Shown: positions 1 to 64,000 of the stretch, one piece after another
How positions within the stretch are numbered: position 1 is the stretch's first letter
Layout: each line of letters opens with the position of its first letter
Source of the DNA: Alphaproteobacteria bacterium
Lineage (GTDB): Bacteria; Pseudomonadota; Alphaproteobacteria; GCA-2731375
Direction of reading: 5' to 3'
NCBI GenBank assembly: GCA_965232515.1
Contig: CBDDPY010000002.1
Location: 5,632,001-5,696,000, forward strand
DNA: 64,000 bases
Notes under the pieces: model-generated
What the model was told of the DNA's origin: nothing
Database searches by the model: none
What the model saw: only the letters and a program-made list of their open reading frames with translations
Translations under genes and position numbers: made by a program

Positions 1-26721: not shown

Positions 26722-27852
26722 ATGGCGATCACGCAGGCCGACATTGTGGCGATAAAGGACCGCATACCGCCGCAATTCAAACCAGCCGAGTACCATACCA
26801 GTAGCGCGGAGTTCACCGAGAACGCTGCCGATACTGGCGCGGCCCGTCCCATCGCCACAGTCAACCTGAGCCTTGATGCACCCGATGATCCGGTCAGCAC
26901 CCCGCACCGGATCGAGCGCGAGCAAATCAAACAAGACATCTTCATCGGCATGAAGGATATGGCCGACGGGCAAGACGTTGTTGCCCTGAATACCGGCAGG
27001 CAGGCCCGCGTCGTCAGCGGCGGCTCCGAAAACGCCAAGGAAGCTAAGCTCAGGCGCAACCGGGCCAGCGGCGGCGACTTGCTAACGCATCTCCTGCTTC
27101 AACAACAGCTTGACGCGGCGATCGCCGCGAACAACGAGCAGATCGCCCGCAACAACCAACGCCTCGCAGTGCTGGACCGCTATCAGACCGGATTGGAGCG
27201 GCATCTAGACAAGCTCGACAGCGGCGAGGAAATCGAACTGAATGAAGACGGATCGCTGAAGAACGCCGATGCCGAAGCCGCCATCAGGGAGTACGAAGAC
27301 AAATACGGCGTGAAGGTCGACCGCACTGACCTCGACTCCGTGCGCCATGTCCTGCGAGGCGTTCAGGCCGAAACGGATTTCATTCGCCGTGATAACGAAC
27401 GTTTGGAGCAGGAAAACCGAGAGTACGCGGCGCTGGGCCGGGAGCTTGACCGCAATCCTGACGATCCCGCGTTACACGACAGGATCGAACAAAAACTGCA
27501 AACCGAAAGCGGCACCCGCGAAGTAGCCAAAGCGGCGACGGAAGCCGCGACCATCGAAGGCAAGCAGGTGGTGCACGACAAAACGGTGGAGAGCGCACAG
27601 GATGCTGATCTGAAAAGCGACTTGATTGCAACGGGGACAGGTTTGCAAGACGAGATCGATCCGTTTGCCTTGCCAACCACTGATCAAAATCTGTCCTTCG
27701 CCAGTGACCTTGAAGACTCCCCGATCCGGGGCGGCAATCTCAGTGCGGACTTTGAAACCGCAAGCGCCGAAGACGGTGACGAAGCGGCCCCGGACAACGA
27801 TCATCAGCCTGCGGACATTACACCGGCCACGGGGCCATCAAACACAGTCTAA
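26722..27852 (+). CDS. Hypothetical coiled-coil protein with acidic tail
   Basis: ATG after an AGGGGGG RBS, downstream of an AT-rich promoter region (26570-26700). Confidence 0.72.
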   Translation: MAITQADIVAIKDRIPPQFKPAEYHTSSAEFTENAADTGAARPIATVNLSLDAPDDPVSTPHRIEREQIKQDIFIGMKDMADGQDVVALNTGRQARVVSGGSENAKEAKLRRNRASGGDLLTHLLLQQQLDAAIAANNEQIARNNQRLAVLDRYQTGLERHLDKLDSGEEIELNEDGSLKNADAEAAIREYEDKYGVKVDRTDLDSVRHVLRGVQAETDFIRRDNERLEQENREYAALGRELDRNPDDPALHDRIEQKLQTESGTREVAKAATEAATIEGKQVVHDKTVESAQDADLKSDLIATGTGLQDEIDPFALPTTDQNLSFASDLEDSPIRGGNLSADFETASAEDGDEAAPDNDHQPADITPATGPSNTV

Positions 27853-28337
27853 TCGGCAGCCGATCCGGCTGGCTGGTTCGCTGTCTGTGAACGCGGCTTA
27901 ACGACATTCTCGAAAGCCGCCACGATCTCTGTTTTTGTTGCCGGACCGATGTTCGGACCCGGATTGGGATGCGTCGAGAAGAGTTGTCCATCGGCGTAAA
28001 TCTGAACCGCCGACTCGCCCTTGGCGATATACATCCCTTTAACCGGATATCCCTCAAAAATGGCCTCGCGGGTCGTCTCCCGCACTGCGTAGAAGGCCTC
28101 GCGGTTCTGCCCATAAAAGATGACCAGGATTGCGTCGTTCGACTCTTCCGCCGCCGCAACGATGAGGTAGCGCGGCGAGATATCGCGCACGTCGCGCATC
28201 GGCACCTTGACTTCGGACAGCGAAGCCGGACGGCTTGCCTGATCCTTGCCGCCCGCGCCAAGCGCCGGTAGGGAAAAACCCACCAAACCGGACAGCGCGG
28301 CAATGACAGCGCATCCAAGAATCTTACGCCGGATCAT
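27849..28337 (-). CDS. Exported hypothetical protein
   Basis: MIRRKILGCAVIAAL.. signal peptide; GGGAG RBS. Confidence 0.68.
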   Translation of the reverse strand: MIRRKILGCAVIAALSGLVGFSLPALGAGGKDQASRPASLSEVKVPMRDVRDISPRYLIVAAAEESNDAILVIFYGQNREAFYAVRETTREAIFEGYPVKGMYIAKGESAVQIYADGQLFSTHPNPGPNIGPATKTEIVAAFENVVKPRSQTANQPAGSAAD

Positions 28338-28428
28338 CGGCGGCTCCCTTTCCCACGAACCTTGATGCCGAAGTTGCGCATAAAGTCATCAGGCAGCTAT
28401 TCCGCCAATGGAGGCGGTCATTACTGCC

Positions 28429-28580
28429 TCTCAGAAAGGGAACCCTTTCTTATATATTTACAGAAACTTTCTGGTTGTCACTTTTTCTTGTTTTCTTTGC
28501 CAAAAACCGTACTGTTTTGATGGTGAGGGAGCCTGTGCGGCCCGGTAAAGGGGCTGGCAGAAAGGGTTCCCTTTTTTACA
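28429..28580. repeat. Pair of inverted hix/gix-like recombination sites
   Basis: AAAGGGAACCCTTTCT (28435-28450) and its exact reverse complement (28559-28574), each palindromic about AA/TT. Confidence 0.7.
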
Positions 28581-28640
28581 GATGCGCGAAGCGCGCTGGC
28601 CTCGGGGAACCGCGAAAATTCAGATCAGGAGCAAGCGGCT

Positions 28641-29210
28641 ATGAAGGTCGGCTATGCGCGTGTCTCGACGGACAGACAGACGCTTTACCAGTATATCGAC
28701 GCCTTGAAGGCGTCGGGGTGCGACGAGGACAACATCTTCACGGATTGGGCCACCAGCGCCGCCACCAAAAACCGCCCCGGCCTGCAAGAGGCCCGCGCTG
28801 CCCTCGGGGCCGGGGACACCTTCGTGGTCCTGTCCATTGACCGGGCGTTTCGCTCAACTCTTGAGGGTCTGTTGTTTCTGGATAGCCTGCACCAGGAAGG
28901 CATTACCTTTCAGTCCATATACCAGTGCGTGGATACCGGTACGCCGGAGGGCCGCAAATGGTTCACTTATTCGGTTGCCGACGCCGAGTACGAGAGGGCC
29001 GTTATTTCGCGCCGAACCAAGGACAAAATGGCGGCGGCGAAACGGCGCGGCCAGCATCTTGGACGACCGTATTCCCTCACGATGAGCAAAACCCTGGCCG
29101 CGCACGATTTGGTCAAAAGCGGCCTTCCGATCAGCCGCACCGCCGCAAGGTTTGCTGTCTGCCACCAAACGCTGACGAATTCATTCAAGCGCTTGGGATT
29201 GCAGTTTTGA
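28641..29210 (+). CDS. Small serine recombinase (Hin/Pin invertase-resolvase family)
   Basis: MKVGYARVST, NRPGL, GDTFVV..IDRAFRS, AEYER..I..RT, LGRP, C-terminal HTH. Confidence 0.93.
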   Translation: MKVGYARVSTDRQTLYQYIDALKASGCDEDNIFTDWATSAATKNRPGLQEARAALGAGDTFVVLSIDRAFRSTLEGLLFLDSLHQEGITFQSIYQCVDTGTPEGRKWFTYSVADAEYERAVISRRTKDKMAAAKRRGQHLGRPYSLTMSKTLAAHDLVKSGLPISRTAARFAVCHQTLTNSFKRLGLQF

Positions 29211-29237
29211 GCTGCCTGCTCTCGCACGACAGGATAA

Positions 29238-29892
29238 GGCAATAAAGATCCTTCTGACACCAAGCGGGAAGCTCCGGAACGGCGGCAGCGGGTCTGCTAG
29301 CTGATGAAGCCATTGCGCTCCTGGAGAAGCCCATCGCCGAGCGCCAGATCAAACTCTTCGACGACCAGGTCTACCTGCAGAGCGTCATCGACTGCCATTC
29401 GCGCTACGCCTGGGGCCGGCTCCACACCTCCAAGCTGCCCGTGACCGCGGTGCACGTCATGAACAATGACGTGCTGCTCAGCTTCGAGGCGCGGGGCCGC
29501 GATCGCCATCCCTACGAACTGCTCCTCCAGCTCAAGGGCATCGAGCACCACACAACGCGCGTCAGGCGGCCGTGGTCCAACGGCCAGGTCGAAAGGCTGC
29601 ACAGGACGCTCTTGGACGAGCACTTCCGCATCATGGGCAGGAAGAAGGTCTTATGAAGCAGTGGAGGAGATGCAGATCGACCTCGACGCCTTCCTGGTGG
29701 CCTATAACGTCAAGCGACCGTACCAGGGTCGCGGCATGAACGGCAGGACACCGGCTAAGCTCTTCACCGACGGATTGCCCAAGCAGACCAAAGCGAAGAA
29801 ACTGGAGAAGACCGAAACGAAGAGAGCCGCCTAATGCCCCTCCCCCGCGTGGAGTAGGGGCGGCAGTGTCAGATGAATACCCTATCTGCACA
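29238..29892 (+). pseudogene. Internally deleted, frameshifted IS481-family element
   Basis: DCHSRYAWG..SKLPVTAVH..HPYELLLQL.GIEH..SNGQVERLHRTLLDEHFR / YNVKRPYQGRGMNGRTP split over frames; right end TGTCAG..TGCACA; weaker matching CTGACA left end. Confidence 0.82.
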
Positions 29893-30232
29893 TGTTGCCG
29901 TCGTGGTTGCCTCACGCCTTACCGCGAAGCTTTTTTGCAAGCTCGACTACACGTAGATAGCCATAGCATAACGCGTCTGGATGCTGTTCGAGTAGGTTTG
30001 AGCAGTATGGCGCCGCGAACACATGAGGAGTTAGGCATTCCTCGAAGATCACACCATGGACCAAATAACGAGCTAGTTCGGAGTTTTTACACAAGGTTTT
30101 TTTGAAGAAACAAAGCTCAAGGATTGCTTAATGCTTTCTCTTTCGCTCCTGCGCAAATTTATCATTGGAAAGCTACAACACGGGTTGCATGTGGGTTACG
30201 CTGTTTGAGCCGTCAGCGCCTCATCGGAGAAT

Positions 30233-30556
30233 TTGGAAATGGTCGATAAGCCGCAAGAGCACTCAGAGTTCGAAGTTGTAATAGAAGTTTCAGCAGAAAT
30301 CGTTTCGGTACGTAAGTACGAGAAAATCGAACCCGCAGGCGAGTTTGGTCCATATAACGTAGACAAAAGCTCAGAACCTTGGGTTCTATCAGTTCCAAAT
30401 CGAAGAACAATCCGTCTGCACACTTCTCCGTATTACAGACCTTATAGTGACTTTTGGACAAGCCCTCAAACTCGTTTTGAAATCCACAGCGGCCAATGGG
30501 TGGAGGGATATCAAAATAATGCTTGGACGCTATTGACCGATGCCGACCACCGATGA
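30233..30556 (+). CDS. Hypothetical protein, possibly the remnant of a longer gene
   Basis: 107-aa ORF in a low-GC region; broken open frames upstream. Confidence 0.35.
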   Translation: MEMVDKPQEHSEFEVVIEVSAEIVSVRKYEKIEPAGEFGPYNVDKSSEPWVLSVPNRRTIRLHTSPYYRPYSDFWTSPQTRFEIHSGQWVEGYQNNAWTLLTDADHR

Positions 30557-30621
30557 GAGCCTTCCTTAACTAGATCTGTTGGATATGTGCTTGATAGACA
30601 CGGAGCGATCGTTGGCGTTTG

Positions 30622-32554
30622 CTAACGCCATGGCCTTGATCGCGAGCACGATGCAAGTAGGCTGAATTTTTGAAACAGAATTGACCTTGTCATGCCAATT
30701 GGCCTGTGGAGCACTTGTTCCGTCAAGGTCGATATTCTCCGCTTTGAAAGTTCTTCTTCAAATAAGGCCCATAGGAAACATGCTTGAAGTCGGTTCTGAA
30801 TATCCATATCAGTTTTGACATCTTTTTCTCTCGTTAACGACATGAACGAGAATATCATTTTGGAGATTGAAGTACTAGCATTTTGATTTGCGTACTTCCG
30901 CGCCAACGATACGGCATACACTGAAGCCATAAATCGACTACCCGGCAATTCATAGTTTTCAATGCCAGAAATTATTTTATCCAAAATCAACTTGCCTTCG
31001 AGCACTAACCCGTTCCGAAAAGCAACATTCGCGTAATCGTAAAATAGTCCAGTAAAATGATCATCTATGTTCGTCTCTTCTTCTAATTTTAAATTCAATT
31101 CATCTATTCCCATTTTGAGATAGAGCTCTCCCAAATTCGCGTCTCCTTTAAGAAAACTTTGATCAGCAGCCAAAAGTAAAGCTCGAGCCTTCAAATCCGT
31201 ATCTTCCATAACTTCTCCAATAACGCGAACCGCTTCCGGATGGCCAAGTTTGGAAAGAATGTATGAGATTTTCCAATAGATAATGTCGATATCGGAATTA
31301 TCCTTTACCATCTGCCAGACTGCATTATCAAGTCTCCCAGTCGCCAAGAGAAGACCAGCAAGCGCTTCTTCGACCATATCTCTATCAACTCGACCATCTA
31401 CGCTTCCAAATAATGTAGCACTTTCTCTATCGTCTCCTTTCCAAGCAAAAACGCGAGCTCTAAGTTGCAAATATCTATTTCTAACTCTTGTATCGGCGCA
31501 TTGACTATCCCGTACCCGCGCGAAAACCTCACTGACCTTTAACGCTAGGTCGAATTCTCCGATTGCTAATAGGCTTGCAGAAATCTTCTCCAGTGAATGA
31601 TAACTTATTCGCCGGCAGTTCTCCGGAATGTGATTGAGAAGATCATGTACTACTCTAATAGCGAGCTCCTTGTGACCGTGAGCTGCTGCAATGGTAATCA
31701 TCGATTCGGCCGCGGGGCTAGGATATGAGACGTCACCGTCACCACCAACGTCTTTGTAAATCTCGTACATCAAGTCAATACCTGCGTCCGAAATGTGCCT
31801 TCCATGGTGATTGCGTTGTGGCAAACCGCTCAGAAAGCCGAGCTTAGAAGTTTTGTCTTTTGTTTTGATGAATTCAAATGCAGATTTAAAACCATCAGCC
31901 TCGACAATTCGATCGGTCAACACTATATAATTTACTGTTCCAGATTCGCGCTCACTTATTTCTTTGTTCAATTCATCGTACTTTCCATTGGAAGCATATA
32001 TTTCCATCAAGACATCTGTTATGAATCGCTTTTCTTTCTTTTCATTAGTTTCCCTCCTTATCCGTATTAAATCTTGGGTTTTAGAACTAGAAAACAATGC
32101 ATTATGCAAATCCGATGCATGAGTATTTCGCAATCTTGCATAGAAAAAAGCCAAATCTATCTCGCCCATTTCAGCGAAAGCCACGGATATTTTTCGAAAT
32201 TTTCTCCCTTCAATTTTGTAAATTCTTGGAGAATACATCATTTCTGCAGATATTTTGTTTTTGTATCGGCTCAGATCAAGATTAGATGATTTTAGCAGAT
32301 TGTAGCTTGACGAAAGCAATTCGATTTTTTTTTGCAAACCAATCCTTCTCAACTAAGACATCATTTTCGTTCATAAAAAAGGGACCATAGTTTGTTTTCA
32401 TAACGGTATCGAAGTAAGCGGCTACGGCACACATCCGATCTGGAGCTTTGAGGCACTGAAATGTGTAAGATTCTGACCCAGCATGAGGAACAAGAAACGT
32501 GTTCAATAGGAAAAAAATTGGAAGAAAAAGATAGTGCTTTATTTTTGTTGTCAT
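30622..32554 (-). pseudogene. Exported helical-repeat (TPR-like) protein split by a frameshift in an A9 run
   Basis: Signal-peptide ORF 32282-32554 (GGAG RBS) and 576-aa ORF 30622-32352 overlap across T9 at 32325-32333. Confidence 0.72.
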
Positions 32555-33118
32555 GATGTCTCCTTTTGACCTAAGCGGGTCAATCCGATACGGGATCTCG
32601 GCGATGAAGTGTCTGGGAATGACGACTTTTGTTGGATAACGAGATCCTTAAAGGGTATTTCGTTGGATAAATTGTTGCTCGGTTCTGCAGGCGTCGCAAC
32701 CAACTTCTAAACCCAAGATTGCCGAATCATGCAGAACTCGCATTTTGTAGAATAGATTGATTGTCCAAGATGGCAGTTGTCATTATCGGACTAATCCCGA
32801 TTCAGCCGACAGATATTAGGGCTGTTTCCTTGCAGCTTGCGACAGGCCTTACACCGCAGCTTTGTTAGGCTCGATTACCCGCGTATAACCCCGCCAGCGG
32901 CGACCAAAGTTATCGGGATGTAATACCGTTCGGTTTCAGCGTTTAACACACACGGCCTCAAAGCGATCGCACTAGCCGAGGTCTTCCAGCCAGACCGCAT
33001 AACGGCTGTCGATGGAGATGTTCTTTATATGTTGCATTCAGGCCGACGATAAGAAAACCGGTACGAGAGGCCAGTGGGTCTTACGCGGACCGGCCCTTTC
33101 CGGGGAAGCTTTGGGGCC

Positions 33119-33430
33119 ATGTGGAACCTCTACAGCCTGACGACCAATCAGGAAGCCATCAGGCGGTTTTTTGAAACGCAACGCGAAGAGGACGGTAACC
33201 TACCGCTTTTCCCGGCTGTCTTTCCGGGAAACGATGCGCCGGCTGTCCGGCTTGCAGAGGATCAGGCCGGCGAGCCGGCGATGATGAGTTGGGAGTTTGT
33301 GCTGCTCCAGCAGGGCAAAACGCCGAAGAGCGTGACCACAAGCTCACGACAAAAAGATTGCAGCCAGCCCATTCTGAAGATTATCCGTCGCCAGCTGCCG
33401 CCGCCTATTTTTTTGATCCGGCGTGCGTAA
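33119..33430 (+). pseudogene. Truncated SOS response-associated peptidase (SRAP/YedK) remnant
   Basis: MWNLYS (normally MCNLYS; catalytic Cys replaced by Trp), GNLP..P.VFP..AP.VR, M.W.F; similarity ends after ~75 aa. Confidence 0.75.
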
Positions 33431-33514
33431 TCAAAAATCGGCAATAACGTCTAGAATTACCCAAAACTTTTAGTCAATATCAATTGTTCCCTTCAACAAC
33501 GAGGCAGAGTTCTG

Positions 33515-34195
33515 ATGTCCATGTCCGGCGATCATGAGGACTTGCTTATGGAAGAGGCGCGTCTCCGTCACTTGGAATTCGAGGAATTTTTGTCAGACTT
33601 CAGATATTTTAGAACCAACTATGCAGAATTTTTGAAGCCTTTGGAAGAATTACAGAAACAATACTATAAGTCACAACACAATCAATCTGAAAGATACAAT
33701 CTAAAATCTGCAATGCGGCTAAGTCGCCCGATTAATAGAAAAAGCAGCTCTGTAGAATCAGATCTTCTCCGACGCGCAGGAAATGCTTTAAGGAAAAAGA
33801 TGAATGAACGAAGACCATACAATGACGGTGCCTATTTGGAGAATGGCCCTAATGCCATTCAAATGGAAAAGTACATGGAGGAATTTTCTAGTGAATACTG
33901 GAAGGAATTTGCCCTAAAATTGGGCATTGGCGGTAACAAATATGGTGTGATAATTGGCTTGGGAATCTATGTTTTTCTTCATAGTGAAACGGGTAAAGAA
34001 TTTATGGGAAATACATATGGAAAACTTGGATATAAAATGGGTTGGGTAATTGATAATAGATCCGTTATTTATACTAAAATCAGATATGAATACTCAGAAT
34101 CTATTCAGGAAATCTATGGTACTGCCGATTTTATTTTAAGAAATGCTGATTTTGTTTTCTTGCCATACGGCCCGAGCATCTACAGTTCTTACTGA
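33515..34195 (+). CDS. Hypothetical protein (low GC)
   Basis: 226-aa ORF with GAGG RBS. Confidence 0.7.
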   Translation: MSMSGDHEDLLMEEARLRHLEFEEFLSDFRYFRTNYAEFLKPLEELQKQYYKSQHNQSERYNLKSAMRLSRPINRKSSSVESDLLRRAGNALRKKMNERRPYNDGAYLENGPNAIQMEKYMEEFSSEYWKEFALKLGIGGNKYGVIIGLGIYVFLHSETGKEFMGNTYGKLGYKMGWVIDNRSVIYTKIRYEYSESIQEIYGTADFILRNADFVFLPYGPSIYSSY

Positions 34196-34228
34196 AAATT
34201 CTAAATCAAGTAAATTGGGGGAGTTCTG

Positions 34229-35824
34229 ATGCCAAAAGACTCAAAAACGAAAATTGATGAAACAAATCGAGATTGGCGATTATTGATCAATGAATTCACC
34301 AAATCTTACCAGATTCCGAAAGAAATTGATGATATAATAAAAGGAGAATTCTCGAATAAATTACTTGAACGGCTTGATGTCGACTTCGATTCGTTACCAA
34401 ATGCGGATTACGAGAAATATTCTCCACTTCATTTCGAGCCGTTGCTTGAAGAAGCGATAGAATTATTGGATGGGTGCGCTGCGATTAGAAGTTCTTGGAA
34501 CGAAAATGCAATACAATTAGCCGATTTTATGACGGAGATATTGGAATTCATAAGTAAGGATGTTGTTCAGTCGAAAGAAAGCGATGCTGGATTTTATCGA
34601 CTGAAAGTAGATGAAATTAGATACAAATTTGATTCTGAAAGTGAATTTATTGCTCGGTCTGAAGAAGCATTAACAACTTTGACTGCAAATTTGGACAACA
34701 ATTGGAGTCGCGAAGCGATAGCGGAACAGAAATTAGTGGCAAGCTTGAATGCAGAGGTTTCGTCTAAGGAATTGCATGAAGCGGGCAGTCATAGAAATTA
34801 TGTACAACACGAAACGGAACTTCTTGGTAAAAAAACCAAGCCACAGCATGTCCGGCGATATCAGGAAATCATGTCCGAGCACAGATTAAAGGTCGAACAT
34901 GCTTCGCTAAAGTCGAGAATTCGCTCTTTGGAGGGTGCCATTAGTTCTGCTGCAAAAAGGCGTGATGGCTATGAACAACAGTTATTATATGCTGAAAACG
35001 AGATGAATTTTTTGAGAAGAAGGTACGAGATTGACAAGCGATTGATACAGTTGAAGATGAAAATGCTACTTCAAAAGAACGGTATCGTGAATTACCCAGC
35101 AAGGAAAGCGAGAATGAAGGAGATTTTTGAAAATGATTTTTTGAAATCAATTCAGAAGCTTTTATCTGTTGCAGTCGGAATGAAAGAGATGATGGGATAC
35201 CAAAACGGTTTTCCCAAAAGCGGAAAAGGTAGTTTTTTTGATGAGTGCGAAAAATGGGCAGATGATGCACTGGAGTATTTGAGAATACAATCAAGAGCGG
35301 ATCAGTTATTAGTGTTGCCTATTTCATTGCGCTCATACGAGCAGGATAAATTTAATGCGGGTCGACGGAAAGGCATTTGGGAATTTACGGTGTTTGATGA
35401 AGAAGAACGCGGTACCAACGCCTATCAAAATTCATTGGCCAAATTTCTGAAAAACTTCTGGTGCGTTCGGCTAAGGGGCATGAGTGCGTATGTAAATCTT
35501 TCAAATGGTGGAACCGGCGCCACAGATGCTTGGCAGCTATTGGTTAGGCTACCTGCCAAAGGCTACGTTCGCAGAAAAGATGGGACTCTAGTCAATCTCA
35601 CTGGGCAAGATTGGTTGCCGCCAGTATCTATCGGCAGAGCGATGGGTAGTTATCGTGATTTCGTACCCGACAAGACAGGTGTAAAAGTTTTGCACAATGC
35701 AAGCCCGTTTGGAAAGTGGCGAGTAGAGTTAGCTGATCGATCAACGCACAACAGAACATTGGACAAGGTCGAAGATCTTCAACTAGACCTCCATCTGATT
35801 GTGCAGGCTACATCCCAACCATGA
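34229..35824 (+). CDS. Hypothetical protein: long coiled coil plus C-terminal beta-rich domain
   Basis: 531 aa, GGGGAG RBS; ends SPFGKWRVEL..LDKVEDLQLDLHL. Confidence 0.78.
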   Translation: MPKDSKTKIDETNRDWRLLINEFTKSYQIPKEIDDIIKGEFSNKLLERLDVDFDSLPNADYEKYSPLHFEPLLEEAIELLDGCAAIRSSWNENAIQLADFMTEILEFISKDVVQSKESDAGFYRLKVDEIRYKFDSESEFIARSEEALTTLTANLDNNWSREAIAEQKLVASLNAEVSSKELHEAGSHRNYVQHETELLGKKTKPQHVRRYQEIMSEHRLKVEHASLKSRIRSLEGAISSAAKRRDGYEQQLLYAENEMNFLRRRYEIDKRLIQLKMKMLLQKNGIVNYPARKARMKEIFENDFLKSIQKLLSVAVGMKEMMGYQNGFPKSGKGSFFDECEKWADDALEYLRIQSRADQLLVLPISLRSYEQDKFNAGRRKGIWEFTVFDEEERGTNAYQNSLAKFLKNFWCVRLRGMSAYVNLSNGGTGATDAWQLLVRLPAKGYVRRKDGTLVNLTGQDWLPPVSIGRAMGSYRDFVPDKTGVKVLHNASPFGKWRVELADRSTHNRTLDKVEDLQLDLHLIVQATSQP

Positions 35825-36376
35825 CAACCACAAACCGATACCCTAGAGATCAGCTTGCAGCATAGAATTCCACTCATCAAACGTCTCAAACAAACGGTTC
35901 GAACTTTCTCCTCCAAGGCGCACCGTCGGGCACTCCATGAATAGGTTCGAGTCCTTGCCTGTCGTCGTGTTTACGCTATGCGCAAGATGTCCCCTGTGTA
36001 TTACGGGGGCATCTTGGCAAGGGAAACCCCTTCGGTTTCCCGTTGCATCCCTTCCCGCCGTGGCGCTTTCAGGCATCGAGCCTTCTTGCGCCAATTCAGC
36101 GTATCGCCGCTTACCACTCGCAGGACGTTTGGCCGCCTGCACCCACCATTCAGGGAGACTTCGCTCTCCCCGAAACCCCATCGACCAGGCGTATGCCGCC
36201 ATGGACCAGCACCAAGGTTTCGCCCTTGGAGGCGACCAACCCTGTGCGGATTGGATGCGCGTCAGCGTTTAGGCTCTGCCCTTCAAGGAGCACCTCTGGA
36301 TACAATTGGTTGTGCATGAAAGCAATTTTCTCTCTTTTTGTTAGAGAAATGTGTATCCACCGGTTACACTACCTGC

Positions 36377-36598
36377 TTGGCAGACAAGGACGTAGGGCTT
36401 CGCATCCGGGTACAGCGAGACCTCCGCGAACGCTTCGCGGAGATTTGCCGTGACCAGGACAAACCCGTCGCGCAGGTAATCCGCGAGTTTATGCGCGAAT
36501 ATGTTGCACGCCACGCCTTAGGACTTGTCGAGCAGCTAGAAGCCCGGCCAAGCACGGAGCATGCCCGGAAAGAGACGGCGAGCAGAGAGCGGGGTTAA
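36377..36598 (+). CDS. Ribbon-helix-helix DNA-binding protein
   Basis: DVGLRIRVQRDLRERFAEIC..QDKPVAQVIREFMREYV; TTG start. Confidence 0.75.
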   Translation: MADKDVGLRIRVQRDLRERFAEICRDQDKPVAQVIREFMREYVARHALGLVEQLEARPSTEHARKETASRERG

Positions 36599-36772
36599 CA
36601 ACAACACTAGAGGAGAGTTTTGCCTCAGACCGCTGCGAGAGTTCGGAACGCCAGCTCGTTCGTGTGGTCCATCGCGCAAATCCCTCGCAGCGGGCTTGCA
36701 ATGGTCGAGCAAGGCAAGGGATCAACACCGTTTCACATACTCGCGCAGCTTTTTCCCGGAGGTGCCTGAGCT

Positions 36773-38275
36773 ATGCCTACACCAATCACAGCCTCAATGC
36801 TCTACGATTTGGTCTCATGCCCGCATCGGGTGACCATGGACATCTTTGCCGATCCGGCTGAACGCGACGCGCCAAACGCGTTTGTCGAACTTCTGTGGGA
36901 GAAGGGTTCGATCTACGAGAAGGAGGTCATTGAAGGGCTGGAAGTGCCCCTCACCGATCTCTCCATGTACGCCGGTGACGAAAAAGAGCGGCTAACTCTT
37001 GAGGCCATGGTGCGAGGTGACCCGCTGATTTACGGTGCCCGTATCCAGGCCGAAGGTTTGCTTGGAGATCCCGATCTACTTCGCAATGAGGGTTACGGCT
37101 ATATCGCCGGTGACATCAAATCTGGATCGGGCGAAGAGGGTCCTGAGGACCATTCAAAGCCCAAGAAGCACTATGCTGTGCAACTCGGCCTCTACACAGA
37201 CATTCTGGAACGTAAGGGCCTTTCTGCCGGTAAGCGCGCGTTTATCTGGGATATCAATGGTGACGAGGTCACCTACGATTTCACGGAGCTTCACGGCAAG
37301 AGGAACCCGCGCACGCTCTGGCAAGATTATCAGGACTGCCTTTCTGAAGCAGATGAAATTGTCGAACAGTCCACGGAGACGCTTGCCGCCTACAGTGGCA
37401 TCTGCAAGCTCTGCCACTGGTACAGCGCTTGCGTCTCGCGCTTGAGCGAAGCAAACGATCTTACCTTGATCCCTGAGCTAGGCCGGTCGAAACGCGACGT
37501 ATTGCGGGACCGCGTCAAAACTATCCGAGAGCTCGCGGACGCCGATCCCTGTGATTTTCTGGATGGCAAGAAAACGGTCTTTCCCGGAATTGGTCCTGCC
37601 ACTCTGGAGAAGCTTCATGCCCGCGCGAAGCTGATTACTTCCGGGAAAAAGGCAAAGCCCTACCTACGTGAGCCCGTAACGCTGCCAGTTGCTGACCTGG
37701 AGCTATACTTCGATATCGAAGTCGATCCTATGCGGGACATCTGTTACCTGCACGGCTTTGTTGAGCGGCAAGACGGTAACAACGATTCAGAGCGATTTGT
37801 TGCCTTTTTTGCGGAGGAGCCATCCGAAGAGGCCGAAAAGAAGGCTTTCCAGGATGCTTGGCGCTACATGCAGGAGAGCCAGCCTTGCGTGATTTATTAC
37901 TACTCAAAATATGAGCGAACGATCTATCGAAAGCTTCGTGAGAAATATCCCGATGTTTGTACTGAAGACCAGCTAGAGGCTCTGTTTGATCCCAATCGAG
38001 CCATAGACCTGTATTTTGACGTGGTGCTCAAGGCTACGGAGTGGCCTACACGAGATTTCTCTATCAAGACGCTCGCGAAATATCTTGGTTTTGACTGGCG
38101 CGACACACACCCGTCCGGTGCGGCTTCCATTGAATGGTTTCATAGATGGGTAGAAACGGGCGATACGACGATCCGCCAACGTATTCTTGACTACAACGAA
38201 GATGATTGCCGTGCGACGCGCGTTCTGCGCGACGCCATCGACGGCCTTGCCCGAATGCCGGAGGAGGCCGCATGA
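36773..38275 (+). CDS. TM0106-family RecB/Cas4-like nuclease with C-terminal RNase H-like domain
   Basis: SCPH, GDPDLL, DIKSG, QLGLY, CKLCHW..C, HhH-like GIGP, YFDIE, YNEDDC. Confidence 0.9.
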   Translation: MPTPITASMLYDLVSCPHRVTMDIFADPAERDAPNAFVELLWEKGSIYEKEVIEGLEVPLTDLSMYAGDEKERLTLEAMVRGDPLIYGARIQAEGLLGDPDLLRNEGYGYIAGDIKSGSGEEGPEDHSKPKKHYAVQLGLYTDILERKGLSAGKRAFIWDINGDEVTYDFTELHGKRNPRTLWQDYQDCLSEADEIVEQSTETLAAYSGICKLCHWYSACVSRLSEANDLTLIPELGRSKRDVLRDRVKTIRELADADPCDFLDGKKTVFPGIGPATLEKLHARAKLITSGKKAKPYLREPVTLPVADLELYFDIEVDPMRDICYLHGFVERQDGNNDSERFVAFFAEEPSEEAEKKAFQDAWRYMQESQPCVIYYYSKYERTIYRKLREKYPDVCTEDQLEALFDPNRAIDLYFDVVLKATEWPTRDFSIKTLAKYLGFDWRDTHPSGAASIEWFHRWVETGDTTIRQRILDYNEDDCRATRVLRDAIDGLARMPEEAA

Positions 38276-39504
38276 CCAACTCGCAGCCCAAGCAGGATGC
38301 ACAAAAGACGCTCTCAGACCTGAGGGATCATCTCGCCCGCCACGACAAACCAATAGCATTCTTTTTCGGTGCGGGAACCTCCTGCGCGGTTAGGGTCCCC
38401 CACCCGGTTGATAAAGACAAGACGCTGCCGTTGATACCTGCCGTCGCTGGACTGACAAAGATTTGCCAAGAAGAAGCGAGTGGGTTAGGCGAGAAATACA
38501 AAAATGCCTGGACCTCGATTGAGACCAATTGCAAGGAAATCGGGCAAGACCCGAACGTCGAAAACATACTCTCTCGCCTGCGCATGATGCTGAGTGCCGT
38601 CGGTAACACCGATACCTTGTCCGGCCTGAAGAGAGATGAGATTGAAACACTTGAGGAGTCTGTTCGGAAGACAATAGCGAAGGTTGTCACGCCTGACCTG
38701 GACGTTGTTCCGAATGACCATCCCCACCGGAAGTTTGCGCGATGGCTTGCAAAAACATCACGCCAGAACCCGGTCGAGATATTTACCGTGAACTATGATG
38801 TGCTCATTGAGCACGCTCTTGAGGCTGAACGCATTCCAGTTTTTGACGGCTTCGTCGGCAGCTATCAACCCTTTTTTCACTCCGATAGCCTTCGCAGGCT
38901 TGAATCTGCGCCTGGTGTTAACTGGACTCGGCTCTGGAAGATGCATGGCTCTGTCACTTGGCGTCGTATTGAGAAAGACAACCGCTTTCGTGTTGTGAGG
39001 GGCGAACCCGACACGGGCGGAGAAATGATTTATCCATCGTTTGAGAAATACGATGAGTCTCGCCAGCAGCCATATTCCGCCTTTACAGACCGCTTGAGCC
39101 GCTTCCTCGAGCAAGATGATGCACTTCTGATCGTCGCCGGCTTTAGCTTTGGCGACGAACACATAAACAACCTTGTTTTTGGAGCCCTGGAAAACAGGCT
39201 AAGGACACACGTCTACGCCCTTCAGTTTGATGAGCTGCCGGACGATAACGACCTGATCAAGCGTGCGGTCCAGCGGCCAAACATGATTGTGATGGGACCT
39301 AAGACCGGAATTATTGGCGGTCGTCGCGGAGCATGGGCACCTGTCGAAAGCCCGGAATCCATGGGAGTCGCGTTCGAGTTAATAGACTTTGATGCCGCGG
39401 AAGAAAGCGAGGGAGGAGGAGGTGAAGACGCCAAGTCGGGCTTAATGAAGATCGGTGGCTTTGGCTCATTCTGCGATTTTCTTGAATCTATGACAGCGAG
39501 CTAG
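38272..39504 (+). CDS. SIR2-like NADase domain protein
   Basis: FFFGAGTS, FTVNYD, KMHGS, GFSFGDEHIN; ATGA overlap with the TM0106 gene. Confidence 0.92.
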   Translation: MTNSQPKQDAQKTLSDLRDHLARHDKPIAFFFGAGTSCAVRVPHPVDKDKTLPLIPAVAGLTKICQEEASGLGEKYKNAWTSIETNCKEIGQDPNVENILSRLRMMLSAVGNTDTLSGLKRDEIETLEESVRKTIAKVVTPDLDVVPNDHPHRKFARWLAKTSRQNPVEIFTVNYDVLIEHALEAERIPVFDGFVGSYQPFFHSDSLRRLESAPGVNWTRLWKMHGSVTWRRIEKDNRFRVVRGEPDTGGEMIYPSFEKYDESRQQPYSAFTDRLSRFLEQDDALLIVAGFSFGDEHINNLVFGALENRLRTHVYALQFDELPDDNDLIKRAVQRPNMIVMGPKTGIIGGRRGAWAPVESPESMGVAFELIDFDAAEESEGGGGEDAKSGLMKIGGFGSFCDFLESMTAS

Positions 39505-39510
39505 ACCACT

Positions 39511-41382
39511 ATGCCGCTCGCTGACCCTACATATATTGGCCAAGTCGCTTCCGTCACGGGGGCCGTTGTCCGCGTACGTCTTCGTGAGGACATGCCGTCA
39601 ACGCTGGTCATGATCGGCGGTGAATCCTATCGTGTGGGACAGATTGGCGGATTCTTCCGCGTCCCTCTTGGTTACGCCAACCTCTACGCAGTTTGCACTC
39701 AAATCGGCGCAGACGCCGCCCCTCCCGGCAGCGCTGAGGAAACTTTCGGAGCAGCACTGGAAACCGAGACCCAGGCGCGCCTCTCGGGCTTTCGCTGGAT
39801 GACGATTGTCTTATTTGGCGAAGGACTTGGCACCGAATTTGAGCGCGGCGTCGGTCAATATCCGACCGTTGGGGACGAAGTGCACCTTGTCACCAATGAT
39901 GACCTCAAGATCATCTATGGCTGGGCGAAAGGAAAAAAAGGCACGATCTCTGTCGGGCAGATAGCTGCCACATCAGGCATATCAGCCGATGTCAGTGTAG
40001 CCGGACTTGTCAGCCGCCACAGCGCGATCGTTGGTTCTACCGGTGCAGGCAAATCGAACCTCGTCACCGTTCTCATGGAAACGGTTTCTGATGGAAGCCT
40101 GCCCAACGCCCGTGCGATCGTGATTGATCCTCACGGGGAGTACGCGACTGCACTAGGCGATAGAGCAAGAGTGTTTCGTATCAGGCCCGACGAAAAAGCA
40201 GGAGAAAGACCATTATGGGTCCCATTTTGGGCGCTGCCCTTTTCGGAACTTCAGCTGCTTACACTTGGCGGACTCCAACCCAACCACGAAGCTGCGATAC
40301 GCGATCAAGTCCTCGACATGAAGACGGCGGCTGCCGAGCGCCTAGCTATTCCTCCACCGCCTGAGACACTTACAGCGGACTCGCCCGTTCCGTTCAGCAT
40401 CAACAAGCTCTGGTACGACCTTGACTGCTTCGAACGTGTTACGTTTCGAGCAACTGGCAATCAGCAGACAGAGGATCAGGCCTACCCACCAGACGAAGTT
40501 GGGGACGCCAGTCAACTCAGACCTGACCGTTATCCCGCTGCTAGTCCCTATAACGAGGCTCCTTACAAGAACCAGCGAAAGCGGAACCTTGAACGCCACC
40601 TAGACTTGATGCGGAGCAGATTGAAGGACAGCCGGTTTTCCTTCCTTTTTTCACCCGGCGGTGGTTATGAGCCCAATCTGAATGGTGAAATACAAAACGA
40701 TCTGGATGCATTGGTTCGAGAATGGGTTGGCCACGAAAAGCCGATAACAATTTTTGATGTTTCGGGACTTCCGTCCGAAGTGCTCCCGACAATTGTCGGC
40801 ACCATGCTTCGCGTGGTTTACGACACGTTGTTCTGGGCACAGGATTTGCCGATAGGCGGACGGCAGCAGCCGCTCCTTGTCGTTCTAGACGAAGCCCACC
40901 GCTTTGTTCCAGAAGGGGAGGATTCTTCCGCTCATCGCACCCTGTCCACGATTGCGAAAGAAGGCCGTAAATACGGGACAGGCCTCATGTTCGTGACGCA
41001 GCGGCCGTCCGAAATTGATAGCGCCGTGTTGAGCCAGTGCGGTTCACTTATTGCTTTGCGGATAACCAACTCATCAGATCGTAGCAAGGTCAGCGCCGCA
41101 ATACCGGATGACCTTGGCGGGCTAATTGAGCAGCTACCCTCGTTACGAACTGGGGAAGGAATCTTTCTCGGTGAAGTTATGCCTATCCCTTCGCGCGTGC
41201 GGGTGCGCAAGGCGACGGAAAAGCCTGTTGGAGATGACCCCAAACTTCCTGACGTATGGCAAGTGGAAGAACGCCCTGACGGGGGCCTCTACTCCCGTGC
41301 TCTGGCGAACTGGCGTGCGCAATCTACATCCGTGCAGATGGAGAAAAATGGAAACGAAGGGGAGGAACCTGACAATGCCTGA
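39511..41382 (+). CDS. HerA/FtsK-like ATPase (DUF87)
   Basis: HAS barrel, GSTGAGKS, IDPHGEY, LDEAHRF, KEGRKYG, TQRPSE. Confidence 0.93.
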   Translation: MPLADPTYIGQVASVTGAVVRVRLREDMPSTLVMIGGESYRVGQIGGFFRVPLGYANLYAVCTQIGADAAPPGSAEETFGAALETETQARLSGFRWMTIVLFGEGLGTEFERGVGQYPTVGDEVHLVTNDDLKIIYGWAKGKKGTISVGQIAATSGISADVSVAGLVSRHSAIVGSTGAGKSNLVTVLMETVSDGSLPNARAIVIDPHGEYATALGDRARVFRIRPDEKAGERPLWVPFWALPFSELQLLTLGGLQPNHEAAIRDQVLDMKTAAAERLAIPPPPETLTADSPVPFSINKLWYDLDCFERVTFRATGNQQTEDQAYPPDEVGDASQLRPDRYPAASPYNEAPYKNQRKRNLERHLDLMRSRLKDSRFSFLFSPGGGYEPNLNGEIQNDLDALVREWVGHEKPITIFDVSGLPSEVLPTIVGTMLRVVYDTLFWAQDLPIGGRQQPLLVVLDEAHRFVPEGEDSSAHRTLSTIAKEGRKYGTGLMFVTQRPSEIDSAVLSQCGSLIALRITNSSDRSKVSAAIPDDLGGLIEQLPSLRTGEGIFLGEVMPIPSRVRVRKATEKPVGDDPKLPDVWQVEERPDGGLYSRALANWRAQSTSVQMEKNGNEGEEPDNA

Positions 41383-41590
41383 AATGCATTTGGTTGACTC
41401 ATCAAATATTGAAGCCATCGGTTTTGATCCTGACAATCAGGAACTACATGTGCGGTTTCTGAAGTCGGGTGAAACTTACGTTTACTACGGCGTTGAGGAC
41501 TGGGTTTTTCAGGAATTTTTGCAAGCAGATTCCAAAGGTACTTATCTCAACACCAACATTAAAGACCGCTACCAGTACGGTAAGCTGTGA
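41375..41590 (+). CDS. KTSC domain protein
   Basis: VDSSNIEAIGFD..LHVRF..G.TY.YYGV..F..ADSKGTYLN..IK; 71 aa, GGAGG RBS, overlaps the HerA stop. Confidence 0.9.
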   Translation: MPEMHLVDSSNIEAIGFDPDNQELHVRFLKSGETYVYYGVEDWVFQEFLQADSKGTYLNTNIKDRYQYGKL

Positions 41591-41653
41591 ACCAAAGTCT
41601 GTAAGCTCGTTTTCGTGCGTCCGACATGGCTGTACCCGGTTCTGCTAGCCCGC

Positions 41654-42706
41654 TTACGTCCTTGCATACCAAGTCCCTTTCCTCTTGCCATGCTGGGAAA
41701 GATGATTGGCACTCACCAGTGTTTGCAGGTGTTTCTTGACCGTGTTGCGGTTCGCGCCGGTGGCGGTGACGATCTGGCCGATCGTGATTTTTCCGTGCGC
41801 CCTCGCCAGTTCGAGGATTTCAAGCGACAGGTCCGGCAGGCTATCGACCATAATCCGCTCGCGCTCGATTTTCCGGGCCAACCGGTTTTTTTGCTCTTGC
41901 AAGGCGCGCAGGAAATACGCAACCCACGGCTCCCATTCGGGTCTATCGCTGCGGATGGTGCCTTGCGTCTGCCGTAGGGCGAGGTAGTACCCCTCCTTGG
42001 TCTGCTCGATCACGCTTTCCAGCGAGCTATAAGGCACATAGCCATAGCCGCAACGCAGCAGGAGCAGCGTTGTTAAAATGCGCGACAGCCTGCCGTTGCC
42101 GTCCTGAAACGGGTGGATTTCCAAAAAAACTACCGTAAACACAGCGATCACGAGCAGCGGGTGCAGGCGGCCTTCTGCCAGTGCGGTACGGGTCCAGTCC
42201 ACGAGCTCAGCCATAAGCCGGGGCGTATCGAACGGTGTGGCGGTTTCAAACACCACTCCAATCTCCTTTCCGACGTCATCAATAGCGGTGACATGATTGG
42301 TGGTGGTTTTGTATGCGCCGCGGTGTCGTTCGTCCTTGGCGCTGTGGATGAGCAGATCGCGGTGCAGTTGCAGGATATGGTTTTCGGTTATCTCGATTGC
42401 TTCGGCACTTGCGAAAACCGTTTCCATGACTTCCGCATACCCGGCCACTTCCTGTTCGTCGCGTGTCTCGAACGCCTTGATTTCGAGGTTAGATAAAAGC
42501 CGCTCAACTTCGCGGTCGGACAGCTTGCTTCCCTCGATCCGCGTGGAGGATCCGATACTTTCGATGGTGGCGACCCGGCGCAGCGCTGACAGCCGCTCAG
42601 GGGCCAGCGTGCCGAGGGCCTTCCATGCGCCCTTGAACTCGTCCAGCTCGGCAATGAGGGAGAGGATTTCAGGGGTGATCGTCAAGGTATCGGTGTTTAA
42701 GCTCAT
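41654..42706 (-). CDS. Fic family protein with C-terminal winged HTH
   Basis: Canonical HPFQDGNGRLSR motif, inhibitory-type STRIEG, C-terminal HTH. Confidence 0.93.
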   Translation of the reverse strand: MSLNTDTLTITPEILSLIAELDEFKGAWKALGTLAPERLSALRRVATIESIGSSTRIEGSKLSDREVERLLSNLEIKAFETRDEQEVAGYAEVMETVFASAEAIEITENHILQLHRDLLIHSAKDERHRGAYKTTTNHVTAIDDVGKEIGVVFETATPFDTPRLMAELVDWTRTALAEGRLHPLLVIAVFTVVFLEIHPFQDGNGRLSRILTTLLLLRCGYGYVPYSSLESVIEQTKEGYYLALRQTQGTIRSDRPEWEPWVAYFLRALQEQKNRLARKIERERIMVDSLPDLSLEILELARAHGKITIGQIVTATGANRNTVKKHLQTLVSANHLSQHGKRKGTWYART

Positions 42707-42789
42707 ACCCAAAAATATACCCAAAAATATCCATAAATTCAAGATTCGGGGCCTGATACCCGAAAATACACCCATAAATATCCAAAAAC
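42705..42789. repeat. Two triplets of 10-12-bp direct repeats at the fic start
   Basis: ATACCCAAAAAT ATACCCAAAAAT ATCCATAAAT and ATACCCGAAAAT ACACCCATAAAT ATCCAAAAAC. Confidence 0.75.
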
Positions 42790-43140
42790 TGTGGATGCCT
42801 CCCCCGCTAATCGCGGGGGCCGTGCTCTATTCCGCTAAGCTCGTTCCTCGCCAAGCTCCACGGAGCCATCGAAGATGTCTCCGCCCATACGGGTAACGAT
42901 CACTGGCGCAAGACAGTGGACAGCTTCGCGAGGGTGTTCTCGTTTCCGCGCTCAAAAGTAGCGCTCCCGCGGGACCACCGGGAACCCCGCTCAAGCTGAT
43001 CGCCGCTTCCCGCCACATTCTGTAGCTCCTTGCAGGCTATCTCGTTTTTGAAGAGCCGTTTCAAACCCTTCCAAAGCAACATTGGGGTAGTGAGCAAGCG
43101 CCACGGGCGGTGATTATTCGGCCCGGTTTATTGTCGGCCT

Positions 43141-43185
43141 GGAATGAAAACGGCCTCGGGGCGGGGCGAAGGCCGTTTTCATCCC
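43141..43185. terminator. Inverted repeat downstream of the relaxase gene
   Basis: atgaaaacggcct-N13-aggccgttttcat. Confidence 0.55.
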
Positions 43186-43253
43186 ATTCCGAAGCAACAA
43201 ACCTCACACCATGAATGTGGTGGAAAGGTTTTCAAGTCGCTAATCAAACGCTT

Positions 43254-44555
43254 CTATTGCTCAAACTCGAACTTTGTACAGAGGCTGATTGCTCTTTCTC
43301 TTTCCTCATTCACTTTCCGCACGCTTTCATTGCTTGCGCTTGGATCAGACCCCATTGCAGCGTATTCCGAGAGCTGCGCATAGAGGTTATCCAGTTGAGA
43401 GCCGTAGTTCGCTTTGGCCGATTCAAGACGTTGTTGCAGTTTTTGTCGGTGTAGGCGTTGCCGATCTTCAAGCGCCTGTTGCTCCTGTCCGTCCCGTTGT
43501 AGACAGCGCTGTGCGGCAAAATCATTTTCTTTGGCAATCAGAGCATGTTTGCCTGTAATGCGGTGCCATAAACCTCTTAGGCCCTCTGAAAACCGAGCCG
43601 CACGTTCGGCCGCTTCCGCTTGCCAGCGCTCATCCTGTTGCGCTTTGAGAGTTTCGCGCTCCTGCCGATGACGCTGCGTCATTTCTGCTCGCTGCGATTC
43701 AAAAGCGCGCAAATCTTCTTTTGCGGCCTGTGTGACTTCCGCAACATATTTCTCAAGCTTTGGCGTCATGCGTTTGGCTGCCTTCGCCTGGACAGCTTCA
43801 ACACTTGGCAAATCTTGAGGTTCGCCAAGACGCTGCGCCAGTTCGTTGGATTTGACCCCCGACCAGCGGGAGAGCGAGTAAATGTTGCCTTCGTAATCGA
43901 CGCAGACAAATCCCCGCCTATCGCCTTGCGCCAAGAACAGCCCTGATCGCTCCAGCGCTGCCTCAAAGGATTGGCGATTGTCGCTGCAATTCCAGCTTGC
44001 CTTGACATGCTGCTTAAGATGTTTCGGCTGACGTTTGCCGCGTTTGGCCTCCTGATATTCTTCATAAGTGTAGTTCATGGGATCGGACTCCTGACCTTCA
44101 ATAAATCCGGCTGGAATTTCCCACCCGTGTTGAATGAAGAGGTCCAGCGCCAGGCCGTTCAGCTTGCGCTTGGGGTAATCCAGCTTGATAGCCTTCATGG
44201 TTTCGAGACTTATGCGTGACCACACAGCATGAGCATGGGTACGGCCTTCTTTGGTGTGCAGAACAATCGCTCGGCTTTGCCCGTTCAGCCCAAGGGTCAT
44301 TTCCGCCCGGTTAACCGCATCTATGAAATCCTGCCGAGAAACGTCGGCATCGGCGGGCGGGTTGAGACTGAGCGAGTAAAGATACTTCTTGCACTTCGTC
44401 GAGCGGCTAATTGCCTGTACCTCTAGAAATGCATCCATAAGCGTATCGGCGGCAAACCCGCGCATCTCGAGGATTTCGATATGCTCGTTTTCATCCTTCA
44501 TTAGATGAAGGGCGGACTCTGCAGCATTGCCCCTGATGTTGCCGACAAGGTTCAT
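43254..44555 (-). CDS. Relaxase / mobilization nuclease (MOB-P/VirD2-like)
   Basis: LYSLSLNPP, VLHTKEGRTHAHAVWSRI (3H motif), LA.GDRRGFV; C-terminal coiled coil. Confidence 0.88.
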   Translation of the reverse strand: MNLVGNIRGNAAESALHLMKDENEHIEILEMRGFAADTLMDAFLEVQAISRSTKCKKYLYSLSLNPPADADVSRQDFIDAVNRAEMTLGLNGQSRAIVLHTKEGRTHAHAVWSRISLETMKAIKLDYPKRKLNGLALDLFIQHGWEIPAGFIEGQESDPMNYTYEEYQEAKRGKRQPKHLKQHVKASWNCSDNRQSFEAALERSGLFLAQGDRRGFVCVDYEGNIYSLSRWSGVKSNELAQRLGEPQDLPSVEAVQAKAAKRMTPKLEKYVAEVTQAAKEDLRAFESQRAEMTQRHRQERETLKAQQDERWQAEAAERAARFSEGLRGLWHRITGKHALIAKENDFAAQRCLQRDGQEQQALEDRQRLHRQKLQQRLESAKANYGSQLDNLYAQLSEYAAMGSDPSASNESVRKVNEERERAISLCTKFEFEQ

Positions 44556-44559
44556 GACG

Positions 44560-44982
44560 CTATCGGCGCAAACCAAGCGCCCGAACAAGCATCAAACGCA
44601 TTTCGCTTACGTGCTCACAGGCTTGCATGAGTTCCCGGCATACTTCTGGCGTCACAGGCAAAGCGCCGGAGTTTGCGGCCTTGGCGAGTTGATTGAGGTT
44701 GCTTGAAAGGCGGGATTGCCCGAGCATCCCCAACGCCTTTGCGAGCGATTTCGCATCGGCCACCGGGCGGGCGTTTCTTGATCGCAATGATCCATCGTCT
44801 TCAAAAAGGAGGCTACGGACATGCACGCCGAGCGGCTTGCCTTTGGCGTCCTCTTGGAGCCGTTTACGCTGCTGGTTCGTTAGGCGAATCGAGAACGGGT
44901 AGGTCTGTTTCCTCTTTTGTGCGGGGCTGGGCGCGCACGCATGCGCCCACACCCCGGCGAGGCCGGGTGTGTCCTTCGGCAT
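44560..44982 (-). CDS. mobC: MobC-like relaxosome accessory protein
   Basis: RHH-like PFSIRLT..R.RL and SNLNQLAKAANSG; directly upstream of the relaxase. Confidence 0.82.
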   Translation of the reverse strand: MPKDTPGLAGVWAHACAPSPAQKRKQTYPFSIRLTNQQRKRLQEDAKGKPLGVHVRSLLFEDDGSLRSRNARPVADAKSLAKALGMLGQSRLSSNLNQLAKAANSGALPVTPEVCRELMQACEHVSEMRLMLVRALGLRR

Positions 44983-45048
44983 TGAAGACTCCTGTTATGT
45001 TGAATGATTTCCACAACAGGATAAGAGGCGAGGCTTGCCCACACCCAT

Positions 45049-45058
45049 CATATCCTGC
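45049..45058 (+). other. Putative oriT nic site (CATATCCTG^C)
   Basis: Matches the YATCCTG^Y core of RP4-type oriT and T-DNA borders; lies upstream of mobC. Confidence 0.55.
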
Positions 45059-45108
45059 GACTTGCGCAGGATTTGAACCTGCGACGTGCAGGTTAAGTTG
45101 ATTGCACT

Positions 45109-45120
45109 CCCCCGCAACCA
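45109..45120 (+). repeat. attR (duplicated tRNA-fMet 3' end)
   Basis: CCCCCGCAACCA identical to 15455-15466. Confidence 0.9.
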
Positions 45121-45130
45121 CCGAAAATCG

Positions 45131-45167
45131 ACGCCCCGGCGCATCCGCGCCGGGGCGTTAGTTGTTG
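45131..45167 (+). terminator. Hairpin terminator, probably the displaced rRNA-operon terminator
   Basis: acgccccggcgc-atcc-gcgccggggcgt followed by tagttgttg, 10 bp after attR. Confidence 0.7.
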
Positions 45168-45235
45168 CGGTCCTTGCCGCGGATCGGTCGTGCGCCAAAG
45201 GTAATAGGGTCGGGGGCTTGGCGTGCGGCGGTTGG

Positions 45236-46459
45236 TCAGGGCGCGTGCTTGACGACCGTTCCGCCCTGGACGATGAGCTTCAGGTTCGCTTCCGGCGCCT
45301 GCAGCACGCCGAGATCGTCGAGCGGGTTGCCGTCGACGGCCAGCAGGTCGGCGCGGGCGCCGTCGCGCACGACTCCGAACTCGCCCGCCCGGCCGAAGGC
45401 TTGCGCCGCGGTGCAGGTGGCGCTGCGCAGGATGTCGGCATTGCTGACGATCCCCGCGCGCAGCGAGAACTCGTTCAGCTGGTGGACGTGCATGTCGCCC
45501 AGCAGATCCGTCCCGTAGACCAGCGGCACCCCGGCGCGATAGGCCATTTCGAGGGCCCCGGCGCCGGCGTCCAGCACCTCGTAGACCGTGTCGACCATCG
45601 ACTTCGGCATGCCGGCGGCGACGCCTTCGCTGGCGAGCGCGTGATAGGTCGAGAGCGTGGGCACGAGGTAGCCGCCATGCGTCAGGAACGCTGCGCAGGT
45701 CGACTCCTCCAACAGGTTCCCGTGCTCGATCGTGCGCACCCCGCATTCCAGCAGCCGCTCGATCGCGCGGGCGGTATAGGCGTGCGCCATGACGTAGATA
45801 TTGGCGGCGTCCGCCTCCTCGACGACGGCGCGGATCTCCTCCAGCGAAAACTGCGTGCTGTCGATGCGGTCGGTCGGCGAGGAGACGCCGCCCGAGGCCA
45901 TGATCTTGATCTGTGTCGCGCCCTTGCGGATTTCGTCGCGCGCGGCCCGGCGGACTTCGCTGACGCCATCGCAGATGCGCCCCAGTCCGGCGCAGCAGAA
46001 GCAGCCTTCGAACGTGTCCTGGCCGGGACTGCGCATGTCGCCGTGGCCGCCGGTCTGGGACAGCGCCTTGCCGGCGAACAGGATGCGCGGGCCGCGCAAC
46101 CAGCCCTCCTCGACCGCCCGCGCCAGGCCGTGGTCGGCGCCGCCGGCGTCGCGCACGGTGGTGAAGCCGCGCATCAGCATGTCTTCCAGGATCTGTCCCG
46201 CCCGCGCGGTCACGTAGGTCGGCGACCAGGTGTTCAGCAGCGGAAAGTTCGGCGTCGCGGCGGTAACGTGCACATGCCCGTCGACCAGGCCCGGCATCAG
46301 GGTGAGGCCCTTGAGGTCGATCGTCTCGGCGGCGGCCGCCGCCGCGCCGGTATCGATGTCGACGATACGTCCGCCGTCGATATGCACCGTCCGCTCACCG
46401 ATCAACTCGCCCGCCTCGACGTCGAGCACGTTCGCGTTCAGCAGCGCCAGTTCACTCAT
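45236..46459 (-). CDS. Metal-dependent amidohydrolase (Xaa-Pro dipeptidase/carboxypeptidase-like)
   Basis: MPGLVDGHVH, GFTTVRDAGG, KIMASGG, AHAY, IEHG, YGTDL. Confidence 0.92.
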   Translation of the reverse strand: MSELALLNANVLDVEAGELIGERTVHIDGGRIVDIDTGAAAAAAETIDLKGLTLMPGLVDGHVHVTAATPNFPLLNTWSPTYVTARAGQILEDMLMRGFTTVRDAGGADHGLARAVEEGWLRGPRILFAGKALSQTGGHGDMRSPGQDTFEGCFCCAGLGRICDGVSEVRRAARDEIRKGATQIKIMASGGVSSPTDRIDSTQFSLEEIRAVVEEADAANIYVMAHAYTARAIERLLECGVRTIEHGNLLEESTCAAFLTHGGYLVPTLSTYHALASEGVAAGMPKSMVDTVYEVLDAGAGALEMAYRAGVPLVYGTDLLGDMHVHQLNEFSLRAGIVSNADILRSATCTAAQAFGRAGEFGVVRDGARADLLAVDGNPLDDLGVLQAPEANLKLIVQGGTVVKHAP

Positions 46460-46667
46460 GGCCTCTTTATGCCCCATGCTTGCGTGATGCCGGGCGATCG
46501 CGGGCGCGTCGCCATGTCTCGTCCCGCCCCGTTGTCCCCTGCGTCGTGCAGGGCGCCGCGGCGCGAACCGGCTCAGCGGTAAGGAAAGCAGCAACCGTTC
46601 GTCAGGTTAGCAAGGCCGGTTCGACCGCGTCCAGCGGCGCCGCACCGCCGTCGGCCGGCGGCAGACG

Positions 46668-47801
46668 CTATTCCCGCGTAGCGCCGGGAGGCGGCCTTCG
46701 GCCGAGCAGGCCGGCGGCGATCCCGACGGACATTTGCAGGTGGCGGCCGAGGTCCGGCTTCACCAGCATGCCGGCGGCAAGCCAGAAGAGATAGCGGATC
46801 GTACTGCCGGGGTAGAGGCGGAAGAACCAGAGGCGATTCTGCGCGCTATGCGCGGGCGCGGCGAGCAGACGCAGGGCGTGGGGGGCGTCGTCGACCCTGA
46901 TCAGGTCCCGATGCTTGTCGATCGCGTGCGCGAGGCGGCGACAGCGGTCGCGACAGGCGAAGACCAGCAACAGGATCGCCAGCATGTTGACCGAGACGGC
47001 CAGCAGGTTTTCGCGGCGGCGCGCCTCGAAAAAGGCCGGCCAGTCGATGTCGTCTTCCAGGCAGGTGACGACCGTATGGAGGTCGGCCAGGCTCTTGGCC
47101 CGGACCTTTCCGAGCTCGATGTCGGCGATCAACGACACGATCAGCAGCAGCAGGGAATCCTCGTCCGACAGTACGGCGTAACTGTCGCCGGAAATCGGAA
47201 ACCGTCGCGTCGCCGCCCAGATCCGCGTCAGATCGATGTCGTAGGCCGGGCGCGTGCGGAAACACCAATGCAGGTCGACGGCGACGTCCGCTCGCCGCAA
47301 GCCGATCGCGTGCACGAACCGGCTCGTCAGCATCGCGGGCAGGCGCGGACGACCGTCGTCGTCATAGCCCAATGCCCGCATCGCCGCCCGCAGACGCGGC
47401 AGATCCTCGGGCCGGACCAGAATGTCGAGATCGCGCAGCCGCCGCGCGCCGATATCGCCATAGAAATGCAGGGCGAAGTGGAAGCCCTTGAGCAGGATGA
47501 TATCGATGTCGTGGGTCGCCGCCGTTCGGTGCAGCTCATGCAGTGCGTCGCCCAGCATCCCGGACCGGTCCCGGTCGTTGGCGGCGAAGCCGAGCAGCGC
47601 CATGACCAGCCAGGCGGGCAGGCGGTCCGATGCCTGGCTTCGCTCAATCCGCCAACGCAGATACGCGCCGAGATCGTGGGTCGCGAGGAAGCTGAGAAAC
47701 GCTTCGGACTGGAAGTCCGGCGCCGTGAGCGCGGTCGCGACCGCGTCCCAGTCGCCGCGCGCCGCCGCCGCGATGATCGGAAAATGCGCTTGCCAGGTCA
47801 T
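46668..47801 (-). CDS. Nucleotidyltransferase family protein (NTP_transf_5-like)
   Basis: ILLKG..A..FYGDIGARRLRDLDILV, VDLHW, LADL motifs. Confidence 0.85.
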   Translation of the reverse strand: MTWQAHFPIIAAAARGDWDAVATALTAPDFQSEAFLSFLATHDLGAYLRWRIERSQASDRLPAWLVMALLGFAANDRDRSGMLGDALHELHRTAATHDIDIILLKGFHFALHFYGDIGARRLRDLDILVRPEDLPRLRAAMRALGYDDDGRPRLPAMLTSRFVHAIGLRRADVAVDLHWCFRTRPAYDIDLTRIWAATRRFPISGDSYAVLSDEDSLLLLIVSLIADIELGKVRAKSLADLHTVVTCLEDDIDWPAFFEARRRENLLAVSVNMLAILLLVFACRDRCRRLAHAIDKHRDLIRVDDAPHALRLLAAPAHSAQNRLWFFRLYPGSTIRYLFWLAAGMLVKPDLGRHLQMSVGIAAGLLGRRPPPGATRE

Positions 47802-47831
47802 GGGATCGCCGCGCGCCGCGGTTTCGGCGGG

Positions 47832-48932
47832 CTAGGTCGGGCTCGCGTTTGACGCGGCCTCGGCCAGGATGCGTTTTGCCCGGATCTCCAGGTCGTCCGG
47901 ATCGGCCGCCTCCGCCTGCCGCAGCCATGGAAGTGCGCGCCCGGGCTCGCCCTGGCGCAGCCAGCAAACGCCCATCAGACCCCAGGCCAGCGCGCCGAAC
48001 AGGCGGCGGTCGTAGCCCAGCTCGCTTCGCGCCGGCCCGTCGGGTCCGAACGCCAGCAGCCGGTCGAGGCAGGCCCGCGCCGCGGAAAACCGCCCGGCCG
48101 CCTCATGATGGCGCGCGGTCCACCATAGCACCGACGGGTCGTCGCCGTGGCGGGCGGCGGCTTCGTCCAGCAGCACCGCGGCGTCGGCGAGCGCGACGTC
48201 GGCATCTGATGTGTGCAGGTCCAGCAGATCGGCGTAGATCAGGGCATCGCCGGGCCGGGGATCGCGGCGTCGCAGCACGGCCAGGCCCTGCCGCCAGGCG
48301 CGCTCGGCCGCGGCCGCGTCGCCCAGGCCCCGCTCGGCTTCGCCGAGCGCGTGCCAGAGATAGATCCGCGCCGGATCGGCCTCGACGGCGCGGCGCAGCA
48401 GTGGGTGGTTGCGCCGGTGCTTGGCGTCCAGATTGCCCTCGTAGCCAAGGTGCTCGATGGCCATCGGCGCATCGGTGATCACCGCGTCTTCGGCGGCTGT
48501 GATCCGCTGCAGGTCCGGTACCACGGTTTCGTGGATGACGCCGCGAAACCGGATGTCCGGCCGATTGCGGAACAGGCGGTGCTCGCGATAGGGCGTCAGG
48601 CGGCTGTTGGCGCGAAAGCGGACGCGCGCGGCGACCGCCGATCCATCCCGCAGCACCGGATCGAGCCGGCCATTCAGCGAGACCCGTTCATCGGCGTCGA
48701 TGTAGAGAATCCAATCGCCCGTCGCATGGGCGAGCGCGGTGTTGCGGGCGCGCGAAAAATCATCGCGCCAGGGTTCGCGCACCAGGCGCGCGCCGTGCGC
48801 AACCGCGATGTCGGGTGTACGGTCCCGCGACCCGGTATCGACCACCACGACCTCATCGGCCACGGCGGCGATACTGTCCAGGCAGGGGCCCAGATGTTCT
48901 TCCTCATCGCGGACGATAAGGGCCGCGCTCAG
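47832..48932 (-). CDS. Glycosyltransferase family 2 with TPR repeats (start non-canonical or frameshifted)
   Basis: LSAALIVRDEE..L..CL, VVDTGS.D.T, W.DDFS.ARN, IDADE, IHE, HLGY, then TPR-like helices. Confidence 0.88.
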   Translation of the reverse strand: MSAALIVRDEEEHLGPCLDSIAAVADEVVVVDTGSRDRTPDIAVAHGARLVREPWRDDFSRARNTALAHATGDWILYIDADERVSLNGRLDPVLRDGSAVAARVRFRANSRLTPYREHRLFRNRPDIRFRGVIHETVVPDLQRITAAEDAVITDAPMAIEHLGYEGNLDAKHRRNHPLLRRAVEADPARIYLWHALGEAERGLGDAAAAERAWRQGLAVLRRRDPRPGDALIYADLLDLHTSDADVALADAAVLLDEAAARHGDDPSVLWWTARHHEAAGRFSAARACLDRLLAFGPDGPARSELGYDRRLFGALAWGLMGVCWLRQGEPGRALPWLRQAEAADPDDLEIRAKRILAEAASNASPT

Positions 48933-48976
48933 CCGTCCGTTTTGGCCGGCCGCGGCGGTGTCACGGTGTTGCGGGC

Positions 48977-49144
48977 TTACGACTGGTTGGAAGCCTGCGC
49001 CGCCGCCGGACGTGACATCAGTCCGGACATGGTGAACGTGGCAACGGCCGGCGCCACGAATCCGGCCTTTGCGACTTTCCGCATGAACTCGCGGCGAGCC
49101 GGTGACACGCGTGAAATCACGTCTTCCCGTTTTACATCAGACAT
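48977..49144 (-). CDS. Unannotated 55-aa precursor-like peptide MSDVKREDVISRVSPARREFMRKVAKAGFVAPAVATFTMSGLMSRPAAAQASNQS
   Basis: Translated by hand (below the ORF-track cut-off); AAGGGGG RBS; twin-Arg RREFM motif, FVAP motif, hydrophobic core, AxA site; fills the gap between co-oriented genes. Confidence 0.78.
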   Translation of the reverse strand: MSDVKREDVISRVSPARREFMRKVAKAGFVAPAVATFTMSGLMSRPAAAQASNQS

Positions 49145-49218
49145 AGGACATGCCCCCTTTACGAGCGGTCAGACAATACAGAAGGCTAATATTACGAGTT
49201 TTCGGCAGATTGCTCAAG

Positions 49219-50040
49219 TCAGCCGGCGAACGCGGCCTCCAGTTGCGGCACGGCGTCGGCCACGTCGCCCAACACCAGTTCGTAGCCGCCGGCCGCGCCG
49301 AGCCGGCTTGCCGATGCGACCAGCACGTCCCCCGCTTCGCCCCAGCCCAGCCAGCTTTCCAGCAGGCGCTGAATGATCTGGAAGGGCGGACAGTGCGTCA
49401 GGCTGGTGGCGCCGCCATGATTGGGCGATATCGAGATCACGGCATCGACCGGACCGAGATCGATGCGCCAGTCGAACCCCTGGACGCCGGGATCGAGGGC
49501 GGAGATGTCGACCTCGCCCATCGACTTGCGCGGCAGGCTGTCGAGCGGCCGCCGCAGTTCCGGCACGTGGCGCTCGGCACCCGGTTTCAGGTGAAAGTTG
49601 CGCGGAAACGCCATGGTCCGGCCATCCCGCTCGAGCACGAACTCGTCGCCGTCGACGCGATGGCCGGCATACAGCAGGCGCGTCGCGAGCGTCGTCTTGC
49701 CCGCGCCCTTGTCGCCCAGAAACAGCAATCGGCGGCCGTTGACGGTCGCGAGCCCGCCGTGCAGCAGGGTCCAGCCGGCGAGGACATAGCGCTCCATGGT
49801 GCGGCGGTGAACGCGGCCGTAGACCACATGCAGCACGTCCTGTGCGGTCGCGACGTCGGCCAGCGGGTCGCCTTCCTCGAAGATCTCGTAAGGACCGATG
49901 CCCCGCACCTCGTAGCGCAGCGTCTTGCGTACGGATACCGGTTGGCGGGCCTTGGTGGCGAGATAGCGGAACGTGTCGGCGAGATCAGGATCCCGGTGCC
50001 CGATCTCGACGCGGCAGCTTAGGATCTGGAACGAGATCAA
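49219..50040 (-). CDS. HPr kinase-like P-loop kinase
   Basis: LLHGG..V.G..LLFLGDKGAGKTTL..L..GH...GDE motif set. Confidence 0.82.
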   Translation of the reverse strand: MISFQILSCRVEIGHRDPDLADTFRYLATKARQPVSVRKTLRYEVRGIGPYEIFEEGDPLADVATAQDVLHVVYGRVHRRTMERYVLAGWTLLHGGLATVNGRRLLFLGDKGAGKTTLATRLLYAGHRVDGDEFVLERDGRTMAFPRNFHLKPGAERHVPELRRPLDSLPRKSMGEVDISALDPGVQGFDWRIDLGPVDAVISISPNHGGATSLTHCPPFQIIQRLLESWLGWGEAGDVLVASASRLGAAGGYELVLGDVADAVPQLEAAFAG

Positions 50041-50044
50041 CCCG

Positions 50045-50326
50045 CTACGCGGCCGAAGTAACGACCAGCACGCCTTCTTCCACGAGCTGCTTCAGCCCGG
50101 TCTCGACGTCGTCCAACGGCGGCGCGTCGAGCGAATGCAGATCGGCCATCGCCGCCGCCAGCTCGGCGGCGCTCGACGCACCGTCACAGAGCTCGAACAG
50201 CGCGCCGGCGGAGAAGTTAAGATGGTGCACGCGGTCGTTCGCCGGATTGAAGACGACGAGCCCATCCTGGGTCTCGTGCACCTCCAGGTCGGCGGCGCGG
50301 GTGTATTTCGGCGCGTCGGCGGACAT
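50045..50326 (-). CDS. PqqD family protein / stand-alone RiPP recognition element
   Basis: 93 aa: DGLVVFNP..DRVHHLN.SA..LFELCDG..S..EL..DV..GL.QL.EEGVL. Confidence 0.88.
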   Translation of the reverse strand: MSADAPKYTRAADLEVHETQDGLVVFNPANDRVHHLNFSAGALFELCDGASSAAELAAAMADLHSLDAPPLDDVETGLKQLVEEGVLVVTSAA

Positions 50327-50351
50327 GGGCGGTTTACTAGCACAGGAATCG

Positions 50352-51605
50352 CTAATTTGCATCCGGCCCGGCCGCCAGGTCGGCGATGGCGGCGGCGACC
50401 GTTTCGGCGTCGTGGTGGTCCGCGACAAAGCGGGCGGCGTTGGCCGACAGCCGGCCGGCAAGGCTGGCGTCCGTCAGGATCCGCCCAGCGGCGTCCACCA
50501 GGGCCGCGTCGTCGTCCGCGATCAACAACTGATCGCCGTCGCGGATACCGAGACCGGCGGCGGCGGCCGGCGTTGCCGCCACCGGCAGGCCGTGCGCGAA
50601 GGCCTCGAGGATCTTCAAACGGCTGCCGCCACCGGCGCGCAGCGGCACCAGGGCCAGATCGGCGCGCCGGTAAAACGGCGTCAGATCGGGGATGAAGCCA
50701 TGGACCTGGACCCCGGCATGCCCGGCCAGCCGCGTCGCGCCTGCCCCGGCGCCGATGATGTGCAGTTCCGCGCCCCGACAACGGCGGCGCAGGGCGGGCA
50801 GGATGGCGGTGGCGAGGCGCTCGGCCGCATCCAGATTGGGCAGATAGTCAAGGTTGCCAATGAACAGCACGGATGGCGCTCCGTCACCGGGCCGCTGTTC
50901 TTCTGCGCCGATTGCCGTCCCGACAGCATTGGGCACCGTCGTCACAGCGGCCAGGCCGTGACGCCGGCGCAGGGCATCCGACTCCAGATCGCTGGCGGTC
51001 GCCACATGATCGAACCAGCCGAGCGTGTGCTTGGCCAACCTGGCATAGGCATCGGCTTCCGCGGTCGTGCGCGCCGCGGCATCGGCCTCGCCGCGTTGCC
51101 GATGCAGGTCGGCGATGGCGGTCAGGGTTGCTGCGTCATCCTCATCCAGGTCGAGGATCAGGCGGGCGCCGCACCCACGGTACGGCAACACGGTGCCGGC
51201 GATGTAGAGTCGCATGACCCAGACCAGATCGAAGGTCTCGCCGGCGAGTTCGCGGGAGACGGCATCGGGGCAGGCAAGCCGGGCGCGGTTGGGCAGCGGC
51301 TGTGTCGCCGCGACGACGGCGCGGCCGCTCGGGTCGGCGAGCCAGCGGCGCGCGGCGTCCGTCGGCGCCGGCAGCGGCACGAAGAACGCGCGCGCCGAAT
51401 GCTCGGCGGCCCAGCCCATGGACGCCGCATCGGCGCCCGGATCGGAAACGGGCAGCACGGCCGTGGTGAGGTTGTATGCCCGCGACAGGCCCTGTAGCGT
51501 AACGGCGGCCCGCATGGCGAGACCGTTCCCGGTCGGCGCCGGGGCGATGGGGCAGATCAGGAGCGCGCGCGGCCGCGACGACGGCGAACAGTCACGCTGA
51601 ACCAT
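50352..51605 (-). CDS. Glycosyltransferase family 4
   Basis: VPNAV, FIGNLDYLPNLDA, VPLRAGGGSRLKILEAFAHGLPV. Confidence 0.9.
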   Translation of the reverse strand: MVQRDCSPSSRPRALLICPIAPAPTGNGLAMRAAVTLQGLSRAYNLTTAVLPVSDPGADAASMGWAAEHSARAFFVPLPAPTDAARRWLADPSGRAVVAATQPLPNRARLACPDAVSRELAGETFDLVWVMRLYIAGTVLPYRGCGARLILDLDEDDAATLTAIADLHRQRGEADAAARTTAEADAYARLAKHTLGWFDHVATASDLESDALRRRHGLAAVTTVPNAVGTAIGAEEQRPGDGAPSVLFIGNLDYLPNLDAAERLATAILPALRRRCRGAELHIIGAGAGATRLAGHAGVQVHGFIPDLTPFYRRADLALVPLRAGGGSRLKILEAFAHGLPVAATPAAAAGLGIRDGDQLLIADDDAALVDAAGRILTDASLAGRLSANAARFVADHHDAETVAAAIADLAAGPDAN

Positions 51606-52455
51606 GAGTCGAATACCCCGGATCGCCCATTTCGTTTTCGGCCTGCGCGAGCAGCTCGAGCCGTTCCACCTGCTGCATTATCTGGCCATCGAGACCTGCC
51701 GGCGCATCCTAAAGCCCGAGGCCATCTACCTCCACTACCACCATCTGCCGTTCGGCGTCTTCTGGGACGAGATTCGTCCGCATCTGACGCTCCGCCGTGT
51801 CGGCCTGGCGGACGAGGTGTTGAACGCCGACTACGACGAACGGCTGGTGCCCAAGGCGTACCGTTACGCCCACCACGCCGATTTCGTGCGGCTGGAAGCG
51901 CTGGTCGAGTACGGCGGCGTCTATGCCGACATCGATACTGTCTTCGTGCGGCCGCTGCCGGACGCGCTCTATGACGAGAAGTTCGTGATCGGGCGCGAGT
52001 CCGATGTGCCGGACGAACTTACCGGCGCGGTGCGCCCGTCATTGTGCAACGCGCTGCTGATGGCCGAACCGGGCTCGGTCTTTGCCCGTACCTGGCTCGA
52101 CCGCATGGGAGCGGCGATTAACGGCACCTGGAGCAATCACTCGGGCTTCCTGGCCGAGGCCTTGAGCGAAGAGATGCCCGACGAGGTTCGGGTCGAGCCC
52201 GAGGAGTCGTTCTTCGCCGTCCCGTGCACGCCGGAAGGTCTGGAGTCGCTGCTGGGCGAGGGGCCGGTGGACCTGACGCGCAGCTATTCGTTGCATCTTT
52301 GGGCGCATGTCTGGTGGAGCTTCGACCGCCGGGACTTCACCGCGCGGCATGCCGGCGAGATGACCCTGTCGCGGTTGCGGCGGTCGGCCTCGCCGCTGGC
52401 CGAGCTCGTCCGTCCCTATCTGCCCGATATCGATCTCGACGACGTGCGAACCTGA
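51604..52455 (+). CDS. DXD-motif glycosyltransferase (GT32-like)
   Basis: IPRIAHFVF, AHHADFVRL..L.EYGGVYADID, HLW. Confidence 0.87.
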   Translation: MSRIPRIAHFVFGLREQLEPFHLLHYLAIETCRRILKPEAIYLHYHHLPFGVFWDEIRPHLTLRRVGLADEVLNADYDERLVPKAYRYAHHADFVRLEALVEYGGVYADIDTVFVRPLPDALYDEKFVIGRESDVPDELTGAVRPSLCNALLMAEPGSVFARTWLDRMGAAINGTWSNHSGFLAEALSEEMPDEVRVEPEESFFAVPCTPEGLESLLGEGPVDLTRSYSLHLWAHVWWSFDRRDFTARHAGEMTLSRLRRSASPLAELVRPYLPDIDLDDVRT

Positions 52456-52458
52456 ACC

Positions 52459-53655
52459 ATGCCGCAACCGCACGGTCTGAACGTGGTGACGCTGACGCCC
52501 GGCTGCGGCTACGGCGATGCCGGCAGTCAGTATGTCGCGGGGCTGCACACGCTCGGTGTGCCGGTGACCTGGACGCCGACGGTCGCGAACACGGCGGACA
52601 TTCTGCCGTTCGACGATTGCCGCCGCGATCTGCCGAACCCGATCGCCGCCGATCTTACCGCGCTGTGGCGGCGGCCGCTCGATTGCGACGCGATCCTGGT
52701 CAACATCCCGCCGTTCCGTTGGCAGCGCTATTGGCGCCGGGCGGCGCCGGACCTGCGGCCGTTCACCTATATCACCTGGGAGGTCGAGCGTGTGCCCGAT
52801 GACTGGCCGCCGGCGCTCAACCTCTATGACCGCGTCTTCGTGCCGTCGATCTTCAACCGGCAGGCGCTCGTCGCCGGCGGCGTGACGACGGCGGTCGATG
52901 TGGTGCCGCACGTCGCGCGGGACGCGGTCCCGGTTCACGGTGGCCCGCCTTGGGGCAACGTGGCCGACGAGGATTTCGTCTTCTACACGATGGGCATGTG
53001 GACCGCGCGCAAGGCGATGGAGGAGACAATCCGCGCGTACCTGGAGGCGTTCGGCCGCGACGACCCCGTCGCGTTGATCGTCAAGACCGAGGCCATCGAT
53101 CAGATGGCGTACTACGCATTGCCGGCCGACTGGCGCGACAGCGCGCCATCCCAGGTGGCGATGGTCTGGTGGCGCGTGGCGCAGATCCTTGCCGAGTATC
53201 CCGATGCGGCGAAGGTGCATCTGGTCGCGGAACCGGTGTCGCCGCACGAGGTCGATCGTCTGCACACGCGGGGCGACTGTTTCGTGAGTCTGGCGCGGAG
53301 CGAGGGCTGGGGTCTGGGGCCGTTCGACGCGGCGCTGTTCGGCAATCCGGTCATCGTCACCGGCTGGGGCGGACAGCTCGATTATCTCGGTGCCAACGAT
53401 CCACTGTTGGTCCGCTATGAACTGGAGCCGACCTCGGCCTCGGCGCCGGACGGCTATTATCTTCGCGCCGATGACGTCCGCTGGGCGCGCGCCGACCGGC
53501 AACATGCCGGTGCGCTTATGCGCGAGGTGTTCGAGACCAGGGACCGGGCCGGCGCCGCCGCGCGCGAGCGTCAGTTCGAGCTTTGCCGGCGCTACTCGGC
53601 CGACCGCGTCTGCCGGCGCCTTGCCGACCTCATGGGTTACGAGGTCGCCGGATGA
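52459..53655 (+). CDS. GT-B (GT4-like) glycosyltransferase, paralog 1
   Basis: GYG, TWE, VPS.FN, RK, DCFVSL.RSEGWGL..FDA..GNPVIVTGWGG. Confidence 0.88.
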   Translation: MPQPHGLNVVTLTPGCGYGDAGSQYVAGLHTLGVPVTWTPTVANTADILPFDDCRRDLPNPIAADLTALWRRPLDCDAILVNIPPFRWQRYWRRAAPDLRPFTYITWEVERVPDDWPPALNLYDRVFVPSIFNRQALVAGGVTTAVDVVPHVARDAVPVHGGPPWGNVADEDFVFYTMGMWTARKAMEETIRAYLEAFGRDDPVALIVKTEAIDQMAYYALPADWRDSAPSQVAMVWWRVAQILAEYPDAAKVHLVAEPVSPHEVDRLHTRGDCFVSLARSEGWGLGPFDAALFGNPVIVTGWGGQLDYLGANDPLLVRYELEPTSASAPDGYYLRADDVRWARADRQHAGALMREVFETRDRAGAAARERQFELCRRYSADRVCRRLADLMGYEVAG

Positions 53656-54305
53656 CCGCCGCCACGCAGCCGTTGTTGGCGCCGCGCATCGCCGCCTTCA
53701 TCTCGATCCCGAGAAACGCCAGCCACACGGTCCGAGAGGTCCTTGAGCTGGGCCCCAACCGGGACTTCGAGACCACCGCCTCGCCGGTGATCCACGAGAA
53801 CCATCAGCGAGGCGCGGTGCTTGCCGCGCGCTACGATCTCGAGCCGCTGTTCGTCTTCTGCTTTGTCCGCCATCCCTATCTGCGTTGCCTCTCCTGGTTC
53901 CGCTTTCACCGTGACGTGGAGCCCTATCGACGGTTCAGCTTCGAGCAATGGGTGGCGGCCGGCATGCCGCATCATTGGGGGCGGCAGAACCAGACCGACT
54001 ATGCGGCGAGCGGCGCGACGCCACTGCTGCAGACGACATTCGTTGCCGGTTGCCGGGTTGACTTCGTCGGCCGGTTCGAGACGTTCGACCGGGATCTGCG
54101 GCACGTCGTGGCGGCACTCAACAGCCGTGCCGAAGCCGCCGGGCTTGCGGCGCGATATCGGTATCGGCAGGTTCGCCTCAACAGCACGGTTCCGTGGCCA
54201 CCGCCCGAACGGCTGCTGACGGCGCCGGTGCGTAAAACAATTCAACATTTGCTGGCGGCGGACTTCGAACGCTTCGGCTTCCCTGTCGATACGGTGGTCG
54301 GATGA
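53652..54305 (+). CDS. Sulfotransferase family 2 protein
   Basis: FISIPRNASHT (5'-PSB loop), FVRHPY.R.LSW (3'-PB), VGRFE, DF..FGF. Confidence 0.8.
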   Translation: MTAATQPLLAPRIAAFISIPRNASHTVREVLELGPNRDFETTASPVIHENHQRGAVLAARYDLEPLFVFCFVRHPYLRCLSWFRFHRDVEPYRRFSFEQWVAAGMPHHWGRQNQTDYAASGATPLLQTTFVAGCRVDFVGRFETFDRDLRHVVAALNSRAEAAGLAARYRYRQVRLNSTVPWPPPERLLTAPVRKTIQHLLAADFERFGFPVDTVVG

Positions 54306-55510
54306 CGGCGACGGGCCGGCCGCCGCGCGGCCTCAAGGTCGTGACACTGACTCCGGGCGGCGGCTATGGCGATGCCGGCTGCCAATATGTCGCGGGCTTG
54401 CATGCGCTCGGGCTTCCCGTTACCTGGACGCCGACCATCCTCGACGCCACCGAACGGCAGGCCGCTGCCCGCAACAAACGCAACCTGCAGAGCGCGATCG
54501 GGCAGGATCTGCTGGCGCTCTGGGATCGGCCGCTCGACTGCGATGCGATCCTGGTGCATATGCCGCCTGTTCAATGGCACGATCATTGGCGGCAGGCGGC
54601 GCCGGATCTGCGGCCTTTCACCTGTATCGCCTGGGAGGTCGCACAGATCCCCGACGACTGGCTTCCGGCGTTGAACCTCTATGAGCGGATTTTCGTGCCG
54701 TCGACGTTCACACGACAGGCGCTTGCCGCAACGGACATCGAGGCGGCAATCGACGTCGTGCCGCACATTGCGCGCGATGTGACGCCGCAATCCGGCGGCG
54801 CGCCCTGGGGCGAGGTGGCCGACGACGATTTCGTCTTCTACGCCATCGGCAGCTGGACCACGCGCAAGGCGATGGAAGAAACGGTCCGCGCCTACCTCGA
54901 CGCCTTCACCGGCGACGACAAGGTCGCGCTGATCGTCAAGACCGGGCCGGTCGACAAGATCGCGCTCTACGCCCTGCCGGACGTACAGCGGCAGAGCGCC
55001 CCACCGCATCATGCGATGGTCTGGTGGCGGCTGGCGCAGATCCTTGCCGACTATGACAATCCGGCCAAGGTGCATCTGATCGCGGAACGGCTGCCCGCCC
55101 GCGAGATCGACCGGCTGCACACGCGCGGCGACTGTTTCGTCAGCCTGTCGCGCAGCGAGGGCTGGGGGCTGGGGTCGTTCGACGCCGTTCTGTTCGGCAA
55201 CCCGGTCATCGTGACGGGCTGGGGCGGGCACCTGGACTATCTGGGCGCGGACTATCCCCTGTTGGTCGGTCATGTTCTGGAAGCGACGTCAAGGGCCGCA
55301 TCGGACGGCTTTTTCAAGGCGGTGCTGGATGCCTGTTGGGCACGCGCCGACCGGGATCATGCCAGCGAGCTCATGCGCCGGGTTTTCGAGGATCGGGCCT
55401 CCGCGCGCGCGATCGCCCGCGAATTGCAGCCGCAGCTTCGGACCCGCTACAGCGCGGACAGGGTTTGCCGGCGTCTCGCCGCGCTGATGGGATTCGAGGT
55501 CGGCGCATGA
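54302..55510 (+). CDS. GT-B (GT4-like) glycosyltransferase, paralog 2
   Basis: Same motifs as, and colinear with, 52459-53655. Confidence 0.88.
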   Translation: MTATGRPPRGLKVVTLTPGGGYGDAGCQYVAGLHALGLPVTWTPTILDATERQAAARNKRNLQSAIGQDLLALWDRPLDCDAILVHMPPVQWHDHWRQAAPDLRPFTCIAWEVAQIPDDWLPALNLYERIFVPSTFTRQALAATDIEAAIDVVPHIARDVTPQSGGAPWGEVADDDFVFYAIGSWTTRKAMEETVRAYLDAFTGDDKVALIVKTGPVDKIALYALPDVQRQSAPPHHAMVWWRLAQILADYDNPAKVHLIAERLPAREIDRLHTRGDCFVSLSRSEGWGLGSFDAVLFGNPVIVTGWGGHLDYLGADYPLLVGHVLEATSRAASDGFFKAVLDACWARADRDHASELMRRVFEDRASARAIARELQPQLRTRYSADRVCRRLAALMGFEVGA

Positions 55511-56505
55511 CGGACAGTCCGATGCCGGCCATTCCCCAGGACCTTAAGTCGACGCGGCTGCTGGTGCTGGCCTGGACCGATCATTTCTTCGGCGCGGACT
55601 ATCTCGATGCGAAGCGTATCGCGAACCCGAACGGGCCCGACATCGAGCTCAGCTTCACCTCCGACCGCGACCGGCTGGACGAGGTCGACGCCGTCTGGTT
55701 CCACGGCCCGTCAATCACCGACCTGCCGCCGCGCAAGCGGCAGCCCTGGGTGCTGATGAGCATGGAGAGCGACGTCAACTATCCGGCCCTGAAGAATCCG
55801 CTGGTGCTGCCTCGGTTCGATCTCTTGATGACCTATCGGCTCGATGCCGACGTGCCGTGCATCTACCCGAACTGGCGGCACTACGGCACGTTTCTCGACG
55901 CCCCGCCGCGACGACGGGGACCGGCCGCGGGCGCGCTGGCCTGCTACATCGCGTCGAACCCGGTCGCGCACCGCGACGACTATGCCGCGGAATTGATGCG
56001 GCACGTGCCGGTCGACAGCCTCGGGTCCTGCCTGCGCAACGCCCGCATCGACGGCTTCGTCGACGGCGGCTGGGCCGACGGCGCCTGGGTCAGCCTGATG
56101 TCGGTGCTGCCGCGCTACAAGTTCTATCTGGCGTTCGAGAACTCGCTCACCACGGACTACGTTACCGAGCGGGTGTTTCACGCGCTGGCCAGCGGGGTGG
56201 TGCCGGTCTACCGCGGTGCCGGCAACGTGCGCGATTTCATGCCCGCCGATGACACCATTATCGACACGGCCGACTTCGCTTCTCCGCGCGAGCTGGCGGA
56301 CTATCTGCGCTACCTGGACCAGGACGATGACGCCTATGCCAAGCATCTGCGCTGGAAGCAGGACGGCTATTCCGACCGGTTCAAGGCTCTGGTCGATCTG
56401 GGCTCGGTCGATCCGCAACACCGAATGGCGGTGAAGCTGGCGCATGGCTGCGATCGTGACTGCCTTTGTGGCGGCCGGATGCGGGCGCCCGGTGTGCTGC
56501 CGTGA
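55507..56505 (+). CDS. GT10 alpha-1,3-fucosyltransferase-like protein
   Basis: SMES, MTYRLDAD, YKFYLAFENS..DYVTER..AL..G.VPVY.G, LA.YL.YLD. Confidence 0.9.
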   Translation: MTDSPMPAIPQDLKSTRLLVLAWTDHFFGADYLDAKRIANPNGPDIELSFTSDRDRLDEVDAVWFHGPSITDLPPRKRQPWVLMSMESDVNYPALKNPLVLPRFDLLMTYRLDADVPCIYPNWRHYGTFLDAPPRRRGPAAGALACYIASNPVAHRDDYAAELMRHVPVDSLGSCLRNARIDGFVDGGWADGAWVSLMSVLPRYKFYLAFENSLTTDYVTERVFHALASGVVPVYRGAGNVRDFMPADDTIIDTADFASPRELADYLRYLDQDDDAYAKHLRWKQDGYSDRFKALVDLGSVDPQHRMAVKLAHGCDRDCLCGGRMRAPGVLP

Positions 56506-57284
56506 CGACGGTCCTGGTCAACTATGCGACGGACGACTTCGCGGACTACCAGGCGATCAACAGCCTGACCGGCCGGCTGTTCGGTTTCGACGATTGCCGC
56601 AGCTACGGACCGGACGATCTCGCCCCCGACTTCGCGCGCCGGAACGCCGCAACGCTTGCCGCCGGGCGCGGCGCCGGCTATTGGCTCTGGAAGCCTTACA
56701 TCGTGGCGCGGACGTTGGCGGAACTCGCCGACGGCGATCTGCTGTTCTATGCCGACGCCGCCATGCACTTCGTCAATCCGGTTGCGCCGTTGGTCGATCT
56801 GCTGGACCGGCACGCTCTGGACCTGTTGATCCTGGGCGAGAGCTTCGCAGAGGCGCAGTACACCAAGCGTGACGCCTTTGTCCTGATGCGGGCCGACACG
56901 CCCCAATTTGTCGGCACGCCGCAGCGTTTCGCCAGCTGCTTCATGCTGCGCAAGACGGCCTGGGCCGATGATTTCGCCGCGCGCTACCTCGCCTTCGCCG
57001 AAGACGATCGTATCCTGACCGACCGGGCGAATACCTGCGGCCTGCCCGACTACTCCGACTTCATCGCCCACCGGCATGACCAGTCTATCTTCAGTCTGCT
57101 GAGCAAGCAGGCCGACGTGCCGGTCGTCGCCGCCGACATGATCGCCGGGGGCTTGCCGGATCGCGCGACGCAGATCATCAACCACACCCGCGCGCATCTC
57201 GCGCCAAAGGACATCGTCAAACGCCTGCTGGTGCAGGGCGTGCTGTCGGTCAGCGATCTGGCGGAACTGGCGGCGCCGGCATGA
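56502..57284 (+). CDS. Putative GT-A glycosyltransferase
   Basis: RGAGYWLWKPYI, YADA (DxD-like), HRHDQS motifs. Confidence 0.7.
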   Translation: MTTVLVNYATDDFADYQAINSLTGRLFGFDDCRSYGPDDLAPDFARRNAATLAAGRGAGYWLWKPYIVARTLAELADGDLLFYADAAMHFVNPVAPLVDLLDRHALDLLILGESFAEAQYTKRDAFVLMRADTPQFVGTPQRFASCFMLRKTAWADDFAARYLAFAEDDRILTDRANTCGLPDYSDFIAHRHDQSIFSLLSKQADVPVVAADMIAGGLPDRATQIINHTRAHLAPKDIVKRLLVQGVLSVSDLAELAAPA

Positions 57285-58227
57285 CGTCCGCCAGGGCCGC
57301 GCGCTTGACGCAGACCCAGGGCGTGATGCCGGGCTTGATCCAGTGGCTGTCAGCCGTGCAGCGCTCGAGCCTGCCGCCGCGCCCCTTGATGTAGCCGTTG
57401 TAGTTGAAAGCGATGGCCTCAGGGTTGCGTGTCGCGGCATCCGCGATGGCGGCATGGTCGCCTGGCGCGTATTCCACGTAATCGATGTCGAAGCCGAAGA
57501 TGTCGTGGTTCTCGAACACGGCGTAGCCGTCGATGGGCGCGGGCGGTGGCGGATGCTGAATGTTCCAGATGTTGGTGTGGTGGTGGATGAAATAGAGCAG
57601 GCGCTCCGACCGGATCGCATCGATGGACTTTCCGCCAAGCGCCGGCAGTTGCCCGAGCACATTCCGGCCGCAGACCTTGTCGAGACCGATGATATTGAAC
57701 CGGAAGATGTTCTCGAACAGTCGCACCTGTTTGGTCAGCATATCCGGGCCGGTATTGTTGAAGACATCGGCGAAGGTGACGTCGCGCTCGATCAGGTGCG
57801 ACAGCCGCTTCGTGACATAGCCGAAAAAGGCATGGCCCGGCGGCGCCGCCATCAGGGCGTTGGCGATGATCGTGTCGTCGATGGTCGGCGCGGCCAGCAG
57901 CGACAGATGCACGTCGCCCTCGGCGAGCAGCGGATCGATCGGCTTCAGGCACTCCATGTCGAGGTCGATATAGACGCCGCCATAGTGCAGCAGCATGAAG
58001 TAGCGGACGGCGTCGACCCGCTCGATGTTGTGCTTGTAGCCGTCATAGGTCGGCAGGAACCAGGGATAGTGCTCGGCGATCAGCCGACGGTTGTCCGCGT
58101 CGGTCCAGAGCCAGTGTTGCCAGTCCGGATGGTGCGTCCGCACGGTCGCGCGATGGCGCGCGTAGTCGTCCGGCAGCGTCTCGGTCTTCCAGGTCTGGTG
58201 AATGATCCGGGGGATCGTCTGTTGCAT
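57250..58227 (-). CDS. GT32 (OCH1-like) glycosyltransferase with an extra C-terminal domain
   Basis: IPRIIHQTWKT, WTD, D.VRYF.L..YGGVYIDLD, NALMA, TGP. Confidence 0.88.
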   Translation of the reverse strand: MQQTIPRIIHQTWKTETLPDDYARHRATVRTHHPDWQHWLWTDADNRRLIAEHYPWFLPTYDGYKHNIERVDAVRYFMLLHYGGVYIDLDMECLKPIDPLLAEGDVHLSLLAAPTIDDTIIANALMAAPPGHAFFGYVTKRLSHLIERDVTFADVFNNTGPDMLTKQVRLFENIFRFNIIGLDKVCGRNVLGQLPALGGKSIDAIRSERLLYFIHHHTNIWNIQHPPPPAPIDGYAVFENHDIFGFDIDYVEYAPGDHAAIADAATRNPEAIAFNYNGYIKGRGGRLERCTADSHWIKPGITPWVCVKRAALADVMPAPPVPPDR

Positions 58228-58358
58228 GCCGTCGATCTCGTGCGGCGGTCGGCATTGACCGTCGTTCCGGGCATGTCATACCGTCGGCGCGCGCCGCCGT
58301 TCAAGGAGAGTTGACGGCGAGCGATAACGCTGTTCGCGTGTGCGTGGCAGGAGTGGGG

Positions 58359-59339
58359 ATGCGGGAAGGCAAGATCGTCGTCTGCGGTGCGGGCGGCTTT
58401 ATCGGCGGACACTTGGTGAACGATCTGATCCGCCGGGGCTGCACGGACCTCCGGGCGGTCGATGTGAAGCCATTCGACGGCTGGTTTCAGGTCTCGGATG
58501 CGGCTGAAAACATCAGACTCGATCTGCGGCGGCGCGAGGCCTGCCTCGCGGCTCTGGCGGACGCGCGGGTCGTCTACAACCTGGCCGCCGATATGGGCGG
58601 CATTGGCTTCATCGAGTTCAATCGCGCCCAATGCATGCTGAACGTGCTGATCAACAGCCATCTGCTGGAGGCGGCGCAGGAGCTGGGCGTCGCGCGCTAT
58701 TTCTTCACCTCGTCCGCTTGCGCCTACAACGTCGAACTGCAGCGCGATCCCGATGTGACGGCCCTGAAGGAAGCGGATGCTTATCCGGCCATGCCGGAGG
58801 ACGGTTACGGCTGGGAAAAGCTGTTCAGCGAACGCATGTGTCGGCACTTCACGGAAGATTTCGGCCTGCCCACCCGCGTCGCCCGGCTTCACAACATCTA
58901 TGGTCCCTACGGCACTTTTGACGGCGGTCGGGAGAAGGCGCCGGCGGCGATCTGCCGCAAGGTCGCCGAAGCAAAACTGTCGGGGCGGCACGAGATCGAA
59001 ATCTGGGGCACGGGCGAGCAGACCCGCAGCTTCACGAACATCGACGACTGCCTCCACGGCATGCACCTGATCATGGAATGCGATGTGGCCGAGCCGCTGA
59101 ACCTCGGCAGCAACGAGTGTGTCAGCATCAACCAACTGGTCGACATGGTCGAAGACATCGCCGGCGTCCGGCTGGCGCGGCGTTACGATCCGACCGCGCC
59201 GGCCGGCGTCAACGGCCGCAACAGCGACAACAGCCGCATCCAGGCGGTGCTTGGCTGGCAGCCGAGCACGCCGCTTGCCGCTGGCCTGGAGGCGACTTAC
59301 CGCTGGATCTACGACCAGATGGCAGGCAGTTCGGCGTAG
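58359..59339 (+). CDS. NAD-dependent epimerase, GDP-mannose 3,5-epimerase-like
   Basis: GAGGFIG, NLAADMGG.GFI, SSACAY, PEDGYGWEK, HNIYGP.GT.DGGREKAPAA.CRK, GV.GRNSDN. Confidence 0.87.
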   Translation: MREGKIVVCGAGGFIGGHLVNDLIRRGCTDLRAVDVKPFDGWFQVSDAAENIRLDLRRREACLAALADARVVYNLAADMGGIGFIEFNRAQCMLNVLINSHLLEAAQELGVARYFFTSSACAYNVELQRDPDVTALKEADAYPAMPEDGYGWEKLFSERMCRHFTEDFGLPTRVARLHNIYGPYGTFDGGREKAPAAICRKVAEAKLSGRHEIEIWGTGEQTRSFTNIDDCLHGMHLIMECDVAEPLNLGSNECVSINQLVDMVEDIAGVRLARRYDPTAPAGVNGRNSDNSRIQAVLGWQPSTPLAAGLEATYRWIYDQMAGSSA

Positions 59340-59344
59340 TGGGT

Positions 59345-61186
59345 TCAGGCCCGGGGGGCCGCGCCTTGCGTGGCGACGAGGTCGTCGATCTGGCGCAGCA
59401 GCGGTTCGTAGTCGGGCGAGTCGGGGCTGGCGTAGTTGAAGTTCTTGAACAGGCCGGTCAGCCGCGTGAAGAAATCGCGGGCCTGCGCCTTGTCGGCAAA
59501 GGCGTAATCCTGTTTGACGATGCGGTAGACCTTGTCGAACGACAGCTTCTGACGTTCCAGCGGCACGGTGGCGTCGACCGCGTCGAACGCATCCTGCTGC
59601 AGATAGACCATGTCGACGAACAGCGCCTTCTGATAGGTGACGAAATCCTCCGCCGTCACGCCTTCCTCGCCGGTCACCTGCATCATCTGCAGCACCGCGT
59701 CGCCGCGGTCCAGCAGATCCAGCATCTCGGCCACGCGTCCCGTCCAGCCGGCCTCCAGATGCGTGTCGAACCATGGCTCGAGCTGCCGCGTATAGCGCGA
59801 CCAGGACAGCAGCGGATCGACGGCGGGATAAAAGCGCTTGTAGGCGCGGTCCGCCGACAGGCCGAGAAAGCACTTCACCGTCGACAGCGTCGATTGCGTC
59901 ACCGGCTCGTCGAAATTGCCGCCGGCCGGCGACACCGTGCCGATCATGGTCAGGCTGCCGACCGAGCCGTCGTTGGTCTCGATCACGCCGGCGCGCTCGT
60001 AGACGCCCTTGATCGAGGATTCGAGATAGGCCGGAAAGCCCTCCTCGCCGGGGATTTCCTCCAGGCGTCCGGACGTCTCGCGCATGGCCTGGGCCCAACG
60101 CGAGGTCGAGTCGGCGATCAGCAGCACGTCGTAGCCCATCTGCCGGTAATACTCGCCGAGCGTGATCCCGGTATAGATCGAGGCCTCGCGCGCGGCGACC
60201 GGCATCGACGAGGTGTTGCAGATGATGATCGTCCGGTCCATTAGCGAGCCGCCGGTCTTGGTATCCGTCATCTTCGGGAACTCGTTGATGGTCTCCACCA
60301 CCTCGCCGGCGCGCTCGCCGCAGGCCACCACCAGGACAATGTCGACCGAGGAATGGCGCGAGATCAGGTTCTGCAGCACCGTCTTGCCGGCGCCGAACGG
60401 GCCCGGGATGCAGGCGGTGCCGCCGCGCGCCACCGGAAAGAACGTGTCGATCAGACGTTGCGTGGTCACCATCGGCTCGTCCGGATAGAGCCGGCGCGAC
60501 AGGCTGCGCTTCAGCAGACCGGCGCTTAACGGCTGCCGCACCGGCCATCTCTGCGTCAGCGAGACGGAGTGCTCGCGGTCGGCCGCGTCGGCGAGGCGCG
60601 CGACGACTTCCTGCGCGTGAAAGCTGCCCTCCTGGATCCAGGCGACCCGGTATTCGCCGGACCAGTCGAACGGCACCATGATCTTGTGCGTGAAGCGGCC
60701 TTCCTGCACCGTGCCCAGCGTGTCGCCCGCCACCACCGTCGCGCCGGTCTTCACCACCGGCACGAACGACCACTTGCCGGTCGAGTCCAGCGCCTCGACG
60801 GCGACGCCGCGCGGCAGGAAGATGCCGTACTGCGCCGCGACCTTCGGCAACGGCGCTTGCAGGCCGTCATAGACCTGGCCCAGCAGCCCCGGCCCCAGAT
60901 CGACCGACAACAGCTGGCTGGACTGTTCGACCCGGTCGCCAATGGCCACGCCCATGGTGCTTTCATAGACCTGGGCATCGGCATAGGCGCCGCGCACACG
61001 CAGCACCTCGGCCTTCAGCCGTTCCTGCTCGCCACGTTCGTTGAGTTCGCTCGGACAGACATAGACCACTTCGTTCTTGACCAGCGAGGCGCGATTGCCG
61101 GCCTCGTCCATCTGGGCCTCGATCTCGACCAGATCATCCTGGACGGCGACGATGCGTGCCGTCGCCGGGGCGTTGGGCGTTGTCAT
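59345..61186 (-). CDS. ntpA: V/A-type ATP synthase subunit A
   Basis: [56 protein letters not shown]. Confidence 0.95.
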
Positions 61187-61878
61187 GATCGTTCCGTGAA
61201 AGTTAGGGTGGCGAACCGGCCGAGGCCCGCTTCGGTCAGGTCCTGAAAGCGGCGGGCCGCGGCCTCCGAATTGTATTTCGTCCAGCGGTCGACGATGTTC
61301 CATTTCAGCACGTAGATCACCACGGCCTCGAAATCGAACTGATGCTCGCCGGCCTGCCGGACCAGCTTCTGCCAGGATTCCTGCAGCAGCAGCCGCTCCA
61401 GGGTCTCGGAGTCGCCGTCCTTCAGCAGCCGGTCGGCTTCCCGCAGCCACGGAAACACGCCGTCCAGTCGGAATGTCGGCTCGGTCCAATGGCGCGCGAT
61501 GTGGTGGACCCAGCGGCCGATGCCCCAGCGCGCGCCGGCCGCCGGCGCCGCCTCGCCACGAAGCCGCCGGCGCAACGCCGCGACGCAGGTACGGATCTCC
61601 AACCGGTCGCGAATGATCCGCGTCAGCACCTCGTTGTCGATCTGCGCCAGTGCTTTCCGCCCGCGGTCGACCACGTCGGCATCGCTCAATTCGATCGGCA
61701 GGTGGTCCCACCGCAGCGCGTCTTCCACCTGTCGCAGGACCGCTGCGTGCCCCGGCGACAGCACGCGCAGACGCTGGTCGAGCCTCAACCGCGACAGGGG
61801 CGTCTGCTTCGCCACGAAAATCGGTTCCGGCTTCGGCAGGCTGGAGATCAGCATCACATAGGCGTTCGGATCGCTCAT
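61183..61878 (-). CDS. V-type ATPase-associated DUF2764 (subunit C-like) protein
   Basis: Y.MLISSLP at the N-terminus, HQFDFEAVVIYVLK..I..RW; lies between subunits E and A. Confidence 0.78.
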   Translation of the reverse strand: MSDPNAYVMLISSLPKPEPIFVAKQTPLSRLRLDQRLRVLSPGHAAVLRQVEDALRWDHLPIELSDADVVDRGRKALAQIDNEVLTRIIRDRLEIRTCVAALRRRLRGEAAPAAGARWGIGRWVHHIARHWTEPTFRLDGVFPWLREADRLLKDGDSETLERLLLQESWQKLVRQAGEHQFDFEAVVIYVLKWNIVDRWTKYNSEAAARRFQDLTEAGLGRFATLTFTERS

Positions 61879-61892
61879 CGCCGCGCGCCGCC

Positions 61893-62585
61893 TTATCTGA
61901 CGATGCCTTCGAGGATGGCGCGGAAGCGCGGCTGCAGATGCTTCAGCAGCAGGTCGGCCACGGCCTCGTCGGTCAGATCCACGGTGATCTCCTTCTCCGC
62001 GACGTGGACCCGCACGCCCGATCCCATGTCATCCGATGCCGAAAACGTGACGCCGTCGCGCATCATCTCGCCGGTCAAGCCCAGGACGAAGCCGGTCAGC
62101 CGGCCTTTTTGCAGCTCATCGGGGTCGCCGCGCAATTCCTCCATGCCGACGGCGCTTTCGGGCAGGATCACGTCCAGGGCCTCGGCCTCGTCCAGGCCGG
62201 TCCTGTCCTGGGCGCGACCGGCCACCTCCAGGATCATCCGCCGCAGCATCTCCGGATCCGCCAGGTCGTGCGAGACCAGGCGTTTCACATCCGCGCTGAA
62301 CCGGTCCATCAGCTGCGCCTTCATCTCCAGAACGGCGTCGCGCATGGCCGATTTCAATGCCTGCTCACCGGCGGACCGATAAGCATCGGACTCCCTGTGC
62401 GCGGTCTCCAGCTTGCTCTTGGCCTCGGCCGTCGCCTCGTCCAGGATTCGCTTGGCTTGCGCCCGGGCGTCGGCGACGATCTGCTCGGCGTCGCTGCGCC
62501 CGGCCGACACGCCGTCCTCGCGCAACCGCGCGATCAGGGCGTCGACGCCGCTGGAGACGGGCTCGGCTGGCTGTTGCTTCGCCAT
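61893..62585 (-). CDS. ntpE: V/A-type ATP synthase subunit E
   Basis: LI..LREDGV..G...AEQIVADA..A..I..EA coiled coil; ends L.PRFRAILEG. Confidence 0.85.
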   Translation of the reverse strand: MAKQQPAEPVSSGVDALIARLREDGVSAGRSDAEQIVADARAQAKRILDEATAEAKSKLETAHRESDAYRSAGEQALKSAMRDAVLEMKAQLMDRFSADVKRLVSHDLADPEMLRRMILEVAGRAQDRTGLDEAEALDVILPESAVGMEELRGDPDELQKGRLTGFVLGLTGEMMRDGVTFSASDDMGSGVRVHVAEKEITVDLTDEAVADLLLKHLQPRFRAILEGIVR

Positions 62586-63037
62586 CACGCGCCTCCCGGG
62601 ATGCCGGCGCTGACGACCAGCGCGAAGATGAAAGCGAACACGGCGAAGCCCTCGACGATCGCCGCCGGCGCCACCGACAGGCCGAAGATCTCGGGCTTCT
62701 CCTTGAACGCGTTGATCGCCGCCGCGACGGCGCGGCCCTGCCAGATCGCCGTGTAGAGCAGGGCGATGCCGGCGAAGAAGCCGATGCCGAACAGCGCGCC
62801 CGCGTTTTCCGGCGTCACCTCGCGGTTCAGCGTGAACATCACGACGATGCCGTAGATCACCATCGACGAGGGAAACGCCGACAGGCCGACGAAGCGGCCA
62901 TAGCCGCCCTCGGTCTCCAGCATGGCGCCGATGCCGGCCTGGCCGGCGATGGAGCAGCCGATCCCGCTGCCGACCGCGCTGATGGCCATCGGCGAATAGA
63001 TGCCGACCCAGCCCAAGGCAATGACCAGTTCGTTCAC
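62585..63037 (-). CDS. ntpK: V/A-type ATP synthase subunit K (proteolipid, 4 TM)
   Basis: GS.IGC..AG.A, PSS..IYG, WQG, IVEGFAVFAF; 150 aa. Confidence 0.9.
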   Translation of the reverse strand: MNELVIALGWVGIYSPMAISAVGSGIGCSIAGQAGIGAMLETEGGYGRFVGLSAFPSSMVIYGIVVMFTLNREVTPENAGALFGIGFFAGIALLYTAIWQGRAVAAAINAFKEKPEIFGLSVAPAAIVEGFAVFAFIFALVVSAGIPGGA

Positions 63038-64000
63038 GGTTGCACCTCCCTGCGGGCGAACCGGCGGAAGGCCTTGCCTTCCTCGGGCATCGCCCATTTG
63101 TAGAACTCCATGAAGTTGAGCCGTAGGCCATGCACCACGCCGCTCATGATCGAAAGGCCCAGGTTCAGCGTATGGCCGACGAGCAGCAGCAGGATCGCCA
63201 GCAGCAGCCCCAGGCCCGGCACCGCGTCCTTCATCTGCATGGCGAGGCTGTTGAACGTCAGCGCCAGCGACGCGCTCGCGAGCCCGAGCGCGAACAGCCG
63301 CATGTAGCTCAGCACGTCGCCGAACATGCCCATGACACCGGTCAGCGCCTGGGCACCGTCCAGCACCCGCCAGAGATAATCTGTCGGGCGCCCGCCAAAT
63401 GGCCGGTTGCTGGAGAACAGGAACACCGCCACGAGACCGGCGACCAGCAGGCCGGTGCCGACAGTGGCAAGCGTGCCGCCGGCCTCGGCGAAGGCCAGGA
63501 AGAAGCCGCCGAACAGCCCGGCGATCCAGCCGACATTCGCGATCGCAACCGGCCGGCCCCAATTCAGGTAGGCGACGATCGCGTTCGCCAGCACCAGATG
63601 CAGGATGCCGATCACGATGGAGATCATCATCATGGCCTGGTAATTGTTGACATCGAGCACGTGCAGCGCGCCCAACAGCGAACCGTCCGGCGGTGTCACG
63701 CCGAAATAGCTGCCGACCAGAACGCCGTAGACGATGCAGCAGCCGAACAGGCTGAGGCCCAGCAACCGGTAGCCGCGGCCCTTTTCGCTGGCGCCCAGGC
63801 GTTTCCAGCCGACGAGCAGGCCCGCCAGCAGGACCAGGCCGTAACCGGCGTCCGACAGGATCATCGCGAAGAAGACCGAAAACGAGAAGAACAGCACGAT
63901 TGAGGGGTCCCAGGCGCGGTAGCTCGGGATCTGATAGAACATGGCCAGGTCGACGCCGGCCGCCAGCTCCGGCGGTTCCTCGATCAGCGTCGGCGGCTCT
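63034..64000 (-). CDS. ntpI: V/A-type ATP synthase subunit I (5' truncated by window)
   Basis: FFAMILSDAGYG, DVLSYMRLFALGLAS, HGLRLNFMEFY. Confidence 0.93.
   Translation of the reverse strand, partial: EPPTLIEEPPELAAGVDLAMFYQIPSYRAWDPSIVLFFSFSVFFAMILSDAGYGLVLLAGLLVGWKRLGASEKGRGYRLLGLSLFGCCIVYGVLVGSYFGVTPPDGSLLGALHVLDVNNYQAMMMISIVIGILHLVLANAIVAYLNWGRPVAIANVGWIAGLFGGFFLAFAEAGGTLATVGTGLLVAGLVAVFLFSSNRPFGGRPTDYLWRVLDGAQALTGVMGMFGDVLSYMRLFALGLASASLALTFNSLAMQMKDAVPGLGLLLAILLLLVGHTLNLGLSIMSGVVHGLRLNFMEFYKWAMPEEGKAFRRFARREVQP

Follow-up and report, generated by a model that had tools for sequence, protein, structure and literature searches.

Is the SIR2-HerA gene pair on this stretch of alphaproteobacterial DNA (64,000 nt in full, hereafter the window) a two-gene defence system with incidental neighbours, or has it been extended by genes that act with it? 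The original prediction took the second view, reading the locus as a four-component variant in which a dual nuclease of the TM0106 family and a KTSC protein serve as sensor or second effector. Our analysis describes a SIR2-HerA module of a known kind, in which the new element is a conserved, tightly coupled dual-nuclease gene; TM0106 thus stands as a conserved extension of the system, but KTSC does not stand as a separate component.

Organization of the locus and its mobile island

Gene order, strand and junctions agree exactly with what had been predicted, both in the open reading frames and in our reading of the sequence, with all four genes of the module on the + strand:

36377..36598 (alternative TTG start at 36338), + strand: RHH gene (ORF list; Pfam RHH_9)
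36773..38275, + strand: TM0106 dual nuclease, 500 aa (NCBIfam TIGR03491; Pfam RNase_H_2)
38272..38275, + strand: ATGA stop/start overlap of TM0106 and SIR2 (read from sequence)
38272..39504, + strand: predicted SIR2 NADase effector, 410 aa (PADLOC SIR2 PDLC04093)
39511..41382, + strand: HerA ATPase/translocase, 623 aa, terminal KTSC subdomain absent (PADLOC HerA PDLC04105)
41375..41590, + strand: KTSC protein, 71 aa (Pfam KTSC)

The ATGA is preceded by GGAGGAGG (38261-38268), and a Shine-Dalgarno sequence, like the overlap itself, is located within the TM0106 gene. Downstream, SIR2 and HerA are separated by a 6-nt spacer (39505-39510), and HerA and KTSC overlap by 8 nt (ATGCCTGA, 41375-41382; all read from the sequence). 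The module is cargo of an integrated mobilisable island, as had been proposed: its G+C is 0.54-0.55 against about 0.67-0.69 for the host, the island starts at a tRNA-Met (15390-15466) with a serine recombinase, and its genes include a coupling protein, a relaxase and MobC.

The RHH gene does precede the module, its stop lying 174 nt from the TM0106 start, and its product matches Pfam RHH_9 (1.1e-5) and RHH_1 (0.0025), but it falls outside the conserved block. DNA homology to relatives begins at 36760-36788, downstream of the gene, and in a census of 58 related loci, built from the SIR2 side and searched by tblastn with the module proteins, no locus (0/58) had an RHH gene upstream of TM0106; five small ORFs that precede TM0106 in relatives were scanned and matched no Pfam family. 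This RHH gene neighbours the module without belonging to it, and possibly encodes a regulator.

The SIR2-HerA core

SIR2 and HerA are adjacent and co-directional, as expected of SIR2-HerA systems, and match PADLOC SIR2 PDLC04093 (3.9e-144) and HerA PDLC04105 (3.7e-155), respectively. Both show homology along almost their whole length to the pair of Paenibacillus sp. 453MF (8W9L, 8WIV, 8WLD; PMC11472057), with E-values of 3.5e-63 for SIR2 against 8w9l and 3e-144 for HerA against 8wiv (query residues 6-606 on chain residues 11-605 of 696); HerA also carries Pfam DUF87 (3.4e-30) and HerA_C (1.2e-8). Judged by these alignments, the two proteins are clear homologues of the characterised Paenibacillus pair, and the predicted SIR2-HerA defence operon in a mobile island is supported. 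The catalytic motifs that had been called intact are all present, in TM0106 (below) as well as in the core: SIR2 N174, D176 and H225, invariant among 20 homologues, lie within the FT(V/T)NYD and (M/L)HGS segments of the 8w9l alignment (the PsSIR2 catalytic residues are given as N163, D165 and H212; PMC11472057), and HerA has a Walker A (GSTGAGKS, 175-182) and a Walker B (VVLDEAH, 457-463). The SIR2 N/D/H residues, the HerA Walker motifs and a HerA-terminal KTSC fold are all common to the Paenibacillus system and the module, with the difference that KTSC is fused to HerA there and separate, with the 8-nt overlap, here; the coupled upstream TM0106 is a feature of the module, and the comparison with Paenibacillus covers its SIR2 and HerA chains.

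The systems of E. coli (SIR2-HerA/Nezha; 8J4U, 8SU9) and S. aureus (Sir2-HerA; 8YHO, 8YHX) follow the same two-protein logic, in which the SIR2 NADase is switched on by a HerA hexamer, but are far more distant (SIR2 4.7e-13 and 8e-20; HerA 3.3e-30 and 1.7e-24). The NCBIfam antiphage equivalogs (NF042942, NF042943, NF042944) were rejected for both proteins, with scores below the curated cut-offs (SIR2_antiphage, 78.7 against 500; HerA_antiphage_2, 222.5 against 850; HerA_antiphage, 163.9 against 800); as far as these scores indicate, the two proteins fall outside the equivalog groups for which those models were built.

The KTSC protein is the terminal part of HerA

The 71-aa KTSC ORF encodes the subdomain with which the HerA arm ends at its C terminus, as a separate gene that is translationally coupled to HerA. 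The KTSC protein matches Pfam KTSC (PF13619) at 7.1e-23 (80.5 bits against a gathering threshold of 25) and, among HerA chains in the PDB, only that of Paenibacillus (residues 631-695 of 8wiv_A, 7e-8), and its model (pLDDT 96.9) superposes on chains of 8wld, 8wiv, 8wj3 and 8wof with TMq of 0.81-0.89. The KTSC fold is ordered and fused within the cryo-EM HerA model of Paenibacillus SIR2-HerA, in which residues 576-696 are described as an arm domain at the C terminus with a stabilising effect on the hexamer (PMC11472057). Since KTSC is the last HerA subdomain, HerA and KTSC together amount to the 696-aa HerA seen in the solved complex, the arm ending in a KTSC fold is present here in trans via the 71-aa ORF, and the module has three functional parts, namely nuclease, SIR2 and split HerA. 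In a 694-aa fused HerA-KTSC relative, the KTSC part is 86% identical to the protein here.

Across the census, KTSC lies 3' of HerA in 51/58 loci by tblastn and 53/58 by profile; the five loci without it comprise one at a contig end, three decayed ones without HerA and one with an IS at that place, and of the 54 related loci with complete HerA and downstream DNA, 53 have a KTSC ORF after HerA. The gene is split from HerA in 48 of 51 typed loci and fused in the other 3. The prediction had made KTSC a new fourth component and had listed single-stranded nucleic-acid binding as known, but what we found in the accessible text of two papers is prediction, of RNA binding in one (PMC7824862) and DNA binding in the other (PMC9503650). 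That free KTSC is an independent nucleic-acid sensor or adaptor, and a true fourth component, strikes us as highly improbable: its separate encoding in most loci, the predicted binding and the existence of stand-alone KTSC proteins (PDB 4rgi and 7x8c, to which the model has TM of 0.94 and 0.92) would suit that idea, but KTSC is near-universal in the clade, forms one chain with HerA in the characterised system as well as three loci, and is ordered in the cryo-EM model as part of an arm whose role the authors describe as structural (PMC11472057), while the 8-nt overlap, present in 22/51 loci, is consistent with one-to-one co-translation of HerA and KTSC. The solved HerA arm thus ends in a fold that is obligatory across the clade and usually a separate small protein, so that two-gene definitions of SIR2-HerA miss a gene to which annotation pipelines already give the name 'KTSC domain-containing protein'.

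A predicted dual nuclease of the TM0106 family

TM0106 matches NCBIfam TIGR03491 (1.6e-71; 241.6 bits against a cut-off of 97.45), with residues 5-487 covering profile positions 1-460 of 462, and Pfam RNase_H_2 over residues 311-488 (1e-27). An N-terminal Cas4-like PD-(D/E)xK domain with four cysteines is joined by a helical linker to a C-terminal RNase H-like domain, a DEDDy 3'-5' exonuclease, and the 500-aa protein has no fused helicase. The motifs of both active sites (nuclease: C16, P100-D101, D114-I-K116, Q137xxxY141 and C211xxC214x5C220; exonuclease: D314-x-E316, D412 and Y474xxxD478) are invariant or nearly so across 16 sequences. Foldseek searches with the AlphaFold2 model (pLDDT 85) matched the N half to Cas4, AdnAB, Dna2 and RecE, and the C half to PolB exonuclease, TREX1 and MrfB. 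Profiles and model together predict a Cas4-like Fe-S PD-(D/E)xK nuclease joined to a DEDDy 3'-5' exonuclease.

Identity as a CRISPR-associated Cas4 was rejected (TIGR00372, 15.9 bits against 65; PADLOC Cas4, only 1e-4), and no cas genes occur among the neighbouring genes scanned; the resemblance to Cas4 is one of modelled fold only. Membership of HerA-NurA was likewise rejected, with no NurA in Pfam, NCBIfam and PADLOC scans of the module proteins.

Linkage of TM0106 to SIR2-HerA-KTSC

TM0106 lies directly upstream of SIR2 in 17/27 loci with SIR2 identity of at least 59%, and in none of the 30 loci at greater distance. Seventeen other genomes, from several phyla, carry the same block of four genes, which is more than chance, and TM0106 abuts SIR2 in at least 7 of these 17 relatives (L001, L004, L005, L006, L016, L022 and L034, by tblastn coordinates). 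By blastn, a homology block from 36760/36788 to 41551/41593 is found in 16 of the 17 TM0106 loci, those that reach the KTSC end (the contig of the 17th, L017, ends inside HerA), and its limits are the TM0106 start codon and the KTSC stop. Evolutionarily, one clade of the HerA tree, of 17 rows, holds 14 TM0106 rows, and the TM0106 label needs 5 changes on that tree against a shuffled mean of 13.1 (0/500 shuffles as low). TM0106 distances correlate with those of SIR2 (Mantel r 0.88) and HerA (0.77) over 14 rows, with 0/5000 permutations as high. TM0106-SIR2-HerA-KTSC is a discrete module with sharp boundaries, which moves between phyla and whose genes co-diverge. Had the proposal been wrong, close homologues were expected to neighbour TM0106 or KTSC rarely; instead TM0106 adjoins SIR2 in 17/27 close loci, and KTSC follows HerA in 53/54 related ones. 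As for the suggestion that the combination had gone undescribed, we found no account of TM0106 coupling to SIR2-HerA in the literature, but HerA-KTSC coupling is mentioned in one sentence of PMC9503650.

TM0106 is dispensable, since 10/27 close relatives lack it; in L003 and L020 its absence is a loss, because remnants of its 3' end persist. The Paenibacillus pair, with KTSC fused, was studied as a two-gene system and has antiphage activity (PMC11472057), so TM0106 is not needed for the core function.

Dual nucleases related to TM0106

DUF2779 (PF11074) proteins adjoin SIR2 in four loci (L019, L030, L035 and L048), in L030 at no more than 8 nt upstream; in two loci besides the 17 with TM0106, the slot that TM0106 would fill is taken by a DUF2779 protein of TM0106-like architecture. 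In both families a Cas4-like DUF83 domain is described together with an exonuclease of RNase H-like type (PMC3985635), an architecture shared by the TM0106/COG2251-SF1 helicase fusions (PMC3985635; PMC13621843). Such fusions, unlike the helicase-free protein here, include a 1175-aa TM0106 + SF1 helicase protein in L025 and plasmid members of about 1120-1145 aa; like TM0106 here, these sit in defence-type contexts, which on plasmids feature E1/E2/multiubiquitin genes, WYL, or BREX/TrlF. TM0106-helicase genes also occur about 1-6 kb from SIR2-HerA-KTSC without coupling, among them those of two Rhizobium plasmids at 1.2-5 kb; part of the association of TM0106 with the module could thus come from defence-island clustering. 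The plasmid matches are all below 30% identity to TM0106 here, so the SIR2-linked form, whose copies share 64-86% identity, is a subfamily of its own. In total, 287 representatives match TM0106 at E <= 1e-30, many of them about 470-520 aa long, and the stand-alone form is therefore widespread.

Proposed role of the coupled nuclease

We posit that the locus is probably a Paenibacillus-type SIR2-HerA abortive-infection system on a mobilisable island, with a split HerA-KTSC and with TM0106 integrated as a NurA-like accessory. The core would work as published, with a HerA hexamer on a SIR2 ring, such that phage cues and DNA ends would drive the HerA ATPase and release the SIR2 NADase, which would starve the infected cell of NAD+. 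This DNA-end logic is taken from PMC13434337 and PMC11472057, the former describing DNA ends that gate ATPase and NADase in an E. coli type III system. In most of the TM0106 family the nuclease module seems to carry its own SF1 helicase in the same protein; the protein here has none and is coupled to the HerA motor, hence the NurA-like role. TM0106 would cut and resect invading DNA, acting as a Cas4-like Fe-S endo/5'-3' nuclease and a DEDDy 3'-5' exonuclease. In doing so it would generate or trim the ends and single-stranded tails on which HerA loads and which license NAD+ depletion, and as a second effector it would degrade phage DNA.

In archaea and some bacteria HerA-NurA resects DNA ends, and there too a HerA motor gene lies beside a nuclease gene. 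We use it as a working analogy only (SIR2-HerA is likened to it in the discussion of PMC11472057): the module has a Cas4-like + DEDDy nuclease instead of NurA, and the N-terminal face of HerA is occupied by SIR2 in the solved SIR2-HerA complex.

TM0106 might instead be a self-sufficient defence or repair nuclease that travels beside SIR2-HerA-KTSC and is independent or at most additive, as could be argued from the TM0106-helicase genes in other defence-type neighbourhoods, the uncoupled Rhizobium copies, the close relatives without TM0106 and the widespread stand-alone form. We regard this as unlikely, given the ATGA overlap with a Shine-Dalgarno sequence inside TM0106, the homology block that is limited exactly by TM0106 start and KTSC stop, the co-divergence with SIR2 and HerA, the DUF2779 analogue in the same slot and the distinctness of the SIR2-linked subfamily from the plasmid matches. 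Fe-S nucleases of the Cas4, AddB, Dna2 and Exo5 type act on DNA ends, and the Foldseek matches to nucleases of this type, together with the DNA-end gating of the E. coli type III system (PMC13434337), would fit a TM0106 that is chiefly a sensor, recognising phage DNA ends or replication intermediates and switching on SIR2-HerA without being an effector; but the relatives that lack TM0106, like the Paenibacillus two-gene system, must detect infection by other means, and the invariance of both nuclease sites suits catalysis over binding alone, which makes a pure sensor less likely still.

Beyond the accessory role that we favour, TM0106 may, as a tentative extension of the analogy that we would rate somewhat above these alternatives but still on the doubtful side, dock on SIR2-HerA-KTSC, perhaps through the freed KTSC subunit, in a HerA-NurA-like resection complex that cuts invading DNA, makes its own end signal for the HerA ATPase and couples destruction directly to NAD+ depletion. 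If true, this subtype would need no phage protein trigger, and the repeated recruitment of three versions of one dual nuclease (TM0106, DUF2779 and TM0106-helicase) would point to a nuclease slot that is general among KTSC-type SIR2-HerA systems. For the uncharacterised dual nucleases of the TM0106/COG2251 and DUF2779 families, the module provides a testable job and defined partners, and a predicted end-processing nuclease within the system itself makes a natural experiment for the DNA-end gating of SIR2-HerA (PMC13434337).

Gene layout and identity of the SIR2-HerA core

The four genes of the module follow one another on the + strand, preceded by an RHH gene.

36338 or 36377..36598, + strand: RHH gene, an ORF (RHH_9, 1.1e-5)
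36773..38275, + strand: TM0106-family gene, 500 aa (TIGR03491, 1.6e-71, above cut-off; RNase_H_2, 1e-27)
38272..39504, + strand: SIR2 gene (PADLOC SIR2, 3.9e-144)
39511..41382, + strand: HerA gene (PADLOC HerA, 3.7e-155)
41375..41590, + strand: KTSC gene, 71 aa (Pfam KTSC, 7.1e-23)

Re-reading the sequence returned the predicted junctions unchanged, with an ATGA at 38272-38275 common to TM0106 and SIR2 and GGAGGAGG immediately 5' of it, a 6-nt gap between SIR2 and HerA, and an 8-nt HerA/KTSC overlap, ATGCCTGA. The catalytic motifs claimed to be intact were also in place on inspection of the module proteins. Because a promoter and terminator scan of 35800-42000 gave 2 and 6 sites, near the shuffled means of 2.8 and 6.8, operon boundaries were set by gene spacing only.

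Among solved structures, SIR2 is closest to 8w9l (3.5e-63), while HerA matches 8wiv (3e-144; query 6-606 on chain residues 11-605), both from the Paenibacillus sp. 453MF SIR2-HerA system (PMC11472057); the window pair is much further removed from the systems of E. coli and S. aureus. Both window proteins score below the NCBIfam antiphage equivalog cut-offs. SIR2-HerA itself is already known: the available part of PMC11472057 ascribes NADase, ATPase, helicase and nuclease activities to a large complex of Paenibacillus HerA with SIR2, and in that of PMC13434337, ATP use and NADase release in an E. coli type III system are gated by phage proteins and DNA ends.

A predicted dual nuclease linked to SIR2

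Structurally, TM0106 is a predicted dual nuclease: in its AlphaFold2 model (pLDDT 85), the N half matches the folds of Cas4, AdnAB, Dna2, RecE, MGME1 and Exo5, and the C half those of family-B polymerase exonuclease domains, TREX1, MrfB and the DinG exonuclease. Across an alignment of 15 SIR2-linked copies and one distant helicase-fused copy, residues C16, H18, D101, Q137, Y141, C211, C214, C220, D314, E316, D412, Y474 and D478 are invariant and D114-I-K116 is nearly so. The region between the domains (~225-305) is helical and carries two glycine-hairpin motifs, which we take to resemble helix-hairpin-helix. Most of the TM0106 family has a helicase, whereas the window protein does not. PADLOC, suggested as a check in the original prediction, detects SIR2 and HerA, but none of its models recognises TM0106, which draws weak Cas4 matches at most. 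In the available text of PMC3985635, COG2251/PF13482 and DUF2779 are grouped as RNase H-like 3'-5' exonucleases, with a Cas4-like DUF83 domain in both and tandem AAA (helicase) domains often present in COG2251; DUF2779 is read likewise, as Cas4-like plus RNase H-like exonuclease, in the part of PMC13621843 consulted.

A SIR2-alignment scan of one genome per species matched 87 stretches, 58 of which encoded a relative and are treated as loci. Full-length TM0106 lies directly 5' of SIR2 in 17 of the 58, all of them within the 27 loci that could be judged and whose SIR2 is at least 59% identical, and none among the 30 more distant ones (L039, whose upstream DNA is absent, falls outside the 27). 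Their hosts belong to the Alpha-, Gamma- and Deltaproteobacteria, Acidobacteriota and Flavobacteriaceae. At least 7 of the 17 share the window's junction, where the final codon of TM0106 meets the start of SIR2. DNA homology to these loci starts at 36760-36788, approximately the TM0106 start codon, and ends at 41551-41593, approximately the KTSC stop, in the 16 that reach there; the contig of the other, L017, stops inside HerA. The proposed coupling of TM0106 is thus upheld by adjacency in 17/27 close relatives and by a homology block running from its start to the KTSC stop. The RHH gene, considered as a further member, falls outside this block and was rejected.

Evolutionarily, the TM0106 label follows HerA: in a quick HerA tree of 49 rows, with long branches flagged among the distant rows, one starred 17-row clade contains 14 TM0106 rows, and the label changes 5 times against a shuffled mean of 13.1 (0/500 shuffles as low). 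Seven HerA loci were omitted from the tree (best segment <85% of the query, or with a stop), and three loci have no HerA. TM0106 distances correlate with those of SIR2 (Mantel r 0.88) and HerA (r 0.77; 14 rows, 0/5000 permutations as high). Plasmid TM0106 matches (53 records) are all below 30% identity, while more than 100 clusters among the best 120 of 3190 are at least 68% identical to the window protein, which makes the SIR2-linked copies, as judged by sequence identity, a subfamily of their own. Compared by eye, the SIR2 and TM0106 match lists have 19 'longest contig' lengths in common, an indirect hint that contigs are shared.

TM0106 remnants occur in two loci, with 74 nt of its 3' end retained before SIR2 at L003 9925-10000 and a C-terminal fragment beside a truncated SIR2 at L020 9823-9990; some absences are therefore deletions. 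Separately, a ~930-aa N6_N4 methylase and a ~710-aa UvrD-type helicase recur in the flanks of L004, L005, L006 and L011, the last also with a metallophosphoesterase; this set looks like another defence system in the same island.

KTSC as the tail of HerA

The KTSC protein aligns with residues 631-695 of the 696-aa Paenibacillus HerA chain (7e-8). Its AlphaFold2 model (pLDDT 96.9) can be superposed on crystal structures of stand-alone KTSC proteins (TM 0.92-0.94) and on the modelled HerA coordinates in 8wld, 8wiv, 8wj3 and 8wof (TMq 0.81-0.89, rmsd 1.2-2.6 Å). In the available part of PMC11472057, HerA residues 576-696 are called the 'C-terminal arm domain', which wraps the adjacent subunit and stabilises the hexamer; the word KTSC does not occur there.

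Genomically, KTSC follows HerA in 51/58 loci by tblastn and 53/58 by the KTSC profile. Of the five loci without it (L017, L020, L037, L058, L024), four are explained by the contig end inside HerA (L017) or by decayed SIR2 fragments with HerA absent (L020, L037, L058), so KTSC is present in 53/54 loci with complete HerA and downstream DNA. In L024, an IS transposase (DUF772 + DDE_Tnp_1; 13077-14204) sits directly after HerA, in the KTSC position. Within the 58-locus scan the association persists to ~31% SIR2 identity. KTSC is split from HerA in 48 of 51 typed loci and fused to it in three (L036, L044, L045), and the window-type 8-nt overlap recurs in 22 of the 51; one 694-aa fused HerA-KTSC has a KTSC portion 86% identical to that of the window. 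Plasmid annotations in Rhizobium, E. coli and Aeromonas list SIR2 / ATP-binding protein / 'KTSC domain-containing protein' triplets.

Mode of action and alternatives

With the identity and architecture of the parts, the conservation of their motifs and the unity of the module established, we infer a mode of action in which the SIR2-HerA core would act as published and KTSC, the tail of HerA, would supply the end of the HerA arm in trans. TM0106 would work in the manner of NurA, with HerA as the motor; it would make or trim DNA ends and tails for HerA loading and would degrade invader DNA.

The original prediction had instead proposed that KTSC acts as a sensor or second effector, and took binding of single-stranded nucleic acid by KTSC as known; in the portions of the literature found, such binding is a prediction. 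The sequence and model matches to the HerA C-terminus, together with the position behind HerA, argue against a separate sensor and for a tail completing the arm. TM0106, for its part, might merely hitch-hike beside SIR2-HerA-KTSC. According to the available part of PMC11472057, the two-gene Paenibacillus system defends by itself, and 10/27 close relatives lack TM0106, both evidence against an essential role. On the other side, close homologues do not rarely neighbour TM0106 (17/27) or KTSC (53/54), and TM0106 distances track those of its neighbours. The SIR2-TM0106 complex prediction, with a score of 0.28 against a mark of 0.32, weighs on neither side. TM0106 could also be a sensor only, a role likewise raised originally; its putative nuclease residues are among those kept invariant. 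We favour an accessory nuclease working with HerA.

The combination had been thought undescribed. This stands for TM0106: the main texts searched, Iyer et al. 2004 (reportedly the original HerA-sirtuin paper) not among them, hold no description of TM0106 or DUF2779 coupled to SIR2-HerA, and the coupling is absent from PADLOC 2.0. It does not stand for HerA-KTSC, which a single sentence in section 3.7.1 of PMC9503650, in the part available, mentions in passing. In structural terms, the KTSC part was already known by a different name.

DUF2779 proteins and helicase-fused TM0106

A DUF2779 protein adjoins SIR2 in four loci without TM0106, co-directional and upstream in L030 and L048 and divergent in L019 and L035; in L030 the gene ends either 8 nt ahead of SIR2 or 4 nt inside its start. 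In profile searches the DUF2779 proteins match Cas4 and TM0106 weakly, and they align with window TM0106 (BLASTP E 1e-4) over the nuclease core and Cys motif. DUF2779 is a predicted analogous nuclease in the TM0106 slot. No other conserved gene was found upstream of SIR2 in TM0106-less loci, where the remaining genes form a mixture of restriction-modification, OLD-type, helicase, transposase and housekeeping functions, as judged from crude calls (longest non-overlapping ORFs, with the antisense ORFs of G+C-rich loci, clusters c3, c4 and c6, ignored).

TM0106 in L025, L062 and L063 has a helicase (SF1 or DEAD-box) fused or next in order. In L025, from a MAG, a 1175-aa TM0106 + SF1 helicase (13333-16860, - strand) converges on KTSC, and on two Rhizobium plasmids (L062 2193-5589; L063 1-3266) TM0106-helicase lies within 1-6 kb of SIR2-HerA-KTSC (1.2-5 kb). 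Further plasmid TM0106 copies of ~1120-1145 aa occur in other defence-type contexts. The R. etli plasmid TM0106-helicase is surrounded by WYL, dGTPase and DUF4062 genes.

Mobile island and neighbouring genes

The claimed mobile-island setting was recovered as follows.

9046-15207: rRNA operon
15390-15466, + strand: tRNA-Met, overlapped by the 3' end of the serine recombinase gene
15423-17123, - strand: large serine recombinase gene, 566 aa
30622-32352, - strand: insert ORF, 576 aa
33515-34195, + strand: insert ORF, 226 aa
34229-35824, + strand: insert ORF, 531 aa
41654-42775, - strand: SoFic-like Fic gene with a C-terminal winged-helix region (PADLOC SoFic, 1.6e-49)

The recombinase is followed by a type IV coupling protein, a resolvase, an insert of low G+C (30-36 kb), the module, the Fic gene, a MobA/VirD2 relaxase and MobC, and G+C is 0.54-0.55 in the module against ~0.67-0.69 in the host. 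Given the recombinase at tRNA-Met, the coupling protein, relaxase, MobC and the G+C shift, an integrated mobilisable element carries the module as cargo. The tRNA-Met/serine recombinase end (15390-17123) is probably its left end; the position of the right end comes from G+C and gene content only, and a search of 15300-46000 for att direct repeats gave just short chance-like pairs, none at the far end of the island.

The insert (30000-36000; G+C 0.41-0.44) holds three large ORFs without a recognised family. They show a weak PADLOC AriA match (5e-4) and Atlas matches that are hypothetical or TPR-like, and Atlas searches with a lenient Pfam scan yielded no usable lead; the insert may be another defence cargo. 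The Fic gene converges on KTSC across a 63-nt spacer, which leaves no space for a downstream antitoxin ORF like AS1, described in the available part of PMC12249575. In the rRNA operon, the 23S rRNA gene (11484-14919) is 3436 nt long, compared with 2925 nt for the model, and contains an ORF (12948-13322, + strand) matching the Pfam '23S rRNA-intervening sequence protein' (5.9e-31), and an intervening sequence therefore lies within the 23S gene.

Follow-up and report, generated by a model that had tools for sequence, protein, structure and literature searches.

A recurrent gene cassette for the putative leader-guided glycosylation and Tat export of a small bacterial peptide

In the window, that is, the whole 64,000-nucleotide stretch of an Alphaproteobacteria bacterium contig that was analysed, a 55-aa open reading frame (ORF) lies within a cluster rich in glycosyltransferase genes. 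Five genes of this cluster, from the NTP_transf_5 nucleotidyltransferase to the PqqD-family protein, are all encoded on the minus strand where the original prediction had placed them. The features are as follows.

46668..47801, minus strand: NTP_transf_5 nucleotidyltransferase (PF14907, 133.4 bits, cut-off 31.2)
47832..~48932, minus strand: GT2-TPR glycosyltransferase, predicted protein/peptide-glycosylating type (Glycos_transf_2, 63.9 bits, plus several TPR families)
48977..49144, minus strand: 55-aa putative precursor peptide ORF (sequence, homologues, alignments and synteny)
49219..50040, minus strand: HprK-related P-loop kinase (weak curated-model matches; hhalign to a TIGR04352 member)
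50045..50326, minus strand: PqqD-family protein, presumed RRE (PF05402, 36.0 bits, cut-off 23.4)
50352..51605, minus strand: GT4-type glycosyltransferase, directly upstream of PqqD (Glyco_trans_1_4, 84 bits)
51604..52455, plus strand: DXD-motif glycosyltransferase (Gly_transf_sug), divergent (57-73% identity to counterparts in loci L017-L022)
52459..53655, plus strand: GT1-like glycosyltransferase (weak Pfam match; 42-62% identity to L017-L022 counterparts)
53583..54305, plus strand: sulfotransferase (Sulfotransfer_2, 26.7 bits; 56% identity to L020 counterpart)
54302..55510, plus strand: second GT1/GT4-like glycosyltransferase (syntenic counterparts in L017, L020 and L022)
55336..56505, plus strand: GT10 fucosyltransferase-like enzyme (Glyco_transf_10, 116 bits; 63% identity to L020 counterpart)
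57250..58227, minus strand: second DXD-motif glycosyltransferase (Gly_transf_sug, 80 bits; 70% identity to L020 counterpart)
58311..59339, plus strand: NAD-dependent sugar epimerase/dehydratase (Epimerase, 133.6 bits; 71% identity to L020 counterpart)

The 55-aa ORF is a real, widely conserved gene. Its product has the sequence originally read from it (ARREFMRK, GFVAPAV, PAAA and the tail QASNQS with its terminal Ser), laid out as a Tat-like leader followed by a 6-residue tail, and a Shine-Dalgarno-like AAGGGGG lies 8 nt upstream of the ATG. Nine homologues (54-64% identity) were retrieved by word search and 698 cluster representatives by profile search at E<=1e-3, the latter being cut down to 248 unique family members for analysis, and the same genome encodes a paralogue beside a second PqqD/HprK/NTP_transf_5 cassette. 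In a near-identical strain (~97.5%), both differences shown within the ORF are synonymous third-position changes, compared with 7 differences in the 113-nt spacer that follows it. Additionally, a single contig from an RNA library, which may contain DNA, covers the GT2-TPR, peptide, kinase, PqqD and GT4 genes.

The gene order GT4, PqqD, HprK-like kinase, peptide and GT2-TPR, often accompanied by NTP_transf_5, was found in 7 genome loci and in the majority of 80 metagenome loci, the position of the peptide being syntenic in other phyla. The series from GT4 to GT2-TPR is complete in all 7 true genome loci, which derive from Acidobacteriota, Gammaproteobacteria and Bradyrhizobium MAGs. Among the 80 metagenome loci, for which the peptide was the sole criterion of choice, 73 show PqqD, HprK, GT2-TPR or several of these where expected and 7 have no recognised neighbour beside the peptide; two of these 7 (L034 and L062) extend more than 2 kb on either side. 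PqqD is present in 31 of the 35 loci whose upstream flank measures at least 1.4 kb, and GT2-TPR in 40 of the 56 whose downstream flank measures at least 0.7 kb. In the external loci of at least 5 kb (n=30), PqqD was detected in 27, GT2-TPR in 24, GT4 in 23, the kinase in 18 and NTP_transf_5, on either strand, in 14, and the kinase is missing from about one third of adequately flanked loci (13/35). What stays constant is a core of GT4, PqqD, peptide and GT2-TPR. The expectation that PqqD, a kinase and a glycosyltransferase would stand beside the peptide elsewhere was upheld, whereas the constancy of the kinase and NTP_transf_5 was not, and the phospho-branch is inessential to the peptide family as a whole. 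Because these two genes vary while the core is constant, SunS/GmaR-type glycosylation looks primary and phospho-glycosylation an add-on. Furthermore, 10 of the 80 metagenome loci contain tandem arrays of 2-5 peptide copies, within which leaders are 76-95% identical and tails 28-56%, a combination of conserved leaders and divergent tails that is typical of substrates.

The leader has the anatomy of a signal peptide, consisting of [RK]R-x-F-L-[RK]-K, a moderately hydrophobic F-x-x-P-x-V stretch whose conservation exceeds what is usual in signal peptides, and A-x-A (found in 135 of 156 small members). In the family alignments, RRxF and F-x-x-P are the most conserved features of the peptide, in line with the weight originally given to them. 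The family consensus, R-R-x-F-L-R-K, closely resembles that of Tat signals, S-R-R-x-F-L-K. Alignments A3 (118 sequences) and A2 show no variation at the second Arg, and the pair is RR or KR in all 248 counted members, with KR, which is unusual for Tat signals, in 100 of them. The leader of the paralogue scores 20.5 bits with TIGR01409, a curated Tat model whose cut-off is 16.7, and larger relatives score 15.5-16.4 bits with TAT_signal, just under its threshold of 22.7. The window peptide itself has no match to curated Tat models in NCBIfam or Pfam and is not among the genome's 50 TIGR01409 matches at E<=1. The nearest Pfam-bearing protein-atlas clusters are Tat-signal families (scores of 0.87-0.89, to be taken as leads only), and TatC is encoded in the genome. 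The peptide is probably exported by Tat. No transporter or peptidase occurs among the annotated recurrent neighbour clusters. Relatives sharing the leader carry PEP-CTERM (P0076, 26.3 bits, cut-off 20.7), DUF11 repeats, pentapeptide repeats or Peptidase_S74 domains, and such fusion of one leader to unrelated passenger domains, together with an A-x-A followed by a sequon, is consistent with a signal or leader rather than a structural subunit.

Following the leader, the conserved element is [S/G]-N-x-[S/T] and not the terminal Ser of the original prediction, as a C-terminal Ser occurs in only 37 of the 156 small members. N-x-S/T is present in 104 of these members, versus 43.1+-5.4 when the tails are shuffled (at most 58 in 300), its reversal in 42, and an Asn 9-20 residues past the FSM motif in 142 (versus 90+-5.4). 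In some members a unit is repeated, such as GNMT four to five times (P0047), PNQT (P0088 and P0149) and FPNQH four times, the last without Ser/Thr (P0104). The median tail measures 150 aa in kinase-less loci versus 29 aa in kinase-bearing loci, and the long substrates of the former are rich in N-L-S/T. The motif is compatible with modification of either the Asn or the Ser/Thr at +2 and does not discriminate between them.

Regarding the enzymes, PqqD scores 29.2 bits with TIGR04353 (cut-off 35), and the best solved relative of its family profile (A5) is the lasso RRE TfuB1 (6jx3_B, E 3e-4). The F-x-x-P of the peptide family corresponds to the YxxP type of recognition motif in lasso systems, and hydrophobic substitutions are tolerated in such motifs, as stated in an excerpt of PMC12710340. 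PqqD is presumed to be the RRE for the peptide leader. The kinase remains under curated thresholds (Hpr_kinase_C, 20.9 bits vs 33.3; TIGR04352, 22.8 vs 200), while hhalign aligns its profile with the true TIGR04352 member of this genome (97.4% probability, E 1.1e-11, 229 columns). Its Walker A GDKGAGKTT and G131-D132-E133 are invariant in alignment A7, and its likeness to HPr kinase itself is confined to the P-loop region; by these comparisons, it is a homologous sister clade of 'HprK-related kinase A'. The best solved relatives of GT2-TPR by sequence are GmaR (22ao, 1.3e-20), 7msk (1.6e-13) and SunS (7msp/7msn, ~5e-13), and it scores 46.6 bits (cut-off 350) with TIGR04195 SunS, which is curated as a peptide S-glycosyltransferase; these matches indicate that GT2-TPR belongs to the protein/peptide-glycosylating group. 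Its start is uncertain, with CTG (48932-48930) and GTG (48863) as the candidates: no ATG, GTG or TTG lies upstream of the latter, although the conserved N-terminal strand LSAALIVRDEEEHL is encoded upstream of it. Since a canonical start codon is lacking, the window copy may be impaired. For NTP_transf_5, sequence search turned up no solved relative; K105, G106, D124, D126, H178, D215 and D240 are invariant in alignment A6, and the enzyme is likened by annotation alone to PsmN of pseudomycoidin, in which PsmK is the kinase for the precursor's Ser and placing a hexose on the phosphate requires PsmN (PMC6993621, in part).

We consider it moderately likely that the cassette carries out an undescribed pathway, in which a peptide precursor would undergo RRE-guided glycosylation in the cytoplasm, with phosphorylation where the kinase is present, and then be exported by Tat. 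We infer the following chemistry and order of steps. The 55-aa ORF would be the precursor, whose first ~49 residues would serve both as a twin-arginine-type export signal and in RRE recognition. PqqD, a lasso-B1-type recognition element, would bind F-x-x-P-x-V in the cytoplasm and hold the peptide while the tail is modified at [S/G]-N-x-[S/T], the sugar being attached by the SunS/GmaR-type GT2-TPR and the adjacent GT4. Where present, the HprK-related kinase would phosphorylate a tail Ser/Thr and NTP_transf_5 would put a sugar on that phosphate, in the manner of PsmK and PsmN in pseudomycoidin. In the window's subfamily, the glycan may be extended by six more glycosyltransferases, the sulfotransferase and the epimerase. 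The bulky product would exit via Tat, whereupon signal peptidase would free a glycopeptide of 5-20 residues at A-x-A; in some relatives, the product may be handed on via a PEP-CTERM or IPTL-CTERM tail, and in others trimmed by a self-cleaving Peptidase_S74 domain. This pathway keeps the non-lasso character, the conserved hidden ORF and the RRxF and F-x-x-P motifs of the original interpretation, and gives up its terminal Ser and its constant phospho-branch.

The same biosynthesis might instead involve a Sec signal or a cytoplasmic RiPP leader, served by an unlinked protease and an unlinked transporter. The failure of the window peptide in curated Tat models, the 40% of members with KR and the unusually conserved hydrophobic stretch, which is expected if RRE recognition constrains it, point this way, and RiPP precursors able to use Sec signals are described for bufferins in part of PMC11626156. 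However, the same excerpt characterises RiPPs with bulky modifications as poor Sec substrates, so a glycan that as many as eight transferases assemble would be unlikely to pass SecY; with the near-Tat consensus, the invariant second Arg, the universal RR or KR, the scores of the paralogue and larger relatives and the Tat-signal atlas leads, this makes a non-Tat leader rather unlikely. General leader-directed protein N-glycosylation, with the Asn of N-x-S/T as acceptor, any leader-bearing protein as client and the kinase and NTP_transf_5 in accessory or regulatory roles, would accord with Asn being the best-conserved tail residue, above Ser/Thr at +2, with the Ser/Thr-free repeats of P0104 and with the N-L-S/T-rich substrates of kinase-less loci. 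Its clients would span a size range from peptides of 55 aa to pentapeptide-repeat proteins of 200 aa. It would also accord with the genome having no STT3 oligosaccharyltransferase, a lack that would confine any N-glycosylation to the cytoplasm; yet known cytoplasmic N-glycosyltransferases are GT41 enzymes, and the genome's three GT41 genes are far from the cluster. Moreover, solved SunS/GmaR-type enzymes, the relatives of GT2-TPR, are known to modify Cys, Ser or Thr, not Asn, and we know of no GT2-type Asn-glycosyltransferase. Lasso-cluster HprK homologues do phosphorylate the precursor (PMC6993621, in part). We doubt this explanation about as strongly as that of a non-Tat leader.

It is still less probable that the peptide is a membrane-inserted subunit, anchor or regulator of an exopolysaccharide glycosyltransferase complex, with PqqD only inserting or stabilising it. 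Its single hydrophobic stretch, its location in a glycosyltransferase-rich cluster, the exosortase in the genome and the resemblance of GT4, below cut-off, to PEP-CTERM/XrtA-system glycosyltransferases (TIGR03087, 113 bits vs 316.65) would suit such a role, but the tandem arrays, the A-x-A followed by a sequon, the passenger fusions and the grouping of GT2-TPR argue against it, and no polysaccharide exporter occurs among the annotated recurrent neighbour clusters. Finally, PqqD, the kinase and the nucleotidyltransferase could tailor a lasso peptide with a precursor and a cyclase encoded at another place in the genome, as paeninodin- and pseudomycoidin-type clusters have the same three enzyme types (in part of PMC6993621) and several Asn-synthase homologues are encoded. 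This explanation is largely refuted and merits almost no credence: Transglut_core3 is matched nowhere in the genome, which is 96% complete, the three PqqD genes all lack an Asn-synthase homologue within ~70 kb, the genome's Asn synthases used as queries found nothing in 87 peptide-bearing loci (449,184 nt in total), and the cassette already has its own conserved adjacent peptide. The non-lasso nature originally proposed is thereby supported, with no lasso peptidase genome-wide and no cyclase beside any cassette.

Read as RRE-guided glycosylation of a peptide precursor followed by Tat export, the cassette seems to be an undescribed way to make secreted glycopeptides, recurring in many bacteria.

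All five co-oriented genes on which the original prediction was built are present, and the hidden open reading frame among them is a conserved gene. Together with a GT4 glycosyltransferase they form a series of six genes on the minus strand, in the order GT4, PqqD, kinase, 55-aa peptide, GT2-TPR, and NTP_transf_5 nucleotidyltransferase:

50352-51605, minus strand: GT4 glycosyltransferase (Glyco_trans_1_4, 84 bits)
50045-50326, minus strand: PqqD protein, the presumed RiPP recognition element (RRE) (PF05402, 36.0 bits, cut-off 23.4)
49219-50040, minus strand: P-loop kinase (sub-threshold matches only: Hpr_kinase_C, 20.9 bits against 33.3; TIGR04352 'HprK-related kinase A', 22.8 against 200)
48977-49144, minus strand: 55-aa peptide, MSDVKREDVISRVSPARREFMRKVAKAGFVAPAVATFTMSGLMSRPAAAQASNQS
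47832 to about 48932, minus strand: GT2-TPR glycosyltransferase (Glycos_transf_2, 63.9 bits, plus TPR families)
46668-47801, minus strand: NTP_transf_5 nucleotidyltransferase (133.4 bits)

An AAGGGGG run lies 8 nt ahead of the ATG of the peptide ORF. Within 48864-48976, ahead of the GTG at 48863, the GT2-TPR gene offers no ATG, GTG, or TTG as a start, although the sequence for its conserved first strand (LSAALIVRDEEEHL) precedes that GTG; homologues begin 3-5 codons ahead of the equivalent strand, and the window gene either starts at the CTG at 48932-48930 or is an N-terminally truncated copy. A promoter scan of 46500-51800 found no sigma-70-like promoter, and a TTGAGC-17-TAATAT candidate picked by eye was rejected, as just 8 of its 12 positions match. 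On the plus strand and beyond lie a DXD glycosyltransferase, two GT1/GT4-like enzymes, a sulfotransferase, a GT10 fucosyltransferase-like enzyme, a second DXD glycosyltransferase, and an epimerase. Just past these glycosylation genes, the minus strand encodes a V/A-type ATPase catalytic subunit of 788 aa (59345-61711; ATP-synt_ab, 222 bits). The amidohydrolase gene at 45236-46594 was set aside as a cassette member, having no counterpart in any related locus.

A word-based search recovered nine homologues of the peptide, 54-62 aa long and 54-64% identical to it, of which two carry a name ('hypothetical protein'). With a profile of 20 family members, 698 representatives were retrieved at E≤1e-3 and 23 at E≤1e-10 from 1.84 billion clustered proteins (50% clustering); no Pfam or NCBIfam model covers the family. 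In the source genome, a six-frame search yielded exactly two members, the window peptide and a 59-aa paralogue, each adjoining a PqqD/HprK/NTP_transf_5 cassette. A single contig of 2,360 nt from an RNA-seq library of a ~97.5%-identical strain spans GT2-TPR, the peptide ORF, the kinase, and PqqD and extends into GT4; because such libraries can contain DNA, it represents a weak sign of transcription. In the rows shown, that strain and the window differ at two positions within the ORF, both synonymous third positions, and at seven in the 113-nt spacer after it.

The leader, roughly the first 49 residues, follows the consensus L-x-x-VD-x-x-[RK]R-x-F-L-[RK]-K, then G-x-A-F-x-x-P-V-V-A-S-F-S-M-x-G-L, then A-x-A. 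The original prediction called for a test of whether two leader motifs, RRxF and F/YxxP, are conserved. The latter is, with P32 invariant and F29 present in at least 90%; in the former, the second Arg is indeed invariant, but the first position is either R or K (RR in 148 and KR in 100 of 248 unique members). Two peptide alignments (A2 and A3) show no variation at the second Arg or at the Pro. Among 156 small members, 135 have A-x-A at the expected place, a count for which no control was computed. The family has the features that mark RiPPs: its precursors are short, pair a conserved leader with a variable core, and have their genes next to those of an RRE and modifying enzymes; in tandem arrays, leaders are 76-95% identical and tails 28-56%.

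It had also been proposed that the peptide is phosphorylated and phosphoglycosylated on a C-terminal Ser. This residue is not the conserved site: Ser is C-terminal in only 37 of the 156 small members, and what follows A-x-A is instead [S/G]-N-x-[S/T]. An N-x-S/T sequon occurs in 104/156, compared with 43.1±5.4 in shuffled tails (maximum 58 in 300) and 42/156 for the reversed control motif [ST]-x-N, and it stands at the very C-terminus in 10 of these 104. An Asn 9-20 residues past the FSM motif is found in 142/156 (shuffled tails 90±5.4, maximum 106), and some tails are arrays of a unit, such as GNMT repeated four to five times, PNQT, or SPNTN. As the best-conserved tail residue, Asn is pointed to either as the modified residue or as having a recognition role. 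Cys, Ser, or Thr is the acceptor for the GT2-TPR relatives of solved structure; the source genome contains no STT3 oligosaccharyltransferase, and the three GT41 genes it has are not linked to this cluster.

Queried with the peptide alone, a genome collection returned eight loci, seven of them true: two from Acidobacteriota MAGs and one each from a Competibacteraceae MAG, a Halieaceae MAG, two other Pseudomonadota MAGs, and a Bradyrhizobium MAG. The remaining locus, from an archaeal MAG (L024), was rejected as a false positive, the match lying in an alternative frame of another gene with no cassette genes there. In all seven true loci, the order GT4, PqqD, kinase, peptide(s), GT2-TPR is the same as in the window, and most also have the divergent glycosyltransferase block; one (L020) has the whole twelve-gene set in common with the window, at 54-73% identity. 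Peptide genes occur in tandem in the Halieaceae locus (two) and the Bradyrhizobium locus (three to four). In a Gammaproteobacteria MAG (L022, 7067-7913 and 8221-9346), the kinase and GT2-TPR each run across two overlapping frames, a split that could stem from frameshifts or assembly errors.

A metagenome search, again with the peptide alone and for a broader subfamily (alignment A4, narrower than A3), gave 132 relatives, from which 80 loci were kept and scored with custom HMMs. At least one of PqqD, kinase, and GT2-TPR was in the expected place in 73/80; PqqD was present in 31 and the kinase in 22 of the 35 loci with at least 1.4 kb upstream, GT2-TPR in 40 of the 56 with at least 0.7 kb downstream, and 2-5 tandem peptide genes in 10/80. 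Across the 30 external loci of at least 5 kb, four near-identical pairs included, PqqD was found in 27, GT2-TPR in 24, GT4 in 23, the kinase in 18, and NTP_transf_5 in 14. PqqD and the two glycosyltransferases make up the constant part of the system, to which the kinase and nucleotidyltransferase add a branch that is common but optional. Other recurrent neighbors include further glycosyltransferases, LicD, and sugar-nucleotide enzymes, and no transporter, peptidase, or exosortase appears among the annotated recurrent neighbor clusters. NTP_transf_5 constitutes the C-terminal part of a 660-792-aa protein in three loci (L023 9462-11744, L044 4799-6778, and L019 2280-4658), the last of these apparently being a fusion with a GT1-like enzyme.

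The same leader also heads longer proteins, including pentapeptide-repeat (2/2 tested) and DUF11-repeat proteins, and members ending in PEP-CTERM (P0076, above the cut-off) or IPTL-CTERM-like tails. In a further group (3/3 tested), it is followed by a short core and then a self-cleaving Peptidase_S74 domain. The proteins of this group (L047 1854-2261, L043 593-1099, and L089 447-884) have a core of ~10 residues with a sequon ahead of the 'chaperone of endosialidase' domain, an arrangement that suggests that autoproteolysis may trim the C-terminal side of a glycopeptide. Median tail length is 29 aa in kinase-bearing loci (n=21) versus 150 aa in kinase-less loci (n=11); with loci that are not independent of one another, the pattern serves as description only. 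In two kinase-less loci with pentapeptide-repeat substrates (L030 440-1576 and L031 5876-7012), PqqD is fused to a ~290-aa C-terminal domain that, judged by eye, resembles FkbM-type methyltransferases.

The occurrence of the system is patchy. At E≤1e-10, the window-type kinase was found in 0/32 other genomes of the same order, and in a first look at the phylum, with 16 candidates scored per genome, weak peptide matches occurred in only 2/400 other genomes, both inside long ORFs; tblastn gave no peptide match in plasmids. Horizontal spread is suggested by this patchiness combined with the 54-73% identity to the Competibacteraceae MAG. To the left of the cluster, past the amidohydrolase gene, lie a MobA/VirD2-type relaxase (PF03432, 50.5 bits) and MobC (43254-44982). 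On this side, GC content falls from about 0.68 to 0.54, with a break near 45 kb where no tRNA and no meaningful Rfam match was detected; an integrated mobile element probably has its edge here.

The source genome carries two further cassettes. One (G000:C2:4147000-4153000; L015 6892-11398) comprises NTP_transf_5 on the plus strand, the 59-aa paralogue, a GMC-family oxidoreductase, and a 405-aa PqqD-HprK fusion, without GT2-TPR or GT4; the leader of its peptide passes a curated Tat model, its tail ends in ...VPYGQNGQV, and a close relative of the paralogue (P0041) was found elsewhere. The other (G000:C2:6231000-6234600; L016 7480-10569) is a bona fide 'HPr-rel-A system' with NTP_transf_5 (TIGR04352, 365.2 bits against 200; TIGR04353, 55.6 against 35). 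Directly upstream of it is encoded a 218-aa protein with an RRR-containing, signal-like N-terminus, which is outside the peptide family.

Among the enzymes, GT2-TPR has as its best solved relatives by sequence the Listeria flagellin O-GlcNAc transferase GmaR (22ao, E 1.3e-20), 7msk (1.6e-13), and SunS (7msp/7msn, about 5e-13). Its best NCBIfam match is likewise the SunS model TIGR04195, curated as a peptide S-glycosyltransferase, at 46.6 bits and far under the equivalog cut-off of 350, a relationship at the domain level only. By this kinship with GmaR and SunS, the enzyme belongs among the cytoplasmic glycosyltransferases that act on proteins or peptides. For the PqqD profile, the closest solved relative is TfuB1, a lasso B1 RRE (6jx3_B, E 3e-4). 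According to one study, lasso RREs recognize YxxP, and such motifs tolerate hydrophobic substitutions (PMC12710340); the F-x-x-P of the peptide family would fit recognition of this type. Despite its sub-threshold model scores, the HprK-related assignment of the kinase is sound, as the window-type profile aligns with the genome's bona fide TIGR04352 member over 229 columns (hhalign, 97.4% probability, E 1.1e-11); Walker A and G-D-E motifs are kept, as is the invariant D-x-D (D124 and D126) of NTP_transf_5. A mention of PF14907 in one paper (PMC8942020) added nothing.

Several known systems resemble parts of this cassette. The paeninodin and pseudomycoidin lasso clusters likewise combine a PqqD-type RRE, an HprK-related kinase, and an 'uncharacterized nucleotidyltransferase'; in pseudomycoidin, the kinase phosphorylates the C-terminal Ser of the precursor, and the hexose on that phosphate depends on PsmN, an 'uncharacterized NTP transferase' (PMC6993621). 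In annotation, the window NTP_transf_5 resembles PsmN. The window is also lasso-like in that its RRE is nearest TfuB1 (B1) and its leader bears the YxxP-like F-x-x-P. Unlike lasso clusters, the cassette contains neither a cyclase nor a B2 peptidase, and its core comprises GT2-TPR and GT4 with kinase and transferase optional; unlike phosphorylated lasso precursors, the leader is signal-peptide-like and the conserved site is N-x-S/T rather than a C-terminal Ser. A lasso system elsewhere in the genome is also argued against: the B2 leader peptidase (Transglut_core3, PF13471) has no match in the 96%-complete genome, all ten Asn_synthase matches are far from its three PqqD genes, and tblastn with five of these Asn synthases found no homologue in 87 related loci (449 kb). 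The outline originally drawn, a non-lasso, RRE-guided system with a conserved Tat-like peptide as its substrate, is retained, without the terminal Ser and without the kinase and nucleotidyltransferase as a constant core.

Part of the gene content is shared with the HPr-rel-A system (TIGR04352 kinase and TIGR04353 PqqD-family peptide chaperone), which likewise contains PqqD, an HprK-related kinase, and NTP_transf_5. To our knowledge, this system is curated but uncharacterized, with no assigned substrate. The window proteins score under its cut-offs (kinase 22.8 against 200, PqqD 29.2 against 35), and the L016 copy, unlike the window, lacks an adjacent peptide family member, GT2-TPR, and GT4. 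The window cassette is a sister of the curated HPr-rel-A system.

Other parallels concern glycosylation and export. Glycocins (sublancin/SunS and thurandacin) and Listeria GmaR use a GT2 domain followed by a helical TPR-type domain, as in GT2-TPR, and SunS-type and GmaR enzymes add sugar to ribosomally made peptides or proteins in the cytoplasm, the role read here for the window enzyme. Glycocins have a Cys-rich helix-loop-helix core, whereas window-type cores are 5-20 residues long without such a fold; unlike glycocins, the leader is of signal-peptide type, and the annotated recurrent clusters of the neighborhoods include neither a double-glycine leader nor an ABC transporter/peptidase. We know of no RRE dependence among glycocins, whereas for the window system we infer it. 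The HMW1C/NGT enzymes glycosylate N-x-S/T sites of adhesins in the cytoplasm before export, and this sequon is common to both systems; HMW1C/NGT belongs to GT41 whereas the window enzyme is a GT2, and it is not known to involve an RRE or dedicated leader, its substrates being large adhesins exported by Sec. Bufferins, which are MNIO-modified RiPPs, have an N-terminal leader that serves as a Sec export signal cut by signal peptidase (PMC11626156), with involvement of the RRE-type partner DUF2063 (PMC12710340). They differ in using Sec rather than a Tat-like signal and in carrying thiooxazole rather than sugar or phosphate; bufferins do not need the signal peptide to be modified, whereas in the present family the best-conserved section of the leader falls within the signal. 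Tat proofreading chaperones such as TorD and DmsD are small cytoplasmic proteins that bind the twin-arginine signal and hold the substrate until it is mature. PqqD has an unrelated fold (PqqD/RRE winged helix), and maturation would consist of glycosylation instead of cofactor insertion; the parallel is an analogy only.

Whether the leader is a Tat signal depends on evidence that points both ways. The Tat consensus is S-R-R-x-F-L-K, to which that of the peptide family is close; the 59-aa paralogue scores 20.5 bits against TIGR01409 (cut-off 16.7), larger relatives come close to the Pfam TAT_signal threshold (PF10518, 15.5-16.4 bits against 22.7), TatC is present in the source genome, and the Pfam-bearing protein-atlas clusters nearest to a homologue (P0008) are Tat-signal families, with scores of 0.87-0.89 that serve as leads only. 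A large glycan would also be a poor Sec substrate (PMC11626156). On the other hand, 40% of the family has KR, and the window peptide itself fits no curated Tat model and lies outside the 50 matches of the genome to TIGR01409 at E≤1. On balance, the assignment as a Tat signal is marginally favored. The passengers of the leader are extracytoplasmic in character, which argues that it is a true export signal, and export of the peptide by some route seems likely.

We infer the RRE binding, the chemistry, and the export route of the pathway, and one reading, which we consider speculative and rather unlikely, is that the minimal peptides are glycan carriers, the glycan being built on a PqqD-held peptide primer and then exported by Tat. 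A sulfated oligosaccharide would be assembled in the cytoplasm on a ribosomal peptide primer rather than on a polyprenyl lipid, and PqqD would grip this primer through the primer's Tat signal until the glycan is fully assembled. The Tat translocon, which handles folded cargo, would then export the glycan as the 'cargo' of a five-residue mature peptide, and relatives ending in PEP-CTERM or IPTL-CTERM would pass the glycopeptide to an exosortase. In the full-text literature searched, with few subscription journals and no supplements, no description was found of a cyclase-less PqqD/HprK/NTP_transf_5/GT2-TPR system, of a twin-arginine-type RiPP leader, or of natural Tat export of cytoplasmically glycosylated peptides. 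If the glycan-carrier reading is true, it would constitute a fourth, lipid-independent route of bacterial glycan export and a natural case of Tat export of a non-protein payload. If the main reading is right, an RRE-guided pathway that modifies the peptide before export, the capacity of Tat for heavily glycosylated peptides would become directly testable, and glycoengineering would gain a compact module for cytoplasmic glycosylation that is addressed through the leader. The family itself would represent a widespread, undescribed RiPP-like class, with 698 representatives, seven genome loci in Acidobacteriota, Gammaproteobacteria, and Alphaproteobacteria MAGs, and 132 metagenome relatives, in which one sequence serves both for export and as the recognition leader, and a single sugar-attachment site may suffice as the 'core'. 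Such a role would also provide a function for HprK-related-kinase/PqqD/NTP_transf_5 cassettes of the window type and link them to PEP-CTERM/exosortase biology.
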